This document shows, one piece after another, positions 1 to 64,000 of a stretch of DNA of 64,000 nt. Every line of letters begins with the position of its first letter. The first letter of the stretch is position 1. Source of the DNA: Isurus oxyrinchus (taxonomy: Eukaryota); contig JANJGN010000021.1 in assembly GCA_026770705.1 (NCBI GenBank), forward strand, positions 99,262,001 to 99,326,000, given 5' to 3'. A model generated the notes under the pieces. That model searched no databases, had not been told where the DNA came from, and saw nothing but the letters and a program-made list of their open reading frames with translations. The position numbers and the translations under genes were made by a program.

Positions 1-3000
1 AACATCTCAGTCCATCTCTCAGCACTGACCTCTGGGTCACTCCACTCAGTCCATCTCCCAGGACTGACCACTGGGTCACTGCGCTCAGCCCATCTCCCAG
101 CACTGACCCCTGGGTCACTGCGCTCAGTCCATCTCCCAGCACTGACCACTGGGTCAATCCACTCAGCCCATCTCCCGCACAGACCGCTGGGTCACTGTGC
201 TCAGTCCATCTCCCAACACTGACCCCTGTGTCGCTCCATTCAGCCCAACTCCAAACATCTGATCCCAGCGTGAACCTCTCAGTCCATCTCCCAACACTAA
301 CCCCTGAGTCACTTCACTCAGCCCATCTCCCAACACTGAAACCTGGGACACTCCACTCAGTCCATCACCCAGCACTGACCCCTGGGTAATTCCACTCAGT
401 CCATTTCTCAGCACTGACCCCTGGGTAACTCCACTCAGTCCATCTCCCAGCACAGACCCCTGCCACTCTTCAATCATTCCGTCTGCCACTGCTGACCCAT
501 GGGTCACTCCACTCAGTCCATCTCCCAGCACAGACTCTTGGGTCACTCCGCTCAGTTCATCTCCCAACATTGACCTGTGGGTCACTCTATTCAGTCCATC
601 TCCCAGCACTGACCACTGGGTCATTCCGCACAGTCCATCTCCCAGCACTGACCACTGGGTCACTGCGCTCAGTCCATCTCCCAGCACTTACCACTGGGTC
701 AATCCACTCAGCCTATCTCCCAGCACAGACCGCTGGGTCACTCCGCTCAGTCCATCTCCCACCACTGACCACTGGGTCAATCCACTCAGCCCATCTCCCA
801 GCACAGACCCCTGGGTCACTGCGCTTAGTCCATCTCCCAGCACTGACCACTGGATCAATCCACTCAGCCCATCTCGCAGCACAGACCGTGGGTCACTGTG
901 CTCAGTCCATCTCCCAGCACTGACTCCTGGGTCGCTCCATTCAGCCCAACTGCCAACATCTGATCCCAGCGTGAACCTCTCAGTCTATCTCCCAACACTA
1001 ACCTCCAGGTCACTCCTCTCAGTCCATTTCCAAGCACTAACCCCGGGACACTCCGCTCAGTCCATCTCTCAGCACTGACCCGTGGTTCACTCCACTCAGC
1101 CCATCACCCAGCAATGACGCCTGGGTCACTCCACTCAGTCAATCTCCCAGCACTGACCCCTGGGTCACTCCACTCAGCCCAAATCCCAACATTTGATCCC
1201 AGGTGAACATCTCAGTCCATCTCTCAGCACTTACCCCTGGGTCACTCCACTCAGTCCATCTCCCAGCACTGAACCCTGGATCACTCCACTCAGTCCATGT
1301 CTCAGCACTGACCCCTTGGTCACTCCACTCATTCTATCTCCCAGCGCTGAACCCTGGATCACTCCACTCAGTCCATTTCCCAGCACTGATGCCTGGGTCA
1401 CTCCACTCAGCCCATCGCCCAGCACTGACCACTGGGTCACTCCACTCAGTCTATCTCTAAGCGGTTACCCCTGGGTCACTCCACTCAGTCCATTTCCCAG
1501 CACTGACACCTGGGTCACTCCACGCAGTCCATCTCCCAGCACTGACCGCTGGGTCGCTCCATCCAGCCGAACTCCCAACATCTGATCCCAGCATGAACCT
1601 CTCAGTCCATCTCCCAACACTGACCTCTAGATCACTCCACTCAGTCCATCTGCGAGCAGTGATGCCTGGGTTACTCCATTCAGCTCATCTACCAGCACTG
1701 ACCCTTGGGTCACTCCGCTCAGTCCATTTCTCAGCACTGACCCCTGAGTCACTCCACTCAGTCCATTACCAAGCACTGATGCCTGGGTCACTCCACTCAG
1801 TCCATTACCAAGCACTGACCCCTGGGTCGCTGCATTCAGCCCAACTCCCAACATCTGAACCCCGCGTGAACCTCTCAGTCCATCTACCAACACTGACCTC
1901 GAGGTCACTCCACTCAGCCCATCGCCCAGCAAGAACCCTCGGTCACTCCACTCAGTTCATCTCCCAGCACTGACCCCTGAGTCACTCCACTAAGTCGATT
2001 TCCCAGCACTGACTCTTGGGTCACTGCACTCATTCCATCTCCCAGCACTGTCCCTGGGTCACTCTGCTCAGTCTGTCTCTCAGGACTGACCTCCGGGTCA
2101 CTCCACTCAAAGCATGTCCCAGCACTGTCCTCTGGGTCACTGCGTTCAGTCCATCTCTCAGCACTGACCCCTGTGTAACGCCACTCAGTCCATTTCCCAG
2201 CACTGATGACTGGGTCACTCCACTCAGCCCATCTCCTGCACTGACCCCTTGGCTACTCCACTCAGCCCATCTCCCACTACTGACCTCTGTGTCGCTCCAT
2301 TCAGTCAATCTAACAGCACTGACCCCTAGGTTACTCCACTCAGTCCAGCACCCATTACTGACCTCTGGGTCACAGCGCTCAGTCCATCTCTCAGAACTGA
2401 CCCCTGGAATAACCCGCCCAGTCCACCTCTCAGCAGTGAGCCCTGGGTCACTCACCTCCAGTACTGACCCCTGGGTCACTCCACTCAGTGCATCTTGCAA
2501 AACTGACCACTGGGTCACTCTTCTCGGTCCATCTCTCAGCACTGACTTATGGATCACTCCGCTCAGTCCATCTCCCAGCACTGACCCCTAGGTCACTCTG
2601 CTCAGTCCATCTCCCAGCACTGACCACTGGGTCACTCCGCTCAGTCCATCTCCCAGCACTGACCACTGGGTCACTGCGCTCAGCCCATCTCCCAGCACTT
2701 ACCCCTGGGTCACTGCGCTCAGTCCATCTCCCAGCATTGACACCTGGGTCACTCCACTCAGTCCATCTCCCAGCACTGATCCCTGGGTCGCTCCATCCAG
2801 CCGAACTCCCAACATCTCATCCCAGCATGAACCACTCAGTCCATCTCCCAACACTGACCTTTAGGTCACTCCACTCAGTCCATCCCACAGCACTGACCAC
2901 TGGGTCACTTCACTCAGTCCATCTACCAACACTGACCTCGAGGTCACTCCACTCAGTCCATCTCCCAGCACTGACCCCTGGGTCATTGCGCTGAGTCCAT

Positions 3001-6000
3001 CTCTCAACATTATCCCACTGTGACTCCGCACTAGTCCATGTCTCAGCACTGACCGCTGGGTCACTCTACTCAGCCCATCGCTCAGCAATGACCCCTGGGT
3101 CACTCCGCTCAGTCCATGTCTCAGCACTGACCCCTGGGTCACACCACTCAGCGCATCTCCCAGCATGACCTCTGGCTCACGTGACTCAGTCCATCTCCCA
3201 GCACTGACCCCTGGGTAACTCCACTCAGTCCATCTCCAAGCACTGACCCCTGGGTCACTCCACTCAGTCCATTACCAAGCACTGACGCCTGGGTCACTCC
3301 ACTCAGTGCATCTTGCAAAACTGACCACTGGGTCACTCTGCTCGGTCCATCTCTCAGCACTGACTTATGGATCACTCCGCTCAGTCCATCTCCCAGCACT
3401 GACCCCTAGGTCACTCTGCTCAGTCCATCTCCCAGCACTGACCACTGGGTCACTCCACTCAGTCCATCTCCCAGCACTGACCACTGGGTCACTGCGCTCA
3501 GCCCATCTCCCAGCACTTACCCCTGGGTCACTGCGCTCAGTCCATCTCCCAGCATTGACACCTGGGTCACTCCACTCAGCCCATCTCCCAGCACAGACCA
3601 CTGGGTCACTGTGCTCAGTCCATCTCCAAGCACTGACCCCTGGGTCGTTCCATTCAGCCCAACTCCCAACATCTGATCCCAGCGTGAACCTCTCAGTCCA
3701 TCTCCCAACACTAACCTCCAGGTCACTCCACTCAGTCTATTTCCCAGCACTGACCCCTGGGTCACTCCACTCAGTCCATCTCCCAGCACTGACCCCTGAG
3801 TCACTCCACTCAGCCCATCTCCCAGCACTGACCCCTGAGTCACTCCACTCAGCCCATCTCCCAATACTGAAACCTGGGACACTCCACTCAGTCCATCACC
3901 CAGCACTGACCCCTGGGTAATTCCACTCAGTCCATTTCTCAGCACTGACCCCTGGGTCACTCCACGCAGTCCATCTGCCACCACTGACCCCTGCCACTCT
4001 TCAATCAGTCCGTCTGCCAGCTCTGACCCATTGGTCACTCCACTCAATCCATCTCCCAGCACAGACCCCTGGGTCACTACACTCAGTCCATCTCCCAGCA
4101 CAGACTCCTGGGTCACTCCGCTCAGTCCATCTCCCAACATCGACCTGTGCGTCACTCCACTCAGCCCATCACCCAGCACAGACCGCTGTGTCACTGTGCT
4201 CAGTCCATCTCCCAGCACAGACCCCTGGGTCACTGTGCTCAGTCTGTCTCCCAGCACTGACCACTGGATCAATCCACTCAGCCCATCTCCCAGCACAGAC
4301 CGTTGGGTCACTGTGCTTAGTCCATCTCCCAGCACTGACCCCTGGGTCGCTCGATTCAGCCCAACTCCCAACATCTGATCCCAGCGTGAACCTCTCAGTC
4401 CATCTCCCAACACAAACCTCCAGGTCACTCTACTCAGTCCATTTCCAAGCACTAACCTCGGGACACTCCGCTTAGTCCATCTCTCAGCACTGACCCGTGG
4501 GTCACTCCACTCAGCCCATCACCCAGCAATGACGCCTGGGTCACTCCACTCAATCCATCTCCCAGCACTGACCACTGGGTCGCTCCACTCAGTCCATCTC
4601 CCAGCACTGACCCCTGGGTTACTCCACTCAGTCCATCTCCCAGCATTGACAACTGGGTCACTCCACTCAGTCCATCTCCCAACACTGATCCCTGGGTCGC
4701 TCCATCCAGCCGAACTCCCAACATCTCATCCCAGCATGAACCACTCAGTCCATCTCCCAAAACTGACCTTTAGGTCACTCCACTCAGTCCATCCCGCAGC
4801 ACTGACCACTGGGTCACTTCACTCAGTCCATCTACCAACACTGACCTCGAGGTCACTCCACTCAGTCCATCTCCCAGCACTGACCCCTGGGTCATTGCGC
4901 TGAGTCCATCTCTCAACATTATCCCACTGTGACTCCGCACACAGTCACTAGTCCATGTCTCAGCACTGACCGCTGGGTCACTCTACTCAGCCCATCGCTC
5001 AGCAATGACCCCTGGGTCACTCCGCTCAGTCCAGCTCTCAGCATTGACCCCTGGGTCACTCCACTCAGTCCATGTCTCAGCACTGACCCCTAGGTCACAC
5101 CACTCAGCGCATCTCCCAGCATGACCCCTGGCTCACGTGACTCAGTCCATCTCCCAGCACTGACCCCTGGGTAACTCCACTCAGTCCATCTCCAAGCACT
5201 GACCCCTGGGTCACTCCACTCAGTCCATCTCCAAGCACTGGCCCCTGGGTCACTCCACTCAGTCCATTACCAAGCACTGACGCCTGGGTCACTCCACTCA
5301 GTCCATTACCAAGCACAGACCCCTGGGTCACTGCGCTCAGTCCATCTCCCAGCACTGACCACTGGATCAATCCACTCAGCCCATCTCCCAGCACAGACCG
5401 TTGGGTCACTGTGCTTAGTCCATCTCCCAGCACTGACCCCTGGGTCGCTCGATTCAGCCCAACTCCCAACATCTGATCCCAGCGTGAACCTCTCAGTCCA
5501 TCTCCCAACACAAACCTCCAGGTCACTCTACTCAGTCCATTTCCAAGCACTAACCCCGGGACACTCCGCTTAGTCCATCTCTCAGCACTGACCCGTGGGT
5601 CACTCCACTCAGCCCATCACCCAGCAATGACGCCTGGGTCACTCCACTCAGCCCAAATCCCAACATCTGATCCCAGGTGAACATCTCAGTGCATCTCTCA
5701 GCACTGTCCCCTGGGTCACTCCACTCAGTCCATCTCCCAGCACTGACCACTGTGTCACTGCGCTCTGCCCATCTCCCAGCACTGACCCCTGGGTCAATCC
5801 ACTCAGCCCATCTCCCGCACAGACCGCTGGGTCACTGTGCTCAGTCCATCTCCCAACACTGACCCCTGTGTCACTCCATTCAGCCCAACTCCAAACATCT
5901 GATCCCAGCGTGAACCTCTCAGTCCATCTCCCAACACTAACCTCCAGGTCACTCCACTCAGTCCATCTCCCAGCACTGACCACTGTGTCGCTCCACTCTG

Positions 6001-9000
6001 TCCATCTGTCAGCACTAACCCCTGGGTCACTCCACTCAGTCCATCACCCAGCACTGACCCCTGTGTCACTCCACTCAGCGCATCTCACAGCACTGACCCC
6101 TGGGTCACTCCACTCAGTCCATCTACCAGCTCTGACCCCTGGTACACTCCACTCAGTCCATCTCCCAGCACTAACCTCTGGGTCACTCCGCTCAGCGCAT
6201 CTCCCAGCACTGACCCCTGGGGACACTGCGTTCAGTCCATCTCCCAGCACTGACCCCTGAGTCACTCCACTAAGTCGATTTCCCAGCACTGACCCTTGGG
6301 TCACTGCACTCATTCCATCTCCCAGCACTGTCCCTGGGTCACCCTGCTCAGTCTATCTCCCAGCACTGACCACTGGGTCAATCCACTCAGCCCATCTCCC
6401 AGCACTGACCCCTGGGTCGCTCCATTCAGCCCAACTCCCAACATCTGATCCCAGCGTGAACCTCTCAGTCCATCTCCCAACACTAACCTCCAGGTCACTC
6501 CACTCAGTCCATTTCTCAGCACTGACCCCTGGGTCACTCCACGCAGTCCATCTGCCAGCACTGACCCCTGGGTCACTCCACTCAGTCCATCACCCAGCAC
6601 TGACCCCTGGGTAATTCCACTCAGTCCATTTCTCAGCACTGACCCCTGGGTCACTCCACTCAGTCCATCTCCCAGCACTGACCCCTGCCACTCATCAATC
6701 AGTCCGTCTGCCAGTGCTGACCCATTGGTCACTCCACTCAATTCATCTCCCAGCACAGACCCCTGGGTCACTACACTCAGTCCATCTCCCAGCACAGACT
6801 CCTGTGTCACTCCTCTCAGTCCATCTCCCAACATCGACCTGTGCGTCACTCCACTCAGCCCATCTCCCAGCACAGACCGCTGTGTCACTGTGCTCAGTCC
6901 ATCTCCCAGCACAGACCCCTGGGTCACTGCGCTCAGTCCATCTCCCAGCACTGACCACTGGATCAATCCACTCAGTCCATCTCCCAGCACAGACCGTTGG
7001 GTCACTGTGCTTAGTCCATCTCCCAGCACTGACCCCTGGGTCACTCCATTCAGCCCAACTCCCAACATCTGATCCCAGCGTGAACCTCTCAGTCCATCTC
7101 CCAACACAAACCTCCAGGTCACTCTACTCTGTCCATTTCCAAGCACTAACCCCGGGACACTCCGCTCAGTCCATCTCTCAGCACTGACCCGTGGGTCACT
7201 CCACTCAGCCCATCACCCAGCAATGACTCCTGGGTCACTCCACTCAGCCCAAATCCCAACATCTGAACTCAGGTGAACATCTCAGTCCATCTCTCAGCAC
7301 TGACCTCTGGGTCACTCCACTCAGTCCATCTCCCAGGACTGACCACTGGGTCACTGCGCTCAGCCCATCTCCCAGCACTGACCCCTGGGTCACTGCGCTC
7401 AGTCCATCTCCCAGCACTGACCACTGGGTCAATCCACTCAGCCCATCTCCCGCACAGACCGCTGGGTCACTGTGCTCAGTCCATCTCCCAACACTGACCC
7501 CTGTGTCGCTCCATTCAGCCCAACTCCAAACATCTGATCCCAGCGTGAACCTCTCAGTCCATCTCCCAACACTAACCCCTGAGTCACTTCACTCAGCCCA
7601 TCTCCCAACACTGAAACCTGGGACACTCCACTCAGTCCATCACCCAGCACTGACCCCTGGGTAATTCCACTCAGTCCATTTCTCAGCACTGACCCCTGGG
7701 TCACTCCACTCAGTCCATCTCCCAGCACAGACCCCTGCCACTCTTCAATCAGTCTGTCTGCCACTGCTGACCGATGGGTCACTCCACTCAGTCCATCTCC
7801 CAGCACAGACTCTTGGGTCACTCCGCTCAGTCCATCTCCCAACATTGACCTGTGGGTCACTCTATTCAGTCCATCTCCCAGCACTGACCACTGGGTCATT
7901 CCGCTCAGTCCATCTCCCAGCACTGACCACTGGGTCACTGCGCTTAGCCCATCTCCCAGCACTGACTCCTGGGTCACTGCGCTCAGTCCATCTCCCAGCA
8001 CTGACCACTGGGTCAATCCACTCAGCCTATCTCCCAGCACAGACCGCTGGGTCACTCCGCTCAGTCCATCTCCCAGCACTGACCACTGGGTCAATCCACT
8101 CAGCACATCTCCCAGCACAGACCCCTGGGTCACTGCGCTCAGTCCATCTCCCAGCACTGACCACTGGATCAATCCACTCAGCCCATCTCGCAGCACAGAC
8201 CGTGGGTCACTGTGCTCAGTCCATCTCCCAGCACTGACTCCTCGGTCGCTCCATTCAGCCCAACTGCCAACATCTGATCCCAGCGTGAACCTCTCAGTCT
8301 ATCTCCCAACACTAACCTCCAGGTCACTCCTCTCAGTCCATTTCCAAGCACTAACCCCGGGACACTCCGCTCAGTCCATCTCTCAACACTGACCCGTGGT
8401 TCACTCCACTCAGCCCATCACCCAGCAATGACGCCTGGGTCACTCCACTCAGTCAATCTCCCAGCACTGACCCCTGGGTCACTCCACTCAGCCCAAATCC
8501 CAACATTTGATCCCAGGTGAACATCTCAGTCCATCTCTCAGCACTTACCCCTGGGTCACTCCACTCAGTCCATCTCCCAGCGCTGAACCCTGGATCACTC
8601 CACTCAGTCCATGTCTCAGCTCTGACCCCTTGGTCACTCCACTCATTCTATCTCCCAGCGCTGAACCCTGGATCACTCCACTCAGTCCATTTCCCAGCAC
8701 TGATGCCTGGGTCACTCCACTCAGCCCATCGCCCAGCACTGACCACTGGGTCACTCCACTCAGTCTATCACTAAGCGGTTACCCCTGGGTCACTCCACTC
8801 AGTCCATTTCCCAGCACTGACACCTGGGTCACTCCACGCAGTCCATCTCCCAGCACTGACCGCTGGGTCGCTCCATCCAGCCGAACTCCCAACATCTGAT
8901 CCCAGCATGAACCTCTCAGTCCATCTCCCAACACTGACCTCTAGATCACTCCACTCAGTCCATCTGCGAGCAGTGATGCCTGGGTTACTCCATTCAGCTC

Positions 9001-12000
9001 ATCTACCAGCACTGACCCTTGGGTCACTCCGCTCAGTCCATTTCTCAGCACTGACCCCTGAGTCACTCCACTCAGTCCATTACCAAGCACTGACGCCTGG
9101 GTCACTCCACTCAGTCCATTACCAAGCACTGACCCCTGGGTCGCTGCATTCAGCCCACCTCCCAACATCTGAACCCCGCGTGAACCTCTCAGTCCATCTA
9201 CCAACACTGACCTCGAGGTCACTCCACTCAGCCCATCGCCCAGCAAGAACCCTCGGTCACTCCACTCAGTCCATCTCCCAGCACTGACCCCTGAGTCACT
9301 CCACTAAGTCGATTTCCCAGCACTGACCCTTGGGTCACTGCACTCATTCCATCTCCCAGCACTGTCCCTGGGTCACTCTGCTCAGTCAGTCTCTCAGGAC
9401 TGACCTCCGGGTCACTCCACTCAAAGCATGTCCCAGCACTGTCCGCTGGGTCACTGCGTTCAGTCCATCTCTCAGCACTGACCCCTGTGTAACGCCACTC
9501 AGTCCATTTCCCAGCACTGATGACTGGGTCACTCCACTCAGCCCATCTCCTGCACTGACCCCTTGGCTACTCCACTCAGCCCATCTCCCACTACTGACCT
9601 CTGTGTCGCTCCATTCAGTCAATCTAACAGCACTGACCCCTAGGTTACTCCACTCAGTCCAGCACCCATTACTGACCCCTGGGTCACAGCGCTCAGTCCA
9701 TCTCTCAGAACTGACCCCTGGAATAACCCGCCCAGTCCACCTCTCAGCAGTGAGCCCTGGGTCACTCCACTCAGTGCATCTTGCAAAACTGACCACTGGG
9801 TCACTCTGCTCGGTCCATCTCTCAGCACTGACTTATGGATCACTCCGCTCATCCATCTCCCAGCACTGACCCCTAGGTCACTCTGCTCAGTCCATCTCCC
9901 AGCACTGACCACTGGGTCACTCCGCTCAGTCCATCTCCCAGCACTGACCACTGGGTCACTGCGTTCAGTCCATCTCTAAGCACTGACCCCTGTGTAACGC
10001 CACTCAGTCCATTTCCCAGCACTGATGACTGGGTCAATCCACTCAGCCCATCTCCTGCACTGACCCCTTGGCTTCTCCACTCAGCCCATCTCCCACTACT
10101 GACCTCTGTGTCGCTCCATTCAGTCAATCTAACAGCACTGACCCCTAGGTTACTCCACTCAGTCCAGCACCCATGACTGACCCCTGGTTCACAGCGCTCA
10201 GTCCATCTCTCAGAACTGACCCCTGGAATAACCTGCCCAGTCCACCTCTCAGTACTGACCACTGGGTCACTCCACTCAGTGCATCTTGCAAAACTGACCA
10301 CTGGGTCACTCTGCTCGGTCCATCTCTCAGCAGTGACTTATGGATCACTCCGCTCAGTCCATCTCCCAGCACTGACCCCTAGGTCACTCTGCTCAGTCCA
10401 TCTCCCAGCACTGACCACTGGGTCACTCCGCTCAGTCCATCTCCCAGCACTGACCACTGGGTCACTGCGCTCAGCCCATCTCCCAGCACTTACCCCTGGG
10501 TCACTGCGCTCAGTCCATCTCCCAGTACTGACCACTGGGTCAATCCACTCAGCCCATCTCCCAGCACAGACCACTGGGTCACTGTGCTCAGTCCATCTCC
10601 CAGCACTGACCCCAGGGTCGCTCCATTCAGCCCAACTCCCAACATCTGATCCCAGCGTGAACCTCTCAGTCCATCTCCCAACACTAACCTCCAGGTCACT
10701 CCACTCAATCTATTTCCCAGCACTGACCCCTGGGTCACTCCACTCAGTCCATCTCCCAGCACTGACCCCTGAGTCACTCCACTCAGCCCATCTCCCAGCA
10801 CTGACCCCTGAGTCACTCCACTCAGCCCATCTCCCAATACTGAAACCTGGGACACTCCACTCAGTCCATCACCCAGCACTGACCCCTGGGTCACTCCACT
10901 CAGTCCATCTCCCAGCACTGACCCCTGAGTCACTCCACTCAGCCCATCTCCCAGCACTGACCCCTGAGTCACTCCACTCAGCCCATCTCCCAATACTGAA
11001 ACCTGGGACACTCCACTCAGTCCATCACCCAGCACTGACCCCTGGGTAATTCCATTCAGTCCATTTCTCAGCACTGACCCCTGGGTCACTCCACGCAGTC
11101 CATCTCCCAGCACTGACCCCTGCCACTCTTCAATCAGTCCGTCTGCCAGCTCTGACCCATTGGTCACTCCACTCAATCCATCTCCCAGCACAGACCCCTG
11201 GGTCACTACACTCAGTCCATCTCCCAGCACAGACTCCTGGGTCACTCCGCTCAGTCCATCTCCCAACATCGACCTGTGCGTCACTCCACTCAGCCCATCA
11301 CCCAGCACAGACCGCTGTGTCACTGTGCTCAGTCCATCTCCCAGCACAGACCCCTGGGTCACTGTGCTCAGTCCATCTCCCAGCACTGACCACTGGATCA
11401 ATCCACTCAGCCCATCTCCCAGCACAGACCGTTGGGTCACTGTGCTTAGTCCATCTCCCAGCACTGACCCCTGGGTCGCTCGATTCAGCCCAACTCCCAA
11501 CATCTGATCCCAGCGTGAACCTCTCAGTCCATCTCCCAACACAAACCTCCAGGTCACTCTACTCAGTCCATTTCCAAGCACTAACCCCGGGACACTCCGC
11601 TTAGTCCATCTCTCAGCACTGACCCGTGGGTCACTCCACTCAGCCCATCACCCAGCAATGACGCCTGGGTCACTCCACTCAGCCCAAATCCCAACATCTG
11701 ATCCCAGGTGAACATCTCAGTCCATCTCTCAGCACTGTCCACTGGGTCACTCCACTCAGTCCATCTCCCAGCACTGACCACTGGGTCACTGCGCTCTGCC
11801 CATCTCCCAGCACTGACCCCTGGGTCAATCCACTCAGCCCATCTCCCGCACAGACCGCTGGGTCACTGTGCTCAGTCCATCTCCCAACACTGACCCCTGT
11901 GTCGCTCCATTCAGCCCAACTCCAAACATCTGATCCCAGCGTGAACCTCTCAGTCCATCTCCCAACACTAACCTCCAGGTCACTCCACTCAGTCCATTTC

Positions 12001-15000
12001 CCAGCACTGATGCCTGGGTCACTCCACTCAGTCCACCTCGGAGCACTGACCCCTGGGTCACTTCACTCAGCCCATCTCCCAACACTGAAACCTGGGACAC
12101 TCCACTCAGTCCATCACCCAGCACTGACCCCTGGGTAATTCCACTCAGTCCATTTCTCAGCACTGACCCTTGGGTCACTCCACTCAGTCCATCTGCCAGC
12201 ACAGACCCCTGCCACTCTTCAATCAGTCCGTCTGCCACTGCTGACCCATGGGTCACTCCACTCAGTCCATCTCCCAGCACAGACTCTTGGGTCACTCCGC
12301 TCAGTCCATCTCCCAACATTGACCTGTGGGTCACTCTATTCAGTCCATCTCCCAGCACTGACCACTGGGTCATTCCGCTCAGTCCATCTCCCAGCACTGA
12401 CCACTGGGTCACTGCGTTTAGCCCATATCCCAGCACTGACTCCTGGGTCACTGCACTCAGTCCATCTCCCAGCACTGACCACTGGGTCAATCCACTCAGC
12501 CCATCTCCCAGCACAGACCGCTGGGTCACTCCGCTCAGTCCATCTCCCAGCACTGACCACTGGGTGAATCCACTCAGCCCATCTCCCAGCACAGACCCCT
12601 GGGTCACTGCGCTCAGTCCATCTCCCAGCACTGACCACTGGATCAATCCACTCAGCCCATCTCCCAGCACAGACCGTTGGGTCACTGTGCTCAGTCCATC
12701 TCCCAGCACTGACTCCTGGGTCGCTCCATTCAGCCCAACTGCCAACATCTGATCCCAGCGTGAACCTCTCAGTCTATCTCCCAACACTAGCCTCCAGGTC
12801 TCTCCTCTCAGTCCATTTCCAAGCACTAACCCCGGGACACTCCGCTCAGTCCATCTCTCAGCACTGACCCGTGGTTCACTCCACTCAGCCCATCACCCAG
12901 CAATGACACCTGGGTCACTCCACTCAGTCAATCTACCAGCACTGACCCTTGGGTCACTCCGCTCAGTCCATTTCTCAGCACTGACCCCTGGGACACTCCA
13001 CTCAGTCCATTTCTCAGCACTGACGCCTGGGACACTCCATTCAGCCCATCTCCCAACATCTGAGCCAGCGTGAAGCTCTCAGTCCATCTCCCAGCACTGA
13101 CCTCTAGGTCAGTCCACTCAGTCCATCTCCCTGGACTGACCCCTGGGTCTCTCCACTCAGTCCATCTCCCAGCACTGACCCCAGGTCACTCCACTCAGTC
13201 CATTTCCAAACACTGACCCCTGGGACACTCCACTCAGTCCATTTCTCAGCACTGACGCCTGGGTTGGTCCATTCAGCCCATCTCCCAACATCTGACCCCA
13301 GTGTGAATCTCTCAGTCCATCGCCCAGCACTGAACTCTAGGTCACTCCACTCAGTCCATTGCACAGCTCTAACCCCAGGGACACTCCACTCAGTCCATCT
13401 CTCAGCACTGACCCCTGGGTCACTCCGCTCAGTCCATCGCCCAGCACTGACCCTGGGTCAGTCCGCTCATTCCATTTCTCAGCACTCACCCCTGGGTCAC
13501 TCCACTCAGTCCATTTCCCAGCATGGATGCCTGGGTTGCTCCATTCAGCCCATCTCCCAACATCTGACCCCAGCGTGAACCTCTCAGCCCATCTCCCAGC
13601 ACTGTCCCCTGGGTCAGTCCACTCAGCCAATCTCCCAGCACTGACCCCATGGTTACTCCATTCAGACAATCTCCCAGCACTGACCTCTGGGTCACTCCAT
13701 TCAGCCAATCACCCAGCAAGTACGCTTGGGTCACTCCATTCAGCCCATCTCCCAGCACTGGTGACTGGCTCACGCCACTCAGTCCTTCTCCCAGCACTGA
13801 CCTCTGGGTCGCTCCACTCAGCCCAACACCCAACACCTGACCCCAGGGTGAACATCTCAGTCCATCTCTCAGCACTGACCCCTGGGTTATTCCACTCAGC
13901 CCATCTCCCAGCCCTGATGACTGGCTCACGCTACTCATTCCTCTCCCAGCACTGACCTCTGGGTCGCTCCACTCAGCCCAACACCCAACACCTGACCCCA
14001 GGGTGAACATCTCAGTCCATCACACAGCAATGACTCCTGTGTCACCCCACTCAGTCAATTTCCTAGCCCTGACGTCTGGGTCAATCCACTCAGCCCATCT
14101 CCCAGCACAGACCCCTGGATCACTGCGCTTGTCCATCTCTCAACATTAACTCTCGGTGACTCCGCTCAGTCCATGTCTCAGCACTGACCCTGGGGTCACT
14201 TTCCTCAGTCCATCTCCCAGCGCCGAACCCTGGGTCACTCCACTCAGTCCATTTCCAAGCACTGACGCCTGGATTACTCCACTCAGCCCATCGCCCAGGA
14301 CTGACCCCTAGGTCACTCCACTCAGTTTATCTCTCAGCAGTGACCCCTGAGTCACTCAGCTCGGTCCAACTTCCAGCACTGACCCCTGGGTCACTCCACT
14401 CAGCCCATCTCCCAGCACTGACCACTGGGTCACTCCACTCAGTCCATTTCCAAGCACGGCTGCCTGGGTTACTCCATTCAGCCCATCACCCAGCACTGAC
14501 CCCTGGGTCACTCCACTCAGCCCATCTCCCAGCACTGACCCCTGGGTCACTTCGCTCAGTGCATTTCCCAGCACTGAACCCTGGGTCTCTCCACTCAGTC
14601 CATCTCCCAGCACTGACCCCTGGGTCGCTCCATTCAGCCCAACTCCCTACATGTGATTCCAGCGTGAACCTCTCAGTCCATCTCCCAACACTGACCTTTA
14701 GGTCACTCCACTCAGTCCATCGCCCAGCATTGACCCCTGTGTCACTCCGCGCTGTCCATCTCTCAGCACTGACCCCTGGGTCTCTCCACTCATTCCATCT
14801 CCCACCACTGATGCCTGGGTCAGTCCACTTAGTCCATCTCCCAGCACTGACTCCTGGGTCACTCCACTCAGCCCATCTCCCAGCACTGACCCCATGGTCA
14901 CACCATTCAGCCAATCTCCCAGCACTGACCCCTGGGTCACTCCACTCAGCCCATCTCCCAGCATTGACCCCATGGTCACTCCATTCAGCCCATCGTCCAG

Positions 15001-18000
15001 CACTGACCTCTGGTTCACTCTGCTCCATCCATTTCTCAGCACTGACCCCTGGGTAACTCCACTCAGTCCAACTCCCAGCACTGACCACTGGCTCACGCCA
15101 CTCAGTCCATCTCCCAGTACTGATCACTGGGTCACTCCACTCAGCCCATCGCCAAGTACTGACCCCTGGGTCACTACACTCAGCCCATCAGCCAGCACTG
15201 ACCTCTGGGTCGCTCCACTCAGCCCAAATCCCAACATCTGTCCCCAGGATGAACATCTCAGTCCATCTCACAGCACTGTCCCATGGGTCACTCCACTCAG
15301 TCCATCTTGCAGCACTGACCCCTAGGTCACTCCACTCAGTCCATCACCCATCACTGACCCCTGGGTCACAGCGCTCAGTCTATCTCTCAGCATTAACCCT
15401 GGGTGACTCCGCTCAGTCCATCTGTCAGCACCGAGCCCTAGGTCACTCCACCCAGCCCATCGCCCAGCATTAACCCCTGGGTCACTCCACTCAGACCATT
15501 GCCCTACACTGACGCCTGGGTCACTCCACGCAGCCCATCTCCCAGCACTGAACCCGTGGTCACTCCATTCAGCCAATCTCCCAGCAATGACCCCTCAGTC
15601 ACTCCACTTCATCCATCACACAGCACTGACCCCTGGGTCAGTTCACTCAGCCCATCTCCCAGCACTGACCGCTGGCTCACGTGACTCAGTCCATCTCCCA
15701 GCACTGACCACTGGGTCACTCCACTGTGTCCATCTCCCAGCACTGACCCCTGGTTCATGTGACTCAGCCCATCTCCCAGCACTGACACCTGGTTCATGTG
15801 ACTCAATCCATCTCCCAGCACTGATCACTGGGTCACTCCACTCAGTCTATCTCCCAGCACTGACCCCTGGGTCACTCCACTCAGTCCATCTCCCAGCACT
15901 GACACCTGAGTCACTCCACTCAGTCCATCTCCCAGCACTGACCCCTGGGTCACTTCACTCAGTCCATCTCCCAGCACTGACACCTGTGTCACTCCACTCA
16001 GTCCATCTCCCAGCACTGATCCCTGGGTCGCTCCATCCAGCCGAACTCCCAACATCTCATCCCAGCGTGAACCACTCAGTCCATCTCCCAACACTGACCT
16101 CTAGGTCACTCCACTCAGTCCATCCCACAGCACTGACCACTGGGTCACTTCACTCAGTCCATCTACCAACACTGACCGCTGGGTCACTCTACTCAGCCCA
16201 TCGCTCAGCACTGACCCCTGGGTCACTGCGCTCAGTCCAGCTCTCAGCATTGACCCCTGGGTTACTCCACTCAGTCCATGTCTCAGCACTGACCCTCTGG
16301 TCACTCCACTCAGCGCATCTCCCAGCATGACCCGTGGATCACGTGACTCAGTCCATTTCCCTGCACTGACCACTGGGTAACTCTGCTCAGTCCATTTCTC
16401 AGCACCGACCCCTGGGTAACTCCACTCAGTCCATCTCCAAGTACTGACCCCTGGGTCACTCCACTCAGTCCATTACCAAGCACTGACCCCTGGGTCGCTG
16501 CATTCAGCCCAACTCCCAACATCTGACCCCAACGTGAACCTCTCAGCCCATCTCCCAGCACTGACCCCTGGGTCACTCCACTCAGCCCATCTCCCAGCAC
16601 TGACCCCATGGTTACTCCATTTAGACAATCTCCCAGCACTGACCCCTGGGTCAGTCCATTCAGCCAATCACCCAGCAAAGACGTTTGGGTCACTCCACTC
16701 AGCCCATCTCCCAGCACTGATCACTGGCTCACGCCACTCAGTCCATCTCCCAGCACTGACCTCTGGGTCGCTCCACTCAGCCCAAATCCCAACATCTGAC
16801 CCCAGGATGAACATCTCAGTCCATCTCTCAGCACTGTCCCATGGGTCACTCCACTCAGTCCATCTTGCAGCACTGACCCCTAGGTCACTCCACTCAGTCC
16901 ATCACCCATCACTGACCCCTGGGTCACAGCGCTCAGTCTATCTCTCAGCATTAACCCTGGGTGACTCCGCTCAGTCCATCTGTCAGCACCGAGCCCTAGG
17001 TCACACCACCCAGCCCATCGCCCAGCATTAACCCCTGGGTCACTCCACTCAGACCATTGCCCTACACTGACGCCTGGGTCACTCCACTCAGCCCATCTCC
17101 CAGCACTGAACCCGTGGTCACTCCATTCAGCCAATCTCCCAGCAATGACCCCTGGGTCACTCCACTTCATCCATCACACAGCACTGACCCCTGGGTCAGT
17201 TCACTCAGCCCATCTCCCAGCACTGACCGCTGGCTCACGTGACTCAGTCCATCTCCCAGCACTGACCACTGGGTCGCTCCACTGTGTCCATCTCCCAGCA
17301 CTGACCCCTGGTTCATGTGACTCAGCCCATCTCCCAGCACTGACACCTGGTTCATGTGACTCAATCCATCTCCCAGCACTGATCACTGGGTCACTCCACT
17401 CAGTCTATCTCCCAGCACTGACCCCTGGGTCACTCCACTCAGTCCATCTCCCAGCACTGACACCTGAGTCACTCCACTCAGTCCATCTCCCAGCACTGAC
17501 CCCTGGGTCACTTCACTCAGTCCATCTCCCAGCACTGACACCTGTGTCACTCCACTCAGTCCATCTCCCAGCACTGATCCCTGGGTCGCTCCATCCAGCC
17601 GAACTCCCAACATCTCATCCCAGCGTGAACCACTCAGTCCATCTCCCAACACTGACCTCTAGGTCACTCCACTCAGTCCATCCCACAGCACTGACCACTG
17701 GGTCACTTCACTCAGTCCATCTACCAACACTGACCGCTGGGTCACTCTACTCAGCCCATCGCTCAGCACTGACTCCTGGGTCACTGCGCTCAGTCCAGCT
17801 CTCAGCATTGACCCCTGGGTTACTCCACTCAGTCCATGTCTCAGCACTGACCCCTGGGTCACTCCACTCAGCGCATCTCCCAGCATGACCCGTGGATCAC
17901 GTGACTCAGTCCATTTCCCAGCACTGACCACTGGGTAACTCTGCTCAGTCCATTTCTCAGCACCGACCCCTGGGTAACTCCACTCAGTCCATCTTCAAGT

Positions 18001-21000
18001 ACTGACCCCTGGGTCACTCCACTCAGTCCATTACCAAGCACTGACCCCTGGGTCGCTGCATTCAGCCCAACTCCCAACATCTGACCCCAACGTGAACCTC
18101 TCAGCCCATCTCCCAGCACTGACCCCTGGGTCACTCCACTCAGCCCATCTCCCAGCACTGACCCCATGGTTACTCCATTTAGACAATCTCCCAGCACTGA
18201 CCCCTGGGTCAGTCCATTCAGCCAATCACCCAGCAAGGACGTTTGGGTCACTCCACTCAGCCCATCTCCCAGCACTGATCACTGGCTCACGCCACTCAGT
18301 CCATCTCCCAGCACTGACCTCTGGGTCGCTCCACTCAGCCCAACACCCAACACCTGACCCCAGGGTGAACATCTCAGTCCATCTCTCAGCACTGACCCCT
18401 GGGTTATTCCACTCAGCCCATCTCCCAGCACTGATGACTGGCTCACGCCACTCAGTCCAACTCCCAGCACTGACCTCTGGGTCCGCTCCACTCAGCCCAA
18501 CACCCAACACCTGACCCCAGGGTGAACATCTCAGTCCATCTCTCAGCACTGACTCCTGTGTCACCCCACTCAGTCAATTTCCTAGACCTGACGTCTGGGT
18601 CAATCCACTCAGCCCATCTCCCTGCACTGACCCCTGCATCACTGCGCTTGTCCATCTCTCAACATTAACTCTCGGTGACTCCGCTTAGTCCATGTCTCAG
18701 CACTGACCCTGGGGTCACTCCACTCATTCCGTTTCCAAGCACTGACACCTGGATTACTCCACTCAGCCCATCGCCCAGCACTGACCCCTGGGTCACTCCA
18801 CTCAGTTTATCTCTCAGCAGTGACCCCTGGGTCACTCAGCTTGGTCCAACTTCCAACACTGACCCCTGGGTCTCTCCACTCAGCCCATCTCCCAGCACTG
18901 ACCCCTGGGTCACTCCACTCAGTCCATTTCCAAGCATGGATGCCTGGGTTACTCCATTCAGCCCATCACCCAGCACTGATCCCTGGGTCACTCCACTCAG
19001 CCCATCCTCCAGCACTGACCCCTGGGTCACTCCACTCAGTCCATTTCCAAGCACGGACGCCTGGGTTACTCCATTCAGCCCATCTGCCAGCACTGACCAC
19101 TGGGTCAATCCACTCAGCTCATCTCCCTGCACTGACCCCTGGGTCACTTTGCTCAGTCCATTTCCCAGCACTGAACCCTGGGTCTCTCCACTCAGTCCAT
19201 CTCCCAGCACTGACCCCTGGGTCCGTCCATTCAGCCCAACTCCCTACATGTGATTCCAGCGTGAACCTCTCAGTCCATCTCCCAACACTGACCTTTAGGT
19301 CACTCCACTCAGTCCATCGCCCAGCACTAACCCCTGGGTCACTCCGCGCTGTCCATCTCTCAGCACTGACCCCTGGGTCTCTCCACTCATTCCATCTCCC
19401 AGCACTGATGCCTGGGTCAGTCCTCTTAGTCCATTTCTCAGCACTGACCCCTGGGTCTCTCCACTCATTCCATCTCCCAGCACTGAAGCCTGGGTCACTC
19501 CACTCAGCCCATCTCCCAGCACTGACCCCATGGCCACTCCATTCAGCCAATCTCCCAGCACTGATGCCTGGGTCAGTCCATTCAGCCAATCTCCCAGCAC
19601 TGACCCCTGGGTCTGTTCACTCAGCCCATCTCCCAGCACTGACCCCTGGCTCACGTGACTCAGTCCATCTCCAGGCACTGACCACTGGGTCGCTCCACGG
19701 TGTCCATCTCCCAGCACTGACCCCTGGTTCATGTGACTCAGCCCATCTCCCAGCACTGACCCCGGTTCATGTGACTCAATCCATCTCCCAGCACTGATCA
19801 CTGGGTCACTCCACTCAGTCCATCTGCCAGCACTGATGCCTGGGTTACTCCATTCAGTTCATCTACCAGCACTGACCCTTGGGTCACTCCGCTCAGCCCA
19901 TTTCTCTGCACTGACCCCTGGGACACTCCACTCAGTCCATTTCTCAGCACTGACCCCTGGGACACTCCATTCAGCCCAACTCCCAACATCTGAGCCAGCG
20001 TGAAGCTCTCAGTCCATCTCCCAGCACTGACCTCTAGGTCAGTCCACTCAGTCCATCTCCCAGGACTGACCCCTGGGTCTCTCCACTCAGTCCATCTCCC
20101 AGCACTGACCCCGGGTCACTCCACTCAGCCCATCTCCCAGCACTGACCCCGGGTCACTCCACTCAGTCCATTTCCAAAAACTGACTCCTGGAACACTCCA
20201 CTCATTCCATTTCTCAGCACTGACGCCTGGGTTGGTCCATTCAGCCCATCTCCCAACATCTGACCCCAGCGTGAATCTCTCAGTCCATTGCCCAGCACTG
20301 AACTCTAGGTCACTCCACTCAGTCCATCGCACAGCTCTAACCCCAGGGTCACTCCGCTGTGTCCATCGCCCAGCACTGACCACTGGGTCGCTCCACTCAG
20401 TCCATCTCCCAGCACTGAACCCTGGGTTTCTCCACTCAGTCCATCTCCCAGCACTGACCCCTGGGTTACTCCACTCAGTCCATCTCCCAGCATTGACACC
20501 TGGGTCACTCCACTCAGTCCATCTCCCAGCACTGATCCCTGGGTCGCTCCATCCAGCCGAACTCCCAACATCTCATCCCAGCGTGAACCACTCAGTCCAT
20601 CTCCCAACACTGACCTCTAGGTCACTCCACTCAGTCCATCCCACAGCACTGACCACTGGGTCACTTCACTCAGTCCATCTACCAATACTGACCTCGAGGT
20701 CACTCCACTCAGTCCATCTCCCAGCACTGACCCCTGGGTCATTGCGCTGAGTCCACCTCTCAACATTATTCCACTGTGACTCCGCACTAGTCCATGTCTC
20801 AGCACTGACCACTGGGTCACTCTACTCTGCCCATCGCTCAGCAATGACCCCTGGGTCACTCCGCTCAGTCCAGCTCTCAGCATTGACCCCTGGGTCACTC
20901 CACTCAGTCCATGTCTCAGCACTGACCCCTGGGTCACTCCACTCAGCGCATCTCCCAGCATGACCCCTGGCTCACGTGACTCAGTCCATCTCCCAGTACT

Positions 21001-24000
21001 GATCACTGGGTCACTTGGCTCAGTCCATTTCTCAGCGCCGACCCCTGGGTAACTCCAATCAGTCCATCTCCAAGCACTGACCCCTGGGTCTCTCCACTCA
21101 GTCCATTACCAAGCACTGATGCCTGGGTCACTCCACTCAGTCCATTACCAAGCACTGACCCCTGGGTCGCTGCATTCAGCCCAACTCCCAACATCTGAAC
21201 CCCGCGTGAACCTCTCAGTCCATCTACCAACACTGACCTCGAGGTCACTCCACTCAGTCCATCCCACAGCACTGACCACTGGGTCACTTCACTCAGTCCA
21301 TCTACCAACACTGACCTCGAGGTCACTCCACTCAGTCCATTTCCCAGCACTGACCCCTGGGTCATTGCGCTGAGTCCATCTCTCAACATTATTCCACTGT
21401 GACTCCGCACTAGTCCATGTCTCAGCACTGACCGCTGGGTCACTCTACTCTGCCCATCGCTCAGCAATGACCCTGGGTCACTCCGCTCAGTCCAGCTCTC
21501 AGCATTGACCCCTGGGTCACTCCACTCAGTCCATGTCCCAGCACTGACCCCTGGGTCACTCCACTCAGCGCATCTCCCACCATGACCCCTGGCTCACGTG
21601 ACTCAGTCCATCTCCCAGTACTGATCACTGGGTCACTTGGCTCAGTCCATTTCTCAGCGCCGACCCCTGGGTAACTCCACTCAGTCCATCTCCAAGCACT
21701 GACCCCTGGGTCTCTCCACTCAGTCCATTACCAAGCACTGATGTCTGGGTCACTCCACTCAGTCCATTACCAAGCACTGACCCCTGGGTCGCTGCATTCA
21801 GCCCAACTCCCAACATCTGAACCCTGCGTGAACCTCTCAGTCCATCTACCAACACTGACCTCGAGGTCACTCCACTCAGCCCATCGCCCAGCAAGAACCC
21901 TCGGTCACTCCACTCAGTCTATCACGCAGCACGGACCCCTGGGTCACTCCACTCTGCCCATCAATGACGCCTGGGTCACTCCACTCAGTCCATCTCCCAG
22001 CACTGACCACTGTGTCGCTCCACTCTGTCCATCTGTCAGCACTAACCCCTGGGTCATTCCACTCAGTCCATCTCCCAGCACTGACCCCTGGGTCACTCCA
22101 CTCAGTCCATCTACCAGCTCTGACCCCTGGGACACTCCACTCAGTCCATCTCCCAGCACTAACCTCTGGGTCATTCCGCTCAGCGCATCTCCCAGCACTG
22201 ACCCCTGGGGACACTGCGTTCAGTCCATCTCCCAGCACTGACACCTGAGTCACTCCACTAAGTCGATTTCCCAGCACTGACCCTTGGGTCACTGCACTCA
22301 TTGCATCTCCCAGCACTGTCCCTGGGTCACTCTGCTCAGTCTGTCTCTCAGGACTGACCTCCGGGTCACTCCACTCAAAGCATGTCCCAGCACTGACCTC
22401 TGGGTCACTGCGTTCAGTCCATCTCTCAGCACTGACCCCTGTGTAACGCCACTCAGTCCATTTCCCAGCACTGATGACTGGGTCACTCCACTCAGCCCAT
22501 CTCCTGCACTGACCCCTTGGCTACTCCACTCAGCCCATCTCCTACTACTGACCTCTGTGTCGCTCCACTCCGTCAATCTAACAGCACTGACCCCTAGGTT
22601 ACTCCACTCAGTCCAGCACCCATTACTGACCCCTGGGTCACAGCGCTCAGTCCATCTCTCAGAACTGACCCCTGGAATAACCCGCCCAGTCCACCTCTCA
22701 GCAGTGAGCCCTGGGTCACTCACCTCCAGTACTGACCACTGGGTCACTCTGCTCAGTCCATCTCTCAGCACTGACTTATGGATCACTCCGCTCAGTCCAT
22801 CTCCCAGCACTGACCCCTAGGTCACTCTCCTCAGTCCATCTCCCAGCACTGACCACTGGGTCACTCCGCTCAGTCCATCTCCCAGCACTGACCACTGGGT
22901 CGCTGCGCTCAGCCCATCTCCCAGCACTTACCCCTGGGTCACTGCGCTCAGTCCATCTCCCAGCACTGACCACTGGGTCAATCCACTCAGCCCATCTCCC
23001 AGCACAGACCACTGGGTCACTGTGCTCAATCCATCTCCCAGCACTGACCACTGGGTCAATCCACTCAGCCCATCTCCCAGCACAGACCACTGGGTTACTG
23101 TGCTCAGTCCATCTCCCAGCACTGACCCCTGGGTCACTCCACTCAATCCATCTCCCAGCACTGACCCCTGAGTCACTCCACTCAGCCCATCTCCCAGCAC
23201 TGACCCCTGAGTCACTCCACTCAGCCCATCTCCCAATACTGAAACCTGGGACACTCCACTCAGTCCATCACCCAGCACTGACCCCTGGGTCAGTCCACTC
23301 AGTCCATCACCCAGCACTGACCCCTGGGTAATTCCACTCAGTCCATTTCTCAGCACTGACCCCTGGGTCACTCCACTCAGTCCATCTGCCAGCACTGACC
23401 CCTGCCACTCTTCAATCAGTCCGTCTGCCAGTGCTGACCCATTGGTCACTCCACTCAATCCATCTCCCAGCACAGACCCTGGGTCACTACACTCAGTCCA
23501 TCTCCCAGCACAGACTCCTGGGTCACTCCGCTCAGTCCATCTCCCAACATCAACCTGTGCGTCACTCCACTCAGCCCATCTCCCAGCACAGACCACTGTG
23601 TCACTGTGCTCAGTCCATCTCCCAGCACAGACCCCTGGGTCACTGCGCTCAGTCCATCTCCCAGCACTGACCACTGGATCAATCCACTCAGCCCATCTCC
23701 CAGCACAGACCGTTGGGTCACTGTGCTTAGTCCATCTCCCAGCACTGACCCCAACTCCCAACATCTGATCCCAGCGTGAACCTCTCAGTCCATCTCCCAA
23801 CACAAACCTCCAGGTCACTCTATTCAGTCCATTTCCAAGCACTAACCCCGGGACACTCCGCTCAGTCCATCTCTCAGCTCTGACCCGTGGGTCATTCCAC
23901 TCAGCCCATCACCCAGTAATGACGCCTGGGTCACTCCACTCAGCCCAAATCCCAACATCTGATCCCAGGTGAACATCTCAGTCCATCTCTCAGCACTGAC

Positions 24001-27000
24001 CCCTGGGTCACTCCACTCAGTCCATCTCCCAGCACTGATCACTGGGTCACTGCGCTCAGTCCATCTCCCAGCGCTGAACCCTGGATCACTCCACTCAGTC
24101 CATCTCCCAGCACAGACCGTTGGTTCACTGTGCTCAGTCCATCTCCCAGCACTGACCCCTGTGTCGCTCCATTCAGCCCAACTCCCAACATCTGATCCCA
24201 GCGTGAACCTCTCAGTCCATATCCCAACACTAACCTCCAGGTCACTCTACTCAGTCCATTTCCAAGCACTAACTCCGGGACACTCCGCTCAGTCCATCTC
24301 TCAGCTCTGACCCGTTGGTCATTCCACTCAGCCCATCACCCAGCAATGACACCTGGGTCACAGCACTCAGTCAATCTCCCAGCACTGACCCCTGGGTCAC
24401 TCCGCTCAGCCCAAATCCCAACATCTGATCCCAGGTGAACATCTCAGTCCATTTCTCAGCACTGACCCCTGGGTCACTCCACTCAGTCCATCTCCCAGCA
24501 CTGATCACTGGGTCACTGCGCTCAGTCCATCTCCCAGCGCTGAACCCTGGATCACTCCACTCAGTCCATGTCTCAGCACGACCTCTTGGTCACTCCACTC
24601 ATTTCATCTCCCAGCGCTGAACCCTGGATCACTCCACTCAGTCCATTTCCCAGCACTGACACCTGGGTCACTCCACTCGGCCCATCGCCCAGCACTGACC
24701 ACTGGGTCACTCCACTCAGTCTATCTCTAAGCGGTGACCCCTGGGTCACTCCACTCAGTCCATTTCCCAGCACGGACTGCTGGGTCACTCCATGTAGTCC
24801 ATCTCCCAGCACTGACCGGTGTGTCGTTCCATCCAGCCGAACTCCCAACATCTGATCCCAGCATGAACCTCTCAGTCCATCTCCCAACACTGACCTCTAG
24901 ATCACTCCACTCAGTCTATTCCCCAGCACTGACCCCTGGGTCACTCCGCTCAGTCCATCTCTCTGCACTGACCACAGGGTCATTCCACTCAGTCCATCTC
25001 CCAGCCCTGATCCCTGGACCACTCCGCTCAGTCCATCTCCACGCACCGTCCCTGGGTCACTCTGCTCCGTCTGTCTCTCAGGACTAACCCCTGTGTCACT
25101 CCACTCAGCCCATCTCCCAGCACTGACCCCTGAGTCACTCCACTCAGCCCATCTCCCAATACTGAAACCTGGGACACTCCACTCAGTCCATCACCCAGCA
25201 CTGACCCCTGGGTAATTCCACTCAGTCCATTTCTCAGCACTGACCCCTGGGTCACTCCACTCAGTCCATCTGCCAGCACTGACCCCTGCCACTCTTCATT
25301 CAGTCCGTATGCCAGTGCTGACCCATTGGTCACTCCACTCAATCCATCTCCCAGCACAGACCCTGGGTCACTACACTCAGTCCATCTCCCAGCACAGACT
25401 CCTGGGTCACTCCGCTCAGTCCATCTCCCAGCACTGACCACTGGATCAATCCACTCAGCCCATCTCCCAGCACAGACCGTTGGGTCACTGTGCTTAGTCC
25501 ATCTCCCAGCACTGACCCCAACTCCCAACATCTGATCCCAGCGTGAACCTCTCAGTCCATCTCCCAACACAAACCTCCAGGTCACTCTATTCAGTCCATT
25601 TCCAAGCACTAACCCTGGGACACTCCGCTCAGTCCATCTCTCAGCTCTGACCCGTGGGTCATTCCACTCAGCCCATCACCCAGCAATGACGCCTGGGTCA
25701 CTCCACTCAGCCCAAATCCCAACATCTGATCCCAGGTGAACATCTCAGTCCATCTCTCAGCACTGACCCCTGGGTCACTCCACTCAGTCCATCTCCCAGC
25801 ACTGATCACTGGGTCACTGCGCTCAGTCCATCTCCCAGCGCTGAACCCTGGATCACTCCACTCAGTCCATCTCCCAGCACAGACCGTTGGGTCACTGTGC
25901 TCAGTCCATCTCCCAGCACTGACCCCTGTGTCGCTCCATTCAGCCCAACTCCCAACATCTGATCCCAGCGTGAACCTCTCAGTCCATATCCCAACACTAA
26001 CCTCCAGGTCACTCTACTCAGTCCATTTCCAAGCACTAACCCCGGGACACTCCGCTCAGTCCATCTCTCAGCTCTGACCCGTTGGTCATTCCACTCAGCC
26101 CATCACCCAGCAATGACACCTGGGTCACAGCACTCAGTCAATCTCCCAGCACTGACCCCTGGGTCACTCCGCTCAGCCCAAATCCCAACATCTGATCCCA
26201 GGTGAACATCTCAGTCCATTTCTCAGCACTGACCCCTGGGTCACTCCACTCAGTCCATCTCCCAGCACTGATCACTGGGTCACTGCGCTCAGTCCATCTC
26301 CCAGCGCTGAACCCTGGATCACTCCACTCACTCCATGTCTCAGCACGACCTCTTGGTCACTCCACTCATTTCATCTCCCAGCGCTGAACCCTGGATCACT
26401 CCACTCAGTCCATTTCCCAGCACTGACACCTGGGTCACTCCACTCGGCCCATCGCCCAGCACTGACCACTGGGTCACTCCACTCAGTCTATCTCTAAGCG
26501 GTGACCCCTGGGTCACTCCACTCAGTCCATTTCCCAGCACGGACTGCTGGGTCACTCCATGTAGTCCATCTCCCAGCACTGACCGGTGTGTCGTTCCATC
26601 CAGCCGAACTCCCAACATCTGATCCCAGCATGAACCTCTCAGTCCATCTCCCAACACTGACCTCTAGATCACTCCACTCAGTCTATTCCCCAGCACTGAC
26701 CCCTGGGTCACTCCGCTCAGTCCATCTCTCTGCACTGACCACAGGGTCATTCCACTCAGTCCATCTCCCAGCCCTGATCCCTGGACCACTCCGCTCAGTC
26801 CATCTCCACGCACCGTCCCTGGGTCACTCTGCTCCGTCTGTCTCTCAGGACTAACCCCTGTGTCACTCCACTCAGCCAATCGCCCAGCATTAATCCCTGG
26901 GTTACTCCACACAGACCATTGCCCTACACTGACGCCTGGGTCACTCCACTCAGCCAATCTCCCAGCTCTGACCCCTGGATCATGCCACTCAGTCCATTTC

Positions 27001-30000
27001 CCAGCACGGACGCCTGGGTTACTTCTTTCAGCCCATCTGCCAGCACTGACCACTGGGTCAATCCACTCAGTCTATCTCTCAGCAGTGACCCCTGGGTCAC
27101 TCAGCTCGGTCCAACTTCCAGCACTGACCCCTGGGTCACTCCACTCAGCCCATCTCCCAGCACTGACCCCTGGGTCACTCCACTCAGTCCATTTCCAAGC
27201 ACGGATGCCTGGGTTACTCCATTCAGCCCATCACCCAGCACTGACCCCTGGGTCACTCCACTCAGCCCATCTTCCAGCACTGACCCGTGAGTCACTCCAC
27301 TCAGTCCATTTCCAAGCACGGACGCCTGGGTTACTCCATTCAGCCCATCTGCCAGCACTGACCACTGGGTCAATCCACTCAGCCCATCTCCCAGCACTGA
27401 CCCCTGGGTCACTTTGCTCAGTCCATTTCCCAGCACTGAACCCTGGGTCTCTCCACTCAGTCCATCTCCCAGCACTGACCCCTGGGTCCGTCCATTCAGC
27501 CCAACTCCCTACATGTGATTCCAGCGTGAACCTCTCAGTCCATCTCCCAACACTGACCTTTAGGTCACTCCACTCAGTCCATCGCCCAGCATTAACACCT
27601 TGGTCACTCCACTCAGTCCATCTCCTAGCACTGACCCCTGGGTCACTTCACTCAGTCAATTTCCTAGCGCTGACATCTGGGTCACTCCACACAGCATATC
27701 TCCCAGCACTGACCACTGTGTTAGAGCACTCTGTCCATCTCTCAGCATTAACCCTGAGTGGCACCGCTCAGTCCATGTCTCAGCACTGACCCCTGGAACA
27801 ATCTGCTCAATCCATCTCTCGGCGATGAACCCTGGGTCACTCAGCTCAGTCCAACTTCCAGCACTGACCCCTGGGTCACTCCACTCAGTCCATCTCTCAA
27901 CATTAACCCTCGGTGACTTCGCTCAGTCCATGTCTCAGCACTGACCCCTGGGTCACTCCACTCAACCCATCGTCCAGCACTGACCCCTGGGTCACTGTAC
28001 TCAGTCCATTTCCCAGCACTGACGCCTGGGTCACTCCACTCAGCCCATCACCCAGCACTGACCTCTGGGTCACTCCACTCAGTCCATTTCCCAGCACTGA
28101 CCCCTGGGTCACTCCACTCAGTCCATTTCCCAGCATTGACGCCAGGGTCACTCCACTCAGTCCATCTCCCAGCACTGACCCCTGGGTCGCTCCATTCAGC
28201 CCAACTCCCAACATCTGATCCTAGCATGAACCTCTGAATCCATCTCCCAACACTGACCTCCAGGTCACTCCACTCAGTCCATCACCCAGCACTAACCCCT
28301 GGGTCACTCCACTCAGTCCATTTCTCAGCACTGATACCTGGGATACTCCACTCAGCCCATCTCCCAGCACTGACACCTCGGATACTCCACTCAGTCCATC
28401 TCCCAGTACTGATCACTGGCTCACTTCACTCAGCCCATCGCCAAGCACTGACACCTGGGTCACTACACTCAGCCCAGCAGCCAGCACTGACCCCTGGGTC
28501 ACTCCACTCAGCCCATCAGCCAGCACTGACCTCTGGGTCGCTCCACTCAGCCTAACTCCCAACATCTGACCCCAGGATGAACATCTCAGTCCATCTCTCA
28601 GCTCTGACCCCTGGGTCACTCCACTCAGTCCATCTCCCAGCACTGACCCCTGGGTCACTTCACTCAGTCAATTTCCTAGCGCTGACGTCTGGGTCACTCC
28701 ACACAGCCTATCTCCCAGCACTGACCACTGGGTTAGGACACTCAGTCCATCTCTCAGCATTAACCCTCGGTGACACCGCTCAGTCCATGTCTCAGCACTG
28801 ACCCCTGGAACAATCTGCTCAGTCCATCTCTCAGCGCTGAACCCTGGGTCACTCAGCTCGGTCCAACTTCCAGCACTGACCCCTGGGTCACTCCACTCAG
28901 TCCATCTCTCAACATTAACCCTCGGTGACTTCGCTCACTCCATGTCTCAGCACTGACCCCTGGGTCACTTCACTCAGCCCATCGTCCAGCGCTGACCCCT
29001 GGGTTACTCCACTCAGTCTATTTCCCAGCACTGACACCTGGGTCACTCCATTTAGCCCAACTCCCAACATCTGATCCTAGCGTGAACCTCTGAGTCCATC
29101 TCCCAACACTGACCTCCAGGTTACTCCACTCAGTCCATCACCCAGCACTAACCCATAGGTCACTCCACTCAGTCCATCTCTCTGCACTGACCACAGGGTC
29201 ATTCCACTCAGTCCATCTCCCAGCACTGACCACAGGGTCATTCCACTCAGTCCATCACCCAGCACTAACCTCTGGGTCACTCCGCTCAGTCCATCTCTCA
29301 GCACTGATGCCAGGGACACGCCACTCAGCCCATCGTCCAGCATTAACACCTGGGTCACTCCACTCAGACCATTGCCCTACACTGACGCCTGGGTCAGTCC
29401 ACTCAGCCAATCTCCCAGCACTGACTTCATGGTCACTCCATTCAGCCAATCTCCCAGCAATGACCCCTCAGTCACACCACTTCATCCATCACACAGCACT
29501 GACCCCTGGGTCAGTTCACTCAGCTCTTCTCCCAGCACTGATCCCATGGTCACTCCATTCAGCCAATCTCCCAGCACTGAAACCTCGGTCACTCCACTCA
29601 GTCCATCACACAGCACGGACCCCTGGGTCACTCCACTCAGCCCATCACCCAGCAGTGACGCCTGGGTCACTCCACTCAGTCCATTCCCAGCACTGACCAC
29701 TGGGTCGCTCCACTCAGTCCATCTTCCAGCACTAACCCATGGTTCATGCCACTCAGTCCATCTCCAGGCACTGACCACTGGGCCACTCTACTCAGCCCAT
29801 CAGCCAGCACAGACCTCTGGGTCACTCCTCTCAACCCAAGTCCCAACATCTGACCCCAGGGGGAACATCTCAGTCCATGTCTCAGCACTGACCCCTGGGT
29901 CACTCCACGCAGTTCATGTCCCAGCACTGAACCCTGGGTCACTCCACTCAGTCCATTTCCCTGCACTGACGCCTGGGCCACTCCACTTAGCCCATCTCCC

Positions 30001-30531
30001 AGCACTGACCCCTGGGTCACTCCACTCAGTCCATCTCCCAGCACTGACCCCTGGGTCGCTCCATTCAGCCCAACTGCCAACATCTGATCCCAGCGTGAAC
30101 CTCTCAGTCCATCTCCCAACACTGACCTCTAGGTCACTCCACTCAGTCCATCGCCCAGCATTAACCCCTGGGTCACTCCACTCAGCCCATCTCCTAGCTC
30201 TGACCCCATGATCACTTCATTCAGCCAATCTCCCAGCAATGACCCCTGGTTCACTCCACTCTGTCCATCACACAGCACTGGCCCCTGGCTCACGCGGTTC
30301 AGTCCATCTCCTAGCACTGACCACTGGGTTACTGCACTCAGTCCATCTCCCAGCACTGACCACTGAGTCACTCCACTCAGTCCATCTCCCAGCACTGACC
30401 ACTGAGTCACTCCACTCAGTCCATCTTCCAACACTGACCCCTGGTTTGCTCCACTCAGCCCAAGTCCCAACAGCTGATCCCAGGGTGAACCTCTCAGTCC
30501 ATCGCCCAGCACTGACCCCTGGGTAACTCCA
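1..30531. repeat. 39-bp tandem satellite, consensus CAGCACTGACCCCTGGGTCACTCCACTCAGTCCATCTCC, roughly 780 monomers, open at the left edge of the window
   Basis: Monomer visible throughout; the ORF track shows 13-aa periodic translations (GSVLGDGLSGVTQ, SLHSVHLPALTPG, WVTPLSPSPSTDP). Ends abruptly at ...gggtaactcca near 30531. Confidence 0.98.
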
Positions 30532-30534
30532 ATC

Positions 30535-33500
30535 CTTAACGAGCTGGGACTTAAATACTGTTGTTAACGTGCGGGGAATTAACTCCTGTCGTTAACGTGC
30601 TGGGAATTAACTCCTGTCCTTAACGTGCTGGGAATTAACTCCTGTCATTAACGCGCTGGGACTTAACTCCTGTCGTTAACGCGCTGGGAATTAACTCCTG
30701 TCGTTAACGCGCCGGGAATTAACTCCTGTCGTTAACGCGCTGGGAATTAACTCCTGTAATTAACACGCTGGGAATTAACTCCTGTCGTTAATGCGCTGGG
30801 ACTTAACTCCTGTCGTTAACACGCTGGAAATTAACTCCTGTAATTAACGCGCTGGGAATTAACTCCTGTCGTTAAAGTGTGGGGAATTAACTCCTGTCGT
30901 TAACTTGCTGGGAATTAACTCCTGTCGTTAACGCGCTGGGAATTAACTCCTGTAATTAACGCGCTGGGAATTAACTCCTGTTGTTAACGCGCTGTGACTT
31001 AACTCCTGTCGTTAACGTGCTGGGAATTAACTCCTGTAATTAACGCGCTGGGAATTAACTCCTGTCGTTAACGCGCTGTGACTTAACTCCTGTCGTTAAC
31101 GTGCTGGGAATTAACTCCTGTAATTAACGCGCTGGGAATTAACTCCTGTCGTTAACGCGCTGTGACTTAACTCCTGTCGTTAACGTGCTGGGAATTAACT
31201 CCTGTAATTAACGCGCTGGGAATTAACTCCTGTCGTTAACGTGTGGGGAATTAACTCCTGTCTTTAATGCGCGGGGAATTAACTCCTGTCATTAACGCGC
31301 GGGGAATTAACTCCTGTCGTTAACGCGCTGGGAATTAACTCCTGTCGTTAACGCGCTGGGAATTAACTCCTGTCGTTAATACGCTGGGAATTAACTCCTG
31401 TCGTTAACGTGTGGGGAATTAACTCCTGTCGTAAAGTGCTGGGAACTAACTCCTGTCGTTAACGTGTGGGGAATTAACTCCTGTCGTTAACGTGCGGGGA
31501 ATTAACTCCTGTCGTTAACGTGCTGGGAATTAACTCCTGTCGTTAACGTGTGGGGAATTAACTCCTGTCGTTAACGCGCTGGGACTTAACTCCTGTCGTT
31601 AACGCACGGGGAATTAACTCCTGTCGTTAACGTGCTGGGAATTAACTCCTGTCGTTAACGTGCGGGGAATTAACTCCTGTCGTTAACGTGCTGGGAATTA
31701 ACTCCTGTCATTGACGTGCGGGGAATTAACTCCTGTCGTTAACGTGCTGGGAATTAACTCCTGTCGTTAACGTGTGGGGAATTAACTCCTGTCGTTAACG
31801 TGCTGGGAATTAACTCCTGTCATTAACATGTGGGGAATTAACTCCTATCGTTAACGTGCGGGGAATTAACTCCTGTCGTTAACGTGCTGGGAATTAACTC
31901 CTGTTGTTAACGCGCGGGGAATTAACTCCTGTCGTTAATGCGCGGGGAATTATCTCCTGTCGTTAACGTTCGGGGAATTAATTCCTGTCGTTAACGCGCT
32001 GGGAATTAACTCCTGTCGTTAACGTGTGGGGAATTAACTCCTGTCGTTAACGTCCTGGGAATTAACTCCTGTCGTTAACGCGCGGGGAATTAACTCCTGT
32101 CGTTAACGCACTGGGAATTAACTCCTGTCGTTAATGTGCGGGGAATTAACTCCTGTCGTTAACGTGCTGGGAATTAACTCCTGTCGTTAACGTGCGGGGA
32201 ATTAACTCATGTCGTTAAGGTGCTGTGGGAATTAACTCCTGTCGTTAACGTGCTAGGAATTAACTCCTGTCGTTAAGGTGCAGGGAATTAACTCCTGTCG
32301 TTAACGCGCTGGGAATTAACTCCAGTCAATAACATGCTAAGATTTAACTCCTGTCATTAACGTGCGGGGAATTAACTCCTGTCCTTAATGTGCTTGGAAT
32401 TAACTTCTGTTGGTAATGTGCGGGGAATTAACCCCGGTTTTTAACGTCTCGGGAACATACTCCTGTCGTTAACCTGTTGGGAGTTAGCTCCTGTCGTTAA
32501 CGTGCGGGAAATTAACTCCTGTCATTAACGTGCTGGGAATTAACTCCTGCTGTTAACGTGCGGGGAATTAATTCCTGTCTTTAACGCGCTGGGAATGAAC
32601 TGTCATTAATGCGCTGGGAATTAACTCCTGTCATTAACGTGCGGGGAATTAACTCCTGTCATTAACGCGCAGGGAATTAATTCCTGTCGTTAACGTGCAG
32701 GGAATTAACTCCTGTCGTTAACGTGCTGGGAATTAACTCCTGTCGTTAACATGCGGGGAATTAACTCCTGTCGTTAATGCGCGGGGAATTATCTCCTGTC
32801 GTTAACGTTCGGGGAATTAATTCCTGTCGTTAATGCGCTGGGAATTAACTCCTGTCGTTAACGTGTGGGGAATTAACTCCTGTCATTAACGTGCTGGTAA
32901 TTAACTCCTGTCCTTAATGTGCTTGGAATTAACTTCTGTTGGTAACGTGCGGGGAATTAACTCCCGTCGTTAATGTGTGGGGAATTAACTCCTGTCGTTA
33001 TCGTGCTGGGAATTAACTCCTGTCGTTAACGTGCTGGGAATTAACTCCTGTCATTAACGTGCGGGGAATTAACTCCTGTCCTTAACGTGCTGGGAATTAA
33101 CTCCTGTCATTAACGCGCTGGGACTTAACTCCTGTCGTTAACGCGCTGGGAATTAACTCCTGTCGTTAACGCGCTGGGAATTAACTCCTGTCGTTAACGC
33201 GCTGGGAATTAACTCCTGTAATTAACGCGCTGGGAATTAACTCCTGTCGTTAATGCGCTGGGACTTAACTCCTGTAGTTAATGCGCTGGGAATTAACTCC
33301 TGTCGTTAACGTGCTGGGAATTAACTCCTGTCGTTAACGTGCGGGGAATTAACTCCTGTCGTTAACGTGCTGGGAATTAACTCCTGTCATTGGCGTGCGG
33401 GGAATTAACTCCTGTCGTTAACGTGCTGGGAATTAACTCCTGTCGTTAACGTGTGGGGAATTAACTCCTGTCGTTAACGTGTGGGGAATTAACTCCTGTC

Positions 33501-36500
33501 GTTAACGTGCTGGGAATTAACTCCTGTCATTAACATGTGGGGAATTAACTCCTGTTGTTAACGCGCGGGGAATTAACTCCTGTCGTTAATGCGCGGGGAA
33601 TTATCTCCTGTCGTTAACGTTCGGGGAATTAATTCCTGTCGTTAACGCGCTGGGAATTAACTCCTGTCGTTAACGTGCGGGGAATTAACTCATGTCGTTA
33701 AGGTGCTGTGGGAATTAACTCCTGTCGTTAACGTGCTAGGAATTAACTCCTGTCGTTAAGGTGCTGGGAATTAACTCCTGTCGTTAACGCGCTGGGAATT
33801 AACTCCAGTCAATAACATGCTAGGATTTAAATCCTGTCATTAACGTGCGGGGAATTAACTCCTGTCCTTAATGTGCTTGGAATTAACTTCTGTTGGTAAT
33901 GTGCGGGGAATTAACCCCGGTTTTTAACGTCTCGGGAACTTACTCCTGTCGTTAACCTGTTGGGAGTTAGCTCCTGTCGTTAACGTGCGGGAAATTAACT
34001 CCTGTCATTAACGTGCTGGGAATTAACTCCTGCTGTTAACGTGCGGGGAATTAATTCCTGTCTTTAACGCGCTGGGAATGAACTGTCATTAATGCGCTGG
34101 GAATTAACTCCTGTCATTAACGTGCGGGGAATTAACTCCTGTCATTAACGCGCAGGGAATTAATTCCTGTCGTTAACGTGCAGGGAATTAACTCCTGTCG
34201 TTAACGTGCTGGGAATTAACTCCTGTCGTTAACATGCGGGGAATTAACTCCTGTCGTTAATGCGCGGGGAATTAACTCCTATCGTTAACGTGTGGGGAAT
34301 TAACTCCTGTCATTAACGTGCTGGTAATTAACTCCTGTCCTTAATGTGCTTGGAATTAACTTCTGTTGGTAACGTGCGGGGAATTAACTCCCGTCGTTAA
34401 TGTGTGGGGAATTAACTCCTGTCGTTATCGTGCTGGGAATTAACTCCTGTCGTTAACGTGCTGGGAATTAACTCCTGTCATTAACGTGCGGGGAATTAAC
34501 TCCTGTCCTCAACGTGCTGGGAATTAACTCCTGTCATTAACGCGCTGGGACTTAACTCCTGTCGTTAACGCGCTGGGAATTAACTCCTGTCGTTAACGCG
34601 CTGGGAATTAACTCCTGTCGTTAACGCGCTGGGAATTAACTCCTGTAATTAACGCGCTGGGAATTAACTCCTGTCGTTAATGCGCTGGGACTTAACTCCT
34701 GTCGTTAACGCGCTGGGAATTAACTCCTGTCGTTAACGTGCTGGGAATTAACTCCTGTCGTTAACGTGCGGGGAATTAACTCCTGTCGTTAACGTGCTGG
34801 GAATTAACTCCTGTCATTGACGTGCGGGGAATTAACTCCTGTCGTTAACGTGCTGGGAATTAACTCCTGTCGTTAACGTGCTGGGAATTAACTCCTGTCG
34901 TTAACGTGTGGGGAATTAACTCCTGTCGTTAACGTGCTGGGAATTAACTCCTGTCATTAACATGTGGGGAATTAACTCCTGTCGTTAACGTGCTGGGAAT
35001 TAACTCCTGTTGTTAACGCGCGGGGAATTAACTCCTGTCGTTAATGCGCGGGGAATTATCTCCTGTCGTTAACGTTCGGGGAATTAATTCCTGTCGTTAA
35101 CGCGCTGGGAATTAACTCCTGTCGTTAACGTGTGGGGAATTAACTCCTGTCGTTAACGCCCTGGGAATTAACTCCTGTCGTTAACGTCCTGGGAATTAAC
35201 TCCTGTAATTAACGCGCTGGGAATTAACTCCTGTTGTTAACGCGCTGTGACTTAACTCCTGTCGTTAACGTGCTGGGAATTAACTCCTGTAATTAACGCG
35301 CTGGGAATTAACTCCTGTCGTTAACGCGCTGTGACTTAACTCCTGTCGTTAACGTGCTGGGAATTAACTCCTGTAATTAACGCGCTGGGAATTAACTCCT
35401 GTCGTTAACGTGCTGGGACTTAACTCCTGTCTTTAACGTGCGGGGAATTAACTCCTGTCGTTAACGTGCGGGGAATTAACTCCTGTCGTTAATACGCTGG
35501 GAATTAACTTCTGTCGTTAACGTGTGGGGAATTAACTCCTGTCGTAAAGTGCTGGGAACTAACTCCTGTCGTTAACGTGTGGGGAATTAACTCCTGTCGT
35601 TAAAGCGCTGGGAATTAACTCCTGTCGTTAACGTGCAGAGAATTAACTCCTGTCGTTAACACGCTGGGAATTAACTCCTGTCGTTAACGTGCTGGGAATT
35701 AACTCCTGTCGTTAACGTGCTGGGAACTAATTCCTGTCGTTAACGTGTGGGGAATTAACTCCTGTCGTTAACGCGCTGGGACTTAACTCCTGTCGTTAAC
35801 GCACGGGCAATTAACTCCTGTCGTTAACGTGCTGGGAATTAACTCCTGTCGTTAACGTGCGGGGAATTAACTCCTGTCGTTAACGTGCTGGGAATTAACT
35901 CCTGTCATTGACGTGCGGGGAATTAACTCCTGTCGTTAACGTGCTGGGAATTAACCCCTGTCGTTAACGTGCTGGGAATTAACTCCTGTCGTTAACGTGT
36001 GGGTAATTAACTCCTGTCGTTAACGTGCTGGGAATTAACTCCTGTCATTAACATGTGGGGAATTAACTCCTGTCGTTAACGTGCGGGGAATTAACTCCTG
36101 TCGTTAACGCGCTGGGAATTAACTCCAGTCGTTAACGCGCGGGGAATTAACTCCTGTCGTTAATGCGCGGGGAATTATCTCCTGTCGTTAACGTTCGGGG
36201 AATTAATTCCTGTCGTTAACGCGCTGGGAATTAACTCCTGTCGTTAACGTGTGGGGAATTAACTCCTGTCGTTAACGTCCTGGGAATTAACTCCTGTCGT
36301 TAACGCGCGGGGAATTAACTCCTGTCGTTAACGCACTGGGAATTAACTCCTGTCGTTAACGTGCGGGGAATTAACTCCTGTCGTTAACGTGCTGGGAATT
36401 AACTCCTGTCGTTAACGCGCTGGGACTTAACTCCTGTCGTTAATGCGCGGGGAATTAACTCCTGTCGTTAACGCGCTGTGACTTAACTCCTGTCGTTAAC

Positions 36501-39500
36501 GTGCTGGGAATTAACTCCTGTAATTAACGCGCTGGGAATTAACTCCTGTCGTTAACGTGCTGGGACTTAACTCCTGTCTTTAACGTGCGGGGAATTAACT
36601 CCTGTCGTTAACGTGCGGGGAATTAACTCCTGTCGTTAATACGCTGGGAATTAACTTCTGTCGTTAACGTGTGGGGAATTAACTCCTGTCGTAAAGTGCT
36701 GGGAACTAACTCCTGTCGTTAACGTGTGGGGAATTAACTCCTGTCGTTAAAGCGCTGGGAATTAACTCCTGTCGTTAACGTGCAGAGAATTAACTCCTGT
36801 CGTTAACACGCTGGGAATTAACTCCTGTCGTTAACGTGCTGGGAATTAACTCCTGTCGTTAACGTGCTGGGAACTAATTCCTGTCGTTAACGTGTGGGGA
36901 ATTAACTCCTGTCGTTAACGCGCTGGGACTTAACTCCTGTCGTTAACGCACGGGCAATTAACTCCTGTCGTTAACGTGCTGGGAATTAACTCCTGTCGTT
37001 AACGTGCGGGGAATTAACTCCTGTCGTTAACGTGCTGGGAATTAACTCCTGTCATTGACGTGCGGGGAATTAACTCCTGTCGTTAACGTGCTGGGAATTA
37101 ACCCCTGTCGTTAACGTGCTGGGAATTAACTCCTGTCGTTAACGTGTGGGTAATTAACTCCTGTCGTTAACGTGCTGGGAATTAACTCCTGTCATTAACA
37201 TGTGGGGAATTAACTCCTGTCGTTAACGTGCGGGGAATTAACTCCTGTCGTTAACGCGCTGGGAATTAACTCCAGTCGTTAACGCGCGGGGAATTAACTC
37301 CTGTCGTTAATGCGCGGGGAATTATCTCCTGTCGTTAACGTTCGGGGAATTAATTCCTGTCGTTAACGCGCTGGGAATTAACTCCTGTCGTTAACGTGTG
37401 GGGAATTAACTCCTGTCGTTAACGTCCTGGGAATTAACTCCTGTCGTTAACGCGCGGGGAATTAACTCCTGTCGTTAACGCACTGGGAATTAACTCCTGT
37501 CGTTAACGTGCGGGGAATTAACTCCTGTCGTTAACGTGCTGGGAATTAACTCCTGTCGTTAACGCGCTGGGACTTAACTCCTGTCGTTAATGCGCGGGGA
37601 ATTAACTCCTGTCGTTAATGTGCTGGGAATTAACTCCTGTCGTTAACGTGCGGGGAATTAACTCCTGTCGTTAACGTGCTGGGAATTAACTCCTGTCATT
37701 GACGTGCGGGGAATTAACTCCTGTCGTTAACGTGCTGGGAATTAACCCCTGTCGTTAACGTGCTGGGAATTAACTCCTGTCGTTAACGTGTGGGTAATTA
37801 ACTCCTGTCGTTAACGTGCTGGGAATTAACTCCTGTCATTAATATGTGGGGAATTAACTCCTGTCGTTAACGTGCTGGGAATTAACTCCTGTCGTTAACG
37901 CGCTGGGAATTAACTCCAGTCGTTAACGCGCGGGGAATTAACTCCTGTCGTTAATGCGCGGGGAATTATCTCCTGTCGTTAACGTTCGGGGAATTAATTC
38001 CTGTCGTTAACGCGCTGGGAATTAACTCCTGTCGTTAACGTGTGGGGAATTAACTCCTGTCGTTAACGTCCTGGGAATTAACTCCTGTCGTTAACGTGCT
38101 GGGAATTAACTCCTGTCGTTAACGTGCGGGGAATTAACTCATGTCGTTAAGGTGCTGTGGGAATTAACTCCTGTCGTTTAACGTGCTAGGAATTAACTCC
38201 TGTCGTTAAGGTGCTGGGAATTAACTCCTGTCGTTAACGCGCTGGGAATTAACTCCAGTCAATAACATGCTAGGATTTAAATCCTGTCATTAACGTGCGG
38301 GGAATTAACTCCTGTCCTTAATGTGCTTGGAATTAACTTCTGTTGGTAATGTGCGGGGAATTAACCCCGGTTTTTAACGTCTCGGGAACATACTCCTGTC
38401 GTTAACCTGTTGGGAGTTAGCTCCTGTCGTTAACGTGTGGGGAATTAACTCCTGTCGTTAACGTCCTGGGAATTAACTCCTGTCGTTAACGTGCTGGGAA
38501 TTAACTCCTGTCGTTAACGTGCGGGGAATTAACTCATGTCGTTAAGGTGCTGTGGGAATTAACTCCTGTCGTTTAACGTGCTAGGAATTAACTCCTGTCG
38601 TTAAGGTGCTGGGAATTAACTCCTGTCGTTAACGCGCTGGGAATTAACTCCAGTCAATAACATGCTAGGATTTAAATCCTGTCATTAACATGCGGGGAAT
38701 TAACTCCTGTCCTTAATGTGCTTGGAATTAACTTCTGTTGGTAATGTGCGGGGAATTAACCCCGGTTTTTAACGTCTCGGGAACATACTCCTGTCGTTAA
38801 CCTGTTGGGAGTTAGCTCCTGTCGTTAACGTGCGGGAAATTAACTCCTGTCATTAACGTGCTGGGAATTAACTCCTGCTGTTAACGTGCGGGGAATTAAT
38901 TCCTGTCTTTAACGCGCTGGGAATGAACTGTCATTAATGCGCTGGGAATTAACTCCTGTCATTAACGTGCGGGGAATTAACTCCTGTCATTAACGCGCAG
39001 GGAATTAATTCCTGTCGTTAACGTGCAGGGAATTAACTCCTGTCGTTAACGTGCTGGGAATTAACTCCTGTCATTAACGTGCTGGCTATTAACTCCTGTC
39101 GTTAACGCGCTGGGAATTAACTCCTGTCGTTAACGTGCTGGGAATTAACTCCTGTCGTTAACATGCGGGGAATTAACTCCTGTCGTTAATGTGCTGGGAA
39201 TTAACTCCTGTCGTTAAGGTGCTGGGAATTAACTCCTGTCGTTAACGCGCTGGGAATTAACTCCAGTCAATAACATGCTAGGATTGAACTCCTGTCGTTA
39301 ACGTGCGGGGAATTAACTCCTGTCATTAACGTGCTGGTAATTAACTCCTGTCCTTAATGTGCTTGGAATTAACTTCTGTTGGTAATGTGCGGGGAATTAA
39401 CCCCGGTTTTTAACGTCTCGGGAACTTACTCCTGTCGTTAACCTGTTGGGAGTTAGCTCCTGTCATTAACGTGCGGGAAATTAACTCCTGTCATTAACTT

Positions 39501-40710
39501 GCTGGGAATTAACTCCTGCTGTTAACGTGCGGGGAATTAATTCCTGTCTTTAACGCGCTGGGAATGAACTGTCATTAACGCGCTGGGAATTAACTCCTGT
39601 CGTTAACGTGCGGGGAATTAACTCCTGTCATTAACGCGCTGGGAATTAACTCCTGTCGTTAACGCGCAGGGAATTAACTCCTGTCGTTAATGTGCTGGTA
39701 ATTAACTCCTGTCATTAACGTGCTGGGAATTAACTCCTGTCGTTAACGTGCTGGGAATTAACTCCTGTCGTTAACGTGCTGGGAATTAACTCCTGTCATT
39801 AACATGTGGGGAATTAACTCCTGTTGTTAACGTGCTGGGAATTAACTCCTGTCGTTAACGTGTGGGGAATTAACTCCTGTCGTTAACGTGCGGGGAATTA
39901 ACTCCTGTCATTAACGTTCTGGGAATTAACTCCTGTCATTAGCATGTGGGGAATTAACTCCTGTCGTTAACGCGCTGGGAATTAATTCCTATCGTTAACG
40001 CGCTGGTAATTAACTCCTGTCGTTAACGCGCGGGGAATTAACTCCTGTCGTTAACGCACTGGGAATTAACTCCTGTCGTTAACGCGCTGGGAATTAACTC
40101 CTGTCGTTAACGTGCGGGGAATTAACTTCTGTCGTTAACGTGCGGGGAATTAACTCCTGTCATTAACGTGCTGGGAATTAACTCCTATCTTCAACCTGCT
40201 GGTAATTAACTCCTGTCATTAATGTTCCGGGAATAAACTCCTGTCTTTAACGTGCTGGGAACTTCTCCTGTTGTTAATATGCTGGGAATTAACTCCTGTC
40301 GTTAACATTTTGGGAATTAACTCCTGTCATTAATGCTCTGGGAATTAACCCCTTTTGTTAATGTGCTGGGAATTAACTCCTGTTAACGCACTGGGAATTA
40401 ACTCCTGTCATTAACATTCCGGGAATAAACTCTTGTCATTAATGCTCTGGGAATTAACCCCTGTTGTTAACGAACTGGGAATTAGCTCCTGTCGTTAACG
40501 TGCATTGATGTAACACCTGTCGTTAACGAGCTTGGAATTGACTCCTGTCGTTAACGTGCTGGGAATTACCTCCTGTTGTTAACGTGCTGGGAATTGACTC
40601 CTGTCGTTGGCATGCCTGCAATTACCCCCTTTCATGAACCTATTTGAAATGATCTACTTTCGTTAGCTTGCTGCTAATTAACTCCTCTTGATGTGCTTGG
40701 AAGTTAAATC
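30535..40710. repeat. 28-bp tandem satellite, consensus GTTAACGTGCTGGGAATTAACTCCTGTC, roughly 360 monomers, decaying from about 40180
   Basis: Period counted directly (e.g. line 31321). Two TTAA per monomer give stops on both strands, matching the absence of ORFs from 30526 to 41316. Confidence 0.98.
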
Positions 40711-40795
40711 TGCATTGAGGAACGATCTCGAGGGGCAATGTGATGTTCTCATGCTGCTCCTCCTTGTGGACACACCAATCTTTTTCCCCTGAAAG

Positions 40796-40963
40796 AGTTT
40801 TTGTCGGTTCAGACCCTCACTGAGTGCAGTTGTCAGGTTGACAAGTTTATCTCTGCCCAGGTTGGATTTGATATTGTTTCCAAGTTGCCAAGCACACGGA
40901 CTTTATGATTGATGGGAAATATCTCCATTCTACTTACAGGTGCCTGAGCTGGTTGGAGAATAG
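40796..40963 (+). other. Candidate last two coding exons of an unidentified gene (40796-40860 and 40940-40963; xFLSVQTLTECSCQVDKFISAQ|VPELVGE*)
   Basis: Acceptor tttttcccctgaaag, donor CAG|gttgga, 79-bp intron, acceptor ctccattctacttacag, in-frame join to TAG. No homology recognised and the donor is weak. Confidence 0.25.
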
Positions 40964-41249
40964 AGCGTTGTGCAGGTTCTAACGTGTGCTTTTCACGCCA
41001 GAGCTCTGTATATCAGCATAGCTTGGTGCAAGCAAATTATCAAACCACCAGCAGGGCAGACGTTAAGTTGTACAATTTAATTCAGCTCTTATAAATTAAG
41101 GTACATTATAGCAAAGTATCATGTCTGTAACCAAGATGGAGCTGGGGCCTTCCAGCCAGCAGAGAATAGAAAACCAAATAGTAAAGTATATGTCTTGGAA
41201 TCTTACTGTGCCTGGAATCTGCTAGCTATCAGATTGTTATGAGCCTCTC

Positions 41250-42135
41250 TGCCGCGTCATACCCTCACAATGGCCTTTGCATGTAGCTCCACGGCATCCC
41301 TGGCCCTGATCTCCATTGTCTTCACTGTCCTCATCATCAGAGGAGACATCTCAGTCCTGCATATCTCCCTCAGCCAAGACATTCCCCCTTTGTAATTCTA
41401 ATTTGTGCAGGGAACAGCGCACGATGATGATCCTGGACAGTCTGGGTGGTGAGTATTGGAGAGCCCCGCCTGAGTGGTCCAAACATCTAAACCTCATCTT
41501 TAGGAGGTCTATCATCTGCTCAATGGTGGGCATTGTGGAGACATGTGCAGTATCATCGGTCTCCTCAGCAGCACTGTGTGGGTGGCGAAGTGGTGTCATC
41601 AGACAGATTTTTTGGGGGTATCCCTTGTGCCCAAGGAGCCAGCCCTGCAATCACCAAGATCCATCAAAAAGCTATGACATCTGGGAGTAGGTGTCATGAG
41701 AGCTTCCTGGGAACTGAGCACAAACGTGCAGGATTTCTCTGTTGTGATCACATATCAGCTGCATATTTCCTATTGAAGAATGTGACCGGCTGTTGCAAGG
41801 GAGATCTCAAGGCCACATGTGTGCAGTGAGTTATTCCCAGCTGCAAATCCCAACGCTCTTGAAGCCTGGTATTCCAGACCCAATTGCTGCGCTGTCCTGA
41901 ACAGGGAATCTGTCACCTCCTGGATGTGCTTGTGTGTCACTGACTGGGAGATGCCACACAGGCCCTCCGTGGAGTCCTGGAAGGAAGTTTAAGTGACTGT
42001 GACATTTAATGCCACTGGCATGGGATTGTCTCCAAGTCCTTGCAGCCACAGCTCATCTAAGAGAAGCTGACAGATGTGTGCAACCAAATTCTGGGACATT
42101 CTAAGGTGCCTCCGGCATTGCCTTTCATTCATCTG
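41250..42135 (-). mobile_element. Degenerate PIF/Harbinger (HARBI1-like) transposase remnant
   Basis: ORF 41351-41650 has GWLLG(H)KGYP...LKMRFRCLDHSGGALQYSP; upstream frames give CTHVALR, FPGSSHD and QCRRHLRMSQNLVAHIC. Frameshifted, with the catalytic-motif D replaced by H. Confidence 0.9.
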
Positions 42136-42141
42136 TAGACA

Positions 42142-42318
42142 GGAACATAGGAGCAGGAGTAGGTCATTCGGCCCCTCGAGCCTGCTTCACCACTTAACTA
42201 GATCATGGCTGATCTTCTATCTCAACCCCACCTCCCTGCACTGTCCCCGTATCCCTTAATGTCATTCGTATCTATAAACCTATTGACCTCTGCTTTAAAC
42301 ATACTCAGTGACGGAGCC
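42142..42318 (-). mobile_element. CR1-type LINE 3' terminal fragment
   Basis: aacataggagcaggagtaggtcattcggcccctcgagcctgc...gatcatggctgatc, the same 3' end as the long CR1 at 46928. Confidence 0.8.
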
Positions 42319-42568
42319 TGGTTCCCATCCAGTTGCCTGATAATTATTAGGGTGTCCCTTTGTTCGGTCAATTGTGCTGACCCTGAACTCCATCCACGGG
42401 AAAAGACCCTCCCTCCACTTAGCGATTTGCTTATTTCAAAAGCAATTTCTTTAATGGCTGGGGCAAAAAATTTGTAAAGGCAGAGGCCCTGGTGATTTAC
42501 TAGAAATCACCTGATGAAGATTAGCTTTATGTTTTGAACTTGTGTTTTTGAACTCAGTTGGAAATCAG

Positions 42569-43071
42569 CTGAGAATGGTAAAGCTGTCCAACCTGCACAA
42601 TCCTTCCATTGCCTGAAAAGTGTGGTGATCAGTATTCAGCTGGCAATCCTCATCTCAGTGGAAATTGTCTGTATTTGGAAATGCAAGAGGCTGAGACAAG
42701 GATTCTTGAGTCCATTCTCTATATTCCTCCAAATCAAAGCTTTGTTGGTGAGAACCTCCAGGCATCTACTTGGACTAATGATCTGTCTTTACATAAGGGA
42801 GCTCTAGATCAAAAGCTTCAAAACCCTGTCAACTTTATCCTTTTTTTCATAAAGCCTTTTCTTCAACTGCCCACCTTTGCAGAGACCCTATTTGTTTTTC
42901 CTTTTCTAATAGCGACAGATAGTTATACTTCAAGATTACAAATTGTGTGTTAACCAGTTCTTGCAACTTGTTTTAAAAAGAGGCTTGATTTTGTTATAAT
43001 TCAATCATTCTGAGTTTATAGAAAGAAGCTTGGTTAGTGTCTCTTTTATTCAGTGTCAAACAGCAGCAAAG
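42569..43071 (+). pseudogene. Decayed TM exon plus two small cytoplasmic exons of a type I membrane protein gene (possibly a class I paralog)
   Basis: 42569-42700 (132 bp, phase 1-1): AENGKAVQPAQSFHCLKSVVISIQLAILISVEIVCIWKCKRLRQG, donor reads GA. 42913-~42944: ATDSYTSRLQI after a strong pyrimidine tract. 43054-43071 (18 bp, phase 1-1): xSNSSK with cag/gtaaat sites. Confidence 0.4.
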
Positions 43072-43465
43072 GTAAATCATTGGCCATTTTGGTGAGTGAA
43101 TTAAACATTTATGCTAATGATGTGAACTCTGGGGTAGTGGGGCTAGATAAACTGCGCACTCCTCCCATCCTGGCCTTAATAGAACTTCATTCCAGCAAGG
43201 TGGCCTTTTGATGAACATGCGTCACATGATAATCTGTGCAAAAGGGCTTCCTGACATTGTTCATCGGGAACCTTTTCCACCTTAAGCCTGTCTTTACATT
43301 CCCAAGAACATAATTCGTAAAGTTCATCCCGCCATTTGGAAACTGACTTCTGACCTCCCGCCAAATTAACTAATGCACCCACCCAGCTTCCCGCTGCTGG
43401 TGGGGCTGGAAAATTCCATCCAATGACACTACTCCTCCCTTTCTATATTATACAAGATCCCCTTT

Positions 43466-44171
43466 TGTATGACCCTCTTCCTGGTCTAAAGGTTTCTGTC
43501 TTGGATATCAACTCTACACAACAACTTGGATGCAGTTCCACAAAAGGAGATAGACCTTTATTAAACCACTAAGCAATTGTACACACTCACAACAATACCA
43601 GTTACTTATCTTCCCTCTGAGCTGGAGTCCGTCTCATTGGTCAATCCAATGACGAATCCTCCGTGCACGTCTTCTAAACAACTGACCAAATTGCCCTGAC
43701 CGCTGCAGGAATGGTGATTCTGTGGACACTTTATACTTTTTCTTGCTATGACCCTGTGCCCTTTAAGGTAAAGCCAGCTTTTAGTCCATTTAATTGGTTT
43801 TTAATTACATCCCGTACATGTACCCTGGTGTAACCCCCTTTGAAGGTCACACTTGATTTAACAAAGCCAGCTTGACTCCACTTTGTTATCTCCAACACTT
43901 AGCAATCTCCAGAATGGGAAGAAGGCAGCACATTTATTGCCCGTTAATGAAGCTCAGTCTGTTTATCTTCCCTGGTACAAACCCTCCTACAGGTTAGGCC
44001 ATTTTACAGAACTTGCTGATTCTATCAAGGTTTTCACTTGACTAAATTAGCCATCATGCTTTGTGTTTTAAGCCCGCAGTGCAGTTTAGTGCAGTTCTTT
44101 ATATACCTTCCATCTGGGTCCTCCTTATACCTTGATGTTCTGTGTTACCCCCATGAAACGCATTCCACACA
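43466..44171 (-). mobile_element. Possible solo LTR-like element in reverse orientation
   Basis: TGT...ACA ends, reversed polyA signal (tttatt near 43557) and reversed TATA (tttata near 43730). No target-site duplication found. Confidence 0.3.
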
Positions 44172-44340
44172 AGGGGTTAAACCAGAACCAGTCCATATTA
44201 ATTAATATAAAATAAATGAAGAAACAATTACATAGTTGAACTGTGATTGTACATTAATAAGAGAGATAGTATGTTGTTTTAGACCTTCACCACTGAGCAG
44301 ACACTTTGTGATTGCTGATTAACTGTTTGGTCACTGACAG

Positions 44341-44616
44341 GAATTCACATTCTTCAATGGATTCGGTCTGTTGAGGTCACTGAAGATGGCTCCATTAAGA
44401 GATCGATGCGAGTTGGATTTGATGGAAAGGATTATATTAGTTTAGAGCCAGGCAGAATGAGGTGGGTTGCATCCAATCACATTGCAGTGAAGACTAAAGA
44501 GAAATGGGATTCTGATGAAACCTGGAACAACTACTGGGAAAATCATCTACAACAAGTATATGTTCAACGTTTAAAGCAATATTTACAAGCTGGGAAGGAA
44601 TATTTCAAAAGGAAAG
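44341..44616 (+). CDS. MHC class I-like heavy chain, alpha2 exon (nonclassical)
   Basis: cag|GA...G|gtattt, 276 bp, phase 1-1 (canonical class I exon 3 size). GIHILQWIRSVEVTEDGSIKRSMRVGFDGKDYISLEPGRMRWVASNHIAVKTKEKWDSDETWNNYWENHLQQVYVQRLKQYLQAGKEYFKRK, no stops. Confidence 0.95.
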
Positions 44617-44733
44617 GTATTTATTTTATTTTTGACCCCATCTTCTGATCTAACTTCACTGGTCTATGAAAGCGTTCTCCCATTCCATTCAGTGTCTGTC
44701 TATTGTTTGTGTTTTCACCCTTTCCCATTACAG

Positions 44734-45004
44734 TTCAGCCTGAAGTGTTCATCTCCAGAAGTGACCCCAATAGTCAGTACAAGCCGCTCACTCTCTCCTG
44801 CCTGGTTACTGGGTTTTATCCTGTAGACATCGAGGTGAGCTGGCTAAGGAATGGAGAGGTAATGTCTGAGACACTATCCTCGGGGGTTCGACCCAACCAC
44901 GATGGGACCCATCAGATCGAGAAAGAGATTGAAATAAATGCTGAGGATGAGGATCAATACTCCTGTCAAATTGAACACAGCAGCCTGGCAGAGACCCAGC
45001 TCTC
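44734..45004 (+). CDS. MHC class I-like heavy chain, alpha3 (Ig C1-set) exon, 3' end lost in N gap
   Basis: Follows a 117-bp GT-AG intron (44617-44733) in phase 1. VQPEVFIS...LSCLVTGFYPVDIEVSWLRNG...PNHDGTHQ...YSCQIEHSSL has the C1-set Cys-Trp-Cys pattern. Confidence 0.95.
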
Positions 45005-45190
45005 NNNNNNNNNNNNNNNNNNNNNNNNNNNNNNNNNNNNNNNNNNNNNNNNNNNNNNNNNNNNNNNNNNNNNNNNNNNNNNNNNNNNNNNNNNNNNNNN
45101 NNNNNNNNNNNNNNNNNNNNNNNNNNNNNNNNNNNNNNNNNNNNNNNNNNNNNNNNNNNNNNNNNNNNNNNNNNNNNNNNNNNNNNNNNN
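45005..45190. other. Assembly gap (run of N)
   Basis: 186 N bases. Confidence 0.99.
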
Positions 45191-45254
45191 TCATCTGCAG
45201 ACTCACAAAATGCACATTGAGAAAATCTTTCACTGACCATACTGAAAGCTAAAG

Positions 45255-45915
45255 TCTCTACTCAGCAGCTTCCACATAGTATTTGTGGGCCATGCTCTGA
45301 ATCCCGAGACTAAGATCATGCTTCATCAGACAGCAGTGATCCCTGCACTCCCGTCTGCACCAGAGACTTGGACAGCCGACAGCAGGAACCTCAAAGCACT
45401 GGAGAAGTATCATCATTGGTTCCCTCACAAGATTCTCCATATCCAGTGGCAAAAATGACGGAGCAACAGCAGTGTGCTCTTCCAAGCTAACATACCCTGT
45501 ATCAAAGTGTTAACCCCTCAAAATCAGCTCCGCTGTGGATGGAGGATCATATGATTGAGGAGAGCAGAAATCCTTGAGTGAAATCTTCAAGGCATCCATG
45601 AAGAGGAGAAACATCTCACCGAATCACTGGAGAGCCTCGCTTGTGATCAACCAAAACAGAGAAGGGTTAATTCAGGAAGGCACTGAACACATTGAGAGAC
45701 TTTATCAGGAGCAAGCAGAGGCAAAGTCGAGGCATTAGAGAGAGAGAACAAATACCTCTAAAAGCTTCATTTACCTGATTGTTCTTCAAGCACTATCTGT
45801 CCCGCATGTGGCAGAGGCTGCAAATCGCACATTGGACTTATCGACCATCTCAGAACCCACTGAACTGGAGTGGAAACAAGTCATCCTCGATGCCAAGGGA
45901 CTGGCTAAGAAGTGG
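45255..45915 (+). mobile_element. RTE-clade LINE 3' fragment, degenerate
   Basis: Translates to TKIMLHQTAVIPAL..PETWT..LKALEKYH..KILHIQWQ and a terminal C2H2-like CPACGRGCKSHIGLIDHLRTH*, typical of RTE ORF C-termini. Confidence 0.75.
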
Positions 45916-45917
45916 AA

Positions 45918-46925
45918 TATAGAAACAGGATTAAGCTATTCAATCACTTGAGTCTGCTCCACCATTCATTGGGATCCTGACTGATCAGGTCCATTTACCC
46001 AATATTGTTCCATATCTCTCTCTGCTCTTCCCCAGCAAAGATCTCTCCATCTCAGTCTGGAAAATCTCAGTTGATCCCCAGCTCCCACAGCCTCTTGCTG
46101 GAGAGAGTTCCAGATGTCCACTGCCCTTTTTGTGAAGATTCACTTCCTGATTTCACTTCTAAATGACCTCACTCTAATTTGAAGAAGATTCTCTCTTGTT
46201 CAGGATTCCATCATCAGAGAAAATAGTTTCTCTCTCTCAACCCTATCAACTCCCTTTATCATTTTAAACATCTCCATCAGATCATCCTTCACCCTGTTAA
46301 ACACAAGGAAATACATGTCAGCTATATAGAACCTGTCCTCATAACTGAAACCTCTGAGCTGTGAGATCATTCTGCTGAATCTGCACTGTTCCCCCTCCAA
46401 GACCAATATATCTGATGTGAGGTTTGGTGTCCAGAACTGAATGTCATTCTCCAGATGGAGTCTAACCAAAGCTCTGTACAACTGAAGCATCATTTCCTCA
46501 CTTTGTGTTCAAACCCCCTTGAGATAAAGGACAACAGCCCATTAGCCTTTCTGATTGATTTTTTATAACAGTGAACTGGCGTTTAGTGACTTCTGTACAT
46601 AGCCATCCACATCTCTGATTTTGTACAGCTCCTAGACTCTGAACATGATGATAATATTCCAATTTGTCTCTCCCAGATTTAATGTGGGTGATCCCACACT
46701 TCCCAACATTGGGGAAAACTGTTGCAGATGGAATTCACTCATTTAATCTGTCAATGTCCCTTCACTGTGTCTCCTAACTTAGTGTCATCTGTAAACTTGG
46801 ATATACGACTCTCTGTTCCTGCATCCAAGCCATGAATATAGACGGTGAAAAGCTGAGGCCCCAGTCCAGATCCCTGGGGAATACAACTTATCACATCCTG
46901 CCAATGTCCCCGGTCAGACATGGGA
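45918..46925 (-). mobile_element. Older 5'-truncated CR1 LINE
   Basis: ORFs 46200-46493 (LYRALVRLHLE..QFWTP) and 46751-46999 (IPQGSGLGPQLFTVYI..ISKFTDDTKLG) are CR1 RT and C-terminal motifs. Confidence 0.85.
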
Positions 46926-46927
46926 AT

Positions 46928-49900
46928 GAAACATAGAAAATTGGAACAGGAGTAGGTCATTCGGCCCTTTGAGCCTGCTCTGCCCTTCAACATGATCATG
47001 GCTGATCCTCTATCTCAACACCAAAGTCCCCCTCTCTCCCCATACCCCCTGATGCATTCAGAGTTTAGAAACCTATCTATTTCCTTCTTAACTATATTCA
47101 ATGACTTGACTTCCACAGCCCTCTGTGATAGAGAATTCCACAGGCTCATCACCCTCTGAGTGAAGACATTTCTCCTCATTCCAGCACTAAATGGCCTACC
47201 TTGTATCCTGCGATTGTGACTCCTTGTTCTAGACCCCCCAGCCAGAGGAAATATCATCCCTGCATCCAGTCTGTCCAGCCCTGTCAGAATTTTATATGTT
47301 TCAGTGAGATCTCCTCTCATTCTTCTGAGCTCCAGTGAATACAGGCCTGATTGGACAAGCTCTCCTCATACAACAATCCTGCCATCCCAGGAACTAGTCT
47401 GGTGAACCTTCCCTGTACTCCCTCTATGGCAAGAATATCCTTTCTTAGGTAAGGAGACCGAAACTGCACACAGTACTCCAGGTGTGGTCTCACCAAGGCC
47501 CCGGACAGCTGCACTAAAATATCCTCACTCCTGTACTCAAGCCCTATCGCAATGAAGGCCACCATAGAATTTACCTTCTCCACTGCTTGCTGTACCTGCA
47601 TGCTTGCTTTCAGTGATGGATGTACAAGGACACCCAGGTCCCTTTGTACATCAACATTTCCCAATCTATCACCATTTACATAATATTCTGCCATTCTGTT
47701 TTTCCCACCAAAGTGGATAACTTCACACTTATCCACATTATTCTGCATCTGCCATGCATTTGCTGATTCACTCAACTTGTCTAAATCGCCTTGAAGCCTC
47801 TTAACATCCTGCTCACCACTCACATTCCCACCTAGTTTTGTGTTGCCAGCAAACTTGGAAATATTATATATTACATTCCCTCATCCAAATGGCTGATACA
47901 TATTGTGAAAAGCTGGGGCACAAGTACTGATCCTTGTGGTACCCCACTAGTCACTGCCTGCCATTTCAAAAAAGACCCATTTATTCCCATTCTCTGTTTC
48001 CTGTCTGCTAACCAATTATCAATCCATGCCAATGTATTACCCCCAATCCCATATGCTTTAATTTTACACACTAACTTCTTATGTGGGAGTTTATCAAAAG
48101 CTTTCTGGAAATCTAAATACACCACATCCACTTGTTCTCCCTTATCTAATCTGCTAGTTACATCCACAAAAAACTCTGATAGGTTTGTCAAAAATGATTT
48201 CCCTTTCATAAATCCATGTTGACTTTGTTTAATCCTGTTGATATTTTCTAAGTGTCCTGTTATTACATCCTTTCTAATAGACTTGAGCATTTCCCCTACC
48301 ACAGATGTTAGGCTAACCAGTCTTTAATTCCTTGTTTCCTTCCTCCCTCCTTTTCTAAATAGTGGGTTACATTTGCCACCCTCCAATCAGCGGGGACTGT
48401 TCCAGAATCTACAGAATTTCCATGGCCACCTCTTTCAGTACCCTGGGATGTAGATTATGAGGTCCTGAGGATTTATTGGCTTTCGGTCCCATTAATTTCT
48501 CCAGCACTGTTTTTTCAGTAATACTAATTTCCTTCAATTCCTCCTTCTCACTAGGCCCTCGATTCCCTAGCATTTCTGGGAAGTTATTTGTGTCTTCTCC
48601 ATGAAGACAGAACAAAAGTATTTGTTTAATTGCTCTGCCATTTTCATGTTCTCTATTATAAAGTCTCCCGTTTCGGACTGTAAGGGACCTACATTTGTCT
48701 TCACTAATCTTTTTCTTCTTACATACTTATAGAAACTTTTACAGTCCTCTTTTATGCTCCTTGCAAGTTTACTCTCAAACTCTATTTTTCCCCTTTTAAT
48801 CAATCTCTTGGTCTCCCTTTGCTGAATTCTAAACTGCTTCCAATCCTCAAGCTTGTTACTTTTTCAAGCAACTTTCTATGACTCCTCTTTGGATCTAAAA
48901 CTAACCCTAATTTATTTTGTTACCTATGTTTGGGCCATTTTCATGTGTTTTTGTGCCTGAAAGGAATATATAACTCTTGCATTGCAGGCATTCGTTCCTT
49001 CAGTATTAACCATTGCCTATTCACCATCATGCCTTTTAATGAAGTCCCCCAGTCTACCTTAGCCAACTCATGCCCCATTCTTTCATCGTTTCCTTGCTTA
49101 GATTTAGGACCCTAGTTTCAGTTTGGACTACTTCACTTTGCTACCTAAGGAAGAGTTCTATCATGTTATGGTCACTGTTCCCTAAAGGACCCTGCACAAC
49201 AAGATTATTAATGAACCCCTTCCCATTGCACAATACCAAATCTAGGTTAGCCTGTTCACTAGTTGGTTTCTCGATGTACTGTTCTAAAAAAAAATAATCC
49301 TGCACACACTCCAGGAATTGATCTGCCACAGTATTATTGCTAATTCGGTTTGCCCAGTCCATATGTAAATTAAAGTCACCCATGGTCACTGTAGCACCCT
49401 TGTTACATGCATCTCTAATTTCCTGTATAATACCACCTCCTACCTTACCACTACTGTTTAGAGGCCTATAGACAACTCTCTCTAATATTTTCCACCCCTT
49501 GTTGCTTCTTAGCTCCACCCAGACTGATTCTAACTCTAGATTTTCTGAGCCAATATCATCTCTCACTATTGCACTGATCTCATCTTTAACTAACAATGCC
49601 ACGCAACCTCCTTATCCTTTTTGCCTGTCCACCCTAAATACCGAGTACCTTTGGATGTTCAGTTCCCAGCCTTGGCCATCTTGCAGCCATGTCTCCATAA
49701 TTGCAATCATATTGTAACTCTTTACATCTATTTGCGCTGTTAATTCATCTACCTTATTGCGAATGCGCCATGCATTCAGATCCAGAGCCTTTAGACTTGT
49801 CTTTCTACACATCTTTTTGTACTATGGCCCTATTTGCTGCTAGCCCTTGTTCTCTCTGCCTTCCACTTTTGCTTTTTTATTTTTCTGTCTTTCATTCTAT

Positions 49901-51085
49901 CTTTACTTCCCTCTCTTGTGTCTCTCACTCAGGTTTCCATCCCCCTGCCAACCTAGTTTAATCCCTCCCTCACAGTACGAGGGAATACCTTGTGAGGATA
50001 TTGGTCCCAGTCCTGCTGGGGTGCTAACTGTCCAGCTTGTACAGGTCCCATCTTCCCTAAATCAGTCCCAATGCCTCAGGAATTTAAATCCCTCCCTCCT
50101 ACACCATCCTGCCAGCCATGGAATCATCTGATCTATTTTCCTATTCCTGATCTCGCTAGCCCATGGCACTGGGAGTAATCCTGAGATTAATACCTTTGAG
50201 TTCCAGCTTTTTAATTTATTTCCTAGCTCCTTATATTCTGTTTGCAGGACCTCATCTCTATTTTACCGATGTCATTGGTACCGACATGGACAATGATCTG
50301 GCTATTCATCCTCCCCCTTCAGAAAGTCCTGCAGCCGCCCAGTGACATCCTTCACCCTGGAACCAGGGAGGCAAGAAACCATCCTGGTGTCACATCTGTG
50401 GCCACAGAAACATCTATCTGCTCCCCCTACAATAGAATCCCCGATCACTATTGCTCCCCCGCTCTGTTTACTCCCCTGCTGTGCAGCTGAGCCACTCATG
50501 GTGCCACAGACTTGGCTCCTGCTGTATTCCCCGAGACACCATCTCCTTCCAAAATGGAAAAGCTGTTAGAGAGGGAGATGGACCCAGGGGACTCTTACAT
50601 TACCTGCCTAGTGACTTTACTCTATCTGGCAGTCACCCATTCCCTTTCTGTCTGTGCACTCTTCACCTGCGGTGTGACCATCTCACTTTGTGCCATCCAC
50701 GAAGATCTCAGCCCCGCGGATGCTCCACAGTGATCCAGCTGCTACTCCAGATCCAAAAAAGCGGATTTCAAGTAGTTGCAGCTGGAGACACTTCTTACAC
50801 ATATGGTCACAATGAAATCTGGAAGTGCCCCTGACTTCCCACATTGCACAGGAGGAGCATTCCATATGACTTAGCTGCCCTGCCATGACTTACCCTTAAA
50901 TTACTCTCTTTCATATTACTTCCACTAGTTTAGAGAATATTAAGTAGAAACATTCACCAAGGCTGCTGCATTTCTGACTGAGGAAAGGTTGAAACTGAAA
51001 GGATCACCTCATCCCCTCTTCACTGAACTCCCTCAATCACCAAACACCAACTGAAGCACTCATATGCAGCCAAAATCAGCACTCA
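46928..51085 (-). mobile_element. Near full-length degenerate CR1 LINE (ORF1 zinc finger plus SGNH esterase; ORF2 APE plus RT)
   Basis: ORF1 start at 50886 (CSSCAMWE..CKKC) and VIGDSIV esterase motif; ORF2 LNAWRIRNKVDEL, MGDFN, SDHN, QHGFMKGK, VYLDFQKAFD, SGVPQGSVL; 3' tail near 46928. Many stops and frameshifts. The 5' boundary is approximate. Confidence 0.93.
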
Positions 51086-51159
51086 GTGCAGGCAGGGCAA
51101 CACTATAGAAGGATCCGGGAACAGAGAGACAATCCTCATATTATTGAAATGTGTTTCAG

Positions 51160-51276
51160 AAATCCCAGAAAAGAGTGGACAACTCCTGCATCCTGGAATT
51201 GTAACAGGATTAGTGATCGTTGGAATTTGCACGTTTGGGATAATTGCAATCTACATTTGCAAAAGACAACAGAGAG
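51160..51276 (+). CDS. MHC class I-like connecting peptide/transmembrane exon
   Basis: tttcag|AA...G|gtaaga, 117 bp, phase 1-1. EIPEKSGQLLHPGIVTGLVIVGICTFGIIAIYICKRQQR: hydrophobic span plus basic stop-transfer. Confidence 0.88.
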
Positions 51277-51286
51277 GTAAGAATCC

Positions 51287-51629
51287 GAGAGAGGGGAATG
51301 TGGAACTGAGGGGACAGAGTGAGTATGGGCGGAATCTCCAGTACTGGGAGTGCAGGACACTGAGAGGGGAGAGTGAGAGAGAAGGGAATGTAGAATTGAA
51401 GGGACAGAGTGAGTGTGGGGGAATCTCCAGTACTGGGAGTACAGGACACTGAGAGGGGAGAGTGAGAGAGAGGGGAATGTGGAATTGAGGGGACAGAGTG
51501 AGTGTGGGGGAATCTCCAGTACTGGGAGTGCAGGACACTGAGAGGGGAGAGTGAGAGAGAGGGGAATGTGGAACTGAGGGGACAGAGTGAGTGTGGGGGA
51601 ATCTCCAGTACTGGGAGTACAGGACACTG
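51287..51629. repeat. 89-bp intronic minisatellite, about 3.8 copies
   Basis: gaatctccagtactgggag recurs at 51332, 51421, 51510 and 51599. Confidence 0.95.
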
Positions 51630-51955
51630 TGTTGAATGGAACTGATTTAATTCCCCCACACACAGATACACACATATAAACACGTCTTGTTCCCTGTCTG
51701 ACATTCCTTTGAATGATAGGCCCAGACCAGGTCTAATATTGATCATGAAACCCACCACACACACTCACATCCTCACCCACTTAATATCGATGGAATGGAA
51801 GAGATCGACAGGATCTCCATAAAAGTGTACGGATGGAGGGGAGTATGGGAATGAGTATTTCTTACACAATATCCATTCCCTCACACTTGTTGTGTTCTCA
51901 CTCTCCGATAATGGATTATTCCCCATTCTAACTGACATTTATTTTGCTTCTGCAG

Positions 51956-51988
51956 ATTCACCAAGTGTGACCTACACAACAGCTCAGA
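51956..51988 (+). CDS. Class I cytoplasmic exon 1 (33 bp, DSPSVTYTTAQ)
   Basis: tgcag|AT...A|gtaagt, phase 1-1. Same size and YxxA motif as mammalian class I exon 6. Confidence 0.88.
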
Positions 51989-52453
51989 GTAAGTGACTGA
52001 GGGACAGATTGTTGGGAATGAAATAGGAGGGATTGAAAGTTGTAGAATTACATCCTCCTGGGAGTAACTCAGGGTTACACAGGGGGAACCTCATCCTCCT
52101 CTCCCTCACCCTCAACTCCCTCACAACCTGCTCCCTCACCCTCCACGCATTCTCTCTCCAGTCCCTCACCCTCCGCTTGCTGGTTCCTCTAGTCCCTCAG
52201 CCTCCACTCCCTCACTCTCCACTCACTCAAGTTCCACTCACTCAGCCTCCACCCACTTACCCTCCACACCTTGTTTCTGCACCCTCTGCCTCGTCTCCCT
52301 CACCCTCCACTCCCTCGGGGCTCATTTATCATTTGTGAGTCAGTTTAGTTAATACTGAGAGGGGAATGAACCTCAGTGAGTGATATAGAATATCTCAAGC
52401 TCTCGATTTTTATATTTTATTCCATTTCTCACATTTTGTGTTTATTTTCTCAG

Positions 52454-52485
52454 CTTCTGATCTCTCTGTTCCGGAACCTTCCTAA
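52454..52485 (+). CDS. Class I cytoplasmic exon 2, coding part (TSDLSVPEPS*); exon ends at 52489
   Basis: ttctcag|CT..., TAA at 52483-52485, donor gtgagt at 52490. SDxS motif as in class I exon 7. Confidence 0.85.
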
Positions 52486-52534
52486 TTCAGTGAGTGACAT
52501 TTCAATTTTTCCCCCATTGATATTGTTGTAACTT

Positions 52535-52738
52535 TTTCACTGCCCTCCTGACCCTGTCTCACCCTCCCAGACACTGTTAAAACCTGTCAGACTAATTTCA
52601 CTCCCCTCCTGACCCTGTCTCACCCTCCCAGACACTGTTAAAACCTGTCAGACTAATTTCACTGTCCACCTGACCCTGTCTCACCCTCCCAGACACTGTT
52701 AAAACCTGTCAGACTAATTTCACTGCCCTCCTGACCCT
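52535..52738. repeat. 61-bp intronic minisatellite, about 3.3 copies
   Basis: cctgtcagactaatttcac recurs at 61-bp spacing. Confidence 0.95.
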
Positions 52739-52799
52739 GAACCGATTGTTCTGTTTCTGTCCATTCCTTACCTCGTGGGTTTACTGTGTTCCACTGCAG

Positions 52800-53310
52800 G
52801 ACGTTCCCAGAGCCTCATTGATGAATAACTGGATTTCCCTGTTCTAGTGTGAACATGGACATCATCGACCATCCTTCCATATCACAGCAGACACACAGAT
52901 TCACAGCTCATTGTCTACACTGAGTGCTTTGATGATGGAGATCTATTTTTCCTGGGAATGTGCTTCCACAGATTGAACAGTGGATCCTGGATCCACCAGG
53001 TTGGGATCCTGATTCTTCAAGTGGGACTTTCTCAAGTAGTGTTTCCATTCAGTATCCACAATGTGACGGCTCTCACAGTCAAAGGGAACTTCAGGGATGA
53101 TTTTCCCTCACACTTTCTTATCTTCAACAACTTGTTCAGGTCGAGTGATTGACCTGAACAGAGTAAATGTCATGAGGCAACTGAGAGAGACACATTTTAT
53201 ATTAATAGAAGCTGATCTATTTTGCACTTTCTGTAGTGTCAGATTTACACTGTTATATAATGTACATGTATAAAATTTTATGATTAAAGTATATTCATGG
53301 ACAAAAACCT
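52800..53310 (+). other. Non-coding terminal (3'UTR) exon of the + strand class I gene
   Basis: Acceptor ccactgcag conserved in the inverted paralog (61375); ATTAAA at 53283-53288 in an AT-rich tract. End inferred. Confidence 0.65.
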
Positions 53311-53574
53311 CATCATCAATGTGTCACTACAAGTGCTGATCATTGTGGTTTGTTGTCAATAAGTAATTGTCAGTAGTTGACTTCTCTGAATTCCTGTTGA
53401 ATGATTTCACAAGAAATGTTTAATTCATTCACTCAGCAGCTTGTAGGTCTTGGATTTGGCAATTGTTGGAGTTCATTTCAATGTGAACGGGGTGAATTAA
53501 AGTGAGTGTGAAATTTTCCCATCCCATTCTCATCAGACATCATGGACTCCGAAGGCATGAGGTGTCTGGGGATA

Positions 53575-53680
53575 GAGCTGGTCAATGGCATCGAGATAGA
53601 GGGACCCTATGATCATATTGAATTGCGGAGCAGGCTCGAAGAGCTGAGTGACCTACTCCTGCTCCTAGTTTCTATGTTTC
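53575..53680 (+). mobile_element. CR1-type 3' terminal fragment
   Basis: gatcatattgaattgcggagcaggctcgaagagctgagtgacctactcctgctcctagtttctatgtttc. Confidence 0.75.
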
Positions 53681-54409
53681 TGTGGTGGGCGTGAGTGGAC
53701 AATATGGCAGGAAGATCAAAAATTCGTTTCATAACGTAGTGAAAGCAGTTTCCAATCGTCTGCTCCGCCCGTCAATGGTGGGCTGTGTTTCCCACTGCTG
53801 TATATCAGGAACTTCATTTTAATAAATCTTAGTATCATTCTAATCCCAGCCTGCCGGAATCATCCCCTCATCCTGGACCATCCGGGCACATCGGTTTGAT
53901 TCCACACCCACATGTTTCACAACAGCATTTAAAAGGCGAGTGTGCATCTGGTGAGCTGAGATTTGAGGGAAACTCGGAGGTGAGGACACACTCACATTGC
54001 CCAGCACACGGGAAGGTCACCTGTTGGACCTCAAGTTGACTCTGCTCTCATTCAGGCGAGGGCACAGGCCTGTCACTTTTACCCAGCTGGCTGGCAGCGC
54101 GGTGCCAGGGTAAGAGCTGCCCTGTGGTTGGGGCGAGTTGCGGGGGGGACCAAGGTCTGCCCTGTGGTTGATGTTAGTGCACAAGCACATGCGGGATAGG
54201 TGGGGGGGGGCAGTGAAGGGACCACACGTTAGGGTAACCTGTATAAAGTGACTATTCCTCCGCAGCTGAGACAGTTCAGGCACAGCCGCATTGACATGTG
54301 TGGAGTCGAGTCTCTAGCTTATCTGCCCCCTCAATCAACACAGAGGCATCAAAGTGCCACCAAGTGCTCCTGAATGTTTCGCCCCTCGGGCACAGACTAC
54401 AAACTAATG

Positions 54410-55200
54410 AGTGTTTTAGTGAACTGCAGAACAGTTGGCCGACTGGGCCTCAGGAAGGAGGGGTGGCTGGGGCTCCCATACACACTGCTGAAGAGCCACA
54501 GGCAGCCGATACTGGTCGGTGCCTGGCTAGACCCAGGGTCTATGGACAGCACTTGTCATTCCTGCACGTGACTGAGAACCAATGTCGCTGAAGGCTGCAC
54601 ATGTCCAGGGAACTGGTCAGTCACATCTGCCACCTGCTGCAGGGTTTAACACCACAGGGACGTGGAGGGCATCCACTGCCAGTAGCTGTGAAAGTGACTG
54701 TGGAGTTCAATTTCTACACCAGTGGCTCCTTTCAGGGCTCCACAGGCGACCTCTGTGGGATCTCACAATCCACCACCCACAAATGCATCCATGAGTCACA
54801 GATGCCATCTTCTCGAGGGCACACATCTGCAGCAGAGCGAAGGTAAAATGAGGATCGTGCAGCAACTCACAACTTGGTGGAGCAGATCACCGGGATGTTG
54901 AAAATGAGATTCCGGTGCCTGGACCGGTCTGGTGGAGCCCTGCAATACAGTCCACAGAGGGTGTCACACATCATCATCATCTGCTGTGCCCTTCACAACC
55001 TGGCACTGGAACAGGGAGAGGAGCTGGCTGAGGAGGAGATGGAGGTACTTCATGTTTCCTCCACTGAGGAGGACATCAACAGGGATGAGGGTGAGGAGGT
55101 CCTCAAAGGCGGTGATGAGGCCCTCGCACTGGCCAGATGAGGCAGGTAAGCTTGGGAGGCCTCATAGCTGCTAGATTTGTGGGGGGAGATGATGACATCC
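54410..55200 (+). mobile_element. PIF/Harbinger (HARBI1-like) transposase remnant with internal deletion; the element probably extends from about 53505 to 55500
   Basis: RPRVY..LSFLH..QCR*RLHMSRELVSHICHLL..LPVAVKVTV..FYTSGSFQ..DLCGISQS joined near 54824 to VEQITGMLKMRFRCLDRSGGALQYSP..CCALHNL. Confidence 0.9.
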
Positions 55201-55517
55201 TAGATCCTCATATTGTACCTGTGAACATTTGATTCCAGTCTGGCTGATGGCAGCGCACATACCCTCTGTGATAAGGCACAACAGATACCCACAGTCCCCC
55301 CATTCCAGGAGGATGATGACATGCAGTGGGGACACACATAGACCCTCAAGTATCTTATGTGAATGTCTGACTCCTGTCCGACTGGTGACACCTCACTTTC
55401 CCTCTGTGAACAGAGTCATATCATGGAGACGCAGTGGGGAAACTTTAACTTCTCCTGATCCTATGTCATCCATTGTGAGCTGATCCCTTCAGGACCAGAC
55501 TGTCACCGGACACAGGT

Positions 55518-56829
55518 TGTCATGACAGCAGATCATTGTCCCGAATTACTTACAGACATCTTGAACTTATGAAAATAACCTATATTTTTTTAAAAAGCAT
55601 ATACAAGCAAAAGCTGGCTGAGACTGTAACCACTCGATGGAAAATTCCTACGTGGATTACATTTGACCAAATAGTCCAGAGGGAACATAATGTTACACCT
55701 AAAAAGGTGTCAGAGTCTCCTTCAGACAGAGACACTTCAAATGAAGAGATGCAATGCCAAAAAAATACTGATCACCATCTGAGCAGAAACCATCTCCTGT
55801 TGAGTTAAATCCCAGACTGAGGACATAATCCGAGTTGAAATAGGCCATTCAGCCCATTGTGTCTGCAGTGGCCAAAACAGAGAAAAATGAAACTAGCCAC
55901 TCACTTTCATCCCACGTTCCAGCACCTGGTCCATAGCCCTGCAGGTTACAGAGATTCAGGTGCAGATCCAGGTACCTTTTAAATAAACTGAGTGTTTCAA
56001 CCTCAAACACCAACTTAGGCCGTGAATTCCAGACACCCACCACCCTCTGGGTGAAAAACCTTTTCCTCATGTTCCCTCTAATCTTTCTACCAATCACCTT
56101 CAATCTATGTCCCCTGGTAATTGACCCCTCATTAGGGGAAACAAGCCTTTCCTGTCTACCCTCTCTAGGCCCCTCATAATTTTGTACCCCTCGATTACTG
56201 TTCTGGTGTGTGTGATGTGAAGGTCACAGCTGAAGAACAGCAATTGGACATCCCTGTGTTTGCAGCTAAAGAAGACTTTCTCTCTGATTGCTGGAAGCAG
56301 GTGCCAAGTCAGCAATGCCACAGTCAAAAAGGAAGCAGGACAACTCATTTCAGCAAATCTGCAGAACCAAGTGTCTCCAGACCAACTGCTCAACTGCCAA
56401 AGTCAGCTCCACCGGAATCATCCAACCTCACGACCAGAGCGTTTCACCATCTACTCCTCATGGACAAGCCAAAGACTGATTTGTTTATCGTTTTTAAGTG
56501 TTATCTTTGGACTCACTTCACATTTCTATTCATTGTGTATTTGTATTTCATTTTTATTACTTTTTCTCAAGATTTAGTAACTAGTAAACTGACTATTTCT
56601 TAAACTTGGTTAAATTGGCTCCTTCTAAAACACAAGTACATTTGGACTGGGAAAAGGTATCCTCAAGGGAAGGGATCTTTTTAAATTAACCTTGTTGTGA
56701 CCAAATGAAGCAGTTGAATAAAGTAGGGGAGCCAGGTCATTCCTCCTCACCCAAGATCAGAAGGATTTGAGGATTCTCGCCAGGAGCATAACAAATTGGA
56801 GGAACCTTACCCGGGGGCCAGGCGTAATA
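55518..56829 (+). mobile_element. Possible LTR-like element interrupted by a CR1 fragment
   Basis: Starts tgtcatgac; AATAAA near 56717; cataaca|aattgg at 56793 resembles an LTR end followed by a PBS-like start. No TSD seen. Confidence 0.3.
55836..56195 (-). mobile_element. CR1 LINE 3' fragment
   Basis: ORF 55849-56103 (MRKRFFTQRVVGVWNS..FKRYLD) and IEGYKIMRGLERVDRKGLFPL are CR1 ORF2 C-terminal motifs. Confidence 0.85.
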
Positions 56830-57030
56830 AAGTGTAAGGATGGAGGGGAGTGTGGGAATGAGTATTTCTTACACAATCTCCATTCCCTCACACCTGTTGT
56901 GTTCTCGCTCTCTGATAATGGATTATTCCCCATTCTAACTGACATTTCTTTTGCTTCTGCAGATTCACCAAGTGTGACCTACACAACAGCTCAGAGTAAG
57001 TGACTGAGGGACAGATTGTTGGGAATGAAA
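56827..57030 (+). pseudogene. Orphan ~200-bp duplicate carrying class I cytoplasmic exon 1 (exon 56963-56995)
   Basis: Exon identical (33/33) to 51956-51988, with intact ag/gt sites and highly similar flanks. No TM exon or cytoplasmic exon 2 beside it. Confidence 0.9.
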
Positions 57031-57075
57031 CATATTAGATTTTCTGCACATTTCCTTTGTTTTAATTTATCTCAG

Positions 57076-57695
57076 TTTTGAAGGATCCTTAAATGTACAT
57101 GGGTTTTTATCAGGAGTTTTCTGACTCAATATAAAAGACTCGGAAACACGTCAAGTGGGACAATCGATGGGATAAAATCCCATTTCCAGAGCTTGGACAG
57201 GTGAGGGGTCAGTCTCCAACCCTCTCCTGTTAAACTGTCGGGGATTGTGTTGGTCTCTTCCCCATTGTACAACTTTCCCCTGCAGGAAGGACTGACCCTT
57301 CACCTCACTGACCAGATTGTTCCAGAAATCGATGGAATGGAGGATCCAACATGGATGTGACTGGATCCAGGCCTCACGGAGAAGCTGAGGAAACTCCGAC
57401 TGCAGCTGTCGGGGCAGCTGGAGAGCAGCTGGGGGCTGATACATTTGGACATTGGGAGGGAGAAAATCCCTCTCCCTCCCCCAGGAAATCAGACCAAAGA
57501 TCAGTGCAGATGGAGAGTGAAACAAGTGACATTTTATTTTAACAGCAAATCCCCATTGCAAGACCTTCGAGGTAATCAGTGTTGAACAATGTAAACCTCA
57601 GAAAATTGGTCTAAAACATTACATAACATTTATGTTAATGAGTTATTTTTCTACTTTGTAAATTGTTATAATCTTAAATGTTTCATGTTAATAAA
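57076..57695 (+). pseudogene. Candidate decayed last two exons of an unidentified gene (57076-57200 and 57286-57360) with AATAAA at 57690-57695
   Basis: ctcag|..CAG|gtgagg, 85-bp intron, cccctgcag|. Reads LKDP*MYMGFYQEFSDSI*KTRKHVKWDNRWDKIPFPELGQ|EGLTLHLTDQIVPEIDGMEDPTWM*, with two in-frame TAA. Confidence 0.4.
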
Positions 57696-58399
57696 AGTTA
57701 TTTAGAGTGACTCCAGGATGATGGGTAAATACAACAACAACAGACTCAAATAGAACACCAACAATTTATAATTTACAAATAGAATTCTCATTAAATAAGA
57801 CAACACAAACATTTCCTCAAAATGTAACAGCAACAAACCCCCCCTCTCTGTGCCTGAGGGTCACTGTCACAAAGGGGGAGGGGAGAGATAAAGATGTCCA
57901 CTCTGCAAGAGCTGCCACCCTAATGCCCCCTGCATCTTCCCCGTACCCGTGTCCTGCCCCCACTTGTGACAGAGACACGCCCAGCAGCTGATAACTCCTC
58001 ACTGGGGAGCTGCTGACCAGAAGCTGCATCCACTCGAGGTCCAGCTGCTGTCTCGTGGTCCTGCTCTGTTTCTGTACTTGGAGCTGTCAGGAGTGGCTCT
58101 ATTGGGGTTATTTGTGATACTGCAATGCTGAAGGTGCAACATGGGGCAGGAGAGACAGTGTCACTTCACCTGCCCTCCCACCCAGGGTGCTCACCCTCCT
58201 GTTCGTCTGGATGTCACTCCCCTTGCCTGGCCAGCTCAGTTAGTGTCTCACTTCCTTCTGCTCAGTGTCTTCACCAGGTTCCCTTTCAGGCCCCTGGGCT
58301 GCTCTCACTGACTCACCACCACCTCCAGCCGCTGTGTCCAAAGACAGCACCTGTCAGGAGAAAACAGGAGCCTCACTACACCCACAGTTACAGTTTATA

Positions 58400-58775
58400 T
58401 TGAAGATACTCATTTCATGTCCTTCACTCAAACTGAATATTTTACACAGTTTTCAGCCCCAGTATAAAATGGCCGAGGGTCTTAGTCAGTGGTCTTTCCC
58501 CAATGAGCCTCTGCACCAGATGCTCCAAGTTTTAATATGTCCCTCAGCATTAGTCCTGGAACTTGGAATGTGCCAGTCTGCAACACTCACTGATCAACAA
58601 CACTGGGCACTGGGAGAGCAGCTAGTTTCAGACAGACCAAAGCACTTCCTTCACTCAGTTGATCGTCCTCCATCAGCAGATGTTGTTTATCTCGGTGTGT
58701 GTTCCTGGGAACAGCCGGTAGAACACAGAGTCCTGCTTAATGGAGCTGCTGGGATGAACAGTCTGTGACTCTCTG
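58400..58775 (-). mobile_element. L1/Tx1-clade LINE 3' fragment
   Basis: Minus strand reads FIPSSSIKQDSVFYRLFPGTHTEIN..WRTIN*VKEVLWS..ECCRLAHSKFQD and, after a frameshift, AEAHWGKTT, resembling fish Tx1-like ORF2 C-termini. Confidence 0.7.
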
Positions 58776-59258
58776 GGAATTCACTGCCTCGATTCTCACC
58801 TTTTTCATAGCACACAACTTGTAAAGTGAAGTGACTCTCTCATTTCTGCCTGTAACTGTCTAGTATAACCATCCACACTGACTTCTGGAACCTGTTACTC
58901 TCTGTCCTGATTTACATTGTACTTGTTCAACTTCCCTTCAGTATCTGTGAAGAGAATCTGTGGAGTGGTGGGTGCCACACACCCTCTGATATACCTTGAA
59001 ATGAAATATAAAACCCTTTCCATTCAATTCACCAATCTGGGTGGTACATACGACCGAAGGGTGAATCCCTCGTGGTGTCAGTCACTTCGAACAGGCGTGT
59101 AAGTCTTCCTGAAGAACTCAGTTCATGAAGCCTGAATACCTCAACGTATCAGTCAGGAATACGACAGCCCCTAATATCTCAATCTGTCCACAACAAGGGA
59201 TGAACCCCATCCCAGAAACAGTCATGGGATATTTCTGGATATATGGCTCCATAACGAT

Positions 59259-59383
59259 GGGCGGAATTTTATGGCTCCTCCTGCTGTCGGAATCTTCAGG
59301 TCCCGCTGAAGCCAATGGGCTTTTAAACTGTTCACCACATTTTAGCCCCGCCCCCACTGTGGTGGGTCCATAAAATTCTGCCC
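59259..59383. mobile_element. 125-bp MITE-like element with 16-bp terminal inverted repeats (Harbinger-like)
   Basis: gggcggaattttatgg (59259-59274) and ccataaaattctgccc (59368-59383), 15/16 match; 3-bp flanks gat and cat. Confidence 0.7.
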
Positions 59384-59384
59384 C

Positions 59385-60050
59385 ATGTGTCTGACTTTTT
59401 TGTGTGTGTGTGTTTGTGTGACAGCGTNNNNNNNNNNNNNNNNNNNNNNNNNNNNNNNNNNNNNNNNNNNNNNNNNNNNNNNNNNNNNNNNNNNNNNNNN
59501 NNNNNNNNNNNNNNNNNNNNNNNNNNNNNNNNNNNNNNNNNNNNNNNNNNNNNNNNNNNNNNNNNNNNNNNNNNNNNNNNNNNNNNNNNNNNNNNNNNNN
59601 NNNNNNNNNNNNNNTGTGACAGCGTGTGTGTGTGTGTGGCAGTGTGTGTGTGTGTTTGTGTGACAGCATGTGTATGGCAGTGTGTGTGTGTGTGAAAGCG
59701 TGTGTGTGTCTGTGTGTGACAGCATGTGTGTGTGGCAGTGTGTGTGTGTGTGAGTTTGTGTGTGTCAGAATGTGTGACATTGTCAGAATTTGTGAGTTTG
59801 TGTCAGTGGGCGTGTGTCACTGTGTGTGTGGGTATGTGTATTTGTGTGTGTGTGTGTGTGTGTGTGCACGTGGGTGTGTGTGCGAGTGTGCCAGTATGTG
59901 TGCCTGTGTGTGCGTATGTGTCAGTGGGTCTATGCCTGTGCCTGTGTGTATGTGTATATGTGTCAATGTGTGTCACTCTTTGTGTCTATGTGTGTGTCTG
60001 TCACTGTTCATGTGTGTGTGTGTCTGTGTGTGTTGTGTATTCTGATGTAT
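59385..60050. repeat. Compound (TG)n microsatellite containing an N gap at 59428-59614
   Basis: Imperfect TG runs with tgtgacagc interruptions. Confidence 0.95.
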
Positions 60051-60251
60051 CTGACTTTGTATCCATATCTGTCTGTCTCTCTTTTCCTGCAAACTCTGTA
60101 TGGATCTGTCTATCCACAAGATCCTGCTTTCTGTCCGTGAGATGTGGATCACATATTCTGACCACATTAAGAAATGGAATCACTTTCCCCCGAGCTTCCT
60201 GATTCCACAAATGAAGATCAGATGGTTAAACAAGATCTCACACACCAAAGT

Positions 60252-61063
60252 TGTTATGACACAGCCGATGATAAATGCTGAGCTGTTCAAATCCCAGAGG
60301 GTCAGAACCAATTTTGCAATTTGTATGTTTCGAGATGCAGGCTTTGAATTCAGTAGTAATAAGACTACCGAGTCTCAAGAGGTTCTTATAAATTAAACAT
60401 GTATTAATTAAAAGATTGTAAGCACATACATACATATGTCTACAAATTACTCCTATAATAGTTTCTAAAAATCCCCTAATTGCTCTTATTCCCAGTTACA
60501 CCTCTGTTAAGACAACAGTAAACCACAGAGATTTAAACACACCCCTGGCAAAGCACACCCTGGACTGTCGCATTCAAAACAAGTTTCTTTCAGCTCTGGA
60601 ACCACACAGACAATGCCTTAAGGGTTACAGGCTAGAGCCTTTAGGTCTTAGAATGCCTCTCCTTTTACAAAGTCTTCTCTTCCTTCATACATATTTTCCT
60701 CTTTGAATGCAAATTCTCATTGTATCACTAGATTCTTTGAACTTTACCTTTCCTAACAATAAAGTCCTTTCATAAATTCAATTTTATTAGAAAGCTTTGA
60801 AAAAAAAATAAACACATTGTTTGGCTTCTTCTGGCTAGGTATAATATTTTACCCACTCTTCTGACTGGTCTATTTAAAAATGCAAATTAGCCCCATGTTT
60901 ATTGAATTAATAATTCAAACTTACTTCTCTTCTATACATCATTCGTGTTGACTAGCTAGCTTTAATCCAATTAAGGCTCACACACATAATCACAGACACC
61001 ACTAAACTCTATTTGAAATATAATTTCCAATAAAATTACAAACATTATTATATCTTCTTGACA
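60252..61063. mobile_element. Possible solo LTR-like insertion in the 3' region of the minus-strand paralog
   Basis: tgttatgac...ttcttgaca termini around an AT-rich 812-bp block. No TSD. Confidence 0.35.
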
Positions 61064-61309
61064 GAGATGATCAACAAGCTGAGCTTCCAGCTCTCAATGC
61101 TCCAGCTGTGAATCACGGTGACAATGGTCAGCTCACGAGGTTCCAGTGTCTGATGAACCAATCCCCAAGATGATCTTTTCTAGAACATTTCAGGGTGATC
61201 CTGGGAGTTATAAACTCTGTTACAAAGGGAAGCAGAAACAGTGCAAGACGGATGTCCATAATTGGGAACAAGTTGTTGAAGGCAAGAAAGTGTGAGGGAA
61301 AACCATCCC

Positions 61310-61375
61310 TGGATGTCCATGTTCACACTCGAACAGGCAAATCCAGTTATTCACCAATGAGGCTCTGGGAATGTC
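61310..61375 (-). other. Start of the 3'UTR exon of the minus-strand class I paralog
   Basis: Reverse complement matches 52800-52865 and keeps the ccactgcag acceptor. Confidence 0.75.
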
Positions 61376-61435
61376 CTGCAGTGGAACACAGTAAACCATG
61401 AGGTAAGGAATGGACAGAAACAGGGCAATCGGTTC

Positions 61436-61795
61436 AGGGTCAGGAGGGCAGTGAAATTAGTCTGACAGGTTTTAACAGTGTCTGGGAGGGTGAGACAGGA
61501 TCAGGAGTGCAGTGAAATTAGTCTGACAGGTTTAACAGTGTCTGAGAGGGTGAGACAGGGTCAGGAGGGCAGTGAAATTAGTCTGACAGGTTTAACAGTG
61601 TCTGAGAGGGTGAGACAGGGTCAGGAGGACAGTGAAATTAGTCTGACAGGTTTTAACAGTGTCTGGGAGGGTGAGACAGGATCAGGAGGACAGTGAAATT
61701 AGTCTGACAGGTTTAACAGTGTCTGGGAGGGTGAGACAGGGTCAGGAGGGCAGTGAAATTAGTCTGACAGGTTTAACAGTCTCTGGAAGGGTGAG
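61436..61795. repeat. 60/61-bp intronic minisatellite, 6 copies (inverted counterpart of 52535-52738)
   Basis: gtgaaattagtctgacagg at about 61451, 61512, 61572, 61632, 61693 and 61753. Confidence 0.95.
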
Positions 61796-61864
61796 AGCAT
61801 CAGGAGCAGAGTGAAAAAGTTACTAATACATCAATATTGAAAATTGAAGTTGTCACTTACTGAA

Positions 61865-61896
61865 TCAGGAAGGTTCTGGAACAGAGACGTCAGAAG
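61865..61896 (-). CDS. Paralog 2 cytoplasmic exon 2, coding part (TSDVSVPEPS*); exon 61861-61896
   Basis: Reverse complement CT TCT GAC GTC TCT GTT CCA GAA CCT TCC TGA with ttctcag acceptor and gtaagt donor. Confidence 0.85.
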
Positions 61897-62009
61897 CTGA
61901 GAAAATAAAAACAGAAGGTGAGAAACAGGATTACATATAAGAAACCGAGAGTGTGAGACATTCTATATCACTCACTGAGCCCAAGATCCATTCACTCATC
62001 GGCTCATAA

Positions 62010-63300
62010 ACATTCCCAGCACCAAAGGAGGCCATTAAACCCATCGTATCCAAGTCGGTCAACAAAGGTCAGACTACACTCATCCTATTTTGCAACACTT
62101 GGCCCATAGCGCTGGAGGCCATGGCAATGCAAGTGAATATCTAAATACTTCTTCAATATTACGAGAGCTTCTAACTCAACCACCCTTCCAGGCAGTGGGT
62201 TCCAGACTCCCACCACCTTTCTCCTCAACTCCCCTCTTAATCCCAGCATTAACTAAACTGACTCACACATGGTAAATGAACACAGAGGGAGTGCAGGGTG
62301 AGGGAAAGGAGGGTGAGGAAGAGGAGATTGAGGGAGAGGAGGTTGAGGGAGTGGAGGGTGACGGAGTGGAGGGTGACGGAGTGGAGAAAGACAGTGAATC
62401 CCCCTGAGGAATTTGAGTTGAATGTTCCTATCTTCTCCAGTATTGACTTGACTAAGAGGTGATCTCATTGAAACAGATAAAATTCTGAGAGGATTTGATG
62501 GGAAGACATTGAGAATCTCTTTCCCCTGTCAGGAGAGTCCAGATCCAGGATTCCCAGTCTCAGGATAAGGGATCAGTCAGTTTGGGCTGAGATGGAGAAA
62601 TGTCTTCACTCAGAGAGTTGTGAATCTTTGGAATTGTCTATCCAGAGGGTTGTGGATGATCAGGTGATGAGTACATTCAGCACTGAGATCCATCGATTCT
62701 GCAGCACTGAGGGGATCAAGGGATCTGGGAATGAAGTGGGAATGTGGAATTGTAACTAAGTTGAAGTGGAGCTCCCTAGAATCATAGAAACTTTCAGCAC
62801 AAAAGGAAACCATTCTGCCCATCTTCTCCTGCTGGATCTTTGAAACAGCCATTATGCTTTGTCCTAGATTCCCGCTTCTTGTCTTTATCACTGTAAGTTC
62901 CTCATCCTCAAGCATCTGTTCAACCCCCTTTTAATATTATTTATGGGATCAGCTTCCACTACATTTTCAGGTGCAGTGTTCCACATCCCGACAACTCCCA
63001 GAGTGAAAAACGTTTCTCTTCTTCTCCTCTCTGGATCACTGAGCAGTGATAGTAAATCTATAACCTCTCGTTATCGATCACTCACCAGATAGAATCATTT
63101 TTCTCCATCTACTCTATCAAAACTTTTCTTCATCAGGAAAATCTCTATTCAATGACCTCTTAACCGTCTCTATTCCAGGAGACAGTCTGAACACTTCCAA
63201 TCTCTCCTATTGATGTAGGGAATCAGCCATGATCTTAATGAATGGTGGAGCAGGCCTGAGGGAGGCGTATGGACTATTCCTGCTCTGATTTCTTATGTTC
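62010..63300. mobile_element. Cluster of CR1-type 3' fragments in both orientations within the paralog 2 intron
   Basis: About 62010-62250 (-); 62450-62760 (+; gaggtgatctcattgaaac...cactcagagagttgtgaatctttggaatt); 62775-63205 (-); 63225-63300 (+ tail). Confidence 0.7.
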
Positions 63301-63548
63301 ATCTTCCTGAGACCACAGCTCCCAGGAGTGGAGAAGCAGGGACAGGAGAGGAGGGGGAGGGAATGAGGGTAACAGAGTGGATGGGGAGGGAATGGTGGGT
63401 AAGGAAAGGAGGGTGAGGGTGTCGTCAGCAAGGGAGGAGTGAGTGAGTGACCCACATTTGCAATCCTAAATTACTCCCAGGAGAATATAATTGTACAACT
63501 TTCAATCCCTCCTATTTCACTCCCACAATCTGTCCCTCAGTCACTTAC

Positions 63549-63581
63549 TCTGAGCTGTTGTGTAGGTCACACTTGGTGAAT
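63549..63581 (-). CDS. Paralog 2 cytoplasmic exon 1 (DSPSVTYTTAQ); the rest of the gene lies beyond the right edge
   Basis: Reverse complement identical to 51956-51988 with intact splice sites; intron similarity continues to 64000. Confidence 0.88.
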
Positions 63582-63904
63582 CTGCAGAAGAAAAATAAAT
63601 GTCAGTTAGAATGGGGAATAATCCATTATCAGAGAGTGAAAACACAACAAGTGTGAGGGAATGGAGATTGTGTAAGAAATACTCATTCCCATACTCCCCT
63701 CCATCCTTACACTTTATGGATAGCCTGTCGATCTCTTCCATTCCATCGATATTCAGTAGGCGAGGATGTGAGTGTGTGTGGTGGGTTTAATGATCAATAT
63801 TAGACCTGGTCTGGGCTGATCACACTAAGGAAGATCAGACGGGAACAAGACATGTTTATATGTGTGTATCTGTGTGTGGGAATTAAATCAGTTCCATTCA
63901 ACAC

Positions 63905-64000
63905 AGTGTCCTGTACTCCCAGTACCGGAGATTCCCCCACACTCACTCTGTCCCCTCAGTTCCACATTCCCCTCTCTCTCACTCTCCCTGCTCAGTGTCC
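63905..64000. repeat. 89-bp minisatellite, inverted counterpart of 51287-51629, truncated by the window end
   Basis: cagtgtcctgtactcccagtaccggagattcccccacactcactctgtcccctcagttccacattcccc. Confidence 0.9.

What the first reader, a model, noticed from the sequence alone, without database searches (positions are those of the whole stretch)
44341..44616. Class I alpha2 domain with no disulfide and a half-conserved groove
Seen: the intact 276-bp exon has no cysteine. Aligned by eye to HLA-A2 numbering it has G100S, C101V (GTT, two changes from TGT), C164Y, Y159H and W167R. It keeps Q96, D119/G120/D122 (beta2m contacts), Y123, T143, K146, W147 and Y171. Established: C101-C164 is nearly invariant in class I; T143/K146/W147 hold the peptide C-terminus; Y159/W167 close the N-terminal end. 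Inference: a nonclassical, beta2m-binding molecule that lost both cysteines, possibly anchoring a ligand carboxylate while the other end of the groove is remodelled. Sharks have named nonclassical lineages (UBA, UCA, UDA, UEA); I cannot tell whether this belongs to one of them or is new.
Basis: partly seen in the sequence, partly recalled or inferred. Interest (0 to 1): 0.75.

Follow-up and report, generated by a model that had tools for sequence, protein, structure and literature searches.

The report
Disulfide-free shark MHC class Ib gene
This is a transcribed shark non-classical MHC class I gene whose alpha2 domain has no disulfide bond, but its whole large shark-only gene family lacks that bond, so this copy is an ordinary member of an unusual family that is already catalogued.

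Summary
Exon 44341-44616 is a real, spliced MHC class I alpha2 exon (Pfam MHC_I, E 5e-16) with no cysteine: V at position 101, Y at 164, H at 159, R at 167. Q96, D119/G120/D122, T143, K146, W147 and Y171 are kept.

It is not a decaying one-off. Its near-twin is an annotated great white shark protein (alpha2 88/91 identical, transmembrane exon 38/38). It belongs to a multigene family found in 13 shark species. None of 95 alpha2 domains in that family has Cys101, against 174 of 181 in other class I hits. The family is a single clade (support 99), separate from the UAA/UBA-like clade that includes rays and chimaeras.

RNA-like public runs hold the exons without the introns, spliced alpha1-alpha2-alpha3-TM. 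The alpha1 and leader exons are not in the window; 40 kb of minisatellite lies upstream.

The family is very probably the published UEA lineage, being shark-only, multicopy and in the class Ib cluster. No sequence named UEA could be obtained, so that label is inferred.

The scan found the same thing before on other DNA of this genome (s1-871379, s1-871685). Ligand and function are untested.

The parts
1..30531 (+). 39-bp minisatellite (unit reads LSPSPSTDPWVTP in one frame). It fills the far part of the intron between the unseen alpha1 exon and alpha2.
   Evidence: TRF, 28000-30531 scanned: 65 copies, 76% matches; uniform GC 0.57 and GC skew -0.43 from base 1 to 30000; the open frames read the same 13-residue period throughout. 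The bamboo shark model P0006 reads the same peptide repeat between its alpha1 and alpha2.
30524..40608 (+). 28-bp minisatellite, about 360 copies, abutting the 39-bp array.
   Evidence: 86% matches, score 14408. Searches show both ends of the array.
44341..44616 (+). Alpha2 exon, 276 nt, phase 1, no cysteine. This is the finding.
   Evidence: 88/91 identical to P0182; three overlapping contigs of run X1 cover 44340-44616 with 0 other letters.
44617..44733 (+). Intron 3, 117 nt, GT..AG.
   Evidence: table 5: a joint skipping 117 letters in X1 and X7. Table 2: zero depth at 44646-44713 in X1, X6 and X7, but depth in the DNA-like run X19.
44734..45004 (+). Alpha3 exon (C1-set Ig domain). Its last few codons and its donor lie in the N run 45005-45190, which I did not fill.
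   Evidence: C1-set E 9.6e-18; 87/90 identical to P0182. N run.
46203..49611 (-). Decayed LINE (endonuclease plus reverse transcriptase in several broken frames) inside the alpha3-TM intron.
   Evidence: ORFs. RVT_1 4.7e-18, Exo_endo_phos_2 2e-07.
51160..51276 (+). Connecting-peptide and transmembrane exon, 117 nt.
   Evidence: cag|...|gtaag; 38/38 identical to P0182; the X6 loose end behind 45003 ends with the first 21 letters of this exon.
51287..51629 (+). 89-bp tandem repeat (3.8 copies) starting 11 nt after the TM exon donor.
51956..51988 (+). Cytoplasmic exon (D)SPSVTYTTAQ.
   Evidence: ctgcag|...|gtaagt.
52800..52828 (+). Last coding exon, (R)RSQSLIDE plus TAA stop at 52826-52828.
   Evidence: P0182 ends RHSQSLIDE.

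Best explanation
The exon belongs to a transcribed non-classical MHC class I (class Ib) heavy-chain gene of a lamniform shark. It is the counterpart of an annotated great white shark gene. It is a member of a large shark-only class Ib family, very probably the published UEA lineage. The ancestor of that family replaced the Cys101-Cys164 bridge with a hydrophobic pair: V101 against L/F/Y164.

Shown: the exon and its splicing; family membership; family-wide absence of Cys101; conservation of the beta2m-contact residues and of T143/K146/W147; a very conserved alpha3; and variation concentrated in alpha1 and in the 158-173 stretch of the alpha2 helix.

Inferred: the protein folds as a normal class I molecule with beta2m. 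V101 packs against Y164 where the disulfide would be. One end of the groove is a conserved anchor site. The other end differs from paralog to paralog, so each paralog binds a different, still unknown ligand.
For: Exon identity: Pfam MHC_I 5e-16 and C1-set 1e-17; class I chains in the PDB.

Ortholog: P0182 of Carcharodon carcharias matches alpha2 88/91, alpha3 87/90 and TM 38/38. The downstream exons are all open to a stop.

Transcription: in runs X1, X6 and X7 contigs lie on the exons only. There is a GT..AG joint 44616|44734. A loose end before 44341 reads ..EILKMTNQTS, which is the alpha1 end of P0182. X1 covers the whole alpha2 exon with 0 differences. X6 runs on into the TM exon.

Family: 108 hits at E<=1e-20 among 434 candidates, the family rows from 13 shark species; the ray, teleost and other divergent rows at the foot of that list are only 32-40% identical to the query. 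Cys101 is present in 0/95 family alpha2 domains, and 73/95 have no Cys at all. Other class I domains have C101 in 174/181 and C164 in 164/181. Other chondrichthyan class I has C101 in 68/70 and C164 in 69/70.

Tree of 153 rows: the 75 family rows form one clade (SH-aLRT 99, stem 0.70). It is apart from the 70-row clade holding Triakis UAA, nurse shark 6LUP, rays and chimaera.

Conservation in the family: Q96 90/95, D119 93, G120 95, D122 94, W147 94, K146 85, T143 69, Y171 67, Y159 20, W167 0.

Column entropy: alpha1 1.52, alpha2 0.94, alpha3 0.38. The most variable alpha2 columns are at 158-173 and 99-100.

Structure: the AlphaFold2 model of P0182 has block pLDDT 82-93 over residues 21-190, with the class I strand and helix pattern. 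Foldseek gives class I chains at E about 1e-25, TM 0.76-0.84 and 28-34% identity among the 49 rows listed.

UEA label: Verissimo 2023 (PMC10751288, passages) places multicopy UEA with UDA and UFA in one class Ib cluster. The 2025 review (PMC12562908, passages) names only UBA and UEA as expanded shark families, with UBA derived from UAA and UEA more ancient.
Against: No leader or alpha1 exon is in the window (residues 1-103 of P0182, P0189 and P0176 find nothing at E<1). This copy's completeness therefore rests on RNA contigs that could come from an allele or a near-identical paralog.

The runs are only guessed to be RNA.

The alpha3 contigs of all four runs differ from the window at 44919 and 44944, so the window's exact alpha3 was not seen.

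No sequence named UEA was available. All 80 of 80 members of ten clusters carry generic names, and the two J Immunol papers are not held.

As I recall the abstract, UEA lacks the nine invariant groove residues and has a markedly hydrophobic groove. This family keeps K146, W147 and mostly T143, and my crude hydropathy comparison shows no clear difference (0.18 +/- 0.32 against 0.07 +/- 0.33).

Beta2m binding, surface expression and ligand are untested. The structure was modelled without beta2m and its coordinates could not be inspected, so the V101-Y164 contact is inferred.
Confidence: 0.8

Rival explanations
1. This copy is a truncated relic (alpha2 to the 3' end only) cut off from its promoter, leader and alpha1 by the 40-kb minisatellite. 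The transcripts seen come from an allele or a near-identical paralog.
For: No alpha1 or leader anywhere in 64 kb. 40.6 kb of tandem repeat lies directly upstream. The window's exact alpha3 letters at 44919 and 44944 are absent from all four runs. Orphan copies of the cytoplasmic exon in the window show that family fragments do exist.
Against: All five exons present are open with good splice sites, and the last one ends in a stop as in P0182. Only 3 of 91 and 3 of 90 residues differ from the great white shark ortholog. X1 contigs are identical to the window over the full 276 nt, while the nearest paralogs among the hits are at most 91% identical in protein. The bamboo shark model P0006 has the same minisatellite peptide between alpha1 and alpha2, so a repeat-filled intron 2 is normal for this family.
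Confidence: 0.1
2. The family is not UEA but a shark class Ib lineage that has not been described in print. The disulfide loss would then be unreported.
For: No named UEA sequence was matched. Retention of T143/K146/W147 and the unremarkable groove hydropathy fit my recollection of the UEA abstract poorly.
Against: With 75 or more distinct RefSeq models in 13 shark genomes, including whale shark and bamboo shark, the family is too large to have been missed by authors who searched those genomes. The accessible papers name only two expanded shark families. The other, UBA, is said to derive from UAA, which fits the multicopy subclade inside the UAA-like clade of my tree. Three large subclades in the family (14, 23 and 32 rows) match the three UEA sublineages that I recall. 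A UFA gene is noted 343 kb upstream (s1-864188, not checked by me), and UFA is said to lie in the UDA/UEA cluster.
Confidence: 0.08
3. It is a classical-type peptide presenter that merely lost the disulfide.
For: T143, K146, W147 and Y171 are kept. The N86 glycosylation site (NQT) is kept. The best fold matches are classical class I chains.
Against: Y7, Y59, Y159 and W167 are all replaced, and position 84 is M. It is a multigene family with an almost invariant alpha3, lying outside the UAA clade. Verissimo 2023 reports a single MHC-Ia gene per elasmobranch genome.
Confidence: 0.02

Closest known systems
Shark UEA non-classical class I lineage (Almeida et al., J Immunol 2021; paper not held here, features recalled; placed in the genome by Verissimo et al. 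2023, PMC10751288)
   Same: Shark-only, multicopy, lying in the MHC class Ib cluster, divergent from UAA/UBA, several sublineages, and an altered set of groove-end residues.
   Different: No named UEA sequence could be compared. This family keeps K146/W147 (85 and 94 of 95) and mostly T143, and my crude measure does not show it to be more hydrophobic. I could not check whether the paper states the loss of the alpha2 cysteines.
Carcharodon carcharias RefSeq protein 'class I histocompatibility antigen, F10 alpha chain-like isoform X2' (P0182, 348 aa)
   Same: Alpha2 88/91, alpha3 87/90, TM 38/38. Same cytoplasmic exons and the same alpha1 end as the RNA contigs. Also V101/Y164/H159/R167.
   Different: Three residues differ in alpha2 (I/V at 94, G/D at 129, N/S at 158) and the tail reads RRSQ against RHSQ. 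It comes from another species or assembly.
Classical shark class I UAA (nurse shark 6LUP; Triakis scyllium AAB97342)
   Same: Same domain plan, the N86 glycosylation site, the beta2m-contact residues and a C1-set alpha3. 34% identity and TM 0.83 to the model.
   Different: The UAA/UBA-like clade keeps C101 (68/70), C164 (69/70), Y159 (67/70) and W167 (64/70). It includes rays and chimaeras and is a separate clade.
Chicken YF1*7.1 (PDB 3P73, 9EB3), a non-classical class I that presents lipids/N-myristoylated glycine according to the entry titles
   Same: Best sequence match of the alpha2 exon in the PDB (E 9e-14). It is a class Ib molecule with a remodelled groove.
   Different: YF1*7.1 keeps the alpha2 disulfide (alignment). 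There is no evidence that the shark family binds lipid.

Membership tests
MHC class I heavy chain (Pfam MHC_I + C1-set) | Alpha2 matches the MHC_I profile above the curated cut-off | tested here: met
   59.2 bits against a cut-off of 28.3, E 5e-16.
MHC class I heavy chain (Pfam MHC_I + C1-set) | Membrane-proximal C1-set Ig domain with its two cysteines, followed by a TM segment | tested here: met
   C1-set 64.8 bits. LSCLVTG and YSCQIEH; hydrophobic TM exon.
MHC class I heavy chain (Pfam MHC_I + C1-set) | Alpha1 domain and leader | tested here: inconclusive
   Absent from the window. Present on RNA-like contigs joined to this alpha2.
Classical class Ia (UAA) | Cys101-Cys164 disulfide | tested here: not met
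   V and Y at these positions.
Classical class Ia (UAA) | Invariant peptide-terminus residues (Y7, Y59, R/Y84, T143, K146, W147, Y159, Y171) | tested here: not met
   In the window T143, K146, W147 and Y171 are kept and Y159 is H. In ortholog P0182 position 7 is V, 59 is H and 84 is M.
Classical class Ia (UAA) | Groups with named UAA sequences in a tree | tested here: not met
   separate clade, support 99.
Shark UBA | Close to UAA (review PMC12562908); found also in rays and chimaeras (recalled) | tested here: not met
   the family lies outside the UAA/UBA-like clade; no ray or chimaera member; the best ray hits are 36-37% identical.
Shark UEA | Found in sharks only (recalled from the abstract) | tested here: met
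   13 shark species of Galeomorphii, Hexanchiformes and Pristiophoriformes; none from rays or chimaeras.
Shark UEA | Multicopy (PMC10751288) | tested here: met
   many distinct models per species; several expressed paralogs at 90-95% identity.
Shark UEA | Lies in the class Ib cluster with UDA and UFA (PMC10751288) | not tested
Shark UEA | Clusters with named UEA reference sequences | not testable with these tools
   No named UEA protein in the hits. Papers not held. Supplements closed.
Shark UEA | Groove more hydrophobic than UAA; invariant residues not conserved (recalled) | tested here: inconclusive
   0.18 against 0.07 mean hydropathy with sd 0.3, positions mapped by eye; four of the eight residues are changed, but K146/W147 are kept.

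The most novel reading that the evidence does not exclude
The family is a natural experiment: a class I groove built without the alpha2 disulfide. One end, the T143/K146/W147 carboxylate anchor, is held constant. The other end, around 99-100 and 158-173 and including position 164 itself, is the most variable part of alpha2 between paralogs. This would make it a battery of receptors for ligands that share a C-terminal or acidic anchor but differ at the other end, for example N-terminally modified or extended peptides or lipopeptides. Such molecules might fold without the redox editing that the peptide-loading complex applies to Cys101-Cys164 in classical molecules. If the published UEA work did not point out the missing bond, that family-wide loss, dating to before the split of squalomorph and galeomorph sharks, would itself be unreported.
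Probability: 0.12. Interest if true: 0.6.

Novelty: new member of a known kind. Interest (0 to 1): 0.3.

Why it matters
The Cys101-Cys164 bond is close to universal in class I and class I-like molecules; here 174 of 181 other class I alpha2 domains have Cys101. In mammals it is the bond handled by the peptide-loading machinery. A whole old gene family that does without it, yet is expressed and keeps its beta2m-contact and C-terminal-anchor residues, is a useful comparison. It bears on how the groove is stabilised and on what non-classical class I molecules bound early in vertebrate immunity. For this particular exon the message is modest: it is a normal member of that family, and the scan had already reached the same family elsewhere in this genome.

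Tried and rejected
Simple decay of one copy: rejected, because all 95 family alpha2 domains lack Cys101 and the exon is spliced into RNA-like contigs.

UAA/UBA membership: rejected by the tree.

Getting the lineage name from databases: failed. RefSeq names are generic (80 of 80 members read). One search gave named Triakis UAA, which I used as the classical reference.

Reading the UBA and UEA papers (J Immunol 2020 and 2021): not held, by DOI, PMC id or PubMed id. What I say of their content is recalled.

Paper searches found no accessible text that states whether UEA or UCA lack the alpha2 cysteines. PMC6769792 (one passage) had nothing on it. The supplementary files of Verissimo 2023, which may list the UEA genes of the white shark, are closed and could settle the label.

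Groove hydropathy: inconclusive. Positions were mapped by eye, and the 6LUP reference row is locally misaligned at the start of alpha2.

A solved structure of the family: none. The best PDB identity among the 49 listed Foldseek rows is 34%.

Looking for the alpha1 exon in the window: none.

I wondered whether the 28-bp repeat unit derives from the alpha2 acceptor junction. Only about nine letters agree by eye, so I dropped it.

I did not build or search a joined exon model. Exons were searched one by one, and the annotated ortholog P0182 stood in for the whole protein in the tree and the fold.

About ten bases of the alpha3 exon end and its donor lie in the N run 45005-45190. I did not fill them.

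Rows left out of the tree: fused multi-domain models (P0151, P0152, P0273, P0274, P0277); short or partial isoforms (P0225, P0228-P0248, P0353, P0375 and the short first-search hits); proteins without a named source (P0241, P0318, P0369, P0373); and all non-chondrichthyan hits except six outgroup rows.

Full report
THE EXON. Window 44341-44616 is flanked by AG (44339-40) and GT (44617-18). Only one frame is open. It reads 91 codons from 44343 (IHILQW...KRK), with two bases before and one after, so the exon is in phase 1 as class I alpha2 exons are. It contains no cysteine.

Pfam places it on positions 93-177 of the 179-position MHC_I profile (E 5e-16, 59 bits against a cut-off of 28). A search of PDB sequences finds 490 class I chains at E<=0.01. 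The best is chicken YF1*7.1 (E 9e-14). The printed alignment sets S-V opposite the G-C of the floor strand and Y opposite the helix cysteine.

The HLA-A2 numbers are my own mapping by eye, with one residue fewer in the 104-110 loop and one more after W147. With that mapping Q96, D119, G120, D122, Y123, T143, K146, W147 and Y171 are present.

THE GENE AROUND IT. After a 117-nt intron comes the alpha3 exon, from 44734 (C1-set, E 1e-17). Its last few codons and its donor are hidden in the N run 45005-45190, which I left unfilled.

A 6-kb intron follows. It holds a broken LINE on the minus strand (RVT_1 4.7e-18, endonuclease 2e-07). Next come a connecting-peptide/TM exon at 51160-51276, a cytoplasmic exon at 51956-51988 and a last exon at 52800-52828 ending in TAA.

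Upstream there is no leader or alpha1 exon anywhere in the window. tblastn with three family proteins finds nothing for residues 1-103 at E<1, and motif and DNA-pattern searches also find nothing. Instead, 1-30531 is a 39-bp minisatellite and 30524-40608 a 28-bp minisatellite. If the gene is whole, its intron 2 is longer than 44 kb.

TRANSCRIPTION. The one run search found 24 runs, none on record as RNA. I laid four of the 24 on 44000-45004.

In three runs guessed to be RNA (X1, X6, X7; three studies) contigs lie on the two exons only. Depth is zero at 44102-44339 and at 44646-44713. A fourth run, X19, covers the introns too and behaves as DNA.

A joint 44616|44734 with GT..AG ends is seen in X1 and X7. 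In all three RNA-like runs a contig goes on before 44341 for 132 to 255 letters. The 30 letters printed read ..EILKMTNQTS, that is, the end of an alpha1 domain with the N86 glycosylation site.

In X1 three overlapping contigs cover 44340-44616 with no difference from the window. Behind 45003 the contigs go on, and one X6 loose end finishes with the first 21 letters of the TM exon at 51160.

Against this: the RNA label is a guess; contigs are not single transcripts; and the alpha3 contigs of all four runs differ from the window at 44919 and 44944. Many further contigs at 90-95% identity show that several paralogs are expressed. Two of them read IMNVEV and ITIIEV across positions 98-103, so they too have no Cys101.

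RELATIVES. A profile-free search of 1.84 billion representatives with the alpha2 peptide gave 440 hits at E<=0.001. The closest single-domain hits (65-77% identical) are RefSeq models from horn shark, basking shark, bamboo shark and catshark, all with generic names.

A second search with one of them (P0003, residues 20-290) gave 108 proteins at E<=1e-20 among 434 candidates. The family members among them come from 13 shark species, including Heptranchias and Pristiophorus. The best ray proteins are only 36-37% identical.

The nearest protein is P0182 of the great white shark: alpha2 88/91, alpha3 87/90, TM 38/38. Its alpha1 ends ..NEILKMTNQTS, exactly as on the RNA contigs. No protein identical to the window's was listed, so the window seems to come from another lamniform species or from an unannotated assembly. 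I did not pursue which.

THE CYSTEINES ACROSS THE FAMILY. I cut every alpha2 domain out of the 253 proteins then in hand, which gave 276 domains in 246 proteins, and aligned them.

- In the 95 domains at least 50% identical to the window's, position 101 is V 86, A 3, I 2, L 2 and gap 2. It is never C.
- Position 164 is L 30, F 24, Y 11 and C 9, with others making up the rest.
- 73 of the 95 have no cysteine at all.
- In the other 181 class I alpha2 domains C101 is present in 174 and C164 in 164.

After a third search with Triakis UAA (P0037; 438 hits at E<=1e-25, best 120 listed), 70 other chondrichthyan class I rows show C101 in 68 and C164 in 69. The loss is therefore a trait of the lineage, not of this copy.

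TREE. The tree has 153 rows: 75 family, 72 other chondrichthyan and 6 bony-vertebrate outgroup rows. It covers the alpha1-alpha3 columns and used the IQ-TREE quick search.

- The family is one side of a branch with SH-aLRT 99 on a stem of 0.70.
- The clade with Triakis UAA, nurse shark 6LUP, horn shark, rays and chimaera (70 rows) is separate (support 94). It contains a multicopy shark subclade that fits what the 2025 review says of UBA.
- P0182 sits in a lamniform group of six (support 97).
- Two ray proteins join the family stem, but the program warns that these are long branches.
- The family itself has three large subclades (14, 23 and 32 rows).

WHICH NAMED LINEAGE. Verissimo et al. 2023 (PMC10751288; passages only) say that elasmobranch class Ib genes lie in two clusters. 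One holds UDA (single copy), UEA (multicopy) and UFA; the other holds only UBA. The 2025 review (PMC12562908; passages) says that sharks have two expanded families, UBA derived from UAA and UEA more ancient.

From memory of the 2021 abstract, which I could not fetch, UEA is shark-only, absent from rays and chimaeras, very multigenic, has three sublineages and has altered groove-end residues. A shark-only, highly multicopy family outside the UAA/UBA clade fits UEA and nothing else that is named.

The label remains an inference, because no protein named UEA was among the hits. Two recalled features fit poorly. The family keeps K146 and W147 and mostly T143. A crude groove hydropathy comparison is inconclusive.

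HOW IT PROBABLY WORKS. Shown:

- The residues that contact beta2m in other class I molecules are nearly invariant in the family: Q96 90/95, D119 93, G120 95, D122 94.
- W147 (94), K146 (85), T143 (69) and Y171 (67) are mostly kept. Y159 is kept in only 20 and W167 in none.
- Position 7 is V in 48 of 75. The Y59 position is F 34, Y 30, H 5. The R84 position is variable.
- Alpha3 is far more uniform than in other chondrichthyan class I (entropy 0.38 against 1.32), while alpha1 is the most variable domain (1.52).
- Within alpha2 the variable columns cluster at 99-100 and 158-173, and include 164 itself.
- The AlphaFold2 model of P0182, built on a 70-sequence family alignment, has block pLDDT 82-93 over residues 21-190 with the usual strand and helix order. 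Mean pLDDT is 74.3 and pTM 0.59, and alpha3 is modelled less well.
- Foldseek matches that model to classical class I, YF1 and MR1 chains at E about 1e-25 and TM 0.76-0.84 among the 49 rows listed.

Inferred: a beta2m-bound class I fold in which V101 packs against an aromatic or aliphatic 164 in place of the bridge; a conserved anchor site at the C-terminal end of the groove; and a paralog-specific other end. The ligand class is unknown.

VERDICT. The exon is real and is as described. The gene is very probably a working member of a known, old, shark-only class Ib family (UEA), all of whose members lack the alpha2 disulfide. The same reading was reached earlier in this scan on another piece of the genome (s1-871379), and two paralogs were noted 82 kb upstream (s1-871685).

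It is a new species' copy of a known kind. The family-wide loss of the bond is worth a specialist's glance only if the UEA paper did not already state it.

Noticed in passing
window 1-40608: Two abutting minisatellites, a 39-bp unit up to 30531 and a 28-bp unit up to 40608, fill at least 40 kb upstream of alpha2, in what must be intron 2 if the gene is whole. The 39-bp unit reads LSPSPSTDPWVTP. The bamboo shark gene model P0006 carries the same peptide repeat between alpha1 and alpha2 as read-through intron, so the repeat seems to be an old feature of this family's intron 2.
   Followed up: partly
window 56962-56994 (+) and 63550-63582 (-): Two more copies of the 33-nt cytoplasmic exon (DSPSVTYTTAQ) with about 150 nt of matching flank on each side and intact splice sites. 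No TM or alpha exons lie nearby in the window. They are either leftovers of family duplications, or the minus-strand copy is the 3' part of a neighbour gene that runs off the window's end.
   Followed up: partly
window 51287-51629: An 89-bp tandem repeat, 3.8 copies at 94% matches, begins 11 nt after the donor of the TM exon. Other notes of this scan describe splice-donor minisatellites in class I introns of this genome.
   Followed up: no
window 46203-49611 (-): A decayed LINE (endonuclease plus reverse transcriptase, several broken frames) inside the alpha3-TM intron.
   Followed up: yes
window 54847-55137 (+): Remnant of a Harbinger/PIF-type DDE transposase (DDE_Tnp_4, E 9e-10).
   Followed up: yes
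window 44034-44101: RNA-like contigs of X1 and X6 lie on about 60 nt of the intron upstream of alpha2, with 5 differences and unrelated sequence on both sides. This is probably a repeat fragment expressed from elsewhere.
   Followed up: no
window 44000-45004, run X19: One run of unknown kind lays 943 contigs on this 1-kb stretch at very high depth, introns included. It looks like targeted or amplicon sequencing of this gene family in a related organism.
   Followed up: no
window 59300-60100: A TG/CA-rich low-complexity tract around the second N run (59428-59614).
   Followed up: no
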